This document shows, in pieces, positions 1 through 64,000 of a stretch of DNA of 64,000 bases (positions within the stretch are counted from its first letter, which is position 1; the number at the start of each line of letters is the position of its first letter). The notes under the pieces are model-generated. The model saw nothing but the letters and a program-made list of their open reading frames with translations. It was not told the DNA's origin and made no database searches. The translations under genes and the position numbers were made by a program. The DNA lies in contig OZ024741.1 of assembly GCA_964016885.1 (NCBI GenBank), positions 287,804,001-287,868,000 of the forward strand, in the 5' to 3' direction. Origin of the DNA: Eledone cirrhosa. Lineage: Eukaryota.

Positions 1-1503
1 AGCGTGACCACGCCCTTGGTCACAGAACAGGGAATTCTCCCGTTCTGTTGCCAGTTGCAATAGACAGCCTCGAGGAGTTCGGAGAACAAGACCGGCATAG
101 CTAAATAAAGTTCGTATGGTAGACCATCGAGACCCGGGGATTTGCGTCTGCTGCATTGGCTGAGCGCTTCCCCGATTTCAGTGGCTGTGATTGGCCCTTC
201 GCAGCACTCCGCTTCGCCGCTCGAAAGACGCGGTAGACCGTCGAGGTATGGACCGAAGTCCACATCCCCGTCCGGCCCCCCGCCACCTCCGAACAGTCGA
301 GCAAAGTGCCTTTGAAAGGTCTCGCACATTCGCTCAGGTTCAAGGATCACCCGTCCATCCTGGTCTCGCAAAGACCGAATGGTGGATTTAATCCCACTCT
401 TGGCTTCTGTCACGCGGGCCCAGCTAACAGCTTTGGTCCCCTCGTTTCCTAAAGCACGTATTTTACTTCGGACAACGCAGCCTTCGTGCTTCGCGTCAAA
501 GAACTGGCTCAATGCCGTTCTCGTCGCTAACACTCTGGCTACGTCTCCGCTCCTAATCGCCTCTTCTAGTTTATCTGTTAACTCCCTTTCCCTCCTATTT
601 CTATTCGCCGCTAGTTCCTTACTGTAACCTATCGAACTTACTCTAATCTCTCTCTTTAGAGATATCCACCACCTACTGTTGACGATCGCTCCCGTCAACC
701 GCATCTTAACTAAGCTATTAATCCGGTTTCTGTAATCTTTCTTTGTCGGTAAGGACAAGTTCATCTTCCAGTAACCGGGACCCTGTCTATGCGTTCTATC
801 AAGGTTGACCACGCAGGTCACTAATTTGTGATCTGAATAGCCAACCATGATCAGTTCTGGACAACTAAATACGTCCCTATCCTTACTCCTAACCAAAAAC
901 CTATCTAGGTACGATCTAGATTGTCCACTGCGGTTTGCCCAGGTCCAGGTTGGCGCAGTTGGACAATCTAGTCGAAATCTATCGACCAGGTCGAATCGAT
1001 CGAGTAACCCCTTGAGGCTGCTACACCCCCCTCTATCGGGACATGCCCCTGCATAGTCCCAACGCGCATCTAGGATTCCATTCCAGTCCCCCACTAAAAG
1101 CAGGGAACGCGACGTTCCTAGAAAAGTCTCCAGACGTTGGAAGAAGTCGGCTCTCTCCGCCCCGAAGGGAGCATAAAGACCGACCAGTCTGAAAGCCCCG
1201 CCTTCACCACCTCCGACGTCCAGCACCAGTAATCGACCCCCCGGGTCCGAGTGAACAATCTGTACGTCGAGAGTCAGACGTTTATCCAGCAGTACGGCAA
1301 CTCCCCCCCCCCCCGCCTCCGGGTTGACAGAGAGATGCGTGCATCTCAAAGTCATCGAAGGCGGGCGCCAGCTGTCTCACGCTGCTGATCCGACTCTCGC
1401 AAACAACCATCACATCTATACTTTGTGACCTGAGGTCACTTAGAAGCTTTGCTTGCTTCCAAGCTGAGCTCAGGCCACGCGCGTTCAAACAGCCAACTCT
1501 CAA
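1..1503 (-). pseudogene. LINE ORF2 N-terminus, apurinic/apyrimidinic endonuclease; frameshifted in the poly-C run at ~1302-1313
   Basis: MRVGCLNARGL..., LVGDWNG, SYLDRFLV, SDHKLV and GYWKMN motifs of Tx1/L1 APE domains. Confidence 0.85.
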
Positions 1504-1508
1504 TTGAT

Positions 1509-3371
1509 CTATTTTGGTGTTGAAAGTGAAGAAAGAAAAGCACTTACCTCTCCGGGTTGCGTAATTTCCATGGCATCAGGTGTGTTGGGTGGAGGGATGT
1601 TTTGTGGTGGTGTGGGGGTACACGTGTGTGGTGGGGTTGGGGTATTTGGAGTTGTGTCAGGGAGAGGGGCGGTTATGGGGAAATCTTTCAAGAGGACGCG
1701 ATTCAACGGTTTTAAACAGGGGGGGCTCACGTCCCGTCTAAATTGTTCTTTTAAGGAACGATAAAGGTCCAGAGGGACCTTTATCATTTTTAAATGGGTG
1801 AAGTTCTCTGTTGAGATAAAGTTTGGCCCTTCGGTCTGCACCATAGGGTTATTGTTTATTAATTTAACCAGTTTTTTGTTTTCTTTATTTATATATGTGT
1901 ATTGCAACGTCTTTTTTTGTGATGCTGTCAATGTTTCGGAGAGGGGAGGCGCAGATTTATTTTTGTTTGTTGAGGGTGGGGTGTTTTTGATTGGAGTTGG
2001 TGTTTGTGTGTGGGTTATTTGTGGTGTGCTGGGTGTGTGTTTTCTTTTTTTTCTTTTAACTTGTCTGAAGGCTTCTCCTCCTTCTTCTTCAGAAGTTGGG
2101 GGAAACTCTTCAGCGCTAGGTGGGAGGGACGTGTTGTGTGGTTGTTTTTTTTTTGCGGGAGGGGTAGATTTGTTACTGTTTTTTTTATTATTTGTTTGGA
2201 ATGGGTTTTGTGGTGGTGGTGGTGGTAATGTTTGTGTCGTGCTTGTGGTTGGTGATGGTGGTGGTGATGTTTGTGTTGTGGTTGGTGGTGGTGATTTTTG
2301 TGTCGTGCTTGTGTTTGGTGCTGGTGGTGGTGATGTTTGTGTTGTGTTTGTGGTTGGTGGTGTCTGTATTTTATTTGCTGTGTGTGGTATTAGTGTATTT
2401 TTGGAGGTGGGTGGTGCTGGTGTACTGTTTGTGGTGGGTGTGGGCAATAGTCCTTTTTGGGGGATACGTTTCGGGCAGTTAGCCTTAACGTGTCCCCTTT
2501 CCATGCATAAATAGCATGCTGGTCTTCTCCCCTCTACAATTATGTCTATTGGGGTAAGGTCATCCAGCCAGATGCGATCCGGGATTTGTGCTATTCTTTC
2601 GGGCCTCATTTGGACTAGTATGTCGAGGCCCATTCCCAGGAACGCATCTCCAGTTGCCTTCCCCATTGACAGCATAGTGTCTTCGCCCATATCAATGAAG
2701 CCAGCAATAGCCCACCAGAAGTCCATTGTGGGCAGCATTGTTTTTACTTTTACTCTCTGTGTTCTTCTACCCATGTAGGAGGGATAGAAGCTATATGTTG
2801 TCGACGAGAGTGGGCTTAGGGAAAGCTTCTCCGCCGTTTCTTTGTCTCTTGTTAGGACCGAAATGCTGCCATAGAGTCGGTCCTTTCGTATGAAGAGAAT
2901 ATTCTTCATATAGTCTTTTAGGACTAACTCTATTTCCATTTGGCTGGGCTGTGCTGGCTTTCTTGTCTGGTTCAGTATAGTTCTGTATATAACTGTGTTT
3001 TCTGCTCTGGCTTTCTTGAATTCTGGGGGGGAGTTAATGGAAAACATTCCGTTCTCCCCCAAAACAATATGTTTCTTTGCTTCGGCCAGTTTTTCTCTGG
3101 CGGCAGTTAGGTCAATTGGTGTGTATGTAATGGATTGCTTTGTTTTCTGGGCGAAAGTTGCCCTGTCGTTATTTGTATTATTTTCTGTTTGTTTGTTTTC
3201 TGTTTGCTCATTTTCCTTAACATTTGTTTTTTCATTTTGTTTGTTTGTTTCAATGTCTAATTTTGTTGTAATTATTTTTTGTTCTTCAGACTTGGGGGGC
3301 GTGGCAGAGCTAATGGCAGACATGTCTGCCATCTTTTCCGCCATGCTGCCAAGAAAGAAATTTTTCGGCAA
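1509..3371 (-). CDS. LINE ORF1 (gag-like nucleic-acid-binding protein, zinc knuckle, Pro/Thr-rich tail)
   Basis: Intact 620-aa ORF with CYLCMERGHVKANC (CX2CX4HX4C), directly upstream of the APE ORF2. Confidence 0.85.
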   Translation of the reverse strand: MPKNFFLGSMAEKMADMSAISSATPPKSEEQKIITTKLDIETNKQNEKTNVKENEQTENKQTENNTNNDRATFAQKTKQSITYTPIDLTAAREKLAEAKKHIVLGENGMFSINSPPEFKKARAENTVIYRTILNQTRKPAQPSQMEIELVLKDYMKNILFIRKDRLYGSISVLTRDKETAEKLSLSPLSSTTYSFYPSYMGRRTQRVKVKTMLPTMDFWWAIAGFIDMGEDTMLSMGKATGDAFLGMGLDILVQMRPERIAQIPDRIWLDDLTPIDIIVEGRRPACYLCMERGHVKANCPKRIPQKGLLPTPTTNSTPAPPTSKNTLIPHTANKIQTPPTTNTTQTSPPPAPNTSTTQKSPPPTTTQTSPPPSPTTSTTQTLPPPPPQNPFQTNNKKNSNKSTPPAKKKQPHNTSLPPSAEEFPPTSEEEGGEAFRQVKRKKRKHTPSTPQITHTQTPTPIKNTPPSTNKNKSAPPLSETLTASQKKTLQYTYINKENKKLVKLINNNPMVQTEGPNFISTENFTHLKMIKVPLDLYRSLKEQFRRDVSPPCLKPLNRVLLKDFPITAPLPDTTPNTPTPPHTCTPTPPQNIPPPNTPDAMEITQPGEVSAFLSSLSTPK

Positions 3372-3546
3372 AAATAGATATTTATTTTACCCCCTAAAAA
3401 GGGGGTAAATGCAAAAATGTTTCCCTAAATAACAGGGGTTAGTGTTCCAAATGTGTTGCACTAAAAAATTTATCCGGTACTTACAATAGTAAGGGTAAAT
3501 CCCGATGGAATAGCGGAGCCGATGCGAAGCGTGTCTTACTCTATCA

Positions 3547-3575
3547 AGATAGATAGATAGATAGATAGATAGATA
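3547..3575. repeat. (GATA)n microsatellite between two Tx1 copies
   Basis: Read directly; similar tracts at 6417-6536, 7111-7160, 42000-42077, 42864-42950 and 43273-43371. Confidence 0.95.
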
Positions 3576-6416
3576 TGTTTCTTTATTTGCCACAGGGGCG
3601 TACAAAAATGGGACATTACAAGACGTGACGGCGGGGGTTTTACATAAAATCTTTAACAATGATAAATAACAATCTATATATATAAAACTGTGGTTGTCTG
3701 TCTGTCTATCGATTTTTGGCACACATCTCCTCTTAGAATCTCTCACGGAATTGCACCGAAATTGCTATACTTGTACATTGAGCCCTAGCGAAGACATCGG
3801 AAAAAAGAAATTTCAAATTGACCCACCCTATGTGACGAAATCGAATATAAAGTATCGATTTTTGAGCGTAAGTTATCAGTTATTTCCCTTTGTTCTGTTT
3901 ACATTGAGCGTCTTACGTAAAAAATTACGCTGGCTTTCTCAGCGTTTAAAATGACATTAACACAATACACGAACGAACAGTTGTCGAGCCAGCAAAATAT
4001 TGACCTGCAAAATTCATCAGTTCGAACACTAAGCTTCCGTTTTTGTTCATTTCCATTTAAAAGCATTTTAAAACAATATTTTTACTTGAAAACAAGTCTA
4101 TTTAAAGACTACGTAAAACAAGCAAATATTTCAGGCGTGCAGACAGACAGTCGTGCAGAGAGGTGATATAGGCGTGCAGACAGACATAACTGATAATTTG
4201 GTTACGCTAATGTTTTTCTCTGCGTTGCAGTGTTTACATTTTCGATCTTTGTTAATAAATAACCAGTGCAGTTTTTATCCCCAGCATCCTCTTTTGTTAT
4301 AACATTCGGGTTATTGTTATGTTTTCTTAACTTCATAAGGCATATTGTTGGTTGAGGGAATATTAATCAAAAACACCACATGCAAGTCTGCACAGTAGAC
4401 ACTACAGTTTTTAAGCCAAAAAAGAAACTTAACATTGTAACTTTAACACAGCTACTGAGCGACCCCGAGCAACGCCGGGCTTTACTGCTAGTAAACTATA
4501 TAATAATAAAATAATTGAAATCCCCATTAGGTGGGGGAGGGTAACGCTACTGTGGATAGAACAACCCTCAACACCAGGAACACGTGTTGTATTTGTTCCC
4601 GTCTTCCCTCTGTTTATCTTCCTCACCTACAGGTTTATATACAGAGAAGGCCCATTCACTCGGGCCATTTTCGCCACATTCACCCACCTTTCAGCGAATT
4701 TACTGGGGATGTAGCACCTCTCTCACCACTCTCACTTTCCTTCTGAAGTTGTACTTAAAGAAGGGGATGAGTTGTTGTCCGGAGAGAAAGGTGTTTGCCC
4801 TCAGTCCTTTTAACCTCGTCCACCATATTACCTCTTTCGCCATAGACACCAGACAGAGGAAGACTACCTCTCCTTCATTCTTAAATGAAGGCGGCGGGTT
4901 GATCCTCACGATGGACTCGGCTGACAACTAGATGCGTCGTACACGTGACAGTAGCTTTCGACATTATTCCACAGGTCGGTCACCCCTGGGCACTGAACAA
5001 TTGCGTGCAGAACGGTTTCGATGTCCTGCTCGCATCTCGGACAGGTCCTTTTGGCAGGATCTCTGCTAGGGCGTCCGTGCCTGTAGATTTTGTCTCGAAC
5101 TGGTAGAGTTCCTCGGTAGCACTGCCAGGCCAGAGACCTCTGGAAGTCCTCCCGAACAGACTGGTCAATTCGTCTTCCTCGATGCCTAGAGTGTCCTCGA
5201 GAACGTCGTCGCACTTATCCTTCACTAATCCCCTATAGAATGTCGAAGTCGAGTCTCCGCTGATTGCCGTTTCCGCTTGGTAGACGGCTGTGAGCGCCTG
5301 AGGCCACTCGAGGTGCCAGGCGCCCATTTTCGGTCTTGGCTTGACCCAGGACTGCAGCTCTGTTAGTGAGACGAGTTGTGGAAGAGCTTGTCTCACAAAC
5401 GACAGCCACACCGGTTCACCGGTCAGGAACACCTGGAGATGGCGTAGCCTCAGCCCGTGTTTGCGCATCATCAGCCACGGCATGCCCAGCCCACCGTTAG
5501 AAGGGTGTTGACAGCAGATGGATCTCTTCAACAATGGAGCCTGTTTCTTCCAGAGGAACTTGAAGAGTAGGCGTTCCATTTTGGTGAGGTATTCGCGGGG
5601 AAAAGGCACGACTGTCAAGCGGTAGTAGATGACGGACGCTATGTAAGTATTCGCCACCTCCGCTCGACCTTTCAATGAGAGTTTGCACTCAGCTCACATT
5701 TGCGTGAGTGCAAACACCTTCGCCGTTACCTCGTTCTAGTTCTTGTCCATCTGGAGGTCTGGATCAAACCAGACCCCGAGCAATTTCACCGGTCCTTCCG
5801 TCCAGCGTCCAACAACACTGTCGGAAGGCTAGGGTTTGCCTCTCCATGTGCCGAGTTGCAAACCGACAGACTTGTTTGGGTTTAGTCTTGCTCCTGTCAA
5901 CGTTTCGTATTCCTGTAATAGGTTGCCGATTACGCCGATATCCGAGGTTTTCGACACCATTACGGTTTTGTCGTCGGCATAGGCTAAGGCTGCTTTCCAA
6001 AGTCCTGGTTCGATCGGGATGCTCTGCAACAGCTCCAACTTCCGCAGTAATGGCTCGAGAATCAGTACATACAGAATGGAGGCGAGAGGGCACCCCTGAC
6101 GGATGGAACGCATGATTTGGAATGGCTCCGATAGGTAGCCATTCACCTTGACTGCCGAGCAGATGCTGGTGTGCATGACAGCGATCCAGCCTCTGAAGAC
6201 GGGACCGAAGCCGACCGCCTTGAGAACCGCTTCCAAGTATTGATGGTCTAAATTGATCAGAGCCCACCGAAGCCAGGTTTACACCCTACCCTCTCTATGA
6301 TGTATCGCATGAGGTGGAGGTTGTCGTGTATGGACCTGGTCGGGATTGCACACGTTTGCGCTTCCCCTACCAGGTTCTCGACGACAAGCGCCAGCCTCAC
6401 TGCTAACACCTTGATA
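3576..6416 (-). mobile_element. 5'-truncated, degenerate Tx1-type LINE (RT, C-terminal zinc finger, 3'UTR), interrupted by a Helitron
   Basis: RT motifs RSIRQGCPLA and AYADD (5829-6236); CPRC..ETVLHAIVQC zinc finger; 3' end ...GTGGCAAATAAAGAAACA(TATC)n. Confidence 0.9.
3673..4491 (+). mobile_element. Non-autonomous Helitron (~820 bp)
   Basis: 5' TC and 3' hairpin CCCGAGCAACGCCGGG followed by CTAG; inserted between A and T with no TSD; empty site AATAACAA|TAAACTAT is visible in the paralogous Tx1 3'UTR at ~42175-42190. Confidence 0.9.
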
Positions 6417-6441
6417 AGATACATAGATATATAGATAGATG

Positions 6442-6536
<95 letters not shown>

Positions 6537-6537
<1 letters not shown>

Positions 6538-7110
6538 TGTTTCTTTTATTTGCCACAAGGGCATCAAAAGTGGGACAAGTACAATGGGGGGAGTTTACAA
6601 AACAAGGCGTCCTCAATAGGGAGGAGGCAATAACAATATATAAAAATAAAATAAAATATAACAAAAAATAGAATTATAACAAAATCCTCAATAGAGGATT
6701 TTGTTATAAAATATAACAAAAAATAAAATTTATAACAAAATCCTCAATAGAGAGGAGGCGCCTTGGGGGGTCGCACACACCCCCGAAAAAAGTGTGCAAC
6801 CCTTTTCCTCAGGAGCACAGAGAGGGGGTGCTCCCTCGTTCCTTCCTCTTTTCCACCTACAGGCTTATGTAAAGAGAAGGCCCATTCACACGGGCCATTC
6901 TCGCCACTTTCACCCACCTTTCATAAAAACGACTGGGGTGCAGCACCTCTCTCTCCATCCTGATCCTTCTTCCGAAATGATATCGGAAGAAACGGACCAG
7001 TTGTTGGCCAGAGAGAAAGGTGCCTGACCTCAGTCCTTTCAGACGCGTCCACCATACAACCTCTTTCGCCATGGCTATTACGCACAGAAACACCACCTCT
7101 GCTTCATCTT
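6537..7110 (-). mobile_element. Tx1-type LINE 3' fragment (second subfamily) between (GATA)n tracts
   Basis: Homologous to 4580-4880 (VVFLC..MAKEV.WWTRLKGL); same style of 3' terminus; the 3'UTR is repeated at 43372-43510. Confidence 0.85.
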
Positions 7111-7160
7111 TATAGATAGATAGATAGATAGATAGATAGAGAGAGAGATAGAGAGATAGA

Positions 7161-7327
7161 TAGATAGATATAAGTTTATCCCGGGTTCAATCGGGAGTAA
7201 CCACAGTAAGTAAAGTACTCAATACAAAGTAGAGTATAAATATTTAATATAGAAAAGGCTTTTACAGGACTAGAACTGTTTCATTCTCCGGAATGAAACA
7301 GTTCTAGTCCTGTAGAAGCCTTTTCTG

Positions 7328-7332
<5 letters not shown>
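7161..7332 (-). mobile_element. Very short fold-back PLE remnant (pseudo-LTR end plus tail)
   Basis: ~42-bp inverted arms around TCCG at ~7288, containing GAAACAGTTCTA (HHR 3' half); tail with bulged hairpin at 7216-7236; flanked by microsatellites. Confidence 0.6.
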
Positions 7333-7420
<88 letters not shown>

Positions 7421-7440
7421 TATATATAAATATAAATATA

Positions 7441-8755
7441 GATTTTGAGGTTTATGTTGGTTGTATACCAACACCTCAGTATGCAGGCTGGAGCACTCGA
7501 CGAAGTGCGCAGGTTGGTTTGGTTACTCCGGAGTAGTGTAAAATAAAGTTAAATAAAAGTCAAATGATTAAAATTTAGCTTCGTTTATTACTGCTATATA
7601 TATTTCAGTGACAGCTATATATATTTCAGTGACAGCCATCTTTGAATTAGTATGGTATAGACAAGTACATATGTTGTTTAGGTGTATGATATTGTCAATA
7701 CTCTGATATGCCCAGTTCCTTGTTGGGTTGTTAATTCACTGGGGAACTGGAGTCATATGAATTCAAACAAACGAATTTTCGTGTCACAGGTCCCCTTCTC
7801 CTCTCATTGGTCAGTTATTAGAACATTCCTCATTCTAAGTGTTGTTATTGTTGGAGTTAGCTTAAAAATTGATAAAATGGTAGAAGGGACAAGGTGTTAA
7901 AGGAACAAAATAACAAAAAAAGTGTCAAACTTCCCATTGTTCAGTTCTGAGAGCATTCCTCAGTCAGAAGTCTATAGAATTCTTTCTGGGGTGAGGCTCC
8001 CTGTAGTGTTTTTGCCTGCTATTGTTCAGTACATTTGACCTCCACCATTATTTTGGTACTGTTGTTGTTGTAGTGGTCAGCTTATATCTTGCTGCTGCTA
8101 ACAATTTAGAAGTATCCAGTTTGTGTTTTTTCTTCATCCTCCCCGCCACCATCGTAGTGGTGGTGGTGGGGGGGGGGGGTTCTTTCGTGTATATGAAGAA
8201 ATATAAGGCAATAAATGAAGAAACCAGAAAATAAATAAATAATATAATAAAATAAAATAATTAATATAATTTGTGTAATTTGAAAATAAATAAATAAATA
8301 GAGAATAAAGAATAAAGAGTAAATGAGAGATTGGTGAAAAAGTAATGATAATGTATATGGAGAAGTGAGAAATAATGTAGGATAAAGTGTGTGTGTGCTA
8401 TAACCAATCTCAAGGTCAGAATATGTTGGATAGATTGGTATGATACAAGATGTTAAGATGAGGAATGTTCTAATAACTGACCAATGAGAGGAGAAGGGGA
8501 CATGTGACACGAAAATTCGTTTGTTTGAATTCATATGACTCCAGTTCCCCAGTGAATTAACAACCCAACAAGAAACTGGGCATATCAGAGTATTGACAAT
8601 ATCATACACCTAAACAACATATGTACTTGTCTATACCATACTAATTCAAACTGCCTGAAGAGGTCACAGCCAAAGATGGCTGTCACTGAAATATATATAG
8701 CAGTAATAAACGAAGCTAAATTTTAATCATTTGACTTTTATTTAACTTTATTTTA
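7441..8755. mobile_element. Fold-back Penelope-like element remnant in (TA)n
   Basis: Inverted arms ~7539-7837 and ~8455-8755; HHR in the right arm; only the left arm carries the tail (7441-7538). Confidence 0.8.
8650..8704 (+). ncRNA. Minimal type I hammerhead ribozyme
   Basis: ACTGC-CTGAAGA-stem II (..CACAGCC/GGCTGTC..)-GAAA-TATATA-TA-GCAGT; the left-arm copy has lost the CTGAAGA half. Confidence 0.8.
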
Positions 8756-8836
8756 AATATAAATATATATATATATAAATATATATATATATAAATATAA
8801 TATAAGATCAAAAGATGGTTAAAGGAGTTCAATATA

Positions 8837-8903
8837 TTTTATTATGCGCATTTCAAAAACAAACATCATCAAACAATAATATTTGTGTTTTCATCAGATA
8901 AAA
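8837..8903 (-). ncRNA. Minimal hammerhead ribozyme
   Basis: Reverse complement of 9033-9099. Confidence 0.85.
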
Positions 8904-9032
8904 CAGGAGAACATGATATGAAGGCTAAAAAAACACTTGTTGATAGTGCAGTTTTAAATCAACATATCATATGTTGATTTAAAACTGCACTATCAACAAG
9001 TGTTTTTTTAGCCTTCATATCATGTTCTCCTG

Positions 9033-9099
9033 TTTTATCTGATGAAAACACAAATATTATTGTTTGATGATGTTTGTTTTTGAAATGCGCATAATAAAA
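9033..9099 (+). ncRNA. Minimal hammerhead ribozyme
   Basis: TTTTAT-CTGATGA-stem II-GAAA-TGCGCA-TA-ATAAAA; palindromic stem III. Confidence 0.85.
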
Positions 9100-9344
9100 T
9101 ATATTGAACTCCTTTAACCATCTTTTGATCTTATATTATGCATACTCCAGTCCCACAAACTGTAGAGTGCTTCTTATCCGATATCTGCATTGCTTTATTG
9201 TACTACAATAAAACTCACCTCCTACATTATATATAAATATATATATATAAATATAAATATATATAAATATAAATATATATAAATATATATAAATATATAT
9301 ATATATAAATATATATATAAATATAAATATAAATATATATAAAT

Positions 9345-9383
<39 letters not shown>

Positions 9384-9419
9384 AATATATATATATAAAT
9401 ATATATATATAAATATATA

Positions 9420-9915
9420 GTATTTACGTATCGAGAAAGAGAGAAAAAGGAGGGATAGGTGATACATATAGTTATTTGCCAAGTAGCGTATGCCAAAGGT
9501 GCTCGATACTAGTGCCGGCAGTATTAAATATTTGGAGTGTTAATATTTAGTGGGCTAGAGAGTCAGCAGAGCGTAAGCACGTGGGAAAGTAAATAATCGG
9601 AGAATAGACCGTTAAAACATGTTTATTTAAAATATCACCTACGTACGTTTCGCCCAGTTGGGCTTCTCAAGGGCATAAATAATCACAAGTGCTCCTTATA
9701 TAGTTCGGAAAGAGTTTTGGGGGTTAAATCTACATCAAGATTCATTGCTCGCAAAAATATCTTGTTTTGATTTTGCAGCAGGTCAAGGGAGGTAACTCTG
9801 GCCGGTGTTAGAGCCGTCTTTCCCGGATAATTTTTTTTTTTTTTTTTTTTTCCCGCCGCATCGGTTTGTCTGAGGCTGGGTCTGGTGTGCAAGGATTGTT
9901 TTCTGGGTGTTATTT
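9420..9915 (-). mobile_element. PLE 3' remnant with variant HHR and tail
   Basis: ORF end ..LSELYKEHL* is followed by an HHR-like motif and the bulged hairpin at 9501-9572; flanked by TA-rich repeats. Confidence 0.6.
9636..9675 (-). ncRNA. Hammerhead ribozyme, U3-A8 core variant (weak stem I)
   Basis: TTGAGAA-GCCCAACTGGGC-GAAA-CGTACG-TA. Confidence 0.6.
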
Positions 9916-9950
<35 letters not shown>

Positions 9951-9982
9951 ATTTATATATATATATAAATATATATATATAA

Positions 9983-10071
<89 letters not shown>

Positions 10072-10170
10072 TATATATATAAACATATATATAAATATAT
10101 ATATATAAATATATATATATATAAATATATATAAATATATATATATATAAATATATATAAATATATATAC

Positions 10171-10636
10171 AATATTAAATAGAAAACTATATTTATAAAA
10201 CCATATTTATTTCATTATATATATTTCGGGGATATCATATTAACAATATGCTATGCCTTCATCAGACAAAATACAATATAAACAGTTTTATAGATAAATA
10301 TATTCGACATACCGTAATAAACATCAACTTCATTTGAAGAGGTTCACTCTAGCAGTGAAAATACAGAGAGAAAGAAAGAGAGAGAGAAAAGAGGGAAATA
10401 AGAAAGAAAGAAAGACGAAACGAAGAAAAGGAAGAAAAAGAAGAAAAAGAAGAAATGCATGGGACAAAATAGAGAGATGGAAAAATAGATAAAGCGAAGA
10501 GCTTCATGTAAAGAGACCGAAAGAGATATATATATATATAGAGAGAGAGGAAATAGAGATAGATACATATATAAATATAGATATAGAAAAATTAGGTAGT
10601 GGGAGGTCATTTTGAGTAAGTGTATCAATGATGCAT

Positions 10637-10671
<35 letters not shown>

Positions 10672-11484
10672 GCTCAAGTATTAATGTAAGGGAGATATAG
10701 AGAGATATAGAGAGATATAGAGAGAGAAAAATTTAAAAATAGCCAGACATATTCGAGGCGTAGAAAACCCTATGTTTTAATGTATTAGTATTTATAAAAC
10801 TTACACTATATTGTAAATATCAGTATTCCTGAATGAAACAAGTATTCACAATGCGTGAAAATTCATTATCTTATGTTTAGTTTTTTAAAAAATTCATATG
10901 TCTATGTGAATCCAACTGATTCACTCCGCAAATTCAAAGTTACCGGAAAACATTCTCAATGTGGTATAAACATTTGAGCGTATTATTATTCTTGCGATTA
11001 CTCTACAAGATTATCTATCAAGCAGAAATAGAGAGCAGATTTCAATATACTAATCGAAAATATATATTATATTATAAGCAGAGATAACAATAATAATGAT
11101 AATAAGTAAAAATATATAAAAATATAAAAATATAGAATAGAAAACTAAAAAAGAATATTACGAAAGAATATTACATAATAAAAATATTGCATATTAAAAA
11201 TACTATGTTTTAAAATTATTACGTATTAAAACTTTACATATAAAAATATTAAAAATAAAAATAAAATAAAATAAAAAATAAAAAATAAAAATATAAAAAT
11301 ATTATAGAATACTACAATACTAAAAGAATAAAAATAAAAATAAAAATAAAAATAAAAATAAAAATAAAAATAAAAAATAAACCACAAAGAACAACCCTTC
11401 AAGGTTAATTGACAATATATTGCCAAGTTCACTACAAGACAAAGCCAAAAATTATCTATCAAATCACATCTAGCAAGGAATATC

Positions 11485-11527
<43 letters not shown>

Positions 11528-12335
11528 TTATGATGTCCAATAATGTCTACATATGTTCCTATATTTAATATATAAGTTTATCAAGTGTAAGGTTAATTCA
11601 TAAAATTTGGAGCATCGGCTTTTAGGGTAGCTTAATTTTTCATGAGGAATGTTTAGATAAAAATAAAAATAAAAAATAAAAATAAAAATAAATACAATAA
11701 AATAAACAGTAAAAAGAGGGAATCAAAGATTTAGGAATCAAAAGATTTATCGGCTAGTTCTCATATAAATATAAATCAAACTAAATATACTACATTTTAA
11801 ATTTAAATTTATATTTAAACGTTGAGTTTAATCTATGTTTGCAACAACTGAATAAATTTGTCCGTAGGTTAAGGGAATTTTTAGATTTTAGTATAAAGAA
11901 TATCTCCTCTGCGCAGAGGTCACATGTCTCAGAGGATGAATTAAAAGGAATCCCTCTTGAGACTATATTCCAAGCCGTCGAATATCTAACGTTATCTAGC
12001 TTAAGTTGCCAGAGTACACCTGATAGTGCCGTTGAAGATTTTTTATTTGGATCTGTGAAAGAATTCTTGTGGTTATTATAGCGAAGTTTAAATTCCGTCG
12101 ATGTGGAACCGACGTAGTTAAAAGAATTAGAGTCAGTATTAACATTACAATTGTATACTATATTTTTAACTAAGCAGTTGTTATTTAACGAATAATGAAA
12201 TAAATATGGTTTTATAAATATAGTTTTCCATTTATTTAATATTGTAAATATACTCCAAGTATTTGTCGAGTGCTTTTATATCAGTTATAAATATTTACTA
12301 GTTGTAACCCAACAATTTTAAATATAACTTTACAT
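10171..12335 (-). mobile_element. 5'-truncated PLE (GIY-YIG C-terminus, long 3'UTR, HHR) with a short inverted tail piece
   Basis: Minus strand ~11810-12190 reads CLVKNIVYNC..YVGSTSTEFKLRYNNHKNSF..CDLCAEE..CKHR; 12192-12245 is an inverted copy of 10171-10218. Confidence 0.85.
10210..10271 (-). ncRNA. Minimal hammerhead ribozyme
   Basis: TTTTGT-CTGATGA-stem II-GAAA-TATATA-TA-ATGAAA. Confidence 0.75.
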
Positions 12336-12465
12336 GTATAAATATATATATATATATGAATATATATATATATATAAATATATATATATATAAATATATA
12401 AATATATAAATATATATATAAATATATAATATAAGATCAAAAGATGGTTAAAGGAGTTCCATGTA

Positions 12466-12532
12466 TTTTATTATGCGCATTTCAAAAACAAACATCATCA
12501 TGCAATAATATTTGTGTTTTCATCAGATAAAA
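12466..12532 (-). ncRNA. Minimal hammerhead ribozyme
   Basis: Inverted copy of 12665-12731. Confidence 0.85.
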
Positions 12533-12664
12533 CAGGAGAACATGTTATGAAGGCTAAAAAACACTTGTGGATAGTGCAGTTTTAAATCAACATATAATAT
12601 GATATGTTGATTTAAAACTGCACTATCCACAAGTGTTTTTTAGCCTTCATATCATGTTCTCCTG

Positions 12665-12731
12665 TTTTATCTGATGAAAACATAAATATTATTGCATGAT
12701 GATGTTTGTTTTTGAAATGCGCATAATAAAA
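12665..12731 (+). ncRNA. Minimal hammerhead ribozyme
   Basis: TTTTAT-CTGATGA...GAAA-TGCGCA-TA-ATAAAA. Confidence 0.85.
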
Positions 12732-12857
12732 TACATGGAACTCCTTTAACCATCTTTTGATCTTATATTATGTATACTCCAGTCCTACAAACTGTAGAGT
12801 GCTTCTTATCCGATATCTGCATTGCTTTATTGTACTACAATAAAACTCACCTCCTAC

Positions 12858-13032
<175 letters not shown>

Positions 13033-13345
13033 AGATTACATGAAACAAAGTTCTGTTTAAATCATTTATCTGCTTACAATTGTTTCTTCCAAACCGAGGT
13101 TTGGAGTCTTCGGAGCAATTATTCAGTGATTTTTAACATACTTGACCTCCTTTTCAACACAAGAGACATATAGAAACATATGTATATATTGACCCACAGT
13201 GGGTTGACATCCATTATAATAATATAGCATGGTAATTTACATACAAAGATTACAGTCATATTAAAGGACAAAATTAAAGTTAAAATTAAAATTAAAAATT
13301 AAAATTAAAATAAAACATGCCAATGTTTTATTTTAATTTTAATAA

Positions 13346-13394
13346 TTACTCCGAAGACCCCAAACCTCGGTTTGGAAGAAACAATTGTAAGCAG
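13346..13394 (+). ncRNA. Hammerhead-like motif with CCGAAGA core (U4>C); inverted copy at 13070-13118
   Basis: TT(A/G)CT-CCGAAGA-..CCAAAC CTCG GTTTGG..-GAAA-CAATTG-TA-AGCAG. Confidence 0.6.
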
Positions 13395-13431
13395 ATAAAT
13401 GATTTAAACAGAACTTTGTTTCATGTAATCT

Positions 13432-13884
13432 ACTAAGATAAAGCAAAAGGAAAGTTTGGAGTAGCCAGTGTATGCAACAGTCACACGTGTGGCATGCACG
13501 CGTGTCCTATTTATACAAGATTATAGTGCGGCAGATTGTTACAAGTAAAACAAGCAGTCAAAGCAGGCAATCAAGAGCATCATGGGGGTGAACTGGTTAA
13601 GCATTATTTACACACACCTGTACGATATAGAAGCCCGTGTGTGGAGAAACACCAAAATTATCAAAAATATTACAAATGAGAAACAAAATAGCACCACTGT
13701 CCTCGTACACACCACCACTCTCACAATCCAGGAAACGCAATTTATAGACTACATGCCCATATCACAATCCACGATGATTCAACATTGGGTGCCTGGTGAA
13801 CCATGCTAGAACATCACAGCTTGTCGTTCTTTAATTCGATTCATAGATCAGGTTGTTTTTGTTGTGAGAGATAAAATCGTATTA
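13432..13884. mobile_element. Unclassified ~450-bp insertion with a 13-bp target-site duplication
   Basis: TTTCATGTAATCT at 13419-13431 and 13885-13897. Confidence 0.6.
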
Positions 13885-14059
13885 TTTCATGTAATCTCTA
13901 TATAACTGCTCTGTAAAACAACCGATGTTGTTACATTGAGCTATTTATCTTACTGGTAATAAAATAGTAATAAATTACTGTCTTTCACTATTTAGGGTAT
14001 AATATATATATAACTATAAAAGGTTTTAGTATATACATAACCATAAATAGTATCCTTAA

Positions 14060-14152
<93 letters not shown>

Positions 14153-14193
14153 TATATATATTTAAATATATATATATATAAATATATATAAAT

Positions 14194-14228
<35 letters not shown>

Positions 14229-14612
14229 ATATATTAACAAATGGAAACTATATTTATAAAACCATATTTATTTCATTATACATATTTCAAGGACACCAAA
14301 GCAAATTATGGTGCGCTTTCATCAGATAAAATATAATATAGATCAGTTTTATAAACAAATATTGACATACCCTTAAAGAATGCGACCATGTCTGTTGGAA
14401 GCTCCCGGGAGCTTCCAACCGACATGGTCGTATTCTTTAAAAACTGATCTATATTATATTTTATCTGATGAAAGCGCACCATAATTTGTTTGGTGTCCTT
14501 GAAATATGCATAATGAAATAAATATGGTTTTATAAATATAGTTTCCATTTGTTAATATATTGTATTTTTACTCCAATAATTTGTTGAGTGCTTTATATCA
14601 GTTATAAAAATA
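14229..14612. mobile_element. Palindromic mini-PLE (related to the 10171-12335 family) with two HHRs
   Basis: Centre GCTCCCGGGAGC at 14401-14412; HHRs at 14271-14331 (-) and 14459-14518 (+); tail hairpin at 14569-14590. Confidence 0.85.
14459..14518 (+). ncRNA. Minimal hammerhead ribozyme (inverted copy at 14271-14331)
   Basis: TTTTAT-CTGATGA-..CACCA..TGGTG..-GAAA-TATGCA-TA-ATGAAA. Confidence 0.75.
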
Positions 14613-14720
14613 TTTGTTTGTCGATTAATTTACTCGTTATGCAAATTAGGCTGCTCAGCCGTTAATATGCATCAGAAAAGTATATACTTTCAGACGTTCA
14701 ACCATCTTGCAGGAAGGTAT

Positions 14721-14763
14721 ACGTTGCTGACGATAGCTAATAAGCTTGAAACTAGTACAGCGT
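14721..14763 (+). ncRNA. Minimal hammerhead ribozyme
   Basis: ACGTTG-CTGACGA-T-AGCT AATA AGCT-T-GAAA-CTAG-TA-CAGCGT. Confidence 0.85.
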
Positions 14764-15337
14764 TCCTTTGTCAGTGTTGAACAAATGAGCAACGATGGTT
14801 GTTAGACACTGTACGGGTTAATTCGGGATGTTTGTTTACAAACACACCGAGCATTATAATAAATGTTCGGTGAATCCATACGTACATATATATATGTGTG
14901 CATGTATGTATATATATATATATACATACTACTGTACGTCTGTATACATATATGTATGTACGTATACATACTTATATTTAAGTAACAGCCGTACTAAGAG
15001 TGAGAAATGAAATTTCGTTTCATTTTTTTCGTTTATCGTTTTCGGTAGCCCGGCCGATTAACTCACTCGATATGCAAATTAGGCTGCTTAGCCGTTAATA
15101 TGCATAAGGAAAGTATATACTTTCAGACGTTCAACCATCTGGCAGGAAGGTATACGTTGCTGGCGATAGCTAATAAGCTTGAAACTAGTACAGCGTTCCT
15201 TTGTCAGTGTTGAACAAATGAGCAACGATGGTTGCTAGACACTGTACGGCTTAATTCGGGATGTTTGTTTACAAACACACCGAGCATTATAATAAATGTT
15301 CGGTGAATCCATACGTACATATATATATGTGTGCATG

Positions 15338-15423
<86 letters not shown>

Positions 15424-15532
15424 TGTATGTACGTATACATACTTATATTTAAATAACAGTATATACATCCCGAATTAAACCGTACAGTGTCTAGCAACCA
15501 TCGTTGCTCATTTGTTCAACACTGACAAAGGA

Positions 15533-15575
15533 ACGCTGTACTAGTTTCAAGCTTATTAGCTATCGTCAGCAACGT
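15533..15575 (-). ncRNA. Minimal hammerhead ribozyme
   Basis: Same sequence as 14721-14763 on the minus strand. Confidence 0.85.
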
Positions 15576-16164
15576 ATACCTTCCTGCCAGATGGTTGAAC
15601 GTTTGAAAGTATATACTTTCCTTATGCATATTAACGGCTGAGCAGCCTAATTTGCATATCGTGTGAATTAATCGGCCAGGGTACCGAAAACGATAAACGG
15701 AAAAAATGAAACGAAATTTCATTTCTCACTCTTAGTACGGCTGTTACTTAAATATAAGTATGTACACGTACATACATATATGTATACAGACGTACAGTAG
15801 TATGTATATATATATATATACATACTAGACTTAGACTTGATCCTTTTAAAGGTCTCCGTGACATGTGGAAGGAAACAAGCAAGGTATTGTTAATATATGT
15901 GTCTTGTGACAATGTCACTGAGTCAATGTATGTGTGTGTGTCAGAGTGTACGTCAATGATTATGTCAATGTGTGTGTGTGTGTTACAATATGTGTGAGTT
16001 GTGGCTTGTATCAATGTTGGTATATGTGTGTTAGCTTGTCAATATATGTGCGTGTGCTAGAGTGTATGTCAGTGATTGTATCAATGTATATATGCGTGTG
16101 TGTGTGTGTGTCAGTGTTTATGTGATTGTCAATGTGTGTGTGTGTTAATGTCCTACATTTGTGA

Positions 16165-16440
16165 AGGTGTGTGACTTAGTGGCTAAGATCTTTGACTGAT
16201 GATCGTAAGATGATAAGTTCGATTTCCGGAGTGACATTGTGCCCTTGAGCAAGACACTTTATTTCACGTTGTTCCAGTCAAATAAGTTGGCAAAAATGTG
16301 TTTTACCTATCATTTCAAAAGAGGTAGACATTTCACACGCTGTCTCGCTGAATCTCCCTGAGACTTACATTAAGGATATACGTGTCTATTGGATGCTTCA
16401 CCACTTGAGCGTTGACTTCGAGAGTCGGCTGTTCAATCCT
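16165..16440 (+). mobile_element. Degenerate tRNA-derived SINE
   Basis: A-box-like TGACTTAGTGG, B-box GTTCGATT, core CCTTGAGCAAGACACTTTATTTCAC also seen at 38905-39205. Confidence 0.65.
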
Positions 16441-17349
16441 ACTTTGGACATAAACGAATGATTTGTTTTACTTCCATGTACTGAATATCAATTTGTTTAG
16501 AATATCTCGTCAGAGAAAATTTTCTTAGATTAGAATTTGTCGTTATACACTTGTATATCGTCTGCCCACGCGTGAGGGATTTTGTGGGTGGTCTAAATTC
16601 TTTGTGCAGGTGGTAATTAGATTAATAACATGTTAGAATCAATTTAGTAGTTAATTGAGGAGTAAGAAGTGGAAGAGAAAATATTTGACTGGTTCTTAGT
16701 TTAGAGGTTTCAGGTTTATAGTGTTAGTATCCATTTAAGTTTGTTTATAATAAGACCGTGTATGTGAGTAGTAATTATAGTGGCATATTGAGTTGGCTGC
16801 AAGTGAAAGCAGTGATGTATTATATGCATGTATTGAATTTGCCAAGTCGATGCTGGAAAATGAAAATAATATTATAAGATGTTCATGAATGCCTATCAAG
16901 ATTTAAGAGATAACTTGTGGCGAGGATCCGCATATGTATATGTATATATATACACCTATGAGATCCATTTAAGATCCAAAGTAGAAATTGAAATCTAATA
17001 AATTGATACACCGAAATTATTTTTTTCTCACACATTGAAACAAACATAAGTAGCACTGAATAAATGTAATTTTGAAAACATTTCCATAGTTTCTGTAATA
17101 ATTCCAATATCCTCCAAACAGTATTAACTCTGTTAAGGTATAATGGACCTAGAATGGACCTAGGAAGTCACATTCACGAAGGTTTCACACGACGACAAAC
17201 CCTGTACCAACAACTTTGCATTGAGTCCACATACCCTTTGGTAAGTCACCTTAAAATTTCGTTGTTTGCATCTATACTTACATCCACCAACACTACCGAA
17301 ACGGTTAATGAATAGTTGTTTGTGTGAACTAGAACCTTTGAAGTAAGAA

Positions 17350-17423
<74 letters not shown>

Positions 17424-17446
17424 CCATACATATATATATATACACA

Positions 17447-17859
17447 TCTATATATATAAACTTGTAGATCCTGCCTGTTTGTTTGTCTGTTTGTCTGATT
17501 GTTTGTTCACGAACTCCTCCTATGGTTTTGGAGATAGACCCCCTCCCCCCATAACCATATATATTCTGAAACTACATTGCACAGGGTACTTGGATAAGTA
17601 TATTTCGTTTTAATCAAAGGGTTCCCTGAGGGCACAAACCCCCGCTGAAAATTGTTTCCCTTCGATTTATATGAAATTTAAACCATAGGTAAATGACAAG
17701 ATATGATGCCTATTCACAAAATTTATGCAAATTTCAATAATATTAAAACACCCTAATGGAGTTTTTCTCCATAAATTATATCACTGATTTAAAATCAATC
17801 ATCATTTTCTTACAAAAAAAAGTGTGTGAAACGCAGCAAGGCGCGGGTAATTCGGCTAG
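17447..17859 (+). mobile_element. Non-autonomous Helitron (~410 bp)
   Basis: A|TCTATATATATAAA start resembling 3673; 3' CGCAGCAAGGCGCG hairpin and CTAG|T. Confidence 0.8.
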
Positions 17860-18581
17860 TATATTTATGTATTTTGTGTTACTTGGAATTGTACAAATTA
17901 TTGTAAAGTTTGTTAAAAAATTTGTTCTCTGTTCAACCTTTATTGTTGTAACTATCAATTTTCTTTAACGTACTAGCTGAGAAAAGAAACCTACAATGAA
18001 AGAACATCTTAAAGTTTACCCAAGCCAAATGTATTTATTAACATTTCTATCTGCAGGTTCTTAGCAAGCTTACTGGCGCTTTAGTATGGTATTCAACTCT
18101 CATATCGTTTTTGATTGATATGGTGCATATATCGCAGCTATTCATATGTTTTAAACATTAGATAACGATTGCTGATGTATATTGTACGACAGAATTAGCT
18201 GAAAAATAAAAGATATATAAAAGAGAGATGTTAGTTGGTTGGCCCCTTCGCGTATCACACGAAAAAAAACGAAAAGTGACAATCGGAAAGTATGTACTGG
18301 ATTGGGATAAGAGTATATCCAGGAAAGTTTATTGATACTAATTTGATAACACCAAAGAAGAAGAAAGACATGCCACGTATGCTACCCAAACTGACTGCTA
18401 TTTCTAGCAGGTTGGGAATCAACCATAAGGGATTCTCTCTGCGAGTTCGTTGTCAGTGATGATCGTGTTTCGCGCCTATGTCTCCGATTCCAACAGTGGT
18501 TTACACACACACACACACACGAACACTCACACACACACACACACACACACACACGAACACTCACACACACAGACACACACA

Positions 18582-18662
<81 letters not shown>

Positions 18663-18802
18663 TAAACAAGATAATGCATTCAATACAGACGTTTTCTCTT
18701 TTGCAAGAGATGTCAACATGAATAGACCTGTTATTTTTATCTAAAAACATTTTTTCCAATCCATGCCGCCCGTCCCCTCAATCTATTTTATTTCTCATTC
18801 GT

Positions 18803-18838
18803 TCTTCTGATGAAGGACTAGCGTCCGAAACGTTAAGA
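18803..18838 (+). ncRNA. Minimal hammerhead ribozyme (isolated repeat remnant)
   Basis: TCTT-CTGATGA-A-GGAC TAGC GTCC-GAAACGTT-AAGA. Confidence 0.7.
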
Positions 18839-18919
18839 CCCTCTTATATCAAGCGTTAACCTAATATATCCCTTCCATATACTGTACCGATTGTGTTGTT
18901 ATTTCTGTTTACCTTTTAC

Positions 18920-18986
<67 letters not shown>

Positions 18987-19171
18987 GATAAATCTACCAA
19001 GAGTTTACGGTAGTGTCCAATCCGTATGAAGAACTCAATGTATTCCGGATATCATGGAAAGAAGAGATGTAATGAAAAACCACTTTCGGTGAAAGATAAA
19101 CGGTATACAGAGTCAAGATAAAATATTAAACAAATAATGAATAAACAATTCCTTATATTAAACAAAAAAAG

Positions 19172-19326
19172 TTCATTATTTAACGATCGTTTCTAGGATA
19201 TATATGTGTTAGAATTGGTATGCATATTCAACAGATCTATGTACAAAATTATACAAAATTATACAAATTATCAAGATTAAATATACATACCAAACACATA
19301 TATACGCCGTCTTCAGAAATAATGAA
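19172..19326 (-). ncRNA. Hammerhead ribozyme with a long stem II
   Basis: Inverted copy of 30941-31095. Confidence 0.75.
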
Positions 19327-20011
19327 GTATATTTATTGATAATAACAACAATTCAAAATTTCAGTTCAAAATTGACCAATGAAAACACAAAGGGTTAAAT
19401 GCAGTTCGGTGTGTGTATATACATGTAAAACCCTTACACATATTTTACAAAAATGTATGTATAATTTGTATACGCATACTAAAAGGATGGATGCAAATAC
19501 AAAATTTCAAGGTTAATGTCTCTGTAAGCTTACAATGCGCAGATAAGATGCTTATTGACACTTATGAAGTCAAGTATATAAATATATTTTTTCATACTCA
19601 CACATATCCGTACAATCACACATACACGCGCGTATATGCATAAATATACACATAACCACGAACATACAAACACACACACACCCCCACTCACATTTATATA
19701 TGTGGATATAAAATCATAAGCACATGGATATTAATTCACTCACATAAAACACTGGCACACACATTTTTAGATCAAGATACAGAAATTAGGTGGGAGGGGG
19801 GGGAGGGGTCAGTATTCAACTGTCTGAGCAGACTGCCTAATATAAATGTATCTATAAACTAAGAAAAATAAAAAAATAAAACAATAAAATAAAATATAAT
19901 AAATAAAACATTAAAGAGGAAAGAATAGAAAGAAAAACAGAAAAAAGAAAAAAGAAAAAAGAAAAAAGAAATATATCAAGAAAATAAATATATATATATA
20001 TACACATATAT

Positions 20012-20057
<46 letters not shown>

Positions 20058-20262
20058 ATATATATATATACAAAAACATACATATATATACACATAGACA
20101 CACACATATCCATACATAAATATACACACATATATAAACACATACATACATATACACACATCCACACTAAGAACATACATATACACACATATATAAACAT
20201 ATACATATACACACATACATACATATACACATATACATACAAATACACATACATATATATAT

Positions 20263-20310
<48 letters not shown>

Positions 20311-20691
20311 ATGTACATACACGTACATATACACACACATATACATATAATTAGACATACTATATAGACACAGATATATATAACCACACACATACACATG
20401 CACATATACAACACTTACATACTAATATACATACAGATATACACATACATAGCTATATATACACACAAATATATACAGACTTACATATATACACATACAG
20501 ACAAATACTTACGCATCTATATATCGGTATATACATACAAACACCACTACACTATCACACAACTTAGAAATACAAAGAGAAAGGTATATACCTATACACA
20601 CCTACATATACAAATAGAAAAACATATAGATATATATATATATATATATATATACATACACACACATATACACATAGATATATATATATAA

Positions 20692-20733
<42 letters not shown>

Positions 20734-20973
20734 CAAATACACATACATACACATACAGATATATACACATACATACATGTACACACACATAGAAATATTT
20801 ACGCATACACACATACACACATACATATACAGTCATACACACACATACACCTACACGAACATACACATACACATATATAAAGATATATATATACACACAC
20901 ACACACGCAACACATACACACATACACATATATATAAAAAATAAATAATAAAGATATATACATATATATATAT

Positions 20974-21026
<53 letters not shown>

Positions 21027-21101
21027 CACCTAAATATACATACACATACATACACACATACATAGACATACATGTACATACATATACGTACATCGATATA
21101 C

Positions 21102-21132
<31 letters not shown>

Positions 21133-21406
21133 TAGACATATAGATACATACACACACAACTTACATACACACATATATATACATGTATATTCATACATAG
21201 AATTAGATATATAATCATACATACATATGCACTTACTTATACTCATATATACAAATACATACGCATCCATATATGCGTATATACATAAAAAACCACTACA
21301 ACCTCACTTAACTCAGACATACAAATAAAAATAATAATAAAAAGGCATATGTATATACATACACATACGCATTAATAGAGATATATATATACACACATAC
21401 ATACAC

Positions 21407-21437
<31 letters not shown>

Positions 21438-21710
21438 TATATATATATATACACACACATACACTCATACATATATATATATATATACACATAGATACCC
21501 ACACACTCATACCACCATAAATACACATACAAACACCCACATATACATATATATACACACGTATATATATATATATATATATACACACACATAAAAAACA
21601 GACATGCACATATATATATATTTTTTTACACTTATATATACACATATTATATACACATACACAACCTCACTTATACACACATACACATAAGTTATATTAT
21701 AATAATAAAG

Positions 21711-21759
<49 letters not shown>

Positions 21760-21849
21760 CATACATACATATATATACATACATACATATAAACATATAC
21801 ATACATAAATACACACATACGAATATAGACATATATTCACACATAGACA

Positions 21850-21902
<53 letters not shown>

Positions 21903-23567
21903 ATATACACAGACACATATACACACTCACATATATATATGTGTGTGTGTGCACACACACATATATACACACATACACATATATACACATAAACACATAC
22001 ATATGCATACATGCACACACACACACATATATCACATAGATACGAAGATAGACATATAAATAGAGAGACATACATATATATACAACACACATACACACAC
22101 ATACATACACACGCATATACATATACATATATATATACATATACATATTCCTATATATACATGCATACATATATATACACATATATACACATACATACAC
22201 ATATACGTACACACATTCACATACACATACATATATACATGCATATATACACATATATACATACATACACACACTCATATATACATACACAATCTTACAT
22301 TCATATTTGCATGCGCATATATGTATTTTTATATTTAGATATAAATACCCAAACCTATATAGACACCTACCTACATATATATTCATACATAGACGCTTAC
22401 AAATACAGATGATAATAGTATGGGGGAAAGGGGGGGTTTGGAGAAGGGGATCAAAGTAAATATATGTTTCAAGAAACATAGAATATTTTCCGTATCTTTA
22501 TCCAATGTATGTTCTTACATATTTTCAGTGTTAGGAAATACAACAAACAAGAACTAAGGCAAAATCTATGCATCTCAAAATAAACAAGTATACCATTAAT
22601 CATATGTTAACTAAACCAAAGATAGTTAACATATTGATTTCTAAGGTGTAAATTAGTTAGGTTTATAATATTTGAAGCAGAATTTTGAAGTTAAACAGTA
22701 GTAGAGTATTAATTACAGTATAACTAAATTAAAGTTAATAACGTTATGGTATCAATATTAGGAAATGAATTTAGTAATAGGGAAAAAAAACACAAATAAA
22801 AATAAAATAAAGTATTACATCGGTAGTAGAATATAAATTATAGGTTAACTAAATTAAAAATTATATATTTATTTCAATAGTATATGTTAATTAGGTATAC
22901 AATACATAAAGCAGATATTGTATTTCATCAATAGCATAATATAATTATAAGCAAATAGAAATCAAAATTAATACGCATACATATACATATACATACACAT
23001 ACATATATACATATATATACACACATATATATATATATATACACATATATACACATATACATACACACACACACACATACACATACACATATACATATAC
23101 ATATCTTTTTCAAAAAATTGCATAGAATATATTAACTAGGTATATATCCAAAACACATCCCATTCTATGATTACATGACATTCTGCAATTCGTCTGTATA
23201 AGGATACTAATTTTAAGCAAATTAAAATTAAAATTTTTAGGTTGATTAAAACTAAAACCAAATTATAAATATATTTCTAAAATGTATATTAATTAGGTCT
23301 ATAATACTAAAAATTATTTCTCTGTCATTGGATACACGATATTATTTTGTTATATTTTATCTGTAAAAGAATTATAATAAAAAGGTTTAAATAAATTAAA
23401 ATTAATCTATAAATTAAATTACTAAGTATATATTAGTAATATTTAAAGGTTTTTCACAATTTATGATTACATAATATTTTATATTCTCATCTGTAATAAA
23501 ATTTTAATTAAATTAAATTTATAGGTTAACTAACATTTAAATTAAATTAATTTCTAAAATAATGTTA

Positions 23568-25199
23568 TTAATTAGGTTTATAATATTTAAATGTTTTTTT
23601 TAGTTTATGATTACACGATATAATTAATTCCTGTCGTTTATTTAATAAGATATCCTTAGACTTCATTATTTCAAATAGTTCTTGGGAACATAATCTACAT
23701 TCATTTCTATTATTTTGATAAGGGGTGGCTCTTTTGAGCACACTCCAGGTCAAATCATATTTTATATTCTTATTTTTATAACTATTGATTTTTTCTGCTA
23801 GAGATGTTGTATTAGCCAGTGCGGCATTTTAAAAAAAATGCTTGTGGGTATTAAACCTTGTCTTAAAATTGTTAGAGGTAGCTCCTATATATGAGCAAAT
23901 AGAATCTTTAGTTTTAACATTACATTTATAGACTATGTTGTTAACAAGACAATTCCCTTTTAATGGGCAGTTTGCTTTGTTTCTACAGTTACATCCTTTC
24001 GTTAATTCTGTATTTGAGGAGATATTATGGTTAATTTGATGTACTGGTGGTATACTTATGGTTTTCTTACATTTATATGCATTATATGCACTTATATTTT
24101 GTTTTATGTTATTTGTTGTAGAGTATGAGAATTTAACTGTAGACCTATTTAAGATTTGATGGTATTTGTGGTTTGGCGGGAAGTTTTTCTCAAGGATATA
24201 AAAAAAATTTTTAGCAATATTATCCTTAACTTGTAAATTAAAAGGAGCATTATACCAAGTAACCCGTCTATTACGGTTTCTATGTTGTTTATTATTTTTA
24301 TTATTTTTATAGGTTGTATCGTGATTTTTACTAGGAGGATTAATGTTAATGATCTCACCACAACTATTTTTAGTTATATTTGTAGATTTAGGTGTTTTAT
24401 CCTTTTTATTAGGAGTTTTATTATTAATATTTATTATAGTTGTATGATGAGTATTTTTTTGAGAGTTACTATACTTTATATTAGAAGATTTGGTATTTTG
24501 GGGTATAGTGTGGGTGGCATTTAGGTGTGTACTTTTCATTTGGTGTTTGTTGGTAATATTATGTTGTATGCTTTCAGTATTTTTAGTAGAAGGTATATAC
24601 TCTAATCTATTTTTGTGGCCACTTCTATCTAGAGCTTCGTTATAGAAGGTCGCATTTTTATCAAATACATCTTGGTTAGAAGAAAGGTTAGAAATTCTAA
24701 GTGATATATTATATGCAAGGTTTTTAAGGATAGATTTAGGGTGATTAGATTGTGAGTGTATGTAATGTAAGTTTTGGTTAGGTTTATGGTAAGGTTGGTA
24801 GATACCCGTAGCTAAATCTAAAGTTATATCTAGGAAATTTACTACTTTACTTGTTTTTTCAAAAGTAATATTAAGATTATAATAGTCTTTAAGGAAAGTT
24901 CTAATATGTTTTTTGTTTTTTTCAATTTCTGAAAGGCTAAGGTTGTTAGAAAGAAGAAGACAGTCATCACGATATAAACCACCTTTGAGGTGGGGAAAAG
25001 AGGCATTTATGTTGAAAAGGAGAAAGAGGCCCACAAGATCAGTAATTTGGGCGGAATCGCTTGAACCCATAGTAATATCAAAAAGATTACTGTATGTGTT
25101 TCTGGTCCAGTATTCATTCTGAAATTCAATAAGTGTTAGTCTAGCATGTGTAATAATGTTAATGTCATCCAAAGTTAAGTTAGATATATTAGTTAACAT
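23568..25199 (-). pseudogene. PLE RT (5'-truncated) plus GIY-YIG endonuclease, with a frameshift at a poly-T run
   Basis: FDITMGS, GLYRDD, VNFLDITL, CNC-X5-CPL-X3-C linker, NIVYKC..YIGAT, CRLC..E, CNH. Confidence 0.9.
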
Positions 25200-26787
25200 T
25201 ATTACACATGCTAGACTAACACTTATTGAATTTCAGAATGAATACTGGACCAGAAACACATACAGTAATCTTTTTGATATTACTATGGGTTCAAGCGATT
25301 CCGCCCAAATTACTGATCTTGTGGGCCTCTTTCTCCTTTTCAACATAAATGCCTCTTTTCCCCACCTCAAAGGTGGTTTATATCGTGATGACTGTCTTCT
25401 TCTTTCTAACAACCTTAGCCTTTCAGAAATTGAAAAAAACAAAAAACATATTAGAACTTTCCTTAAAGACTATTATAATCTTAATATTACTTTTGAAAAA
25501 ACAAGTAAAGTAGTAAATTTCCTAGATATAACTTTAGATTTAGCTACGGGTATCTACCAACCTTACCATAAACCTAACCAAAACTTACATTACATACACT
25601 CACAATCTAATCACCCTAAATCTATCCTTAAAAACCTTGCATATAATATATCACTTAGAATTTCTAACCTTTCTTCTAACCAAGATGTATTTGATAAAAA
25701 TGCGACCTTCTATAACGAAGCTCTAGATAGAAGTGGCCACAAAAATAGATTAGAGTATATACCTTCTACTAAAAATACTGAAAGCATACAACATAATATT
25801 ACCAACAAACACCAAATGAAAAGTACACACCTAAATGCCACCCACACTATACCCCAAAATACCAAATCTTCTAATATAAAGTATAGTAACTCTCAAAAAA
25901 ATACTCATCATACAACTATAATAAATATTAATAATAAAACTCCTAATAAAAAGGATAAAACACCTAAATCTACAAATATAACTAAAAATAGTTGTGGTGA
26001 GATCATTAACATTAATCCTCCTAGTAAAAATCACGATACAACCTATAAAAATAATAAAAATAATAAACAACATAGAAACCGTAATAGACGGGTTACTTGG
26101 TATAATGCTCCTTTTAATTTACAAGTTAAGGATAATATTGCTAAAAATTTTTTTTATATCCTTGAGAAAAACTTCCCGCCAAACCACAAATACCATCAAA
26201 TCTTAAATAGGTCTACAGTTAAATTCTCATACTCTACAACAAATAACATAAAACAAAATATAAGTGCATATAATGCATATAAATGTAAGAAAACCATAAG
26301 TATACCACCAGTACATCAAATTAACCATAATATCTCCTCAAATACAGAATTAACGAAAGGATGTAACTGTAGAAACAAAGCAAACTGCCCATTAAAAGGG
26401 AATTGTCTTGTTAACAACATAGTCTATAAATGTAATGTTAAAACTAAAGATTCTATTTGCTCATATATAGGAGCTACCTCTAACAATTTTAAGACAAGGT
26501 TTAATACCCACAAGCATTTTTTTTAAAATGCCGCACTGGCTAATACAACATCTCTAGCAGAAAAAATCAATAGTTATAAAAATAAGAATATAAAATATGA
26601 TTTGACCTGGAGTGTGCTCAAAAGAGCCACCCCTTATCAAAATAATAGAAATGAATGTAGATTATGTTCCCAAGAACTATTTGAAATAATGAAGTCTAAG
26701 GATATCTTATTAAATAAACGACAGGAATTAATTATATCGTGTAATCATAAACTAAAAAAAACATTTAAATATTATAAACCTAATTAA
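25199..26787 (+). pseudogene. Inverted duplicate of the PLE RT plus GIY-YIG
   Basis: Protein identical to the minus-strand copy from NIITHARL onward; same frameshift at ~26517-26524. Confidence 0.9.
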
Positions 26788-28454
26788 TAACATTATTTTA
26801 GAAATTAATTTAATTTAAATGTTAGTTAACCTATAAATTTAATTTAATTAAAATTTTATTACAGATGAGAATATAAAATATTATGTAATCATAAATTGTG
26901 AAAAACCTTTAAATATTACTAATATATACTTAGTAATTTAATTTATAGATTAATTTTAATTTATTTAAACCTTTTTATTATAATTCTTTTACAGATAAAA
27001 TATAACAAAATAATATCGTGTATCCAATGACAGAGAAATAATTTTTAGTATTATAGACCTAATTAATATACATTTTAGAAATATATTTATAATTTGGTTT
27101 TAGTTTTAATCAACCTAAAAATTTTAATTTTAATTTGCTTAAAATTAGTATCCTTATACAGACGAATTGCAGAATGTCATGTAATCATAGAATGGGATGT
27201 GTTTTGGATATATACCTAGTTAATATATTCTATGCAATTTTTTGAAAAAGATATGTATATGTATATGTGTATGTGTATGTGTGTGTGTGTGTATGTATAT
27301 GTGTATATATGTGTATATATATATATATGTGTGTGTATATATATGTATATATGTATGTGTATGTATATGTATATGTATGCGTATTAATTTTGATTTCTAT
27401 TTGCTTATAATTATATTATGCTATTGATGAAATACAATATCTGCTTTATGTATTGTATACCTAATTAACATATACTATTGAAATAAATATATAATTTTTA
27501 ATTTAGTTAACCTATAATTTATATTCTACTACCGATGTAATACTTTATTTTATTTTTATTTGTGTTTTTTTTCCCTATTACTAAATTCATTTCCTAATAT
27601 TGATACCATAACGTTATTAACTTTAATTTAGTTATACTGTAATTAATACTCTACTACTGTTTAACTTCAAAATTCTGCTTCAAATATTATAAACCTAACT
27701 AATTTACACCTTAGAAATCAATATGTTAACTATCTTTGGTTTAGTTAACATATGATTAATGGTATACTTGTTTATTTTGAGATGCATAGATTTTGCCTTA
27801 GTTCTTGTTTGTTGTATTTCCTAACACTGAAAATATGTAAGAACATACATTGGATAAAGATACGGAAAATATTCTATGTTTCTTGAAACATATATTTACT
27901 TTGATCCCCTTCTCCAAACCCCCCCCCTTTCCCCCATACTATTATCATCTGTATTTGTAAGCGTCTATGTATGAATATATATGTAGGTAGGTGTCTATAT
28001 AGGTTTGGGTATTTATATCTAAATATAAAAATACATATATGCGCATGCAAATATGAATGTAAGATTGTGTATGTATATATGAGTGTGTGTATGTATGTAT
28101 ATATGTGTATATATGCATGTATATATGTATGTGTATGTGAATGTGTGTACGTATATGTGTATGTATGTGTATATATGTGTATATATATGTATGCATGTAT
28201 ATATAGGAATATGTATATGTATATATATATGTATATGTATATGCGTGTGTATGTATGTGTGTGTATGTGTGTTGTATATATATGTATGTCTCTCTATTTA
28301 TATGTCTATCTTCGTATCTATGTGATATATGTGTGTGTGTGTGCATGTATGCATATGTATGTGTTTATGTGTATATATGTGTATGTGTGTATATATGTGT
28401 GTGTGCACACACACACATATATATATGTGAGTGTGTATATGTGTCTGTGTATAT

Positions 28455-28513
<59 letters not shown>

Positions 28514-28603
28514 TGTCTATGTGTGAATATATGTCTATATTCGTATGTGTGTATTTATGTATGTATATGTTTATATGTATGTATGTATATATATGTATGT
28601 ATG

Positions 28604-28650
<47 letters not shown>

Positions 28651-29228
28651 CTTTATTATTATAATATAACTTATGTGTATGTGTGTATAAGTGAGGTTGT
28701 GTATGTGTATATAATATGTGTATATATAAGTGTAAAAAAATATATATATATGTGCATGTCTGTTTTTTATGTGTGTGTATATATATATATATATATATAC
28801 GTGTGTATATATATGTATATGTGGGTGTTTGTATGTGTATTTATGGTGGTATGAGTGTGTGGGTATCTATGTGTATATATATATATATATGTATGAGTGT
28901 ATGTGTGTATATATATATATATATATATGTGTATATATATATATATATATATGTGTGTATGTATGTGTGTATATATATATCTCTATTAATGCGTATGTGT
29001 ATGTATATACATATGCCTTTTTATTATTATTTTTATTTGTATGTCTGAGTTAAGTGAGGTTGTAGTGGTTTTTTATGTATATACGCATATATGGATGCGT
29101 ATGTATTTGTATATATGAGTATAAGTAAGTGCATATGTATGTATGATTATATATCTAATTCTATGTATGAATATACATGTATATATATGTGTGTATGTAA
29201 GTTGTGTGTGTATGTATCTATATGTCTA

Positions 29229-29259
<31 letters not shown>

Positions 29260-29334
29260 GTATATCGATGTACGTATATGTATGTACATGTATGTCTATG
29301 TATGTGTGTATGTATGTGTATGTATATTTAGGTG

Positions 29335-29383
<49 letters not shown>

Positions 29384-29623
29384 ATATATATATATGTATA
29401 TATCTTTATTATTTATTTTTTATATATATGTGTATGTGTGTATGTGTTGCGTGTGTGTGTGTGTATATATATATCTTTATATATGTGTATGTGTATGTTC
29501 GTGTAGGTGTATGTGTGTGTATGACTGTATATGTATGTGTGTATGTGTGTATGCGTAAATATTTCTATGTGTGTGTACATGTATGTATGTGTATATATCT
29601 GTATGTGTATGTATGTGTATTTG

Positions 29624-29656
<33 letters not shown>

Positions 29657-29969
29657 GTTTTTCTATTTGTATATGTAGGTGTGTATAGGTATATACCTTT
29701 CTCTTTGTATTTCTAAGTTGTGTGATAGTGTAGTGGTGTTTGTATGTATATACCGATATATAGATGCGTAAGTATTTGTCTGTATGTGTATATATGTAAG
29801 TCTGTATATATTTGTGTGTATATATAGCTATGTATGTGTATATCTGTATGTATATTAGTATGTAAGTGTTGTATATGTGCATGTGTATGTGTGTGGTTAT
29901 ATATATCTGTGTCTATATAGTATGTGTAATTATATGTATATGTGTGTGTATATGTACGTGTATGTACAT

Positions 29970-30017
<48 letters not shown>

Positions 30018-30222
30018 ATATATATATGTATGTGTATTTGTATGTATATGTGTATATGTATGTATGTGTGTATATGTATATGTTTATATATGTGTGTATA
30101 TGTATGTTCTTAGTGTGGATGTGTGTATATGTATGTATGTGTTTATATATGTGTGTATATTTATGTATGGATATGTGTGTGTCTATGTGTATATATATGT
30201 ATGTTTTTGTATATATATATAT

Positions 30223-30266
<44 letters not shown>

Positions 30267-30940
30267 ATATATGTGTATATATATATATATTTATTTTCTT
30301 GATATATTTCTTTTTTCTTTTTTCTTTTTTCTGTTTTTCTTTCTATTCTTTCCTCTTTAATGTTTTATTTATTATATTTTATTGTTTTATTTTTTTATTT
30401 TTCTTAGTTTATAGATACATTTATATTAGGCAGTCTGCTCAGACAGTTGAATACTGACCCCTCCCCCCCCCTCCCACCTAATTTCTGTATCTTGATCTAA
30501 AAATGTGTGTGCCAGTGTTTTATGTGAGTGAATTAATATCCATGTGCTTATGATTTTATATCCACATATATAAATGTGAGTGGGGGTGTGTGTGTGTTTG
30601 TATGTTCGTGGTTATGTGTATATTTATGCATATACGCGCGTGTATGTGTGATTGTACGGATATGTGTGAGTATGAAAAAATATATTTATATACTTGACTT
30701 CATAAGTGTCAATAAGCATCTTATCTGCGCATTGTAAGCTTACAGAGACATTAACCTTGAAATTTTGTATTTGCATCCATCCTTTTAGTATGCGTATACA
30801 AATTATACATACATTTTTGTAAAATATGTGTAAGGGTTTTACATGTATATACACACACCGAACTGCATTTAACCCTTTGTGTTTTCATTGGTCAATTTTG
30901 AACTGAAATTTTGAATTGTTGTTATTATCAATAAATATAC

Positions 30941-31095
30941 TTCATTATTTCTGAAGACGGCGTATATATGTGTTTGGTATGTATATTTAATCTTGATAAT
31001 TTGTATAATTTTGTATAATTTTGTACATAGATCTGTTGAATATGCATACCAATTCTAACACATATATATCCTAGAAACGATCGTTAAATAATGAA
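30941..31095 (+). ncRNA. Hammerhead ribozyme with a ~115-nt stem II insertion
   Basis: 10-bp stem I TTCATTATTT/AAATAATGAA, CTGAAGA, GAAA-CGATCG-TT. Confidence 0.75.
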
Positions 31096-31140
31096 CTTTT
31101 TTTGTTTAATATAAGGAATTGTTTATTCATTATTTGTTTA

Positions 31141-31180
<40 letters not shown>

Positions 31181-31181
<1 letters not shown>

Positions 31182-31693
31182 TGAGTTAGAAACTTAAAGT
31201 AGTCTCTTACAATTAAATAGCTCTAAGAAAAAAGCTTTTCCGAGCCATATAATATAATTGAATATATAAGAGATATGAACACTAATATAAACATACATGT
31301 GTCCGAATTGTAAAGACCAGGTTTTCTAGGGTGAAAAAATGCTAACTACAGCAATATGGTTTGCCAGACTTAATTTAAAGTAGTAAATTAAGAAAAATAA
31401 TAACAAACCTATATTATAGAAACTGTTTCGCAAAAAAAAATCATATTAAGCGAAGTCATCACCATGGTGCTGACTTCGCTTAATATGATTTTGCGAAACA
31501 GTTTTTATAACTGTCTAGGTTTTTCAGGCAGTTGCCCAATATAAGTTTGTTATTATTTTTCTTAATTTACTACTTTAAATTAAGTCTGGCAAGCCATATT
31601 ACTGTAGTTAGTATATTTTCACCCTAGCAAACTTGGTCCTTACAATTCGGACACATGTATGTTTATATTAGTGTTCATTTCTCTTGTATATTC

Positions 31694-31700
<7 letters not shown>
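31181..31700. mobile_element. Older, diverged fold-back PLE remnant
   Basis: Centre CACCATGGTG at ~31459-31468; imperfect arms; HHR 3' half GCGAAACAGTT; tail hairpin at 31220-31245. Confidence 0.7.
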
Positions 31701-31738
<38 letters not shown>

Positions 31739-31741
<3 letters not shown>

Positions 31742-32066
31742 TTATCCACAGGTATTCGCGGGGGTTACGTTCCTAGAGAACCCGCGAGGAACGAATAACC
31801 GCGAATATTGGATGTGGTCCATAAAAATGCCTATAAACGTTAAAACATAACGTAAAATATAGGCCAGCAAATACGGTACATTGTTGTTAATAATTTAGCG
31901 CTAAAAAGCGTGAAGAAATATATATCGCCACGAAAAAAGCCATTAAAAGATCATGGAAGATATTTATGATTCCGCGAATATACGATGGTTTCTACGAACG
32001 ATTATTAGTTAGGTTCTAAGGAAGAATCCGCGAATTACCTGGACCGCGAATGCCGGGGGTACACTG
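31739..32066. mobile_element. Tc1/mariner-pogo (Tigger-like) MITE
   Basis: TA|CAGT...ACTG|TA ends; imperfect ~23-bp TIRs ending in ATTCGCGG / CCGCGAAT. Confidence 0.7.
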
Positions 32067-32123
<57 letters not shown>

Positions 32124-32204
32124 ATGTGTGTGTGTGTGTGTATGTGTATGGAGTAGAGTATACAGACATTTATTGAAATATACTCACACACACATATAAC
32201 ATGT

Positions 32205-32985
32205 ATCAATGCCTCCCTGCGTGCTAAGTACACCTGGCGTCTAGCTTCTCTCTTAGCGGCTGTGTATCGGTCTCTACTACCATCATTTTTCCAAGCGTTC
32301 CATGCTAGTCTTTTGTCTCTAATGGCTCTATCTACAATGCTGTTCCAGCACCAGGTCACTCTCTGTCTGGTCGGAGCTCTGCTCCAGCCACAAGTTTCTT
32401 CAGTAGCCTGAGTAAGTTGTCACGTAAGAAATTCCAGTTACCATCAATGTCATACGATTCTAAATCGTCTTCTTTTTTGTCATACACATCTTGAAGGGCT
32501 TTCCTAAATTTATATTTTAGTGAAAGGTCTTTTAGCTTCCAGACCTTCCTTTTCCATACCTTCCTGTATGTCTCATTTTGTCTCTTGCTTACTGAGATGT
32601 CACTAACGACTAACCTATGCTATGGGGTACATTCTTCCCCGGGGTATGCCTTAGTATTTAACACCATCTGTCTGTCTCGCTGCCTAACTAGCAAGAAGTC
32701 AATCTGGCTTATGTGCTCGCCTGATTTATAGATTATTAGGTGGTTGGTAGGTTTCTTGAAGTTAGTGTTGCAAATGGTTAGTTCACTGGCATCACAAAAT
32801 TCAAGAAGCCTCACTCCTTCATTTCTTGAGCCATAACCGTGACCACCATGTACCCCAGTGTTTCCATCCTGGAGCTGTTCAACATGACCATTGAAGTTCC
32901 CTGCTAGCATAACGATGTCTCCATCCTCTGTCATTGTGGCTGTTTCTAAAAGTTGCTCGTAAAAGCAGTCTTTCTCTTCTTTACC
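32205..32985 (-). pseudogene. RTE-type LINE APE endonuclease fragment
   Basis: LAGNFNGHV, GYGSRNEG.RLLEFC, SQIDFLL, WCWN..V..AI..KR. Confidence 0.8.
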
Positions 32986-33157
32986 TATAAATATAAAGTT
33001 GTTAATTACTGTGTTGTTCATCGGTAAGTTGCGTTGTAACTTCTCGTTGATAAACAGATGTAATCAGGCAAGAGCACCTCAGGTCAGTCGTATCTATCCA
33101 GCATAAAGGTGGCTTGCAAACGTGACGAAGTCCCATATATACATACAGATATATACA

Positions 33158-33240
<83 letters not shown>

Positions 33241-33394
33241 AATAATGATAAATGTGAAGACTAAAATTCAAAGAGGGCTCGATAAGGATAAATATATATC
33301 AAATATATAAGAACCCTAGAGCAAATAGTTATTAAAATAACAGATTAAAGTTTAAGCAAAGAATCGCTGCTTTCACTCTTAACGGGATCTTCTG

Positions 33395-33481
<87 letters not shown>

Positions 33482-33782
33482 ATCGTTATCAGGTATTTTG
33501 TTTTAAATTTTTTATTATATTTAATAAGATACTCAACGAATTATGTAGTCTTACTTTCAGTGTAGATTGTCTCTACTTCTATGTTTTGATATGTCTTAGT
33601 GCACACTTAACTGTGTATGAATATATTTCAATCACTTTTTTATAATGATTAAGGCTCGATTTTATTCTCTGAATTCTATCTTGAGCTGTTTTTAGAGACA
33701 AGATTTATGTTTGATTTTGTATCATTCATGACACCCTTTACTTTGAAAGTAATAATAATAATAATATATATATTGTTTCAAC

Positions 33783-33840
<58 letters not shown>

Positions 33841-33990
33841 ATACTTTGGGAGGGTCATGTTGCCAATAAGAAACACACGCACCAGTTGCTTTCACTTCAA
33901 TTTATTATATATTTATAAATTTACAAATTTATAAATTTATAAATTTCTGGTTGGTTGGTTGGTTCCACAACCAGATAGTTGTTTATATAT

Positions 33991-34035
33991 AGTCATAGTT
34001 CTTTCGTCACACACTCTGTGACCTCTTCAGTGACT
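33991..34035 (-). ncRNA. Minimal hammerhead ribozyme
   Basis: Inverted copy of 34159-34203. Confidence 0.8.
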
Positions 34036-34158
34036 GGGGATTCCTTTCTTTGTTTCTGTGCCTCTCCTTTGTTCTGTCCTACGCCATTTTGTTTCTGAGA
34101 AACAAAATGGCGTAGGTCAGAACAAAGGAGAGGCACAGAAACAAAGAAAGGAATCCCC

Positions 34159-34203
34159 AGTCACTGAAGAGGTCACAGAGTGTGTGACGAAAGAACTATG
34201 ACT
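34159..34203 (+). ncRNA. Minimal hammerhead ribozyme
   Basis: AGTCA-CTGAAGA-G-GTCACA GAGTG TGTGAC-GAAA-GAAC-TA-TGACT. Confidence 0.8.
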
Positions 34204-34421
34204 ATATATAAACAACTATCTGGTTGTGGAACCAACCAACCAACCAGAAATTTATAAATTTATAAATTTATAAATTTGTAAATTTATAAATATATAATAA
34301 ATTGAAGTGAAAGCAACTGGTGCGTGTGTTTCTTATTGGCAACATGACCCTCCCAAAGTATAACAATATCGGTTTCAACACACGATTTCAGATAAAGAAT
34401 CTTGCTAAACAAATTCAGAAA

Positions 34422-34846
<425 letters not shown>

Positions 34847-35226
34847 GCTGCATGTATATATGCGTGTGAATCTGTGTTTATGACCCATGATTTTATAACT
34901 GAGCAGTTCGATAAAAAAAAGTCGATAAAAGAATAAGTATCAGACTTGAAAAAATAAATAATTGTATCAATATGATCGTTTAAATCAAGGTGATTCCTCG
35001 GTGCTGGCCACCGTTGGATGAGTGAAACCAGCCAGTAAAATAATTTGAAAACGATATAGTGTGACTTGAGGGTGTTTTATCTACTATTTCTAGCAGGCCC
35101 AATGACTATGTAGAGGTTCCTTTATAATTTTCTTTACTTGACTATTATTCAATGGAAACGTACAAAAGTCAAACCCCATTCTTTATAAGGCATTTTCATT
35201 ATTCGTCTTTGAATTTGCAGTCGTTA

Positions 35227-35413
35227 GGTATGGTATGGTATGGTATGGTATGGTATGGTATGGTATGGTATGGTATGGTACGGTACGGTACGGTATGGTA
35301 TGGTATGGTATGGTATGGTATGGTATGGTATGGTATGGTACGGTACGGTATGGTATGGTATGGTATGGTATGGTATGGTATGGTATGGTATGGTATGGTA
35401 TGGTATGGTATGG
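35227..35413. repeat. (TATGG)n pentanucleotide microsatellite
   Basis: Read directly. Confidence 0.95.
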
Positions 35414-35589
35414 TCCCGTAACTCCCAATAGAGTCGTAGGGGTGCCGTGTTGATGTACAGCGTTTCTTGGACATTTTAAGTCTGGCAGAGCCCATCTCCT
35501 CTCCAGACCTGAGTACAGCAGATTTCTTCCAGAGAAGGATAGAAAGGGAGAAAGGGGAATTGATAAAGAGATATAGAGGAAAAAACGCC

Positions 35590-35840
35590 CTAGTACTTGA
35601 TTGGTACCTCTGTTATCGATCTCAAATAGATGAAAGGCAAAGCTAACCTCGGCGGGATTTGAATTGAGACAGCAGAGAGCCGAAACAAAAACTGCAAAGT
35701 ATTTTATCCGACATTCTAACGACTCTACCAATTCATCACCAAGAGTCGTTAGAGCGTCGGACAACTGTTTAGCAATATCTGTTCCGGCTCTTTACGTTCT
35801 GAGTTCAAATTCTACCAAAATTAACTTTGTCGTTCAAGTT
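35590..35840. mobile_element. Degenerate SINE fragments in opposite orientations
   Basis: GATGAAAGGCAAAG..ACCTCGGCGG.ATTTGAA and GAGTTCAAATT motifs; related pieces at 41840-41990. Confidence 0.5.
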
Positions 35841-36070
35841 TTCAGACCACAACATCCCTACCACCTATGCCAGCCCCAACCACTTCAGTTTTAACACTTG
35901 AGGCACAATTAATTTACCAAAATGTTAAAGTTCTGCTCAGACGGAACCAATTCTACTCAATCATCACCAATACTCGAGAAAAGCCAACCAGTGAGATACT
36001 ATCAAAGATTAACATAGATACACACGCGCACGCACACATGCACGAGCGCTCACATACACACACACACGCG

Positions 36071-36148
<78 letters not shown>

Positions 36149-36524
36149 CGCCCATATACTCGCATGCGCGCACATACAGACACACAGGCAAACACACAAA
36201 CGTGGACAAACATTCACAAAGAAATTAATAGACACTTATGCACAACTGTTCAAAGATACATACATATACACACATGCCTACACACACTCTCTCACACACG
36301 CACACACACACACACATACATACATACATACATACATACATACATACATACATACATACATACATACATACATACATACATACATACATAATTCATAGTC
36401 TATAAATGGCTGCGTTAGCTGGCACCTTCAAAATTTGCAAAACATTCTTGCGATTCAAGGGATGACAATTTCTTTTCTTTTACAACTCGAAATTAAGAGA
36501 AAGAGATAACATACATACATAAAA

Positions 36525-38773
36525 TAATAACATCATCACAGATAAACAAGCAGCTGGAAAGAAAGAGGTTTGGGGATGTGCTGAACAACTCCTCATCAAC
36601 AAAACTGCGATGTCGGAGGTGCGACAACTTAGGAGGAATATGACTACAGTCTGGCTGGACTACAGGAAAGCTTTCGATTCTGTTCCCCACTCTTGGATGA
36701 TAGAGGCCCTCCAACTTGCTAAAGTCCCAGACATTATTGTCAGAGCCATAGAAAGGCTGTCTTCTTCTTGGGCTACTATTCTAAGGTTAAAGACAGAGAA
36801 GGAGGACTCTATTTTCACTGATAAAATAAAATATTGCAGGAGTATATTTCAGGGAGACAGTCTCTCTGTGATATTATTCATCTTGTCATTAAACCCCTTG
36901 TCCTTTCTGCTCAAGAAATGTGAGGGATGCATCATTGGCTCACAGGAGGACAGAAATACGAACCTAACCCATAATTTCTTTGTGGACGATCTGAAAGTTT
37001 ATGCCAAAAACATGGATGTAATGAAGAAAAATCTTGACCTGGTTACAACGTTCTCAAAGGATATAGGAATGGAGTTTGGCCAAGATAAATGCTCATACAT
37101 GACTGTAAAGCGGGGAAAAACAACAACCCAATCTAGCAACATTGTCTTCAATGTCCTAACTGTTTCACCGATATCTGATGAGGACTGCTACAGATACCTG
37201 GAGATAGATGAGAACATAGCCTATAATGGTATCTGTAATAAAGAACGCGTAACCAGATAATACTACACCCGATTAAGAAAGATCTGGTCATCGGAACTCG
37301 CTGCGCAAAACAAAACAGTGGCTCACAATGTGTTTGCTGTGCCTGTCCTAACACCAACGTTTGGAATAATCATCTGGACGATAGACGAAATCCGAGCAGT
37401 TGATGTTGGAACTCTAAAAATACTGAACAACACTGGAAACTTCCACATCAACAGTAACATAGATCGCCTTTACTTGAAACGTAAGCAGGTAGGCAGAGGC
37501 CTAACATCAGTCCAGACAACATTTGAATGTCGCATCATATCTCTCCCACAACATCTACGAACCTCGAAGCGTAGGAGCCCGCTTCTCGAGCAAGCCTATC
37601 TGCATGAAATAGATAAGATCATGAGAGTTGGGAAGGAACTCCTCGAGAGATATTCCCTGTGTGATAATCAAAAACTCACACCCAGGGATGTCGCTCAGCA
37701 GTATCGCAGTGAATCCATGGATGACAAACTGCATGCCTATCAGCAAAAAATCATGCATGGATATGTTGCCAGGAAGCTCCAGGGTGAGAGTAATATAGAT
37801 AAGGAAAGTAGTCTATCTTGGACCAACAACCGCTATATTGGCTCCCACTTTGAAGGAAACGCTTTTGCAATCCAAGAACAGGAGATTAGCACGAAATACC
37901 TGATTCACAAAAGAGATAGGGATGCAGGCAAAACACCTAGATGTGATAACAAGTGCAGACTCTGCAGAACTAACATCGAGGATATCACCCATGCCATCAG
38001 CAGCTGTCCAAGATGTCATCGCGGTACTATCTACCTATGAGGCATTATGTAGTGGCCAAGACACTGTACAATGCAGTTCGTAAAAAAGATAGCCCCGATA
38101 ATAAACACATTAAAAGCTACAGCAATGTGGAAGACATCCATGTACATAATATGAAAGAGTACTGGTGGAATGTTCCAGTAAAAACCCCAATAAAATGCAG
38201 GCATACAGACCAGATATTATGATATGGGACAGGGAGAAGAAAACATGCACAGTAGTGGAAATTAGCTGCCCAGCAGATGCCAATATAATATCAAAGATTA
38301 GTGAAAAGAAGAACATTTATGCAGAACTGATGAGAAATCTGCAGATAATCCACCCTCATTACACCTTCAGATTTATGCCTGTGATTATTGGGGCACCGGG
38401 GTATGTTAGTAACTGTCTCAATACAAATCTTGAGACGCTGGGATTCACAGGAACAGAAAGAACACAACTAGTTAGGAAACTACAAGTACAATCCATTAAT
38501 GGAACAGTAAAAATATGTAAAACATTCCAAATATTTTGCATCTAATAACTGCATATACACATATACAGATGCAAAGCATATACATATGCACACATACAGC
38601 TCAAAACATCCACATCCACACATACAATAACATCCATATCTACACATGCATGCATACATACATATCTACCTAGTTGATGTTGCGGAAATTCCAATGAGAG
38701 AGTCTTGTGTCTATGTTAGAAACCGACTCTCTCTCTATTGGTAAAACTTTGTGAAATTATAAAACCAGAAGAA
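36525..38773 (+). mobile_element. 5'-truncated R4/Dong-like non-LTR retrotransposon (RT, CCHC, restriction-like endonuclease), degenerate
   Basis: WLDYRKAFDSVPH, IFQGDSLS, FFVDDLK, CRLC..EDITHAISSCP, RPDIMIWD..VVEISCP; stops and frameshifts; (CATA)n at both ends. Confidence 0.9.
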
Positions 38774-38904
38774 CATACATACATACATACACACATAGAT
38801 ACATACATACGTACATACATATATACATACATACATACATACATACGTACATACATATATACATACATACATGCATACATACATATATACATGCATAGTA
38901 AAGG

Positions 38905-39205
38905 TACGGGAGATTGTGAGTTCGATTCCCGCACTGGGCGGTGCTTTGTGTCCTTGAACAAGACACTTTATTTCACGTTGCTCCAGTTCACTCAGCTGTA
39001 GAAATGCATTGCGACGTCACTGGTGCCAAGCTGTATCGGCCATTACCTTTCCCTTGGACAATATCGGTGGCGTGGAGAGGGGAGACTGATATGCATGAGT
39101 GACTGCTGGTCTTCCACAAACACACCTTGCCCGGACTTGTGCCTCGGAAGGGAAACTTTCTAGGTGCAAATCCCATGGTCATTCGTTACCGAAGGTGGTC
39201 TTTGC
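38905..39205 (+). mobile_element. tRNA-derived SINE
   Basis: B-box GAGTTCGATTC; core GTGTCCTTGAACAAGACACTTTATTTCAC. Confidence 0.7.
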
Positions 39206-40836
39206 ATACATACACACATATACACATACATACAAACATACATACATACATACAAACATACATACATACAAAAATACATACATACACCCATACATACATA
39301 TAAACATTGATAAATTTATACACATGTATCTACACATATGAATATACACACATGAATATACACATATGCATTTACATATGAGTGTATACTCATACATACT
39401 CATATATACAGATATGCACAAAAGCAAGCACACACTTTATCTATATAAATATCATGATCCTCCGTCGGTTTTCACGATGCGTATTCCATTCGACATCCTC
39501 ACTTATCAGAGCAATTTCATCGCTAAAAATGGTAACTGAAGATGTGGAAAACAGAACCGGCAAAGCTTCAGCTGCCGTTTTTGAGCGTCTGAAGCCTGCA
39601 AGGCCCAACTCTTCCATTAGCCAAAGCATAATGCTCTGCCTCAATACGCCAATCGTTGTAACAACGATGACATATATGAGACATGAAAAGACATAGGATC
39701 TACAGAACTGCAAATGTCTTCCATAAACATTGTCTTAGGACGATCCTTATTATTTCTTTGCATAATCTCATCACAAATGATGATGCTATAGAAAGGGCCG
39801 GCTGAGTAATCTCTGGGATACCATCACTGTATGAAAGCGGAAGATGCTTGGTCATGGGCTACGCATATCAACAAGAGGAGTAGTGGGTGTTTCCATCGAA
39901 TGGGAGGAGGGCGTAGGGAACATGGCAGGAACATCATGACCGTGGTTGACGCCTGTGGAGAAAGACCTGGCAGACATGAGTCTGGTCTGAGAGCAGGCTC
40001 GTGACAAAGCTTGCAACCATGTGGAATGGAAATCTCTTGCCACCCAATGACATATAGGGAGCAAAAAACTAGAGAAACTTCCAGTTGTTCAATCAACTGA
40101 ACCACCTACTCATTACATTAACGTTCAAATGGTTGAGTATCCCACAAACACTTTTATACTTAACAGTGTATGGCTCAAGAGACAGTACGTACTTGAGAGA
40201 CGAGAGAGGGTATGAAACTGAACGGATATGTGATCATTAATTCTAACCTTCGTGCAGATGTTGCTCTACATTGCAATGATCCAACCCCTGAAGACAGGGC
40301 CGAATCCGGCCACATTGAGGCCAGCTGTCAGATAGCGATGGTAGAACCTATCGAAAGCTTTCGATTGATCCAAGTTGATCAAGGCCTTACACTTACTGGA
40401 TTCTCACTAGTATGTATTGCATGAAGTGGAAGTTGTCATGTATGCATCCGTTTTGGTCTTTGCTACTGTCACACAGTAACAGAAATTCAGACAAAGAAGA
40501 CGGTGGGGGAAAAAAATTTTCTGGCGCCATATTTTTGTTGTTGTTTAGAGAAAACTTCTTTTTTTGGTAATTTTTGCTCTTAAGGATAGAAATAGAAAAA
40601 AGGCGACCAACTCCTTCTATGGAAACAATAGAAAAACGTTTAAAATTTTGAAGAGCTCATAAGAGCTTAAAATATTGAAATGTTAGAACCTACTCCTGAG
40701 CAAATTGATTACACGACTGTTCAATTCAAAAACCAAAGATAATAATAATAACAATAATAATAATAACAATAATAATAATTGTTTCTACTTTAGGCACAAG
40801 GCCAGCAATTACCCAGTGCATTACTGGTACTTTATT

Positions 40837-41208
40837 TAATAATAATGATGGGATTTTAGGATACAGACGGACAAGAAATTAGAACACAATAGGCCTGACC
40901 TGGTGGTTTTGGACAAGGAAAAAAGATCATGCCTGATTGTAGATGTAACCTGCCCATTTAACACGATAGTGCAAGAAAAGGAGAGGGAGAAAATTAACCG
41001 ATACCAGGATTTAAAGTGGGAGTATATAAGGATTTGGAACTGCCATGGAATCAAGGTCGTTCCGATTGTCATAGGCGCACTAGGTACTATCTCAAAGAGT
41101 TTCCAAGGATGGTTAAAGAAGATTAGTCCAGCCCGGCTTTTTGGAACACTTCAAAAAGCATGCTTGCTGGGAACAGCAAGAACCCTCCGATACGTCCTGA
41201 ATGTCTGA
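40837..41208 (+). pseudogene. R4/Dong-like LINE 3' fragment (restriction-like endonuclease)
   Basis: RPDLVVLDKEKRSCLIVDVTCP..EKINRYQDL..VVPIVIGALG..LQKACLLGTAR; near (AAT)n. Confidence 0.85.
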
Positions 41209-41997
41209 GGCTGATATCAACAAACTTTCTAGTTAAATAACATCAATGACTGAGACTCGATGATTAATAATTATCATTAATATACATTCAATTAAATCCC
41301 TGTCGACTACGCCAGATTTTTGTCTAGTCTTCTTCATGTTTTGTTAATTCAAAAGAAAAATATTATTTGATAAGAAATAATGGATACTTTGACGTAAAAT
41401 AAAAAAAAAATGTTATTAATTTGATAAATATAAATGCATTTAACATTCTTATAATATTTATATATAAAGAATTGTTTTGTTTCGTTTTTTTTTCTTTTTT
41501 AAGTGTCTTCTGCGATACTTGTTTTGATAATATCTAAAAATCTATAGAACTATTCTCCTCTCATTTCTCATTATGTTTTTATTCTCTTTCTCTCTCTTTC
41601 TCTCTTTCTCTCTTTCTCTCTTTCAACTTCTGTTCCTTTCTTTTTTGTCTTCTTTATTTTTTCGTCTTCCTCTTTCTGTGTTTAAATTTTTCATCATCAT
41701 CGTCCTCATCTTCATCATCATCATCATCATTTTAGTTATTGTACCCGTTCTTTTGTCTTCTTTATTTTATACAATTATTACTGTCAGCAGAACGATTGAT
41801 AAAGTCCCTTTTTTCCCTTATTTAGTTACTTATCTTTAGGTTTTGAGTTCAAATTACGCCGGAGTCAACTTGGCTTTACATTATATTGAGATAAGCTCCA
41901 ACAATGAAGTGAAGAACGGAAGAAATTCTGTTCAAATTACGGCGAAGTCAACTTAGCTTTACATAATATCAAGATATGCTCCAACAATGAAGAACGG

Positions 41998-42077
<80 letters not shown>

Positions 42078-42863
42078 GATCTTTCTTTATTTGCCACAGG
42101 GGCGTACAAAAATGGGACATTACAAGACGTGACGGCGGGGGTTTTACATAAAAATCATAACTTTAACATTAATAAATAACAATAAACTATATATAATAAA
42201 ATAACAATTAAAATCCCCAATAGGGGGAACATTAAGGCAGGGTTGTTTTACACCACGTGGATAGAACATCCCTCAACACTAAGAACACGTTTTGTAGGTG
42301 TTCCCGTCTTCCCTCTGTTTATCTTCCTCAACCTACAGGTTTATATACAGAGAAGGTCCAGCTACTCTGCCCATTTTCGCCACATTCACCCACCTTTCAG
42401 CGAATGAAGGCGGCGGGTTGATCCCCACGATGGACTCGGCTGACAACTGGATGCGTCCCACACGTGACAATAGCTGTTCGACATAATTCCACAGGTCGGT
42501 CACCCCTGGGCACTAAACAATTGCGTGCAGAACGGTTTCGATGTCCTGTTCGCACCTTGGACAGGTCCTTTTGGCAGGATCTCTGCCAGGGCATCCGTGC
42601 CTGTAGATTTTGTCTCGAACTGGTAGAGCTCCTTGGTAACACTGCCAGGCCAGAGACCTCTGGAAGTTATCCATAGGCCCTGGACGGAAAGTCCCCCCGA
42701 ACAGACTGGTCAGTTCGTCCTCCTCGATGCCTAGAATTTCCCCGAGAACGTCGTCGCACTTATTCTCCACTAATCCCCTATAGAATGTCGAAGTCGAGTC
42801 TCCGCTGATTGCCGTTTCCGCTTGATAGAGGGCTGTGAGCGCCTGAAGGCACTCGAGGTGCCA
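42078..42863 (-). mobile_element. Tx1-type LINE 3' fragment between (GATA)n tracts
   Basis: Same family as 3576-6416; lacks the Helitron; internal deletion at ~42405. Confidence 0.9.
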
Positions 42864-42952
<89 letters not shown>

Positions 42953-43289
42953 TTCCAACTTTCCAACACAATAATGTAAGGCAATACACTACATCCACTT
43001 CAGACAATAGATAATGACAAGGGGTGAAGGCGATTAACTTTGGCAGGCATCGAGATGAATCAGTTTAACCCGTGGTTTATGTCATGTCAGAAGGTGAAAG
43101 GTAATTCTTTAAGATACTGGACAGTAGCTTTCCTCCGATAAACAATATATGTCCATAAGGTTTAATGCAAAGTATATAAGAAAATTATACATTTTTGTGA
43201 CATGTTCGTGATATCAAGAAAGTAAAAAAAAAATAAGAAGAAGAATATCTCAACTCCAATAACTTCAAGACGGATAGATAGATCGATAA

Positions 43290-43371
<82 letters not shown>

Positions 43372-43372
<1 letters not shown>

Positions 43373-43510
43373 TGTTTCTTTTATTTGCCACCAGGGCATC
43401 AAAAGTGGGACAAGTACAATGGGGGGAGTTTACAAAACAAGGCGTCCTCAATAAGGAGGAGGCAATAACAATATATAAAAATAAAATAAAATATAACAAA
43501 AAATAAAATT
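43372..43510 (-). mobile_element. Tx1-type LINE 3'UTR stub in (GATA)n
   Basis: Near identical to 6537-6670. Confidence 0.85.
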
Positions 43511-43882
43511 TAGATAGATATATAGATAGATAATTTCAAGACAGAGGGAGGAAGTACCTACTTACCTATCTATCTAGCTATCTATCCAAAGAGAAAACGA
43601 GAGGGGGGGGGGGTTAAGGAATTCTAAAGAATTTAGAGAGTGCCTGAAAATAGTGTTGTTCTGTGGAAGTTGACGGTAATGAAAGTGTACAATGAAGACA
43701 TGTCAAGCATTTCAATGACGTGCTCATTCATAAAACGATGTGTCTACAATAGATTACGTATTGTTTTAAGCAAGCTGTAATACAGTTCGCAAACGTTATA
43801 AAGGTCATAATATCCGCCTGTTCAACAACAACGAGAAAACCTGTTGGGAAGGGTATCTTATATCATTATAATATTCTTTGGA

Positions 43883-43937
<55 letters not shown>

Positions 43938-44135
43938 TGCGGGGGTGGGGGTATGTGTGAGCATGTGTTTCATTCGTTTGAAATCATCGAGAAAATGTAT
44001 GTGAAATAAATATATAAACTCTCTCTCTCTCTCTCAGATATATATATATATATATATGTATATATATTATATGTATATATATATTATATGTATATATATA
44101 TACATATATATATATATATACATATATATTATATG

Positions 44136-44167
<32 letters not shown>

Positions 44168-44551
44168 CATATATATTATATGTATATATATATACATATA
44201 TATATACATATATATTATATGTATATATATATACATATATATATACATATCCTAAACCGACGGTAGTCGGTTTAGTAATATTGTTGTCTTAGTGATTTCG
44301 TTGGCAATCGTCTCTTTACAGCATTATTAGAATGTCTTCCGATTATCAAAATCACATGAAAGTTATATGAGCATGGAGAGTAAATCATTGCACATCTCTT
44401 ATAAGCTAAAAATCTCGAAATTTCGTTCAGCACAAAAAAAGTTATGATCAAAGTTTGCTGAAAAAAACTGTGTTCAAGTGAGTAAGTGAGTGAGTAAGGG
44501 TGACGCTCTGTGCATTTGATGCATCTCTTGGGACCGGTCAGAGGAGGATAA

Positions 44552-45140
44552 GGGGTTATTCGGGGTGCGGCGCTTATTCGAACCCTCCCCCAGTGACTGC
44601 GATTATTCGGGGTGAGACGCTTATTCGAACCCCCCCCCCCCCCCCCCCCCCCCCCCGCTTATTCGAACCCTCCCCCCAGTGACTGCGATTATTCGGGGTG
44701 CGGCGCTTATTCGAACCCTCCCCCCAGTGACTGCGGTTATTCGGGGTGCGGCGCTTATTCGAACCCTCCCCCCAGTGACTGCGATTATTCGGGGTGCGGC
44801 GCTTATTCGAACCCTCCCCCCAGTGACTGCGGTTATTCGGGGTGCGGCGCTTATTCGAACCCTCCCCCAGTGACTGCGATTATTCGGGGTGAGGCGCTTA
44901 TTCGAACCCCCCCCCCCCCCCCCACAGTGACTGCGGTTATTCGGGGTGCGGCGCTTATTCGAACCCCCCCCCCCCCCACAGTGACTGCGATTATTCGGGG
45001 TGAGGCGCTTATTCGAACCCTCCCCCAGTGACTGCTGTTATTTGGGGTGAGGGTCTTATTCGAACCCCCCCTAGTGACTGCGGTTATTCGGGGTGCGGTG
45101 GTTATTTGAACCCCCCCCCCCCCCCCAGTGACTGCGGTTA
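44552..45140. repeat. GC-rich minisatellite, ~47-60-bp unit, ~11 copies
   Basis: CAGTGACTGCGRTTATTCGGGGTGCGGCGCTTATTCGAACC(C)n. Confidence 0.9.
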
Positions 45141-45467
45141 TTTTTTTGAATTTGAATTTTAAATGTTGATACAATGTGGCAGTAAACATTAATCATTGAG
45201 CTAATTAGGAGCTATTATGTTCTCCTATCTCGCGATAAGTGGTCACACGTTGCAAACTAGTTGAGGTTGTCTTCTATTTATATTCAAATGAGTAACCACT
45301 CACTGCATTGTTCTCTTTCAAAGCAGTCGCTGATTGATATACTAGAAATTCAGAAAATCATTTGGATTTGTACTAATAGTTGTGAATAGTTGTGCTATTT
45401 TTTGTACCGATAGGTGCGAGTAGTGAACTCATTTGCGATAGGTGCGAATAGTGTGCTCATTTGACAT

Positions 45468-46130
45468 ATGAAAATGACGTCTCTCGGCTTTTTTATCGGC
45501 TTATTTATTTTGACTATTACAAATGAAAAATTTGTTTCCCTGCAAAAGTCTCGCCAAAATGGTCGCAAAAAAAATCGCAAAAGGTCACTTCATACGTTTC
45601 GCGGCTTTCGAAAAAAGTCACCATATACGTTTCGCGGCTTTTTGATCGGCTTATTACTTTTTTGCCTGGCGCGAAAATGCAATATTTCCATTTCGAATGA
45701 AACAATTCCACAATCGGGCAATTCGAATGATGAAATTCACATTCAGGCGGCTTTTTACAAATCCAATAAACGAATTTACCCGATTTCCAATCAGAAATAT
45801 AGAACACGTGCACTGATCTTATCATTGCTTATTATCGGTTGTGTTGAATTAAATCCTGGACCTGAATTTGAATTCAATGAGACTGATAGTGCTTCCGAAT
45901 GTCCCAAAGATCAAAAAATTCATAAAGAGAATGAAAAACGGAGAAAAAATGCCATTAGGAATAGGGAGTATAAAAAACGGAAAGCTGCTGAAATAAAAGA
46001 AAAAAGACAATCAGAACAAGCAAAACATATGAATAATGCATACCAAAAAGCGCGTGAAGAAAATACAAAAATCCAAAAAAAATTATCATGTGAAAAATTG
46101 ACAAAAAATCGACAAAAATGGCGTGCGTGA
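45468..46130 (+). CDS. Truncated transposon ORF with a 2A-like peptide followed by a basic coiled-coil region
   Basis: ALILSLLIIGCVELNPGP; the ORF runs into a ~62-70-bp tandem repeat (46050-46315). Confidence 0.45.
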   Translation: MKMTSLGFFIGLFILTITNEKFVSLQKSRQNGRKKNRKRSLHTFRGFRKKSPYTFRGFLIGLLLFCLARKCNISISNETIPQSGNSNDEIHIQAAFYKSNKRIYPISNQKYRTRALILSLLIIGCVELNPGPEFEFNETDSASECPKDQKIHKENEKRRKNAIRNREYKKRKAAEIKEKRQSEQAKHMNNAYQKAREENTKIQKKLSCEKLTKNRQKWRA

Positions 46131-47209
46131 AGAAAATCCAAAAATCCAAAAAAAAATTATCATGTGAAAAATTGACAAAAAAATCGACAAAAATGGCGCG
46201 CGTGAAAAAAAATCAAAAAAACCCAAAAAAATTTGCATGTGAAAAATTGACAAAAAATCGACCAAAAATGGCGCGCGTGAAAAAAATCCCAAAAAAATTT
46301 GCATGTGAAAATTGATATTTGCCTTCTATTGCATTAGAATTTGTCATGTTTAATTAAAATGTTATTTTCAACTAAATGCAAATGGTGCAAATTTGCTCCA
46401 TTTAGATTCAGTTGTTAATGCTCACCTACTAATTTAAAAAAATTGTATTTTCTTAAATGACTCTTATTTATCATAAGTTAATATTTTTAAGATAGGTGAG
46501 TGCTCCACGATCTGACCTATGTCCCCGCCATGTGGAGTGGATGCTTGTACCAATTAGATAAAATATCTCAACTTATTTCTGTGACTCCAATGCACAGGCT
46601 GACACTGTAGCTTGAATTAAATTCAAAATTGGTACAAGTAACTAAGAGGTCACAAAAGAATAGCTTCACTTTCACCTATAGTTTTCATTAACATCATTTT
46701 TGGGATTTTTTGATAGAAGTAACTAAAGTAATAACTATTTAATTAAGTAGTTGTTGTTTGCATTGCCTTGAAAAATAGGAAACTAGCTAGAAAAATGCGT
46801 ACAGCAAAAAAAAAGTAATATTGTTGGAACAAACCTTTAAAAATACAGGACAAGGAAGTAAGATAAACCTTTAAAAATACAGGACAAAGAACTAAGATAA
46901 AACTTTAAAAGAATAGGACAAGGAATATAAATTTTTACAATAATATTAGTGGCAAAAATTTTATTGGAAAAATAGATAATTGATCAAATAAAAGTGATTT
47001 ATTTGAGTAACATGAAATTACTTAATGAGAAATATCAATACAATGAAATTGATCCCTGTCTTGTGTTCCTCCTCCAAGTCCGAGTTGTACCAACTGGTTC
47101 ATTGGTTCATGAGGAAGTGGGCCAGGAAAAATGTAGGAAAAGTCATCATGGTTCATTTCTGTTCTTCCCTTCTACTCGAGCCCCCTCAGCGCCTGCATCC
47201 CCCAGCTAC

Positions 47210-47630
47210 AATGACTCCCAAATCAGCAGTCTGTTGCTCCTGCACCAACGCCTCCACCTCCTCCCCCCTCGTCGCCTGCTTCAACTTTCATCATTGCTGC
47301 GCCAACATGCCCAGTGCTGTCTGGAAGTGGTTCAACGAGTCCGGCGCCGGCTTCACCTGCTTCAAGTGCTCTCCCAGGAAGAAGCACTCTGCCCTATCCA
47401 CCTGCCCTTCTACCACTGCCCATGAAGCCAGTCCGGAACCGTCAACCGTGCCTCAAAGTGTCATCGAGGACCAGCAGGATTCCGAGTCGAACACGGGCCC
47501 ATTCACCTTGGTCACTCGCCGTCATCGTCCCAGAGTCAAGACCCGTACCCCTCCCTCTCCCCCTCCAGTTCCTGCTCCGACCCAGTCCGAGTTGCGCCGG
47601 GTCATCCGCGAGGAGTTGGACCGGGAAAGA
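47210..47630 (+). pseudogene. Captured GC-rich fragment encoding a PHD-like zinc finger (LINE ORF1-like)
   Basis: CCSC..C..FHHCC..FTCFKC followed by FTLVTRR and a Pro-rich linker. Confidence 0.45.
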
Positions 47631-48225
47631 TGACAGACAAGTGATCATGGTTGGAGTGGATGCATGCGGAACATCATAGTTGTAATTGGTGTAATGATGG
47701 AAACTCAATTTTTTTACCAATTGAATTTTGCCACTAATATTATTGTAAAAATTTATATTCCTTGTCCTATTCTTTTAAAGTTTTTATCTTAGTTCTTTGT
47801 CCTGTATTTTTAAAGGTTTATCTTACTTCCTTGTCCTGTATTTTTAAAGGTTTGTTCCAACAATATTACTTTTTTTTGCTGTACGCATTTTTCTAGCTAG
47901 TATATTATATGTGTATATATATACATATATATATACATATATATTATATGTATATATATATACATATAGTTAAAAGAATAGAGGTGTAACACACAAGTTA
48001 TTATATATTGGTAAACGGAATAGAAAATGCTGACAAATTGTTCACAGTTGAAAAAATGGTTTAATTAGGAATAAAAGAGTATTAGTGATTGTATGGGTTA
48101 GTATTCAGTTGTGGTTTAAGTTTTTAAGTTTTTACCGGTTGCGCATTTCTAAATGCTTTTCAAAAATAATTTTGAGATAGAGTGTCCGTGCTGTTTGCTC
48201 TGATCAGATATATATATATATATAT

Positions 48226-48270
48226 AATATTGCTGATGAGTTGTAACAACAACGAAACTAGTTCAATATT
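48226..48270 (+). ncRNA. Minimal hammerhead ribozyme (perfect), at the start of a ~340-bp unit in (TA)n
   Basis: AATATTG-CTGATGA-GTTG TAACAA CAAC-GAAA-CTAG-TT-CAATATT. Confidence 0.9.
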
Positions 48271-48568
48271 CCTTGTCTGGCTTTCTGGAGAATAGGGGGA
48301 AGGTGTTCCCCCGAAAAACCAGTATGACTCTAAAAAACCGGTTTGTCTGTGTGTTTACATACAGAATAGCTGGGCCGCTCACTGTAAAGCGAACCAGTGA
48401 AAGACTTGGTACACCTACATATGTATACGTGTGTGTATTCATATACACACTAGTATTTCAGTATGCATATGTAGATGTACATTTTTAACTTAATTGTTTA
48501 AGCGTCAGTCATACAAAAGTGAGTTACAAACGAAAACGAAATTTAATTTCGTTTCGTTATTTGTTTTT

Positions 48569-48693
<125 letters not shown>

Positions 48694-48702
48694 ATATATA
48701 TA

Positions 48703-48993
48703 TTGTCTAAAATCTATGGCAAACTCCCTCGAGTCTCTGCCCTTCTAAAATCCCGGAGAGCTCAATTTGCTGGCCACTGTCACCGTGCCAGCAATGAAAT
48801 CATATCCGCTCTCTTGCTCTGGAACCCTGACTCCAGCTTGACTAGGAGTAGGAAGCTGTCATTCCCTGACGTTATCTCTAGGGATACGGGAATCAGTAAA
48901 CAGGACCTGGGGGCAGCGATGGGGGACAGGGAATTCTGGGGCATGAGAGTGAGATTTATCATCTCGACAGTAGTCGACGAATGATGATGATGA
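48703..48993 (+). pseudogene. RTE-like LINE 3' end
   Basis: RRAQFAGHCHR..LLLWNP..DR..W; (TGA)n tail. Confidence 0.7.
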
Positions 48994-49115
48994 TATATAT
49001 TAATAAGAGGAATTCCAACTTTGTCTGATTTACTCGTTTTATTTACAATCCTTTAAAATGTTTAATGGTGTTATAATGAAATAGTATGATAGAATATTAA
49101 ATTCTAAGTGTTAAT

Positions 49116-49154
49116 TGAACAAGTACTTTCATGCTTTCGCAATCTTCAGGTTCA
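49116..49154 (-). ncRNA. Minimal hammerhead ribozyme (mutated inverted copy at 53360-53398)
   Basis: TGAAC-CTGAAGA-T-TGC GAAA GCA-T-GAAA-GTAC-TT-GTTCA. Confidence 0.85.
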
Positions 49155-49642
49155 TAATATGTGGTGACAGTCAAGTTTGCAATTTTCAACTGTAATGAGA
49201 TGGGTAAATTTTGTACCTTATATACAGTGAAAAGTGGCTCCAGAATGCTAAATCTTGCAAACTGTATTTCGACCAATCGGTGTGTAGTTTCACTGAATAA
49301 CTAAAGCTGATTGGTTTAAGCGTCACGGCTGGTTGAGCATGTCTAACGACCAATAATTAATCCTATCCAAAGCGTCAATTGTTTTACTATTTTTAGAAAT
49401 GATGAAAATAGCATTTTCTAGTAATCATCATCATCAACATCACTTTTATTATTATTATTATTGTTGTTGTTGTTGTTGTTGTCAGTGGTCGTAGTCATAG
49501 TCATAGTAGAAGTAATACCCCTAAGCGTTATTATTGTTCATTTAGCTTGGGTTTGAATTTATCAATAAAATTCTTTTCTTTGATTTTTCTCTTGATTTCA
49601 CTTGGGCTGATAAAATTCTTTTCTTTCATTTTTCTCTTGATT

Positions 49643-51790
49643 TCATTTGTAGAATGGGAATATTATAAATATTCCCTGACCACATGTTGCTAGATGGTTA
49701 CTTAGGGGTATCTGACGGACATTTGGGTCTCTGATTTGCTGACGGTGTACCCGTGCACGTTCCGATAGTGCATTTCCAGTTTGACCGACATATAGTTCTT
49801 CACAATTCGGGCATTTAATGCAGTAAATTAGATTTCTGCTTTTGCAGTTCATATTTGCATTTGGGAATATTTTTCCAGCTTTTGTTTTCATATATTGACC
49901 GGCGTGTATGGATTGACATGTGCCGCATCGACTATCATTGCATTTAGATACAGTGAATGATTGGTCTTTGTTGTTAAGGTCAAACTTTGCTTTTGTTAGT
50001 AATTGCTTCAAATTTTTTGGCTGTCTTTTACTAAGAGTCAAAGATCGATCTGTGATTAAGCCTTTTAATTCATTACTTTGAGCAATGATCGGTAGGTTTG
50101 CTTTGGCAGTGTTGAAGATGTTCTGATGACATGGGTTGTGTGTCATTATAAATGGTATGACCAGTTCTTGGTTTCTTCTTCCTTGGGTTGTCCTAAGTTG
50201 TTGTATAGGTATTTTTATAGCCCGCTGTATGCCATTTTCTATAAGTAGAAATGGGTATTTTTGTTTGAGCAAAAATTCTCTTAGTTCTGTTAGGCGTTTG
50301 TACCTGGTATTCGTATCTTCTACAATGGTACAAATTCTTCTGGCTAGGCAGTATGGGATGTTGCGTTTTGTATGAGGTGGATGGCACGACTTAAAATTCA
50401 GATATTGATGGGTGTCTGTGTGTTTATAATATATATCCGTGGTAATGGTGGTGTCGTTTTTGATTATCATTATATCTAGGAATGGTAATTTGGTCCTACT
50501 CATCTCTTTTGTGAATTGGAGAGATGGGTGTAGGTTATTCAGGAGGATATTGAACTCATCCAGAGTATCTAGAGATTCTGTCCAGATGATGAAACAGTCG
50601 TCAAGGTATCTCTTTCAAGATTTTTCAATGTACTTTCTAAAGTCAGTACTATATTTTTCCTCTATTTCTTGGTAGAGTTGTTGTTCTAAGTATCCCATTA
50701 CAGAGTTCGCGTAAACGGGAGCAAACTTCGTTCCCATCGCTGTGCCTCTAATTTGGATGTAATTCTTTCCATTGAAGAAGAAAGTGTTGTTTTCCAGAAT
50801 AAGTTTAACTGCGTCTAATATAAATGGCGCTGTGAATCTGATGGGAATCACTTCTCTATGTTTTTCCACCCAGTATTGAACCGCCTTTATTCCTAAATCA
50901 TGTGTAATGTTGGTGTAAAGGCTTACCACATCAAAACTAAGTAGAAGTGAATTCGTTTCCGTGGTTTTGGGAAGATGGGACAGGAAGTCGATATCATCCC
51001 GGATGAAACTGGGTATGTGAATACATAGTGGTTTCAAAATAATGTCAACAAAATTGCTTAGACGGTGGGTGGGCATGTTGGACCAACTATAATAGGTCTA
51101 AGTTTTAAGTCTTTTGGGTGTAGTAATTTAATGTACTTACTGTTTTGTTCTCTTACTGCCAGTTGTATTTCTTTTGACTTATGAACTTTCGGTAGGCCAT
51201 ACAGGTTGCTGGGTTTCGGCTCAAAATTGGTGATGTAGTCTCTTTCCTTATCAGTAAGTGAGTTGTGGTATTTTGAAGCCAGGTTGTTGATCTTCATCAT
51301 GATGTTGTGGTCTATATTTGACGGTATTTCATGATAGAATGTTGTGTCTTTCAGTTGTTCCTCAACCAAATCCTTGTAGTATTCAGTATCCATTATAACA
51401 ACTGCACCCCCTTTATCGGCTTGTTTAATTATTATTGTTTTATCATTTTGTATACGTTTAAGTGCAGACATTTCTGATTTGTTAATGTTTGGCCTAATAT
51501 TAGTATTACGTCTAAGAGGAAATTTAGACAGGATGTCAATGTATTGGTCGAGATAGATATTTCTTCCTTTTGGCGGAGTGAAATTTGATTTATTCTTTAC
51601 TAGTGATTCATCACTCTCATTACTTTTATCAGCGAAGAATTCTACAATACGTAATTTTCGACAGAATTCTTGGGTATCCTCCTTCAGTTCTTGGTGGTTG
51701 ACTGTTGGAGTCGGTGTGAATTTCAGTCCTTTTGACAGAATTTGCATTTCATCATTGTCAAGATCTTTTTTAGATAAATTAATTCTTTTA
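49643..51790 (-). pseudogene. PLE reverse transcriptase plus GIY-YIG endonuclease (frameshifted)
   Basis: LSKGLKF, ADKG, YGLPKVHK, LRPI, SFDVVSLYTNI, GTAMG, RYLDD, PFLDI, C..C..C linker, NLIYCIKC..LYVGQTG. Confidence 0.9.
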
Positions 51791-51794
51791 GGAT

Positions 51795-53141
51795 CTATGT
51801 GTACAGTTGTTTTGGGTATGTTTCCTCCTGGAGTTTTTCTTTTTCCGGTTTTTGTTGTCCTGACGTTAAAACATGGATTTTTCTCTGTTCAGGATTTATA
51901 TTCCTGTTGGTGTTCGCTTGATGAACTTTTGGTCGTGATATTATATTTGGTTTCGTTATGTATTTTGTCCTATTTTTGGTATTATGTATATTATTTTTCC
52001 TGTTAGCATTATTTTTAACAATCTGGGGAAATGACCTAGGTTTGCTTTCAGGTTTAGATCGTCTTTTCGCCCAGTTTCTTGTGGGCAATCTCTGTTGAGA
52101 TCTTGAGAGTGATCTGGTTATTCTACGTTTTGTTTCCACATTCCTTGTTGGTAGTCTCTGTTGAGATCTTGAGAATGATCTCCTGGTTTTACTACTTCTC
52201 ATGGTCTGGTCAAAGGAATATCTATCGTGTTTGTGTTTTTTGTTCATGTTGTGTGCGATAGGGTGTTTTTGTAGAAAAAGCGAAGAGTTATTACCGTAGT
52301 TCTTCTTTGATACAAGGTAAGGTGAGTGTTTGTGTTGGCACGTGTTCTGGCGTATGTTGTGTTGGTGAGATTGTCCACTTTTAATGCTTTTTCTCAGGGT
52401 TCCAGAGTCTTTACCGTAATTTGCAGCATATTCGTCGAGAAATAATTGTTTCTGCTGCCATACCTTTCTTGATTTGTTTTCTTCTTTTGAGATATCTCTG
52501 ATCCATAGTTCTCGTAGTTTTTCAGCTATAATACCAGTCGTTAGCTTTGAAATTTCAACTTCAATTTGGTCATCAACTGCTTCATATTTGGCTTTGTAGC
52601 GGGATTGTTTACATTGAGAAATGGAGATGTCGGTCCTGAATTTTGTCAATGTAAGTTCCCATCGGAGTTTTGTTTCTTCTTCTGGTTCGCCTGCAATTTC
52701 TATAATTAGGTATTTACGAGGGAGTATGGATGCCGTTAGAGAGAGCCATTTTGAATGTGTTTCGACATATTTTTCGCATTTGTATGCTTTCCAGAAGTTT
52801 TGTTTTCTTATGTTAAGAAATTTTTTCCATGTCTTCCACATTTCTTTTCTTATTCGATGTGTTTTGTTTTCCAAATTTCTTTCGTTTAGTTCTGACATCC
52901 AAGGGGGTTGTGGTAGGCTTTCTCTTGTATCTTTGGTAACCGTTGGTATAATTTCAGCTAAATTCTTAATTTCAGAGTTTATATGTTCAGTTATAAGTTT
53001 TCCGTCTGTAGATTGTTTTTCTATTTCCTTTAAAATAGAGGATTGTGTGTCAATCATCGTGATAAGTGTTGATAATTTCGATGATATCTCCTTTAGAATT
53101 CTTTCTGATTCTGTTGATTTCATTTGTTGCTTTCCAGACAT
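51795..53141 (-). CDS. Long N-terminal extension or upstream ORF of the PLE (coiled-coil plus basic region)
   Basis: 448-aa open frame just upstream of the RT; homologous to 56904-58067. Confidence 0.7.
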   Translation of the reverse strand: MSGKQQMKSTESERILKEISSKLSTLITMIDTQSSILKEIEKQSTDGKLITEHINSEIKNLAEIIPTVTKDTRESLPQPPWMSELNERNLENKTHRIRKEMWKTWKKFLNIRKQNFWKAYKCEKYVETHSKWLSLTASILPRKYLIIEIAGEPEEETKLRWELTLTKFRTDISISQCKQSRYKAKYEAVDDQIEVEISKLTTGIIAEKLRELWIRDISKEENKSRKVWQQKQLFLDEYAANYGKDSGTLRKSIKSGQSHQHNIRQNTCQHKHSPYLVSKKNYGNNSSLFLQKHPIAHNMNKKHKHDRYSFDQTMRSSKTRRSFSRSQQRLPTRNVETKRRITRSLSRSQQRLPTRNWAKRRSKPESKPRSFPQIVKNNANRKNNIHNTKNRTKYITKPNIISRPKVHQANTNRNINPEQRKIHVLTSGQQKPEKEKLQEETYPKQLYT

Positions 53142-54072
53142 GTTGGCATATACACAATAGGAATATATATATATAGAGATAGATAAATATACACGCGTGT
53201 GTTTGATTGTGTATAGAAGATTATATTAATAAGAGGAATTCCAACTTTGTCTGATTTACTCGTTTTATTTACAATCCTTTAAAATTTATAATGGTATTAT
53301 AATGAAATAGCAATTTTCAACAGTTGAAAATTGGTATTTCATTATAATACCACATATTATGAACTTGAAGATTGCGAAAACATGAAAGTACTTGTTCAAT
53401 TAACACTTAGAATTTAATATTCTATCATACTATTTCATTATAATACCATTATAAATTTTAAAGGATTGTAAATAAAACGAGTAAATCAGACAAAGTTGGA
53501 ATTCCTCTTATTAATATAATCTTCTATACACAATCATACACACCCGTGTATATTTATCTATATATATATATATATATAGGAACAAGTAAGACCCCGACGG
53601 CTGAGCTCAAGCCGTTTCGACGGCTAATTCTGGACTGAATGAAAATTTATTCAGGTATTTAAATAGCCGAGCTTATCAGGGGTAATTCCATATATGGTCA
53701 AAGAGATAATCACCAGGATTGGTCACATCACAAGTTAGTAGTAAATCTGTGATGGCAAATTGGTAGGGGAAGGGGTAGCTGAACCTGCCGGTAGGAGAAA
53801 AAGGGAGAGGGGTGGAGTAGACCCATTCATGCGTTGGTAGTGCCGGCTACAGCTGGGTGTGAGGTCAAAGAAGATACTGGGGAGGGGGAGGGGGAGGAAG
53901 TCGAAACGGTAAGTAAAACAAAGAAGGGTAAAACTATAAAAAGTACTGAGAGAGAAAAAAAAAATAAGCAAAGTCTGGTTACTAAGACTTAAGTCTCTCG
54001 CTATTGCTAGGCTAAAGAAATACATAAATAAATAAATAAACAAATAAGTGAATAAAAGAATAGATAAATAAA

Positions 54073-54107
<35 letters not shown>

Positions 54108-54233
54108 TGAAGACAAACATAGAATATTCGAAAATATTCTGTATGTTTATAATAAACATTTTGAAGACCTAATCGCTATAGAATAGAATACGTCACGTAT
54201 TACAATTTGAGATTCTCGATAAAAGCAAGGGAA

Positions 54234-54276
54234 GTAACCTACGCGTTTCATTCTTATTAGAAATCATCAGGATTAC
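54234..54276 (-). ncRNA. Minimal hammerhead ribozyme
   Basis: GTAATC-CTGATGA-T-TTCT AATA AGAA-T-GAAA-CGCG-TA-GGTTAC. Confidence 0.9.
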
Positions 54277-54545
54277 ATATCCAGTGCTTTTATCGAGAAT
54301 GACACAGCTAGAGACTTATAGAATACTTAGCTGTGTACAGGAACTGGTTTGAAAGAGCGGTTGCCGGTCCGGCAGAAATTAGAATTTGGATTTAATGCTC
54401 TGAAATAGCGATATATATGTGAAGACAAACATAGAATATTCGAAAATATTCTGTATGTTTATAATAAACATTTTGAAGACCTAATCGCTATAGAATAGAA
54501 TACGTCACGTATTACAATTTGAGATTCTCGATAAAAGCAAGGGAA

Positions 54546-54588
54546 GTAACCTACGCGTTTCATTCTTATTAGAAATCATCAGGATTAC
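54546..54588 (-). ncRNA. Minimal hammerhead ribozyme
   Basis: Identical to 54234-54276, 312 bp away. Confidence 0.9.
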
Positions 54589-56326
54589 ATATCCAGTGCT
54601 TTTATCGAGAATGACACAGCTAGAGACTTATAGAATACTTAGCTGTGTACAGGAACTGGTTTGAAAGAGCGGTTGCCGGTCCGGCAGAAATTAGAATTTG
54701 GATTTAATGCTCTGAAATAGCGATATATATGTGAAGACAAACATAGAATATTCGAAAATATTCTGTATGTTTATATATATATATAATGAAGAATAAAAAA
54801 TAAATAAAAATAAACTAGGTGGGACGGAAATAAAGGGACCCTTATACGAGGTATAAGTGCGTGTATCGTACGGTGACGGGTCAACAAAGGGGGGGGGCCA
54901 AAATACTAAAGAGACTACCACGAAATAATAAAGGTTTCTACCCCACGGGAGGACGCCGTCCGTGCAATTTATGCTCGGAGGAAACTTTACAAATGCTGTT
55001 TTCGACGGACCAACTCCTAAACAAGAAAGATGAACTGGTTACTGCATGTAAACACCGATTACGTAGGACTTACCTCGCCCTCAAACCCCATAATGACCCG
55101 GGGGGGGTAGACTAGGGCTATAACACCCCACTTGCCTATTTTGTAAGGGGTAACCCCTGCTTGCCAATGGAGACGTAAGATCTTCTTTTACATTTTTTAT
55201 CGCTTCCTCTATATTTCCTCCTTCCCCCCATCCCTCCCTAGTCCTTCTACCTCAGTTCCCTTTCTTTGTCGTCGTCTTTTTCTCGCCCACCCGAGGTATC
55301 CCCTCGGTCCCTTGTAGCTTCAGCACCACCACCACCCTCCCTTATTCTACGATAGATTTGGCTGACTCCACTTTTTATAGAAGAGGTGTTAGACTTCGGA
55401 TACTTGCCCCCTTCTCCGACCGCTGTACCTTTTTTCCGTGCCTTCTATATTTCTTAGTGGCATCTTTGCTTTAATTTCTCGTTTATCCAGTATTTCTTTC
55501 CTCTTTTTCCCTTTTTTTTTTTTTTTTTTTTGGAGGGGGGGGGGGTTTCTGTATTAATTCTCCGTTCTTTACTTTTACTTCGTACGATCTTTCATGTAGC
55601 TTGTATAAGACTTTCTGTTTCGTGGCGGTACCCTTAGAGTTAGCACGAGTATTTTTTTTTTTTTTTTTACGGGACCCTGAATTATATTCTCGTACTAGTT
55701 TACTTTCTTGCTCTGGGTGGTTGCTGGCCCTGTGATTGGGGTAGAAACCTTTATTATTTCGTGGTAGTCTCTTTAGTATTTTGCCCCCCCCCCCCCTTTA
55801 TTGACCCGTCACCGTACGATACACGCACTTATACCTCGTATAAGGGTCCCTTTATTTCCGTCCCACCTAGTTTATTTTTATTTATTTTTTATTCTTCATT
55901 ATATATATATATTTTTTTTTTTTTTTTTTTTTTTTTGTAATTTATTTATCTATTCTTTTATTCACTTATTTGTTTATTTATTTATTTATGTATTTTTTTA
56001 GCCTAGCAATAGCGAGAGACTTAAGTCTTAGTAACCAGACTTTGCTTATTTTTTTTTCTCTCAGTACTTTTTATAGTTTTACCCTTCTTTGTTTTACTTA
56101 CCGTTTCGACTTCCTCCCCCTCCCCCTCCCCAGTATCTTCTTTGACCTCACACCCAGCTGTAGCCGGCACTACCAACGCATGAATGGGTCTACTCCACCC
56201 CTCTCCCTTTTTCTCCTACCGGCAGGTTCAGCTACCCCTTCCCCTACCAATTTGCCATCACAGATTTACTACTAACTTGTGATGTGACCAATCCTGGTGA
56301 TTATCTCTTTGACCATATATGGAATT

Positions 56327-56420
56327 ACCCCTTGATAAGCTCGGCTATTTAAATACCTGAATAAATTTTCATTCAGTCCAGAATTAGCCGTCGAAACGGC
56401 TTGAGCTCAGCCGCCGGGGT
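56327..56420 (+). ncRNA. Hammerhead ribozyme, U3-A8 variant with a full stem III (inverted copy at 53591-53683)
   Basis: ACCCC-TTGATAA-stem II-GAAA-CGGCT TGAGCTC AGCCG-(T/C)C-GGGGT. Confidence 0.7.
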
Positions 56421-56903
56421 CTTACTTGTTCCTATTACCCACTCTACTACCCTAAGTATTGAGTACTTTGGTGCGTTATGGCCCACCTGATTCCTTACCA
56501 CATTTCCTTCGTTATATAAATATATATATATATATATATATTTATACATATATATTATATATATATACATATATATTATATATATATATATATATACATA
56601 TATATTATATATATATATGTATATATATTATATATATATATATGTATATATATTATATATATATATATACATATATTATATATATATATATACATATATT
56701 ATATATATATATATATATATACATATATTATATATATATATATGTATATGAATGTATATATAGTGTATTTTGCAATATACTGTATACTTAATTAAAATCA
56801 TTTCGAAGACCTTACGCTATTATTTTAGAGTAGTGACAGTCTCACTTACTTTAATTTTCAGCAAACAGGGGAGATAAAGCTGACAGAGCTCTGTTTCGCA
56901 CTT

Positions 56904-58067
56904 TTAGACTCTTGCGTGGCCGTTGCTGTATGGGGGTCTGGTTCTTCTGTTGATTCGTTCAGTATTCATGTGTCTTTGATTTTGTCTCCGGTGATTGTTC
57001 TTGGTGTTATGGCAGTGGTTGTATCTGGTTCTGGTGTTGAGTATTGGGTCTGTATGTAGTTGTGTGTTTGGGGTTACCCAATATCTGGTTGTTGTTGGTT
57101 TATTGTGTGTGGGTGCTTCATTTCTTGTGTTGTTGTATTTTCCTGAGTTCTGGGGTTTCCTATGGGTTTGTTTTCTGGGTTTTATTTGGTCTTTCCCATA
57201 GTTATCTTCATATTCTTGAAGCCATTGAGTTCTTGACTCCAAGATTTTCTTTGATTTTAACTCCTCTCTAGTTGTATCTGTCTGCCATAGGTTAAGGAGT
57301 TTTTCACGTACATTGCCGCTGCTTCTTTTGTTTATTTCCTCTTGGATGGTGGTGTCGCATTTTTCAAATTTCTCTTTGAATTTTGGCACTCTTAGGCGGA
57401 GTAGGGTGATTTCGGTCTCAAGTGTTTGGAGTGCTAGATTTAGTCTTGTTGCAGTTTCTTCCTTTGATTCCGATGGTATTTCTTTAATTCGGAATTTTCT
57501 CGGGAGGATAACTGGTTCCTTGCTACGCCATATTTCGTATGTGTCTGCTAGGTTTTCACTCCTCAAGGCTTTCCAGTATGCCTGTTTCCTTTGATTTAAT
57601 AATGGGTTCCAAATGTTTTTCATTTGGTTTCTTTTTCTGTAGGCTTCTTTTTCTAGGTTCAGTTCATTCCATTCTTTGAATGCATTATTGGTGATGGAGT
57701 TCTGTTCATGTGTAGCTATTTCAGGAGAAAAGGTTTGTTCTTGTTTTTGCCGGCCTGTAATTAGTGAATCAAGTTTTTCCCTATAGCTGCGTGTTTGTTG
57801 TTCCATTTCTTGTACGGCATTCGTAAGGGAATCATATTTATCTATTATTATGGTGAGTTTTTCTGATATTTCCTGTAGTAGTGTATCCGATTTGAGGGAT
57901 TCAGTAGAGGATTTTGAACGTGTGTTAGCCATTCTGTCTTGTACAAGGGGATAGAATATTGGAAAATGTGTGTAATCCTTGGTACAGTTAGGTATATTAA
58001 GACAGGGGGGAAGAAAAAATGGCTTCACTTGTGCTTTCAACAAATTTATTTTCTTCACAAAATCCAA
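56904..58067 (-). CDS. PLE N-terminal extension homolog without a downstream RT (likely start MANTRSK at ~57932)
   Basis: Shares LLQEISEKL, RKQAYWKA, ILPRKF..EI..E..EET..R and EY..NYGKD with 51795-53141. Confidence 0.65.
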   Translation of the reverse strand: MDFVKKINLLKAQVKPFFLPPCLNIPNCTKDYTHFPIFYPLVQDRMANTRSKSSTESLKSDTLLQEISEKLTIIIDKYDSLTNAVQEMEQQTRSYREKLDSLITGRQKQEQTFSPEIATHEQNSITNNAFKEWNELNLEKEAYRKRNQMKNIWNPLLNQRKQAYWKALRSENLADTYEIWRSKEPVILPRKFRIKEIPSESKEETATRLNLALQTLETEITLLRLRVPKFKEKFEKCDTTIQEEINKRSSGNVREKLLNLWQTDTTREELKSKKILESRTQWLQEYEDNYGKDQIKPRKQTHRKPQNSGKYNNTRNEAPTHNKPTTTRYWVTPNTQLHTDPILNTRTRYNHCHNTKNNHRRQNQRHMNTERINRRTRPPYSNGHARV

Positions 58068-58777
58068 AAAGAATTTTTCTTAAAAAAATTATTTTATAAA
58101 TTAAGTTGTTGGTTGTTGGTTAGGTCTTAGGAGTTCTTGGTTAACGTAGGAGGTATTGTTTCGTTTTTAGAAAGACCTTTCACGCTGAGGTGCGCTTGTC
58201 AAACTGATGTGTATGTGGTGTGTTATTCTATATATAGGGATTTAACATGTCTGTGGTGTGGTGGGGGTTTCTTTTCTCCCCCTTTAATAAGTGCATGGGT
58301 GTAGGTGTGTTGAAAAAGTGTTCATAGCAGTAATGAGTTGAGACGGTGAGTAGGGTTGGGTGGGGAGAAATGTAGCAAGTGCAGCCTGCCCCGGTCATTC
58401 TCGAAAAATTCCTTTATTCAGGGGAAGAAGCTTTTAGTATTGCTTTTGTGTTGAGAATGGTCACAGGCAAATCGCACCTGTCAAGTTTGTGAATAATTAT
58501 TTTTTTCTTCTTTTTTTCCTGAAGAATTTTTCTACGTCCATCCCAAAGTTAGTCCTTTGTTCAACACACACATATGTGCGCATATACGTACATACACACA
58601 CGGGCATATGTAGGAATATATAGGCACACACCATCAATCACACACCCATGCACAAATACATCCACATACATACACAAAAACATATAGAGACACATATAAA
58701 AACACATATATACATACGTACACACACGAATATGTACTCATACCTCCACATGGGTATATATATATATATATATACAT

Positions 58778-58809
<32 letters not shown>

Positions 58810-58903
58810 ATACATATACACATATACATACATATATATATATATATACATACATATACACATATACATACATATATATATATATATACATACATATACA
58901 CAT

Positions 58904-58948
<45 letters not shown>

Positions 58949-59158
58949 CATATACACATACACACACATATACACACACACATATATATATATACACACA
59001 CACATATATATATATATATATACATATATACATACATATATACATATATACATATATACATACATATATACATATATACATACATATACATACATGCATA
59101 TACATACATATACACACATAAAGATACATAACTAAATATACATATATACACATACACG

Positions 59159-59191
<33 letters not shown>

Positions 59192-59214
59192 GCACGTGTA
59201 TAGACACACACACA

Positions 59215-59273
<59 letters not shown>

Positions 59274-59583
59274 ACACACACACATATGTCCGTATATATT
59301 CCCCTCCGTTCACACATACATGCATACACACACACACATACACACATACATCTATATATATATACACATATAAAGAGAGAGGCATACACACCTCAGCGTG
59401 AAAGGTCTTTCTAAAAACGAAACAATACCTCCTACGTTAACCAAGAACTCCTAAGACCTAACCAACAACCAACAACTTAATTTATAAAATAATTTTTTTA
59501 AGAAAAATTCTTTTGGGATTTTGTGAAGAAAATAAATTTGTTGAAAGCACAAGTGAAGCCATTTTTTCTTCCCCCCTGTCTTA

Positions 59584-59585
<2 letters not shown>
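57995..59585. mobile_element. PLE pseudo-LTR region with inverted copy
   Basis: ~195-bp inverted arms 57995-58192 and 59389-59585 upstream of the ORF. Confidence 0.65.
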
Positions 59586-59624
<39 letters not shown>

Positions 59625-59653
59625 CATATATAACTATATATAATATATATACA

Positions 59654-59962
59654 CAAAATACTGAGTGCATATCTTACATAGTGCATATCTTCGAACTTCT
59701 CTTAAACTAATCAACTATATGCCAAAAATCAACAGACACATTCACAAAAAAACACACTCACTCACACACTCGCGCGCAACCATACATACACATATACACA
59801 CAGAAAAACACACACACATATATAAATATATGTGTTTATGGTTGCGCGCGAGTGTGTGAGTGAGTGTGTTTTTTTGTGAATGTGTCTGTTGATTTTTGGC
59901 ATATAGTTGATTAGTTTAAGAGAAGTTCGAAGATAATTGTAAGATATGCACTCAGTATTTTG
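59654..59962. repeat. ~310-bp fold-back or MITE-like palindrome
   Basis: CAAAATACTGAGTGCATATCTTACA...TGTAAGATATGCACTCAGTATTTTG; ~125-bp arms. Confidence 0.75.
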
Positions 59963-60157
59963 AATCTGTCTAGAGAATTCTCTAAATCTTTGTCACTTAG
60001 TAGAACCTTAATGAATTTAGCTTTTAAAGAATCTCCCTTTCCTTTAATTCTATCTACCATGACTGACCACCCCACTGATCTTATAGACATCTGTTAGCTT
60101 AAGAGAAACTTAATGACAAGGAATGGTATGCCATCCGGAACCTGTTTATAGAATTCT

Positions 60158-62824
<2,667 letters not shown>

Positions 62825-63368
62825 CGAAGCGCTGAACGAGTGTGACTTTTTAGTCCAGCCAGCGACTTGAAAACTCTGGTACAAACACTACACTTGTGAC
62901 AATTATTGACACATAGTGCTGGGCCCATGGTACCATGTGAGGACAAGTGCAGAGAGATCTCCAGATATAAAGCAATGCCTGTGCCGTGAAGCTTTTATAG
63001 TGAGCAAAGGCACTGCACAAAGCCAGTCCCACTCTCTTAACCAAGATGATATTTACCAAAAGAAGAACAAGTCAACATCATTGGATACCATCAGGGTTGC
63101 AGGTGTTATATCAGAGTTTTCCTTCTCCTAGAATTCTGCCTTGACAAAGGCTAAGGGGTCATCTCTCCCGGTGATTTTGGATGGCCATTGACTCTTAAGA
63201 GCTCCTTTGCCCTTTGACAGGTTTTGTTTTTAGTCCTGCAGGATGTCCAAAGTCACCCTCCTCACCAAGAAACCTTGGTGGGGTTGCCAGTTTAGTCGCC
63301 AACGACCCGACCATGAGACAGGTTGTACTGGGATACATGTTACCAGTAGCACCAACTGGTGACCTGAC
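62825..63368 (-). mobile_element. Probable LINE (RTE-like) 5'UTR fragment
   Basis: GC-balanced structured leader ..CTAAACTGGCAACCCCACC..ACTAAAAAC..; next to (TA)n; no clear ORF. Confidence 0.4.
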
Positions 63369-63382
63369 ATATATATATATAC

Positions 63383-63481
<99 letters not shown>

Positions 63482-63482
63482 C

Positions 63483-63579
<97 letters not shown>

Positions 63580-63590
63580 CATATATATAC

Positions 63591-63695
<105 letters not shown>

Positions 63696-63714
63696 CTTAT
63701 ATATATATATATAC

Positions 63715-63760
<46 letters not shown>

Positions 63761-63763
63761 TAC

Positions 63764-63796
<33 letters not shown>

Positions 63797-63807
63797 CATA
63801 TATATAC

Positions 63808-63874
<67 letters not shown>

Positions 63875-63943
63875 CATATATATATACATATATATATATA
63901 TACATATATATACATATATATATATATACATATATATATATAC

Positions 63944-63992
<49 letters not shown>

Positions 63993-64000
63993 CATATATA

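What the first reader, a model, noticed from the sequence alone, without database searches (positions are those of the whole stretch)
18985..31148. 12-kb PLE palindrome with a snap-back signature at its centre
Seen: ~6-kb arms are separated by a ~30-bp spacer bounded by AATGTTAA/TTAACATT. The spacer reads as continuous RT frame only on the minus strand (LTNISNLTLDDINIITHAR). Both arms share the same poly-T frameshift before the GIY-YIG C-terminus but differ in microsatellite lengths and a ~70-bp indel near 20620-20690. Inference: truncated cDNA folded back on a short microhomology and copied itself. Because the frameshift predates duplication, a defective RNA may have been mobilised in trans.
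Basis: partly seen in the sequence, partly recalled or inferred. Interest (0 to 1): 0.7.

Follow-up and report, generated by a model that had tools for sequence, protein, structure and literature searches.

The report
Twin-primed Penelope retrotransposon palindrome
This 12-kb mirror repeat is one dead insertion of a very common Penelope-like jumping gene in a layout already described for such elements, and sister insertions indicate that its two halves were likely copied separately from one RNA at two fixed start points rather than by one DNA copy folding back.

Summary
The palindrome is real: arms 19118-25162 and 25193-31149, 30-nt centre, 13 arm differences. It is a 5'-truncated head-to-head insertion of a young Penelope-like element (PLE) with the protein motifs of the Hydra clade (1,626 exact marker hits in this genome), set in (TA)n. 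The shared 'frameshift' is an in-frame TAA with no length change. AATGTTAA/TTAACATT are only the arm ends: the parent shows no microhomology and the joint holds a 7-nt insert. The layout is the family's normal product: in 31 of 38 fetched loci both ends resolved, always one arm with a 137-nt tail and one without. The tail-less arm reaches further 5' in 16 of 31, which a lone snap-back cannot make. Changes shared by both arms are 17 of 37 synonymous against 3 of 33 for arm-specific ones, so they are likely template-borne. Best reading: two target-primed cDNAs from two start sites, joined at their 3' ends. Here the shared stop is unique in the assembly, so either a defective RNA was copied in trans or a local fold-back occurred. 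The architecture is in print, and this scan reached the two-primer reading before on other DNA.

The parts
18920..18984 (.). left (TA)n-rich target microsatellite
   Evidence: sequence, TRF
18981..19117 (-). 137-nt 'tail' present on the left arm only (family end L014 position 529); holds a small TTTC-ACC-GAAA hairpin motif at 19083-19095
   Evidence: motif seen by eye after the lead e1-8837782
19118..25162 (-). left arm: pLTR part, ~4.4-kb microsatellite-rich 3' UTR, 5'-truncated RT-EN ORF
19182..19316 (-). predicted type I hammerhead core, 10-bp stem I, very long stem II (left copy)
   Evidence: motif scan
20629..20705 (.). 77 nt present in the left arm and in sister copies, deleted from the right arm
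23585..25185 (-). left truncated ORF (RT core to GIY-YIG C-terminus) with in-frame TAA at 23829-23831
25163..25185 (-). 23 nt of parent RT sequence carried by the left arm only
25186..25192 (.). 7-nt junction insert, resembling a garbled parent continuation; no exact microhomology
25193..31149 (+). right arm, ending at the family's tail-less end (L014 position 392)
25193..26770 (+). right truncated ORF; Hydra-type CxCX5C linker, GIY-YIG, CxxC and CxH motifs
26518..26526 (+). two-base change plus in-frame TAA, in both arms, found as a set nowhere else in the assembly
30941..31095 (+). predicted type I hammerhead, CUGAAGA/GAAA core, ~110-nt stem II (right copy)
   Evidence: (z -6.81); no Rfam hammerhead hit at E<=1
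31147..31180 (.). right (TA)n target microsatellite

Best explanation
This is a single dead, 5'-truncated head-to-head insertion of a Penelope-like retrotransposon in a TA microsatellite, whose two arms were likely made as two separate cDNAs, primed on the two cut target strands at two fixed start sites 137 nt apart on the element's RNA and then joined at their unfinished ends. Shown: the layout, the two fixed ends, independent inner breakpoints across sister loci, the 7-nt junction insert and the shared in-frame stop. Inferred: nicking of both strands by the GIY-YIG domain, two priming events, end-joining of the cDNAs, and, for this locus, that the stop was already in the RNA, so that a working endonuclease would have come in trans.
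For: Two fixed ends: 3,805 tail+TA and 3,277 tail-less+TA exact junctions genome-wide; 50 of 52 outward-facing neighbour pairs on C1 0-108 Mb are one of each. Of 38 fetched loci 31 had both ends resolved, all one of each; the 5'-longer arm is the tailed one in 13, the tail-less one in 16, equal in 2 (my tally). In the 16 each arm holds sequence the other lacks. Breakpoints are uncorrelated (Spearman -0.01, n=21). In tandem-plus-inverted loci the inverted arm shares a non-majority base with the outermost unit at 3 sites and with the inner unit alone at 0; in two of these the inverted arm has the tail that the long arm lacks. ORF changes shared by both arms: 17 synonymous, 20 not; arm-specific: 3 synonymous, 30 not; Fisher p=0.001; neutral expectation 20-27%, i.e. 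shared changes passed selection in active donors and are not copied RT errors or converted mutations. Inverted arms differ no less than tandem units (39/31,944 vs 16/17,385 sites, p=0.40). In vitro, an anole PLE nicks and extends both strands, starts RT at two internal sites that bound the tail, and is predicted to be a dimer (PMC11167929).
Against: This locus alone is geometrically compatible with fold-back (the left arm contains all of the right arm; 23-nt loop). It is the only 1 of 25 pairs with ORF overlap whose arms share a stop, no donor with the lesion exists in the assembly or was seen in 4 runs of contigs, and its shared changes extend base runs (4 of 5, against 1 of 34 and 1 of 15 elsewhere), an odd signature that one error-prone cDNA copied once would explain. 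Near-symmetric centres are 4 of 21 against 0.8 expected (p=0.005), though 2 of 16 (p=0.14) among loci chosen by marker alone. In one four-unit tandem the short arm lacks a change private to the outer unit. 'Private' is relative to my sample of copies. 48 of 100 tailed ends had no exact-pattern partner within 20 kb and 7 of 38 loci stayed unresolved.
Confidence: 0.6

Rival explanations
1. Hybrid fold-back: both target ends are primed, but only the tailed cDNA runs long, slips, snaps back over a 23-nt loop and copies itself; the copy then anneals without a scar to a short cDNA primed at the tail-less site. The shared stop is then an RT error copied once and no defective RNA is needed.
For: Short loop and 7-nt insert; no substitution between arms in 1,752 ORF-region sites; genome-unique run-extending lesions in both arms; self-priming was proposed for PLE head-to-head palindromes (PMC3846280).
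Against: No parent microhomology; arm-shared changes across the family are selection-filtered, also in near-symmetric loci L025, L032, L037 (5 synonymous, 4 not); short loops are not in excess among marker-chosen loci and were 0 of the 13 further resolved loci; for tandem loci it needs loops of 7-10 kb. The locus was picked for its symmetry.
Confidence: 0.25
2. Twin-primed insertion followed by DNA-level repair: cruciform breakage or arm-to-arm gene conversion later trimmed the centre and copied a mutation cluster from one arm to the other.
For: Long near-perfect palindromes are known to be unstable and to convert (own knowledge); would explain a shared stop without a donor.
Against: Inverted arms are not more alike than tandem units; shared changes are synonymous-rich, unlike converted neutral mutations; 13 arm differences persist here.
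Confidence: 0.1
3. Pure cis snap-back of one truncated cDNA on an 8-nt microhomology.
For: The locus geometry allows it; the loop is parent sequence on the tailed arm.
Against: The 8-mers are arm ends, not parent homology; the fixed tail-less end is unexplained; 16 of 31 sister loci cannot be made this way.
Confidence: 0.03
4. Assembly artefact from fold-back chimeric reads or arm homogenisation in polishing.
For: No read of this individual could be laid; no listed record bridges the centre; run-boundary changes recall long-read errors.
Against: The arms stop at two different family-defined ends with unrelated unique flanks; a chimeric read would mirror the left flank; 13 arm differences include a 77-nt deletion; the same layout with different centres recurs at dozens of loci; the run changes keep length at all three sites.
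Confidence: 0.02

Closest known systems
Hydra clade of C-terminal EN+ Penelope-like elements (Craig et al. 2021, PMC8557442; abstract, passages and section 11 read)
   Same: RW[K/R] and DKT motifs, divergent RT4(B), CxCX5C linker, C-terminal GIY-YIG with CxxC and CxH beside the conserved E and N, hammerhead in the pLTR, insertion into (TA)n, partial tandems with an inverted 5'-truncated copy.
   Different: Unit is 6.4-7.4 kb (tandem spacing) rather than under 3 kb, because of a ~4.4-kb microsatellite-rich 3' UTR; tail 137 nt rather than 30-40; hammerhead stem II ~110 nt; ORF 813 aa with a ~100-aa N/K/T-rich insert that most relatives lack.
Adineta vaga Penelope insertions with head-to-head palindromes, tail and proposed self-priming (Arkhipova et al. 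2013, PMC3846280; parts 1-4 of 5 read)
   Same: Head-to-head inverted junctions, one-sided tail, spacer between ORF and 3' pLTR, N-rich ORF inserts, trans mobilisation by pLTRs.
   Different: That paper reads the palindromes as self-priming, possibly on an antisense template; the counts here favour two separately primed cDNAs. Arms here are 6 kb, not pLTR-sized.
Anolis Poseidon PAc in vitro (Frangieh et al. 2024, PMC11167929; parts 1-3 of 4 read)
   Same: Two internal RT start sites bounding the tail, AT-rich target, both strands nicked and extended, start sites downstream of the hammerhead.
   Different: Different clade; start sites there lie inside the ORF and close together; the passages read do not derive the inverted duplication from the two starts.
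L1 twin priming (recalled, not tested here)
   Same: Two target nicks prime on one RNA; cDNA ends joined with short microhomology or inserts.
   Different: L1 gives an inversion without duplication; here both primers start near the 3' end and give an inverted duplication.

Membership tests
EN+ Penelope-like element | Single ORF with RT and GIY-YIG endonuclease | tested here: met
   813-aa open frame in sister copy L014; RT and EN motifs conserved in a 14-sequence alignment; 117 homologues at E<=1e-30. Pfam gave no RT or GIY-YIG hit, so this rests on motifs.
EN+ Penelope-like element | pLTR from partial tandems, inverted 5'-truncated copy, one-sided tail | tested here: met
EN+ Penelope-like element | Hammerhead in the pLTR | tested here: met
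   Core and 10-bp stem I in both arms, fold z -6.81; no Rfam hammerhead hit; cleavage not tested.
Hydra clade | RWK and DKT motifs, divergent RT4(B) | tested here: met
   RVRWRAY (RVRWKAY in L016), HSDKTG, DITMGSSDSAQ (features)
Hydra clade | CxCX5C linker; CxxC and CxH around EN E and N; no CCHH | tested here: met
   CNCRNKANC, CRLCSQE, NKRQELIISCNH; absence of CCHH judged by eye
Hydra clade | Insertion into (TA)n | tested here: met
Hydra clade | Generally short (<3 kb); a tendency in the paper, not a strict criterion | tested here: not met
   Tandem spacing 6.4-7.4 kb
Hydra clade | RT phylogeny with named Hydra consensus sequences | not tested
   No named reference sequences were fetched; supplements of PMC8557442 were not opened
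Naiad/Chlamys | N-terminal GIY-YIG, no hammerhead | tested here: not met
   EN is C-terminal, hammerhead present
Microhomology-primed cis snap-back product | Inverted microhomology in the parent at the breakpoint | tested here: not met
   7-nt insert, no exact overlap
Microhomology-primed cis snap-back product | Second arm wholly contained in the first | tested here: inconclusive
   True at this locus; false at 16 of 31 resolved sister loci

The most novel reading that the evidence does not exclude
Long-armed insertions of this family give genomic proof that PLEs insert by two separately primed cDNAs from two fixed start sites on one RNA: either arm can be the longer, the inverted arm copies the outermost tandem unit, and arm-shared changes carry the mark of purifying selection while arm-specific ones do not. 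This locus would then be a rare record of a nonsense-bearing PLE RNA mobilised in trans against otherwise strong cis preference (0 of 24 other pairs share a stop).
Probability: 0.5. Interest if true: 0.5.

Novelty: new member of a known kind. Interest (0 to 1): 0.3.

Why it matters
How PLEs build their tandem and inverted ends is still called undefined in the literature read (PMC8557442, PMC11167929). The locus itself is ordinary debris, one of thousands. The value lies in the family: 6-kb coding arms allow tests that pLTR-sized stubs do not (synonymous versus non-synonymous sharing, inner versus outer tandem unit), and these favour twin priming over the published self-priming idea. It also warns that such palindromes are not assembly errors and that arm ends are not microhomologies.

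Tried and rejected
Pfam scans of the truncated and the full ORF: no RT or GIY-YIG hit. Rfam at E<=1: only microsatellite-driven miRNA-type matches below gathering scores, no hammerhead. Public runs: 8 of 12 listed hold part of the stretch; laying 4 runs on the centre and 4 on the lesion showed the family but no listed record bridging the junction and none with the two-base change; these are contigs or RAD reads, perhaps of other individuals or species, so this proves nothing about the locus. Naiad (my first guess from the N-terminus, recalled) rejected: EN is C-terminal. Single-site matches to the window's changes (L085, L088, L089) belong to other sublineages and are homoplasies, not donors. 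Polarising the 13 arm differences: derived states on both arms, microsatellites too variable to decide. Inner/outer test at L039 and L033: mostly uninformative; the L033 outer comparison failed for a missing anchor. A 6-nt slip template for the junction insert (AGTTAA at 25173-25178) is seen by eye but is near chance in AT-rich DNA. Paper searches (listings only, except the papers named): 'twin priming' with 'Penelope' gave 3 papers, none on PLE mechanism by title or abstract start; the library lacks most subscription papers. bioRxiv 10.64898/2026.07.22.740005: part 1 of 5 read, not used. No supplements were opened; those of PMC8557442 may list this family or longer tails.

Full report
Observation. 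Self-BLAST finds one large inverted repeat, 19118-31149, 97.8%; the inner arms 22430-25162 and 25193-27925 are separated by 30 nt. A global alignment of the arms gives 4 substitutions and 9 indels, including 77 nt at 20629-20705 missing from the right arm; sister UTRs carry the long form. The left arm continues 137 nt further to about 18981 and both ends run into (TA)n. Flanks differ on the two sides, which a fold-back read would not give.

Two corrections. The lesion near the EN is not a frameshift: against sister copy L014 the right arm has 7 substitutions and no indel over 1,763 nt, and the frame continues after a TAA at 26524-26526 in both arms. The centre has no parent microhomology: full-length copies match the minus strand through 25185 and then go on differently; 25186-25192 is a 7-nt insert.

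What it is. The own genome (3.0 Gb, 1,796 contigs) holds 1,626 exact hits to a 30-mer of the EN region. L014 carries an 813-aa open frame with all protein features that Craig et al. list for the Hydra clade: RW[K/R], DKT, CxCX5C, C-terminal GIY-YIG, CxxC and CxH. The pLTR holds a type I hammerhead core with a very long stem II. The unit is 6.4-7.4 kb because a ~4.4-kb microsatellite-rich UTR lies between ORF and pLTR. I did not build a tree with named Hydra sequences, so the clade call rests on motifs.

The layout is the family's rule. Among the first 100 marker hits, 16 neighbour pairs are head-to-head, 9 tandem, 0 tail-to-tail. Two ends recur: a tailed end and a tail-less end 137 nt inside it, 3,805 and 3,277 exact junctions with TA. 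On C1 0-108 Mb, 50 of 52 outward-facing neighbour pairs are one of each; 52 of 100 tailed ends have such a partner by exact pattern, the rest are untested. I fetched 37 other loci (16 chosen by the marker, 4, 7 tandem or single-marker loci, 10 nearest by UTR). With the window, 31 of 38 had both ends resolved and all 31 have one of each; 7 were unresolved (L024, L026, L033, L092, L099, L156, L158; L024 and L099 may be exceptions). The 5'-longer arm is the tailed one in 13, the tail-less one in 16, equal in 2 (tally). In the 16 each arm has sequence that the other lacks, so neither can be a fold-back copy of the other. Of 14 junctions scored exactly, 9 have 0-5 nt overlap (5 of 9 have 2 or more; 19% expected) and 5 have 2-7 nt inserts.

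Are the arms copied from each other or from the RNA? Arms are always closer to each other than to other sampled loci, but no closer than tandem units of one insertion (39/31,944 vs 16/17,385 adjacent-unit sites). In 26 pairs scored (2 of 28 gave no pair; 1 of the 26 had no ORF overlap), changes shared by both arms and absent from other sampled copies are 17 synonymous and 20 not, arm-specific changes 3 and 30 (p=0.001). Copied RT errors or converted mutations would be neutral; template-borne changes from working donors would be filtered, as seen. Where a tandem lies opposite the inverted arm, that arm shares a non-majority base with the outermost unit at 3 sites and with the inner unit alone at none. 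Together with the in vitro finding that a PLE protein nicks and extends both strands from two internal start sites that bound the tail (PMC11167929), the simplest mechanism is: both strands of (TA)n are nicked, each primes a cDNA at its own start site on the same pLTR, both stop early, and their ends are joined. The layout and counts are shown; the enzymatic steps are inferred.

This locus. It is unusual in one way: it is the only 1 of 25 pairs whose arms share a stop. The exact lesion occurs only here; single-site matches elsewhere are other sublineages; none of 25 nearest loci by UTR shows it where they cover the site. Its shared ORF changes extend base runs in 4 of 5 cases, against about 5% background. 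Under twin priming the RNA carried the stop, which falls before the conserved E and N of the EN, so the nuclease would have come in trans from another copy and the donor is missing from this assembly. Under a hybrid model one error-prone cDNA folded back and was captured by a short second cDNA. The 23-nt loop fits the second, but short loops are no commoner than chance among marker-chosen loci (2 of 16, p=0.14) and this one was picked for its symmetry. I put 0.6 on twin priming, 0.25 on hybrid fold-back, 0.1 on later DNA repair, 0.05 on pure snap-back or artefact.

Known and new. Head-to-head palindromes, one-sided tails, self-priming and trans mobilisation are in print for PLEs (PMC3846280; PMC8557442). 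I had the two-primer reading before opening the scan's notes (and stated); the notes show that it was reached repeatedly on other DNA and in this genome, which is no independent support. Verdict: real, ordinary for its class, first reading partly wrong; interest 0.3.

Noticed in passing
G000 C1 0-108 Mb: 17 of 52 outward-facing end pairs are 527-600 bp apart: a sharp class of pLTR-only palindromic stubs, suggesting both cDNAs often run off one fixed RNA 5' end.
   Followed up: no
L014:415-427 and 542-553; window 19083-19095: A TTTC-AC[C/G]-GAAA hairpin motif lies 23 nt past the tail-less end and 13 nt past the tailed end; candidate start-site signal.
   Followed up: partly
window 18797-18840 (+): A minimal hammerhead-like motif (CTGATGA ... 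GAAAC) of another element just left of the target microsatellite, seen by eye; a further core with 7-bp stem I at 48233-48263.
   Followed up: no
window 49643-53225 (-), 56904-58079 (-), 11790-12275 (-): Remains of other PLE-like elements: weak Pfam GIY-YIG and RVT_1 hits at 49643-51097; 11790-12275 resembles a Hydra-type EN by eye.
   Followed up: partly
window 60154-62828: 2.7-kb TA-rich array bounded by ~70-bp near-perfect inverted repeats; a MITE-like or fold-back element of unknown family.
   Followed up: no
window 46800-47900: Element with ~120-bp terminal inverted repeats built of 34-bp units around a 205-aa frame with a CxxC-type motif; no Pfam hit.
   Followed up: no
window 31280-31700 and 14861-15825: Two further small inverted repeats: a ~400-bp hairpin right of the insertion and a ~940-bp repeat with direct and inverted copies of a microsatellite-bearing unit.
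   Followed up: no
L033:1161-1729: A small tailed/tail-less palindromic stub of the same family nested in the UTR microsatellite of a larger copy: the element's own TA-rich UTR is a target.
   Followed up: partly
L061/L039 inner tandem unit, UTR end: Three G>A changes within about 400 nt in one unit of a very young array; possibly deamination of single-stranded cDNA.
   Followed up: no
L014 ORF residues about 470-570: N/K/T/H-rich in-frame insert absent from most relatives, recalling the N-rich inserts of Adineta PLEs.
   Followed up: partly

Follow-up and report, generated by a model that had tools for sequence, protein, structure and literature searches.

Paired start sites and PLE-type insertions in a young non-LTR retrozyme family of Eledone cirrhosa

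Introduction

Non-LTR retrozymes have been described from metazoans such as coral, mussel and axolotl (Cervera and de la Pena 2020, PMC7229834; review PMC7761336; Li et al. 2026, 10.64898/2026.07.22.740005). In the accessible text of these sources they are non-coding, low-GC tandem units, 150-450 nt long, that each contain a single type I hammerhead, fold stably and are dispersed as dimers to multimers. The same text proposes an involvement of PLEs on the grounds of co-occurrence and pLTR similarity, and for Xenopus retrozymes the preprint gives 8 of 9 dimers as being without cleavage (10.64898/2026.07.22.740005). No publication on retrozyme insertion ends was found in our search, most subscription papers and preprint supplements being outside its coverage.

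According to the available parts of the PLE literature, EN+ PLEs leave inverted copies with a one-ended tail of 30-40 bp and a bias toward (TA)n (PMC8557442, PMC3846280). The PAc enzyme, as the accessible text of its description has it, cleaves both target strands and extends each of them, initiates at two positions inside the RNA and probably acts as a dimer according to prediction, with unprocessed RNA as the main template in vitro and the ribozyme dispensable (PMC11167929).

The window analyzed here is a stretch of 64,000 nt of the E. cirrhosa genome, and its array of 312-nt units is a young copy of a non-coding mobile element that is very abundant in this genome. The family adds a new and very young member to the non-LTR retrozymes, and it resembles those of coral, mussel and axolotl, as far as their accessible descriptions go, in the low-GC, non-coding tandem unit with its single type I hammerhead, in the dispersal as dimers to multimers and in the stable fold. 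It differs from those descriptions, to the same extent of text, in that its insertions have two arms, fixed starts and a tail (PMC7229834, PMC7761336, 10.64898/2026.07.22.740005). As in the accessible accounts of EN+ PLEs, the arms are inverted and 5'-truncated, the tail is one-ended and the target AT-rich; as in EN+ PLEs and PAc, two starts ~35 nt apart lie downstream of the hammerhead and the terminal repeat contains a TATA-like run. Unlike EN+ PLEs, the retrozyme has no ORF, and the entire element corresponds to a terminal module that is repeated. The available text on N-terminal EN+ PLEs describes them without canonical hammerheads, whereas the retrozyme family has one (PMC8557442). A further parallel is MRC1 of Chlamys, a non-autonomous dependant of a PLE with multicopy head-to-tail insertions; in that account the 3' end of the Chlamys elements resembles the autonomous partner (PMC8557442), whereas for the retrozyme no partner was found among the two PLE families compared. 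We interpret the window array as a one-arm insertion from a non-autonomous, young retrozyme family with a PLE insertion signature, in which a PLE RT/GIY-YIG enzyme has likely copied a single 312-nt RNA unit repeatedly, probably as a circle.

Loci sampled

Exact motif matches in the 3.0-Gb genome numbered 1,837 for the subfamilies of the window and 11,067 for a younger 310-nt subfamily, giving roughly 13,000 units; the units per locus among the listed matches lead to an estimate of ~2,000 loci genome-wide. Ninety-nine loci were studied, comprising the window, 37 top-scoring loci, 35 position-ordered loci on C1, 15 long arrays and, for the 310-nt subfamily, its first 11 loci. The 35 loci on C1 together with 5 of the 37 top-scoring ones make up an unbiased, position-ordered set of 40. 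L099 and L100 have their junctions in common and probably go back to a single event that was duplicated, and L148 and L149 are one locus. L061 and L079, with tiny inverted pieces, were scored as one-arm, and the third arm of L055 was excluded from the pairing count. Phases within the unit are counted from 54108 (phase 1), which places the ribozyme cut at phase 133/132.

The longest arm had 22 units among 39 scored candidates for long arrays, none of which is a giant master array, and 27 units in the 310-nt subfamily set. The 312-type motif shows a forward-strand excess (1110 vs 727 and 1188 vs 849, or 340-380 matches) that is absent on the first half of C1 and may reflect a long single-orientation array. 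In the contig set of X1 the family has a depth of ~2e5, which fits the genomic copy number and is uninformative on expression; the majority alleles there pointed to the larger 310-nt subfamily. Single contigs of low depth in the sets X4-X6 were left aside.

The array and its unit

The array has a period of 312 and spans 2.14 units with 0 mismatches over the 356 comparable nucleotides (54108-54463 against the sequence 312 nt downstream). The two-plus identical units of the original prediction were thus recovered, and its reading of the array as a young, concatemeric non-LTR retrozyme is supported. The unit has 34% GC (107/312). No ORF of at least 120 aa was found within the array, and the unit is thus without the RT and GIY-YIG ORF of an autonomous PLE; it is a low-GC, non-coding tandem unit in the range of 150-450 nt, with no LTR and apparently no PBS or PPT. 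The array had also been placed as starting at the TA run of the unit, away from the cleavage site. It does start away from that site, but not inside the ATATATAT run: its first letters are TGAAGAC, and the G after the run is skipped. Position 54108 is the RNA 3' end and presumably the start of the cDNA (start A). As a separate observation, phase 255 (window 54362) is the site that varies most within arrays (8 loci) and is not a CpG; it closes a GCCGG hairpin, and a hot spot of quasi-palindrome repair or a base modification of the template may lie behind the variation.

Table 1. Features of the retrozyme array and its surroundings in the window
Feature	Position	Strand	Remarks
Broken autonomous PLE copy	48996..53577	minus	RT and GIY-YIG; hammerhead of its own at 49149, with U.U
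Host: two-arm insertion, PLE family 5'/pLTR region	53579..56518	plus	inverted arm 53579-54945, sense arm 54944-56518
(TA)11 target, start-A side	54086..54107		sequence
Retrozyme array	54108..54775	minus (RNA sense)	units 54108-54419, 54420-54731, 54732-54775
Hairpin just inside start A	54115..54148	minus	block ~phases 270-72 conserved in sister families
16-bp helix extending stem I	54212-54227 / 54285-54300	minus	repeat at 54524-54612
Type I hammerhead copy 1	54234..54276	minus	sequence and motif scan; predicted cut GUA, 54240/54239
Start B position in unit 1	54378..54394	minus	phases 271-287; outer end of the second arm elsewhere, unused here
Type I hammerhead copy 2	54546..54588	minus	sequence and motif scan; predicted cut 54552/54551
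(TA)7, truncated side	54772..54785		first 4 nt common to unit phases 41-44 (microhomology)
Sister retrozyme fragment	56749..56905	minus	66% like unit phases 1-130; also begins at A in (TA)n

An intact hammerhead had been claimed for each unit, and the motif is indeed present in both full units on the minus strand, the third array piece of 44 nt being without one. The ribozyme consists of stem I (GUAAUC/GGUUAC, 6 bp), the core CUGAUGA, stem II and then GAAA-CGCG-UA. Stem II has a U.U at its base followed by UUCU/AGAA (4 bp) and the loop AAUA, and helix III is a single base pair capped by a palindromic CGCG loop. An Rfam search of the whole window at the gathering score returned 0 families. The enclosing 16-bp helix, likewise predicted, is present and forms in the MFE structure, in which the ribozyme core takes a shifted pairing. 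Folding is far more stable than in shuffled sequences (unit, z = -5.5; ribozyme region, z = -6.3), and in the circular fold the 16-bp helix would keep both ends of a cleaved monomer together.

The weak features of this ribozyme have counterparts in axolotl. In the accessible text of PMC7229834, HHR_Amex1 has the same 1-bp helix III with a palindromic tetraloop, HHR_Amex2 has the same U.U at the base of stem II, and both cleave better as dimers. Unlike either, the predicted E. cirrhosa ribozyme joins both features in one molecule; by analogy with these dimer-cleaving ribozymes, self-cleavage is predicted for it. The block around A and B, including the hairpin just inside start A, is conserved in four or five sister families while their ribozymes differ, which fits an enzyme-binding module, and we regard the hairpin block as the candidate for this role.

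Host site and neighboring elements

The array lies, as had been noted, inside a (TA)n of one PLE arm, and this (TA)n belongs to the host arm. It is native to the host: the opposite arm contains an empty (TA)6 site (55900-55911), and 11 other copies of the arm contain (TA)3-13. The sense arm of the host is ~75 nt longer at its outer end. Other copies of the host run on into an RT-like ORF, which we take to be that of a PLE from the motifs SDKTG, YRDDG and WFNPP; a Pfam search on the ORF pieces of the host PLE gave no match.

The sister retrozyme fragment in Table 1 represents a family with a ~319-nt unit, whose full copies carry a hammerhead with the core UUGAUAA (U3-A8 swap). This family has 1,731 first-look candidates and the same A and B ends (L103-L107). 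More related families were seen at L055, L089, L094, L104, L135, L042 and L062. The upstream frame of a second PLE family (window 56906-58200, 59389-59588) is 35% identical to the frame at 51795-53138 and ends exactly where the sister fragment starts, an abrupt junction that possibly arose by template switch or nested insertion.

Elsewhere in the window, an inverted pair of hammerhead motifs was found at 14325/14465 (window 14240-14560), and a ~430-nt tandem/inverted unit (14727, 15160 and 15569; window 14700-15600) has the same U.U and AAUA stem II. Single hammerhead motifs are located at 18807, 48233 and 8655, and an RT fragment at 36523-37260 (Pfam RVT_1, E 2.6e-18). Other large inverted structures edged by TA-rich repeats extend over 19984-30300, 59654-59962 and 60154-62828. 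Nested insertions of the two-arm type make the window a hot spot.

Two-arm insertions with paired starts

The copies are dispersed over many contigs at the 99 loci and are 95-100% alike, which, together with the empty site in the opposite arm of the host, attests to the mobility of the family. Two inverted arrays with their RNA 3' ends outward make up 71 of the 99 loci, and the other 28 have one arm. The window copy belongs to this rarer class; the typical two-arm form had been overlooked. The outer ends fall at two places in the unit, A at phases ~312-3 beside the TA run, and B at phases 271-287 (mode 277-279), ~35 nt apart and 132 and 168 nt from the cut, respectively. The two starts are used about equally (59 B ends vs 61 A ends) and are strictly paired: 65 of the 71 two-arm loci are A/B, none is A/A or B/B, and 6 have one arm at another phase. 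In the position-ordered set, A/B pairing was found at 25 of 27 two-arm loci. A (TA)3 or longer adjoins 151 of 164 outer ends of type A or B.

The inner ends are spread over the unit and are slightly overrepresented at early phases (chi-square p = 0.02). Of the 71 inner junctions, 44 have an overlap of 1-8 nt and 9 a fold-back longer than 8 nt; extra bases are present at 11, and the other 7 are blunt.

An inverted 5'-truncated second copy (71/99), a one-ended tail of 30-40 nt (65/71) and a (TA)n target (151/164) together form the PLE insertion signature, and PLE-type mobilization of the retrozyme family is very likely. The PLE had been named as the mobilizer from the start, and the two-arm insertions with their two fixed starts back this assignment; the other genomic copies proved to be multi-unit chains with two fixed outer ends, not random single units. 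The strict A/B rule points to an asymmetric enzyme dimer.

The permutation of the unit had been attributed to annealing of its TA run to cut (TA)n DNA. This explanation fails, as start B, which lacks a TA run and has a chance match of 0-5 nt to the target, is about as frequent as A. Among the A ends, 53 of 84, the window copy included, are without the base (G) that follows the TA run of the unit, which means either that synthesis begins just past the run or that a penultimate mismatch is tolerated. A sister family with a degenerate run has the identical start site in the sole A end read (L089). According to the accessible part of PMC11167929, the two internal sites at which a PLE enzyme initiates on its RNA in vitro have no homology to the target. 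We infer that the permutation point is set by the start site of the enzyme, and not by the ribozyme or by TA annealing; short TA pairing may help at A.

A candidate enzyme donor

The broken autonomous PLE copy next to the host is a two-arm insertion as well, and its ends are of the A type on one side and of the B type on the other. Its family served as a positive control, and A/B pairing was found at all 6 loci with both ends in view. Start A of this family lies ~128 nt past the cut, compared with 132 nt in the retrozyme. The family is young, with intact 775-codon RT-GIY-YIG frames in several copies (L181, L185, L188). Descriptions of canonical EN+ PLEs give a single ORF; the autonomous family was observed to have two conserved frames, the upstream one of ~448 codons from its first Met overlapping the 775-codon frame by ~90 nt. 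It was also observed that the whole 4.2-kb PLE unit is tandem in both arms at one locus (C4:322.58-322.60 Mb, 3 + 2 units).

Comparison of the terminal sequences of the retrozyme with those of two PLE families, out of 35,282 first-look PLE candidates in the genome, gave no significant match (shuffle p = 0.31 for the better candidate). Without significant sequence in common, the neighboring PLE is a candidate enzyme donor rather than an identified partner.

The template of the cDNA

If the template were a cleaved linear monomer, the cDNA would end 132-168 nt from its start. The arms cross the cut, so the template was continuous, either a circle or an uncleaved multimer. Crossing was found in 110 of 120 arms, twice or more in 70 of them (a set partly picked for full units), and in 56 of 64 arms of the position-ordered subset, twice or more in 33. 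These repeated crossings argue against the insertion of single PLE-type end pieces that became tandem later by local DNA duplication, a satellite birth in the terms of the accessible preprint text (10.64898/2026.07.22.740005). So do the very young, almost mutation-free loci L139, L141 and L147, where both arms are multimeric and of non-integer lengths. Very young arms of 6-10 units carry 0.1 private changes per unit, and being nearly free of mutations they must have been inserted long. Local duplication as the origin of the arrays is thus highly improbable, even though it agrees with the arm-specific periodic variants of L117, L118 and L120, which indicate some tandem growth after insertion, and with 18 partially shared variants found mostly in neighboring units.

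The cut site leaves no scar in the arrays. In 489 crossings, 1 indel event was found within 7 nt, compared with ~2 expected from a background of 47 events in 154,583 nt, and inner ends are as frequent near the cut as expected (9/120 vs 8.1). Template jumping generally leaves gained or lost bases, as in the work on R2. The lack of excess indels and stops at the cut therefore speaks against a cleaved monomer whose ends stem I and the 16-bp helix keep together, with the RT jumping the nick on every lap. Such a nicked template would explain the monomer bottleneck equally well, and in the modeled circular fold the helix would hold its ends together; we nevertheless consider it very unlikely.

Between a circular monomer and an uncleaved multimer, the distribution of variants is informative. 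Although 37 haplotypes exist, only one is present at each of 79 of 90 loci as judged from 24 diagnostic sites, and the other 11 loci are mixed at a diagnostic site. Eleven locus-private variants are fixed in every unit of 8 loci, and at L090, L116 (19/19 units) and L121 private variants are fixed in both arms. Older arrays have 0.75 minor variants per unit, and despite this no ordered patterns were inherited between loci or arms: only 3 of 190 non-fixed variants were found in both arms, and minor variants are common to 2 pairs of loci, compared with 1.2 pairs by chance. Unmixed haplotypes and scar-free crossings of the cut favor a monomer over an uncleaved multimer, and a circular monomer of the 312-nt unit is, in our assessment, a reasonably probable template.

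The same PLE machinery with both starts could instead have copied an uncleaved linear multimer of a homogeneous donor array, the ribozyme being a passenger as far as mobility is concerned. Counting against the circle, a homogeneous donor array transcribed into uncleaved multimers would yield the same haplotype pattern, and homogeneous arrays of 6-27 units are available as possible donors. The unexplained forward-strand excess may be an unseen long array, and the 4.2-kb units of the autonomous PLE form tandems too. The ribozyme has weak features in its 1-bp helix III and the U.U in stem II, the MFE shifts the pairing of its core, most Xenopus dimers showed no cleavage (10.64898/2026.07.22.740005), and the preference of PAc for unprocessed RNA in vitro, as given in the available text (PMC11167929), points the same way. 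A multimer would, however, need extra steps to fix new variants in all units and both arms (3 loci; 37 haplotypes), and ordered patterns would be expected to pass between loci or arms. Multimeric templates thus appear rather unlikely; the sample covers 99 of an estimated 2,000 loci (~5%), so that donors of the "private" variants possibly lie outside it. Two loci, L046 and L098, are mosaic arrays of mixed haplotypes, with 312- and 310-type markers in one unit of L046, attributable to a template switch between RNAs or to gene conversion.

Fixed alleles were checked for A-to-I editing. In the RNA sense, 13 of 38 are A>G and 7 of 38 are U>C (p = 0.11). A>G is enriched in fixed alleles relative to segregating variants (21/255), with polarity set by majority rule only, and private variants have no A>G excess (2/11). 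For a U6-type promoter, the unit was compared with the regions upstream of 4 of the 10 U6 loci fetched, without a significant match (all shuffle p > 0.12). The U6 snRNA genes themselves include a tandem cluster of ~30 at C19:31.78-31.84 Mb (L152-L159), with two kinds of upstream region.

Proposed mechanism and its meaning

The following cycle would account for the insertions. An array would be transcribed from the minus strand, and two hammerheads would cleave as a dimer; a host ligase, aided by the 16-bp helix, would then close the monomer. A PLE enzyme dimer would bind the conserved hairpin block and cut both (TA)n strands, one subunit beginning its cDNA at A and the other at B on the same RNA. 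Each cDNA would pass the former cut site, making 0.2 to ~10 laps, and microhomology or fold-back would then connect the far ends of the two cDNAs; in the window, one cDNA would have been joined directly to the target. Some long arms might extend later by unequal exchange.

A wider reading is put forward tentatively, as we give it less than an even chance: one PLE dimer on one ligated RNA circle of 310/312 nt, with its subunits committed to A or B, would spin concatemeric cDNA onto both ends of a (TA)n double-strand cut, and the insertions of autonomous PLEs, tandem, inverted and tailed as they are, would follow from this cycle too.

In the literature found, as far as its text was accessible, the return of animal retrozymes into DNA is proposed without demonstration. 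The new element here is family-wide genomic evidence for PLE mobilization with strictly paired starts, which was not found in print within the accessible text. The family has thousands of very young copies and displays in them the insertion signature of PLEs in full, and intact autonomous PLEs of the same geometry are present in the same genome. Two questions, which enzyme moves retrozymes and whether its template is circular, thereby merge into one in vitro assay. If the wider reading is true, circles would be the normal Penelope intermediate, and retrozymes would be the minimal parasite of Penelope.
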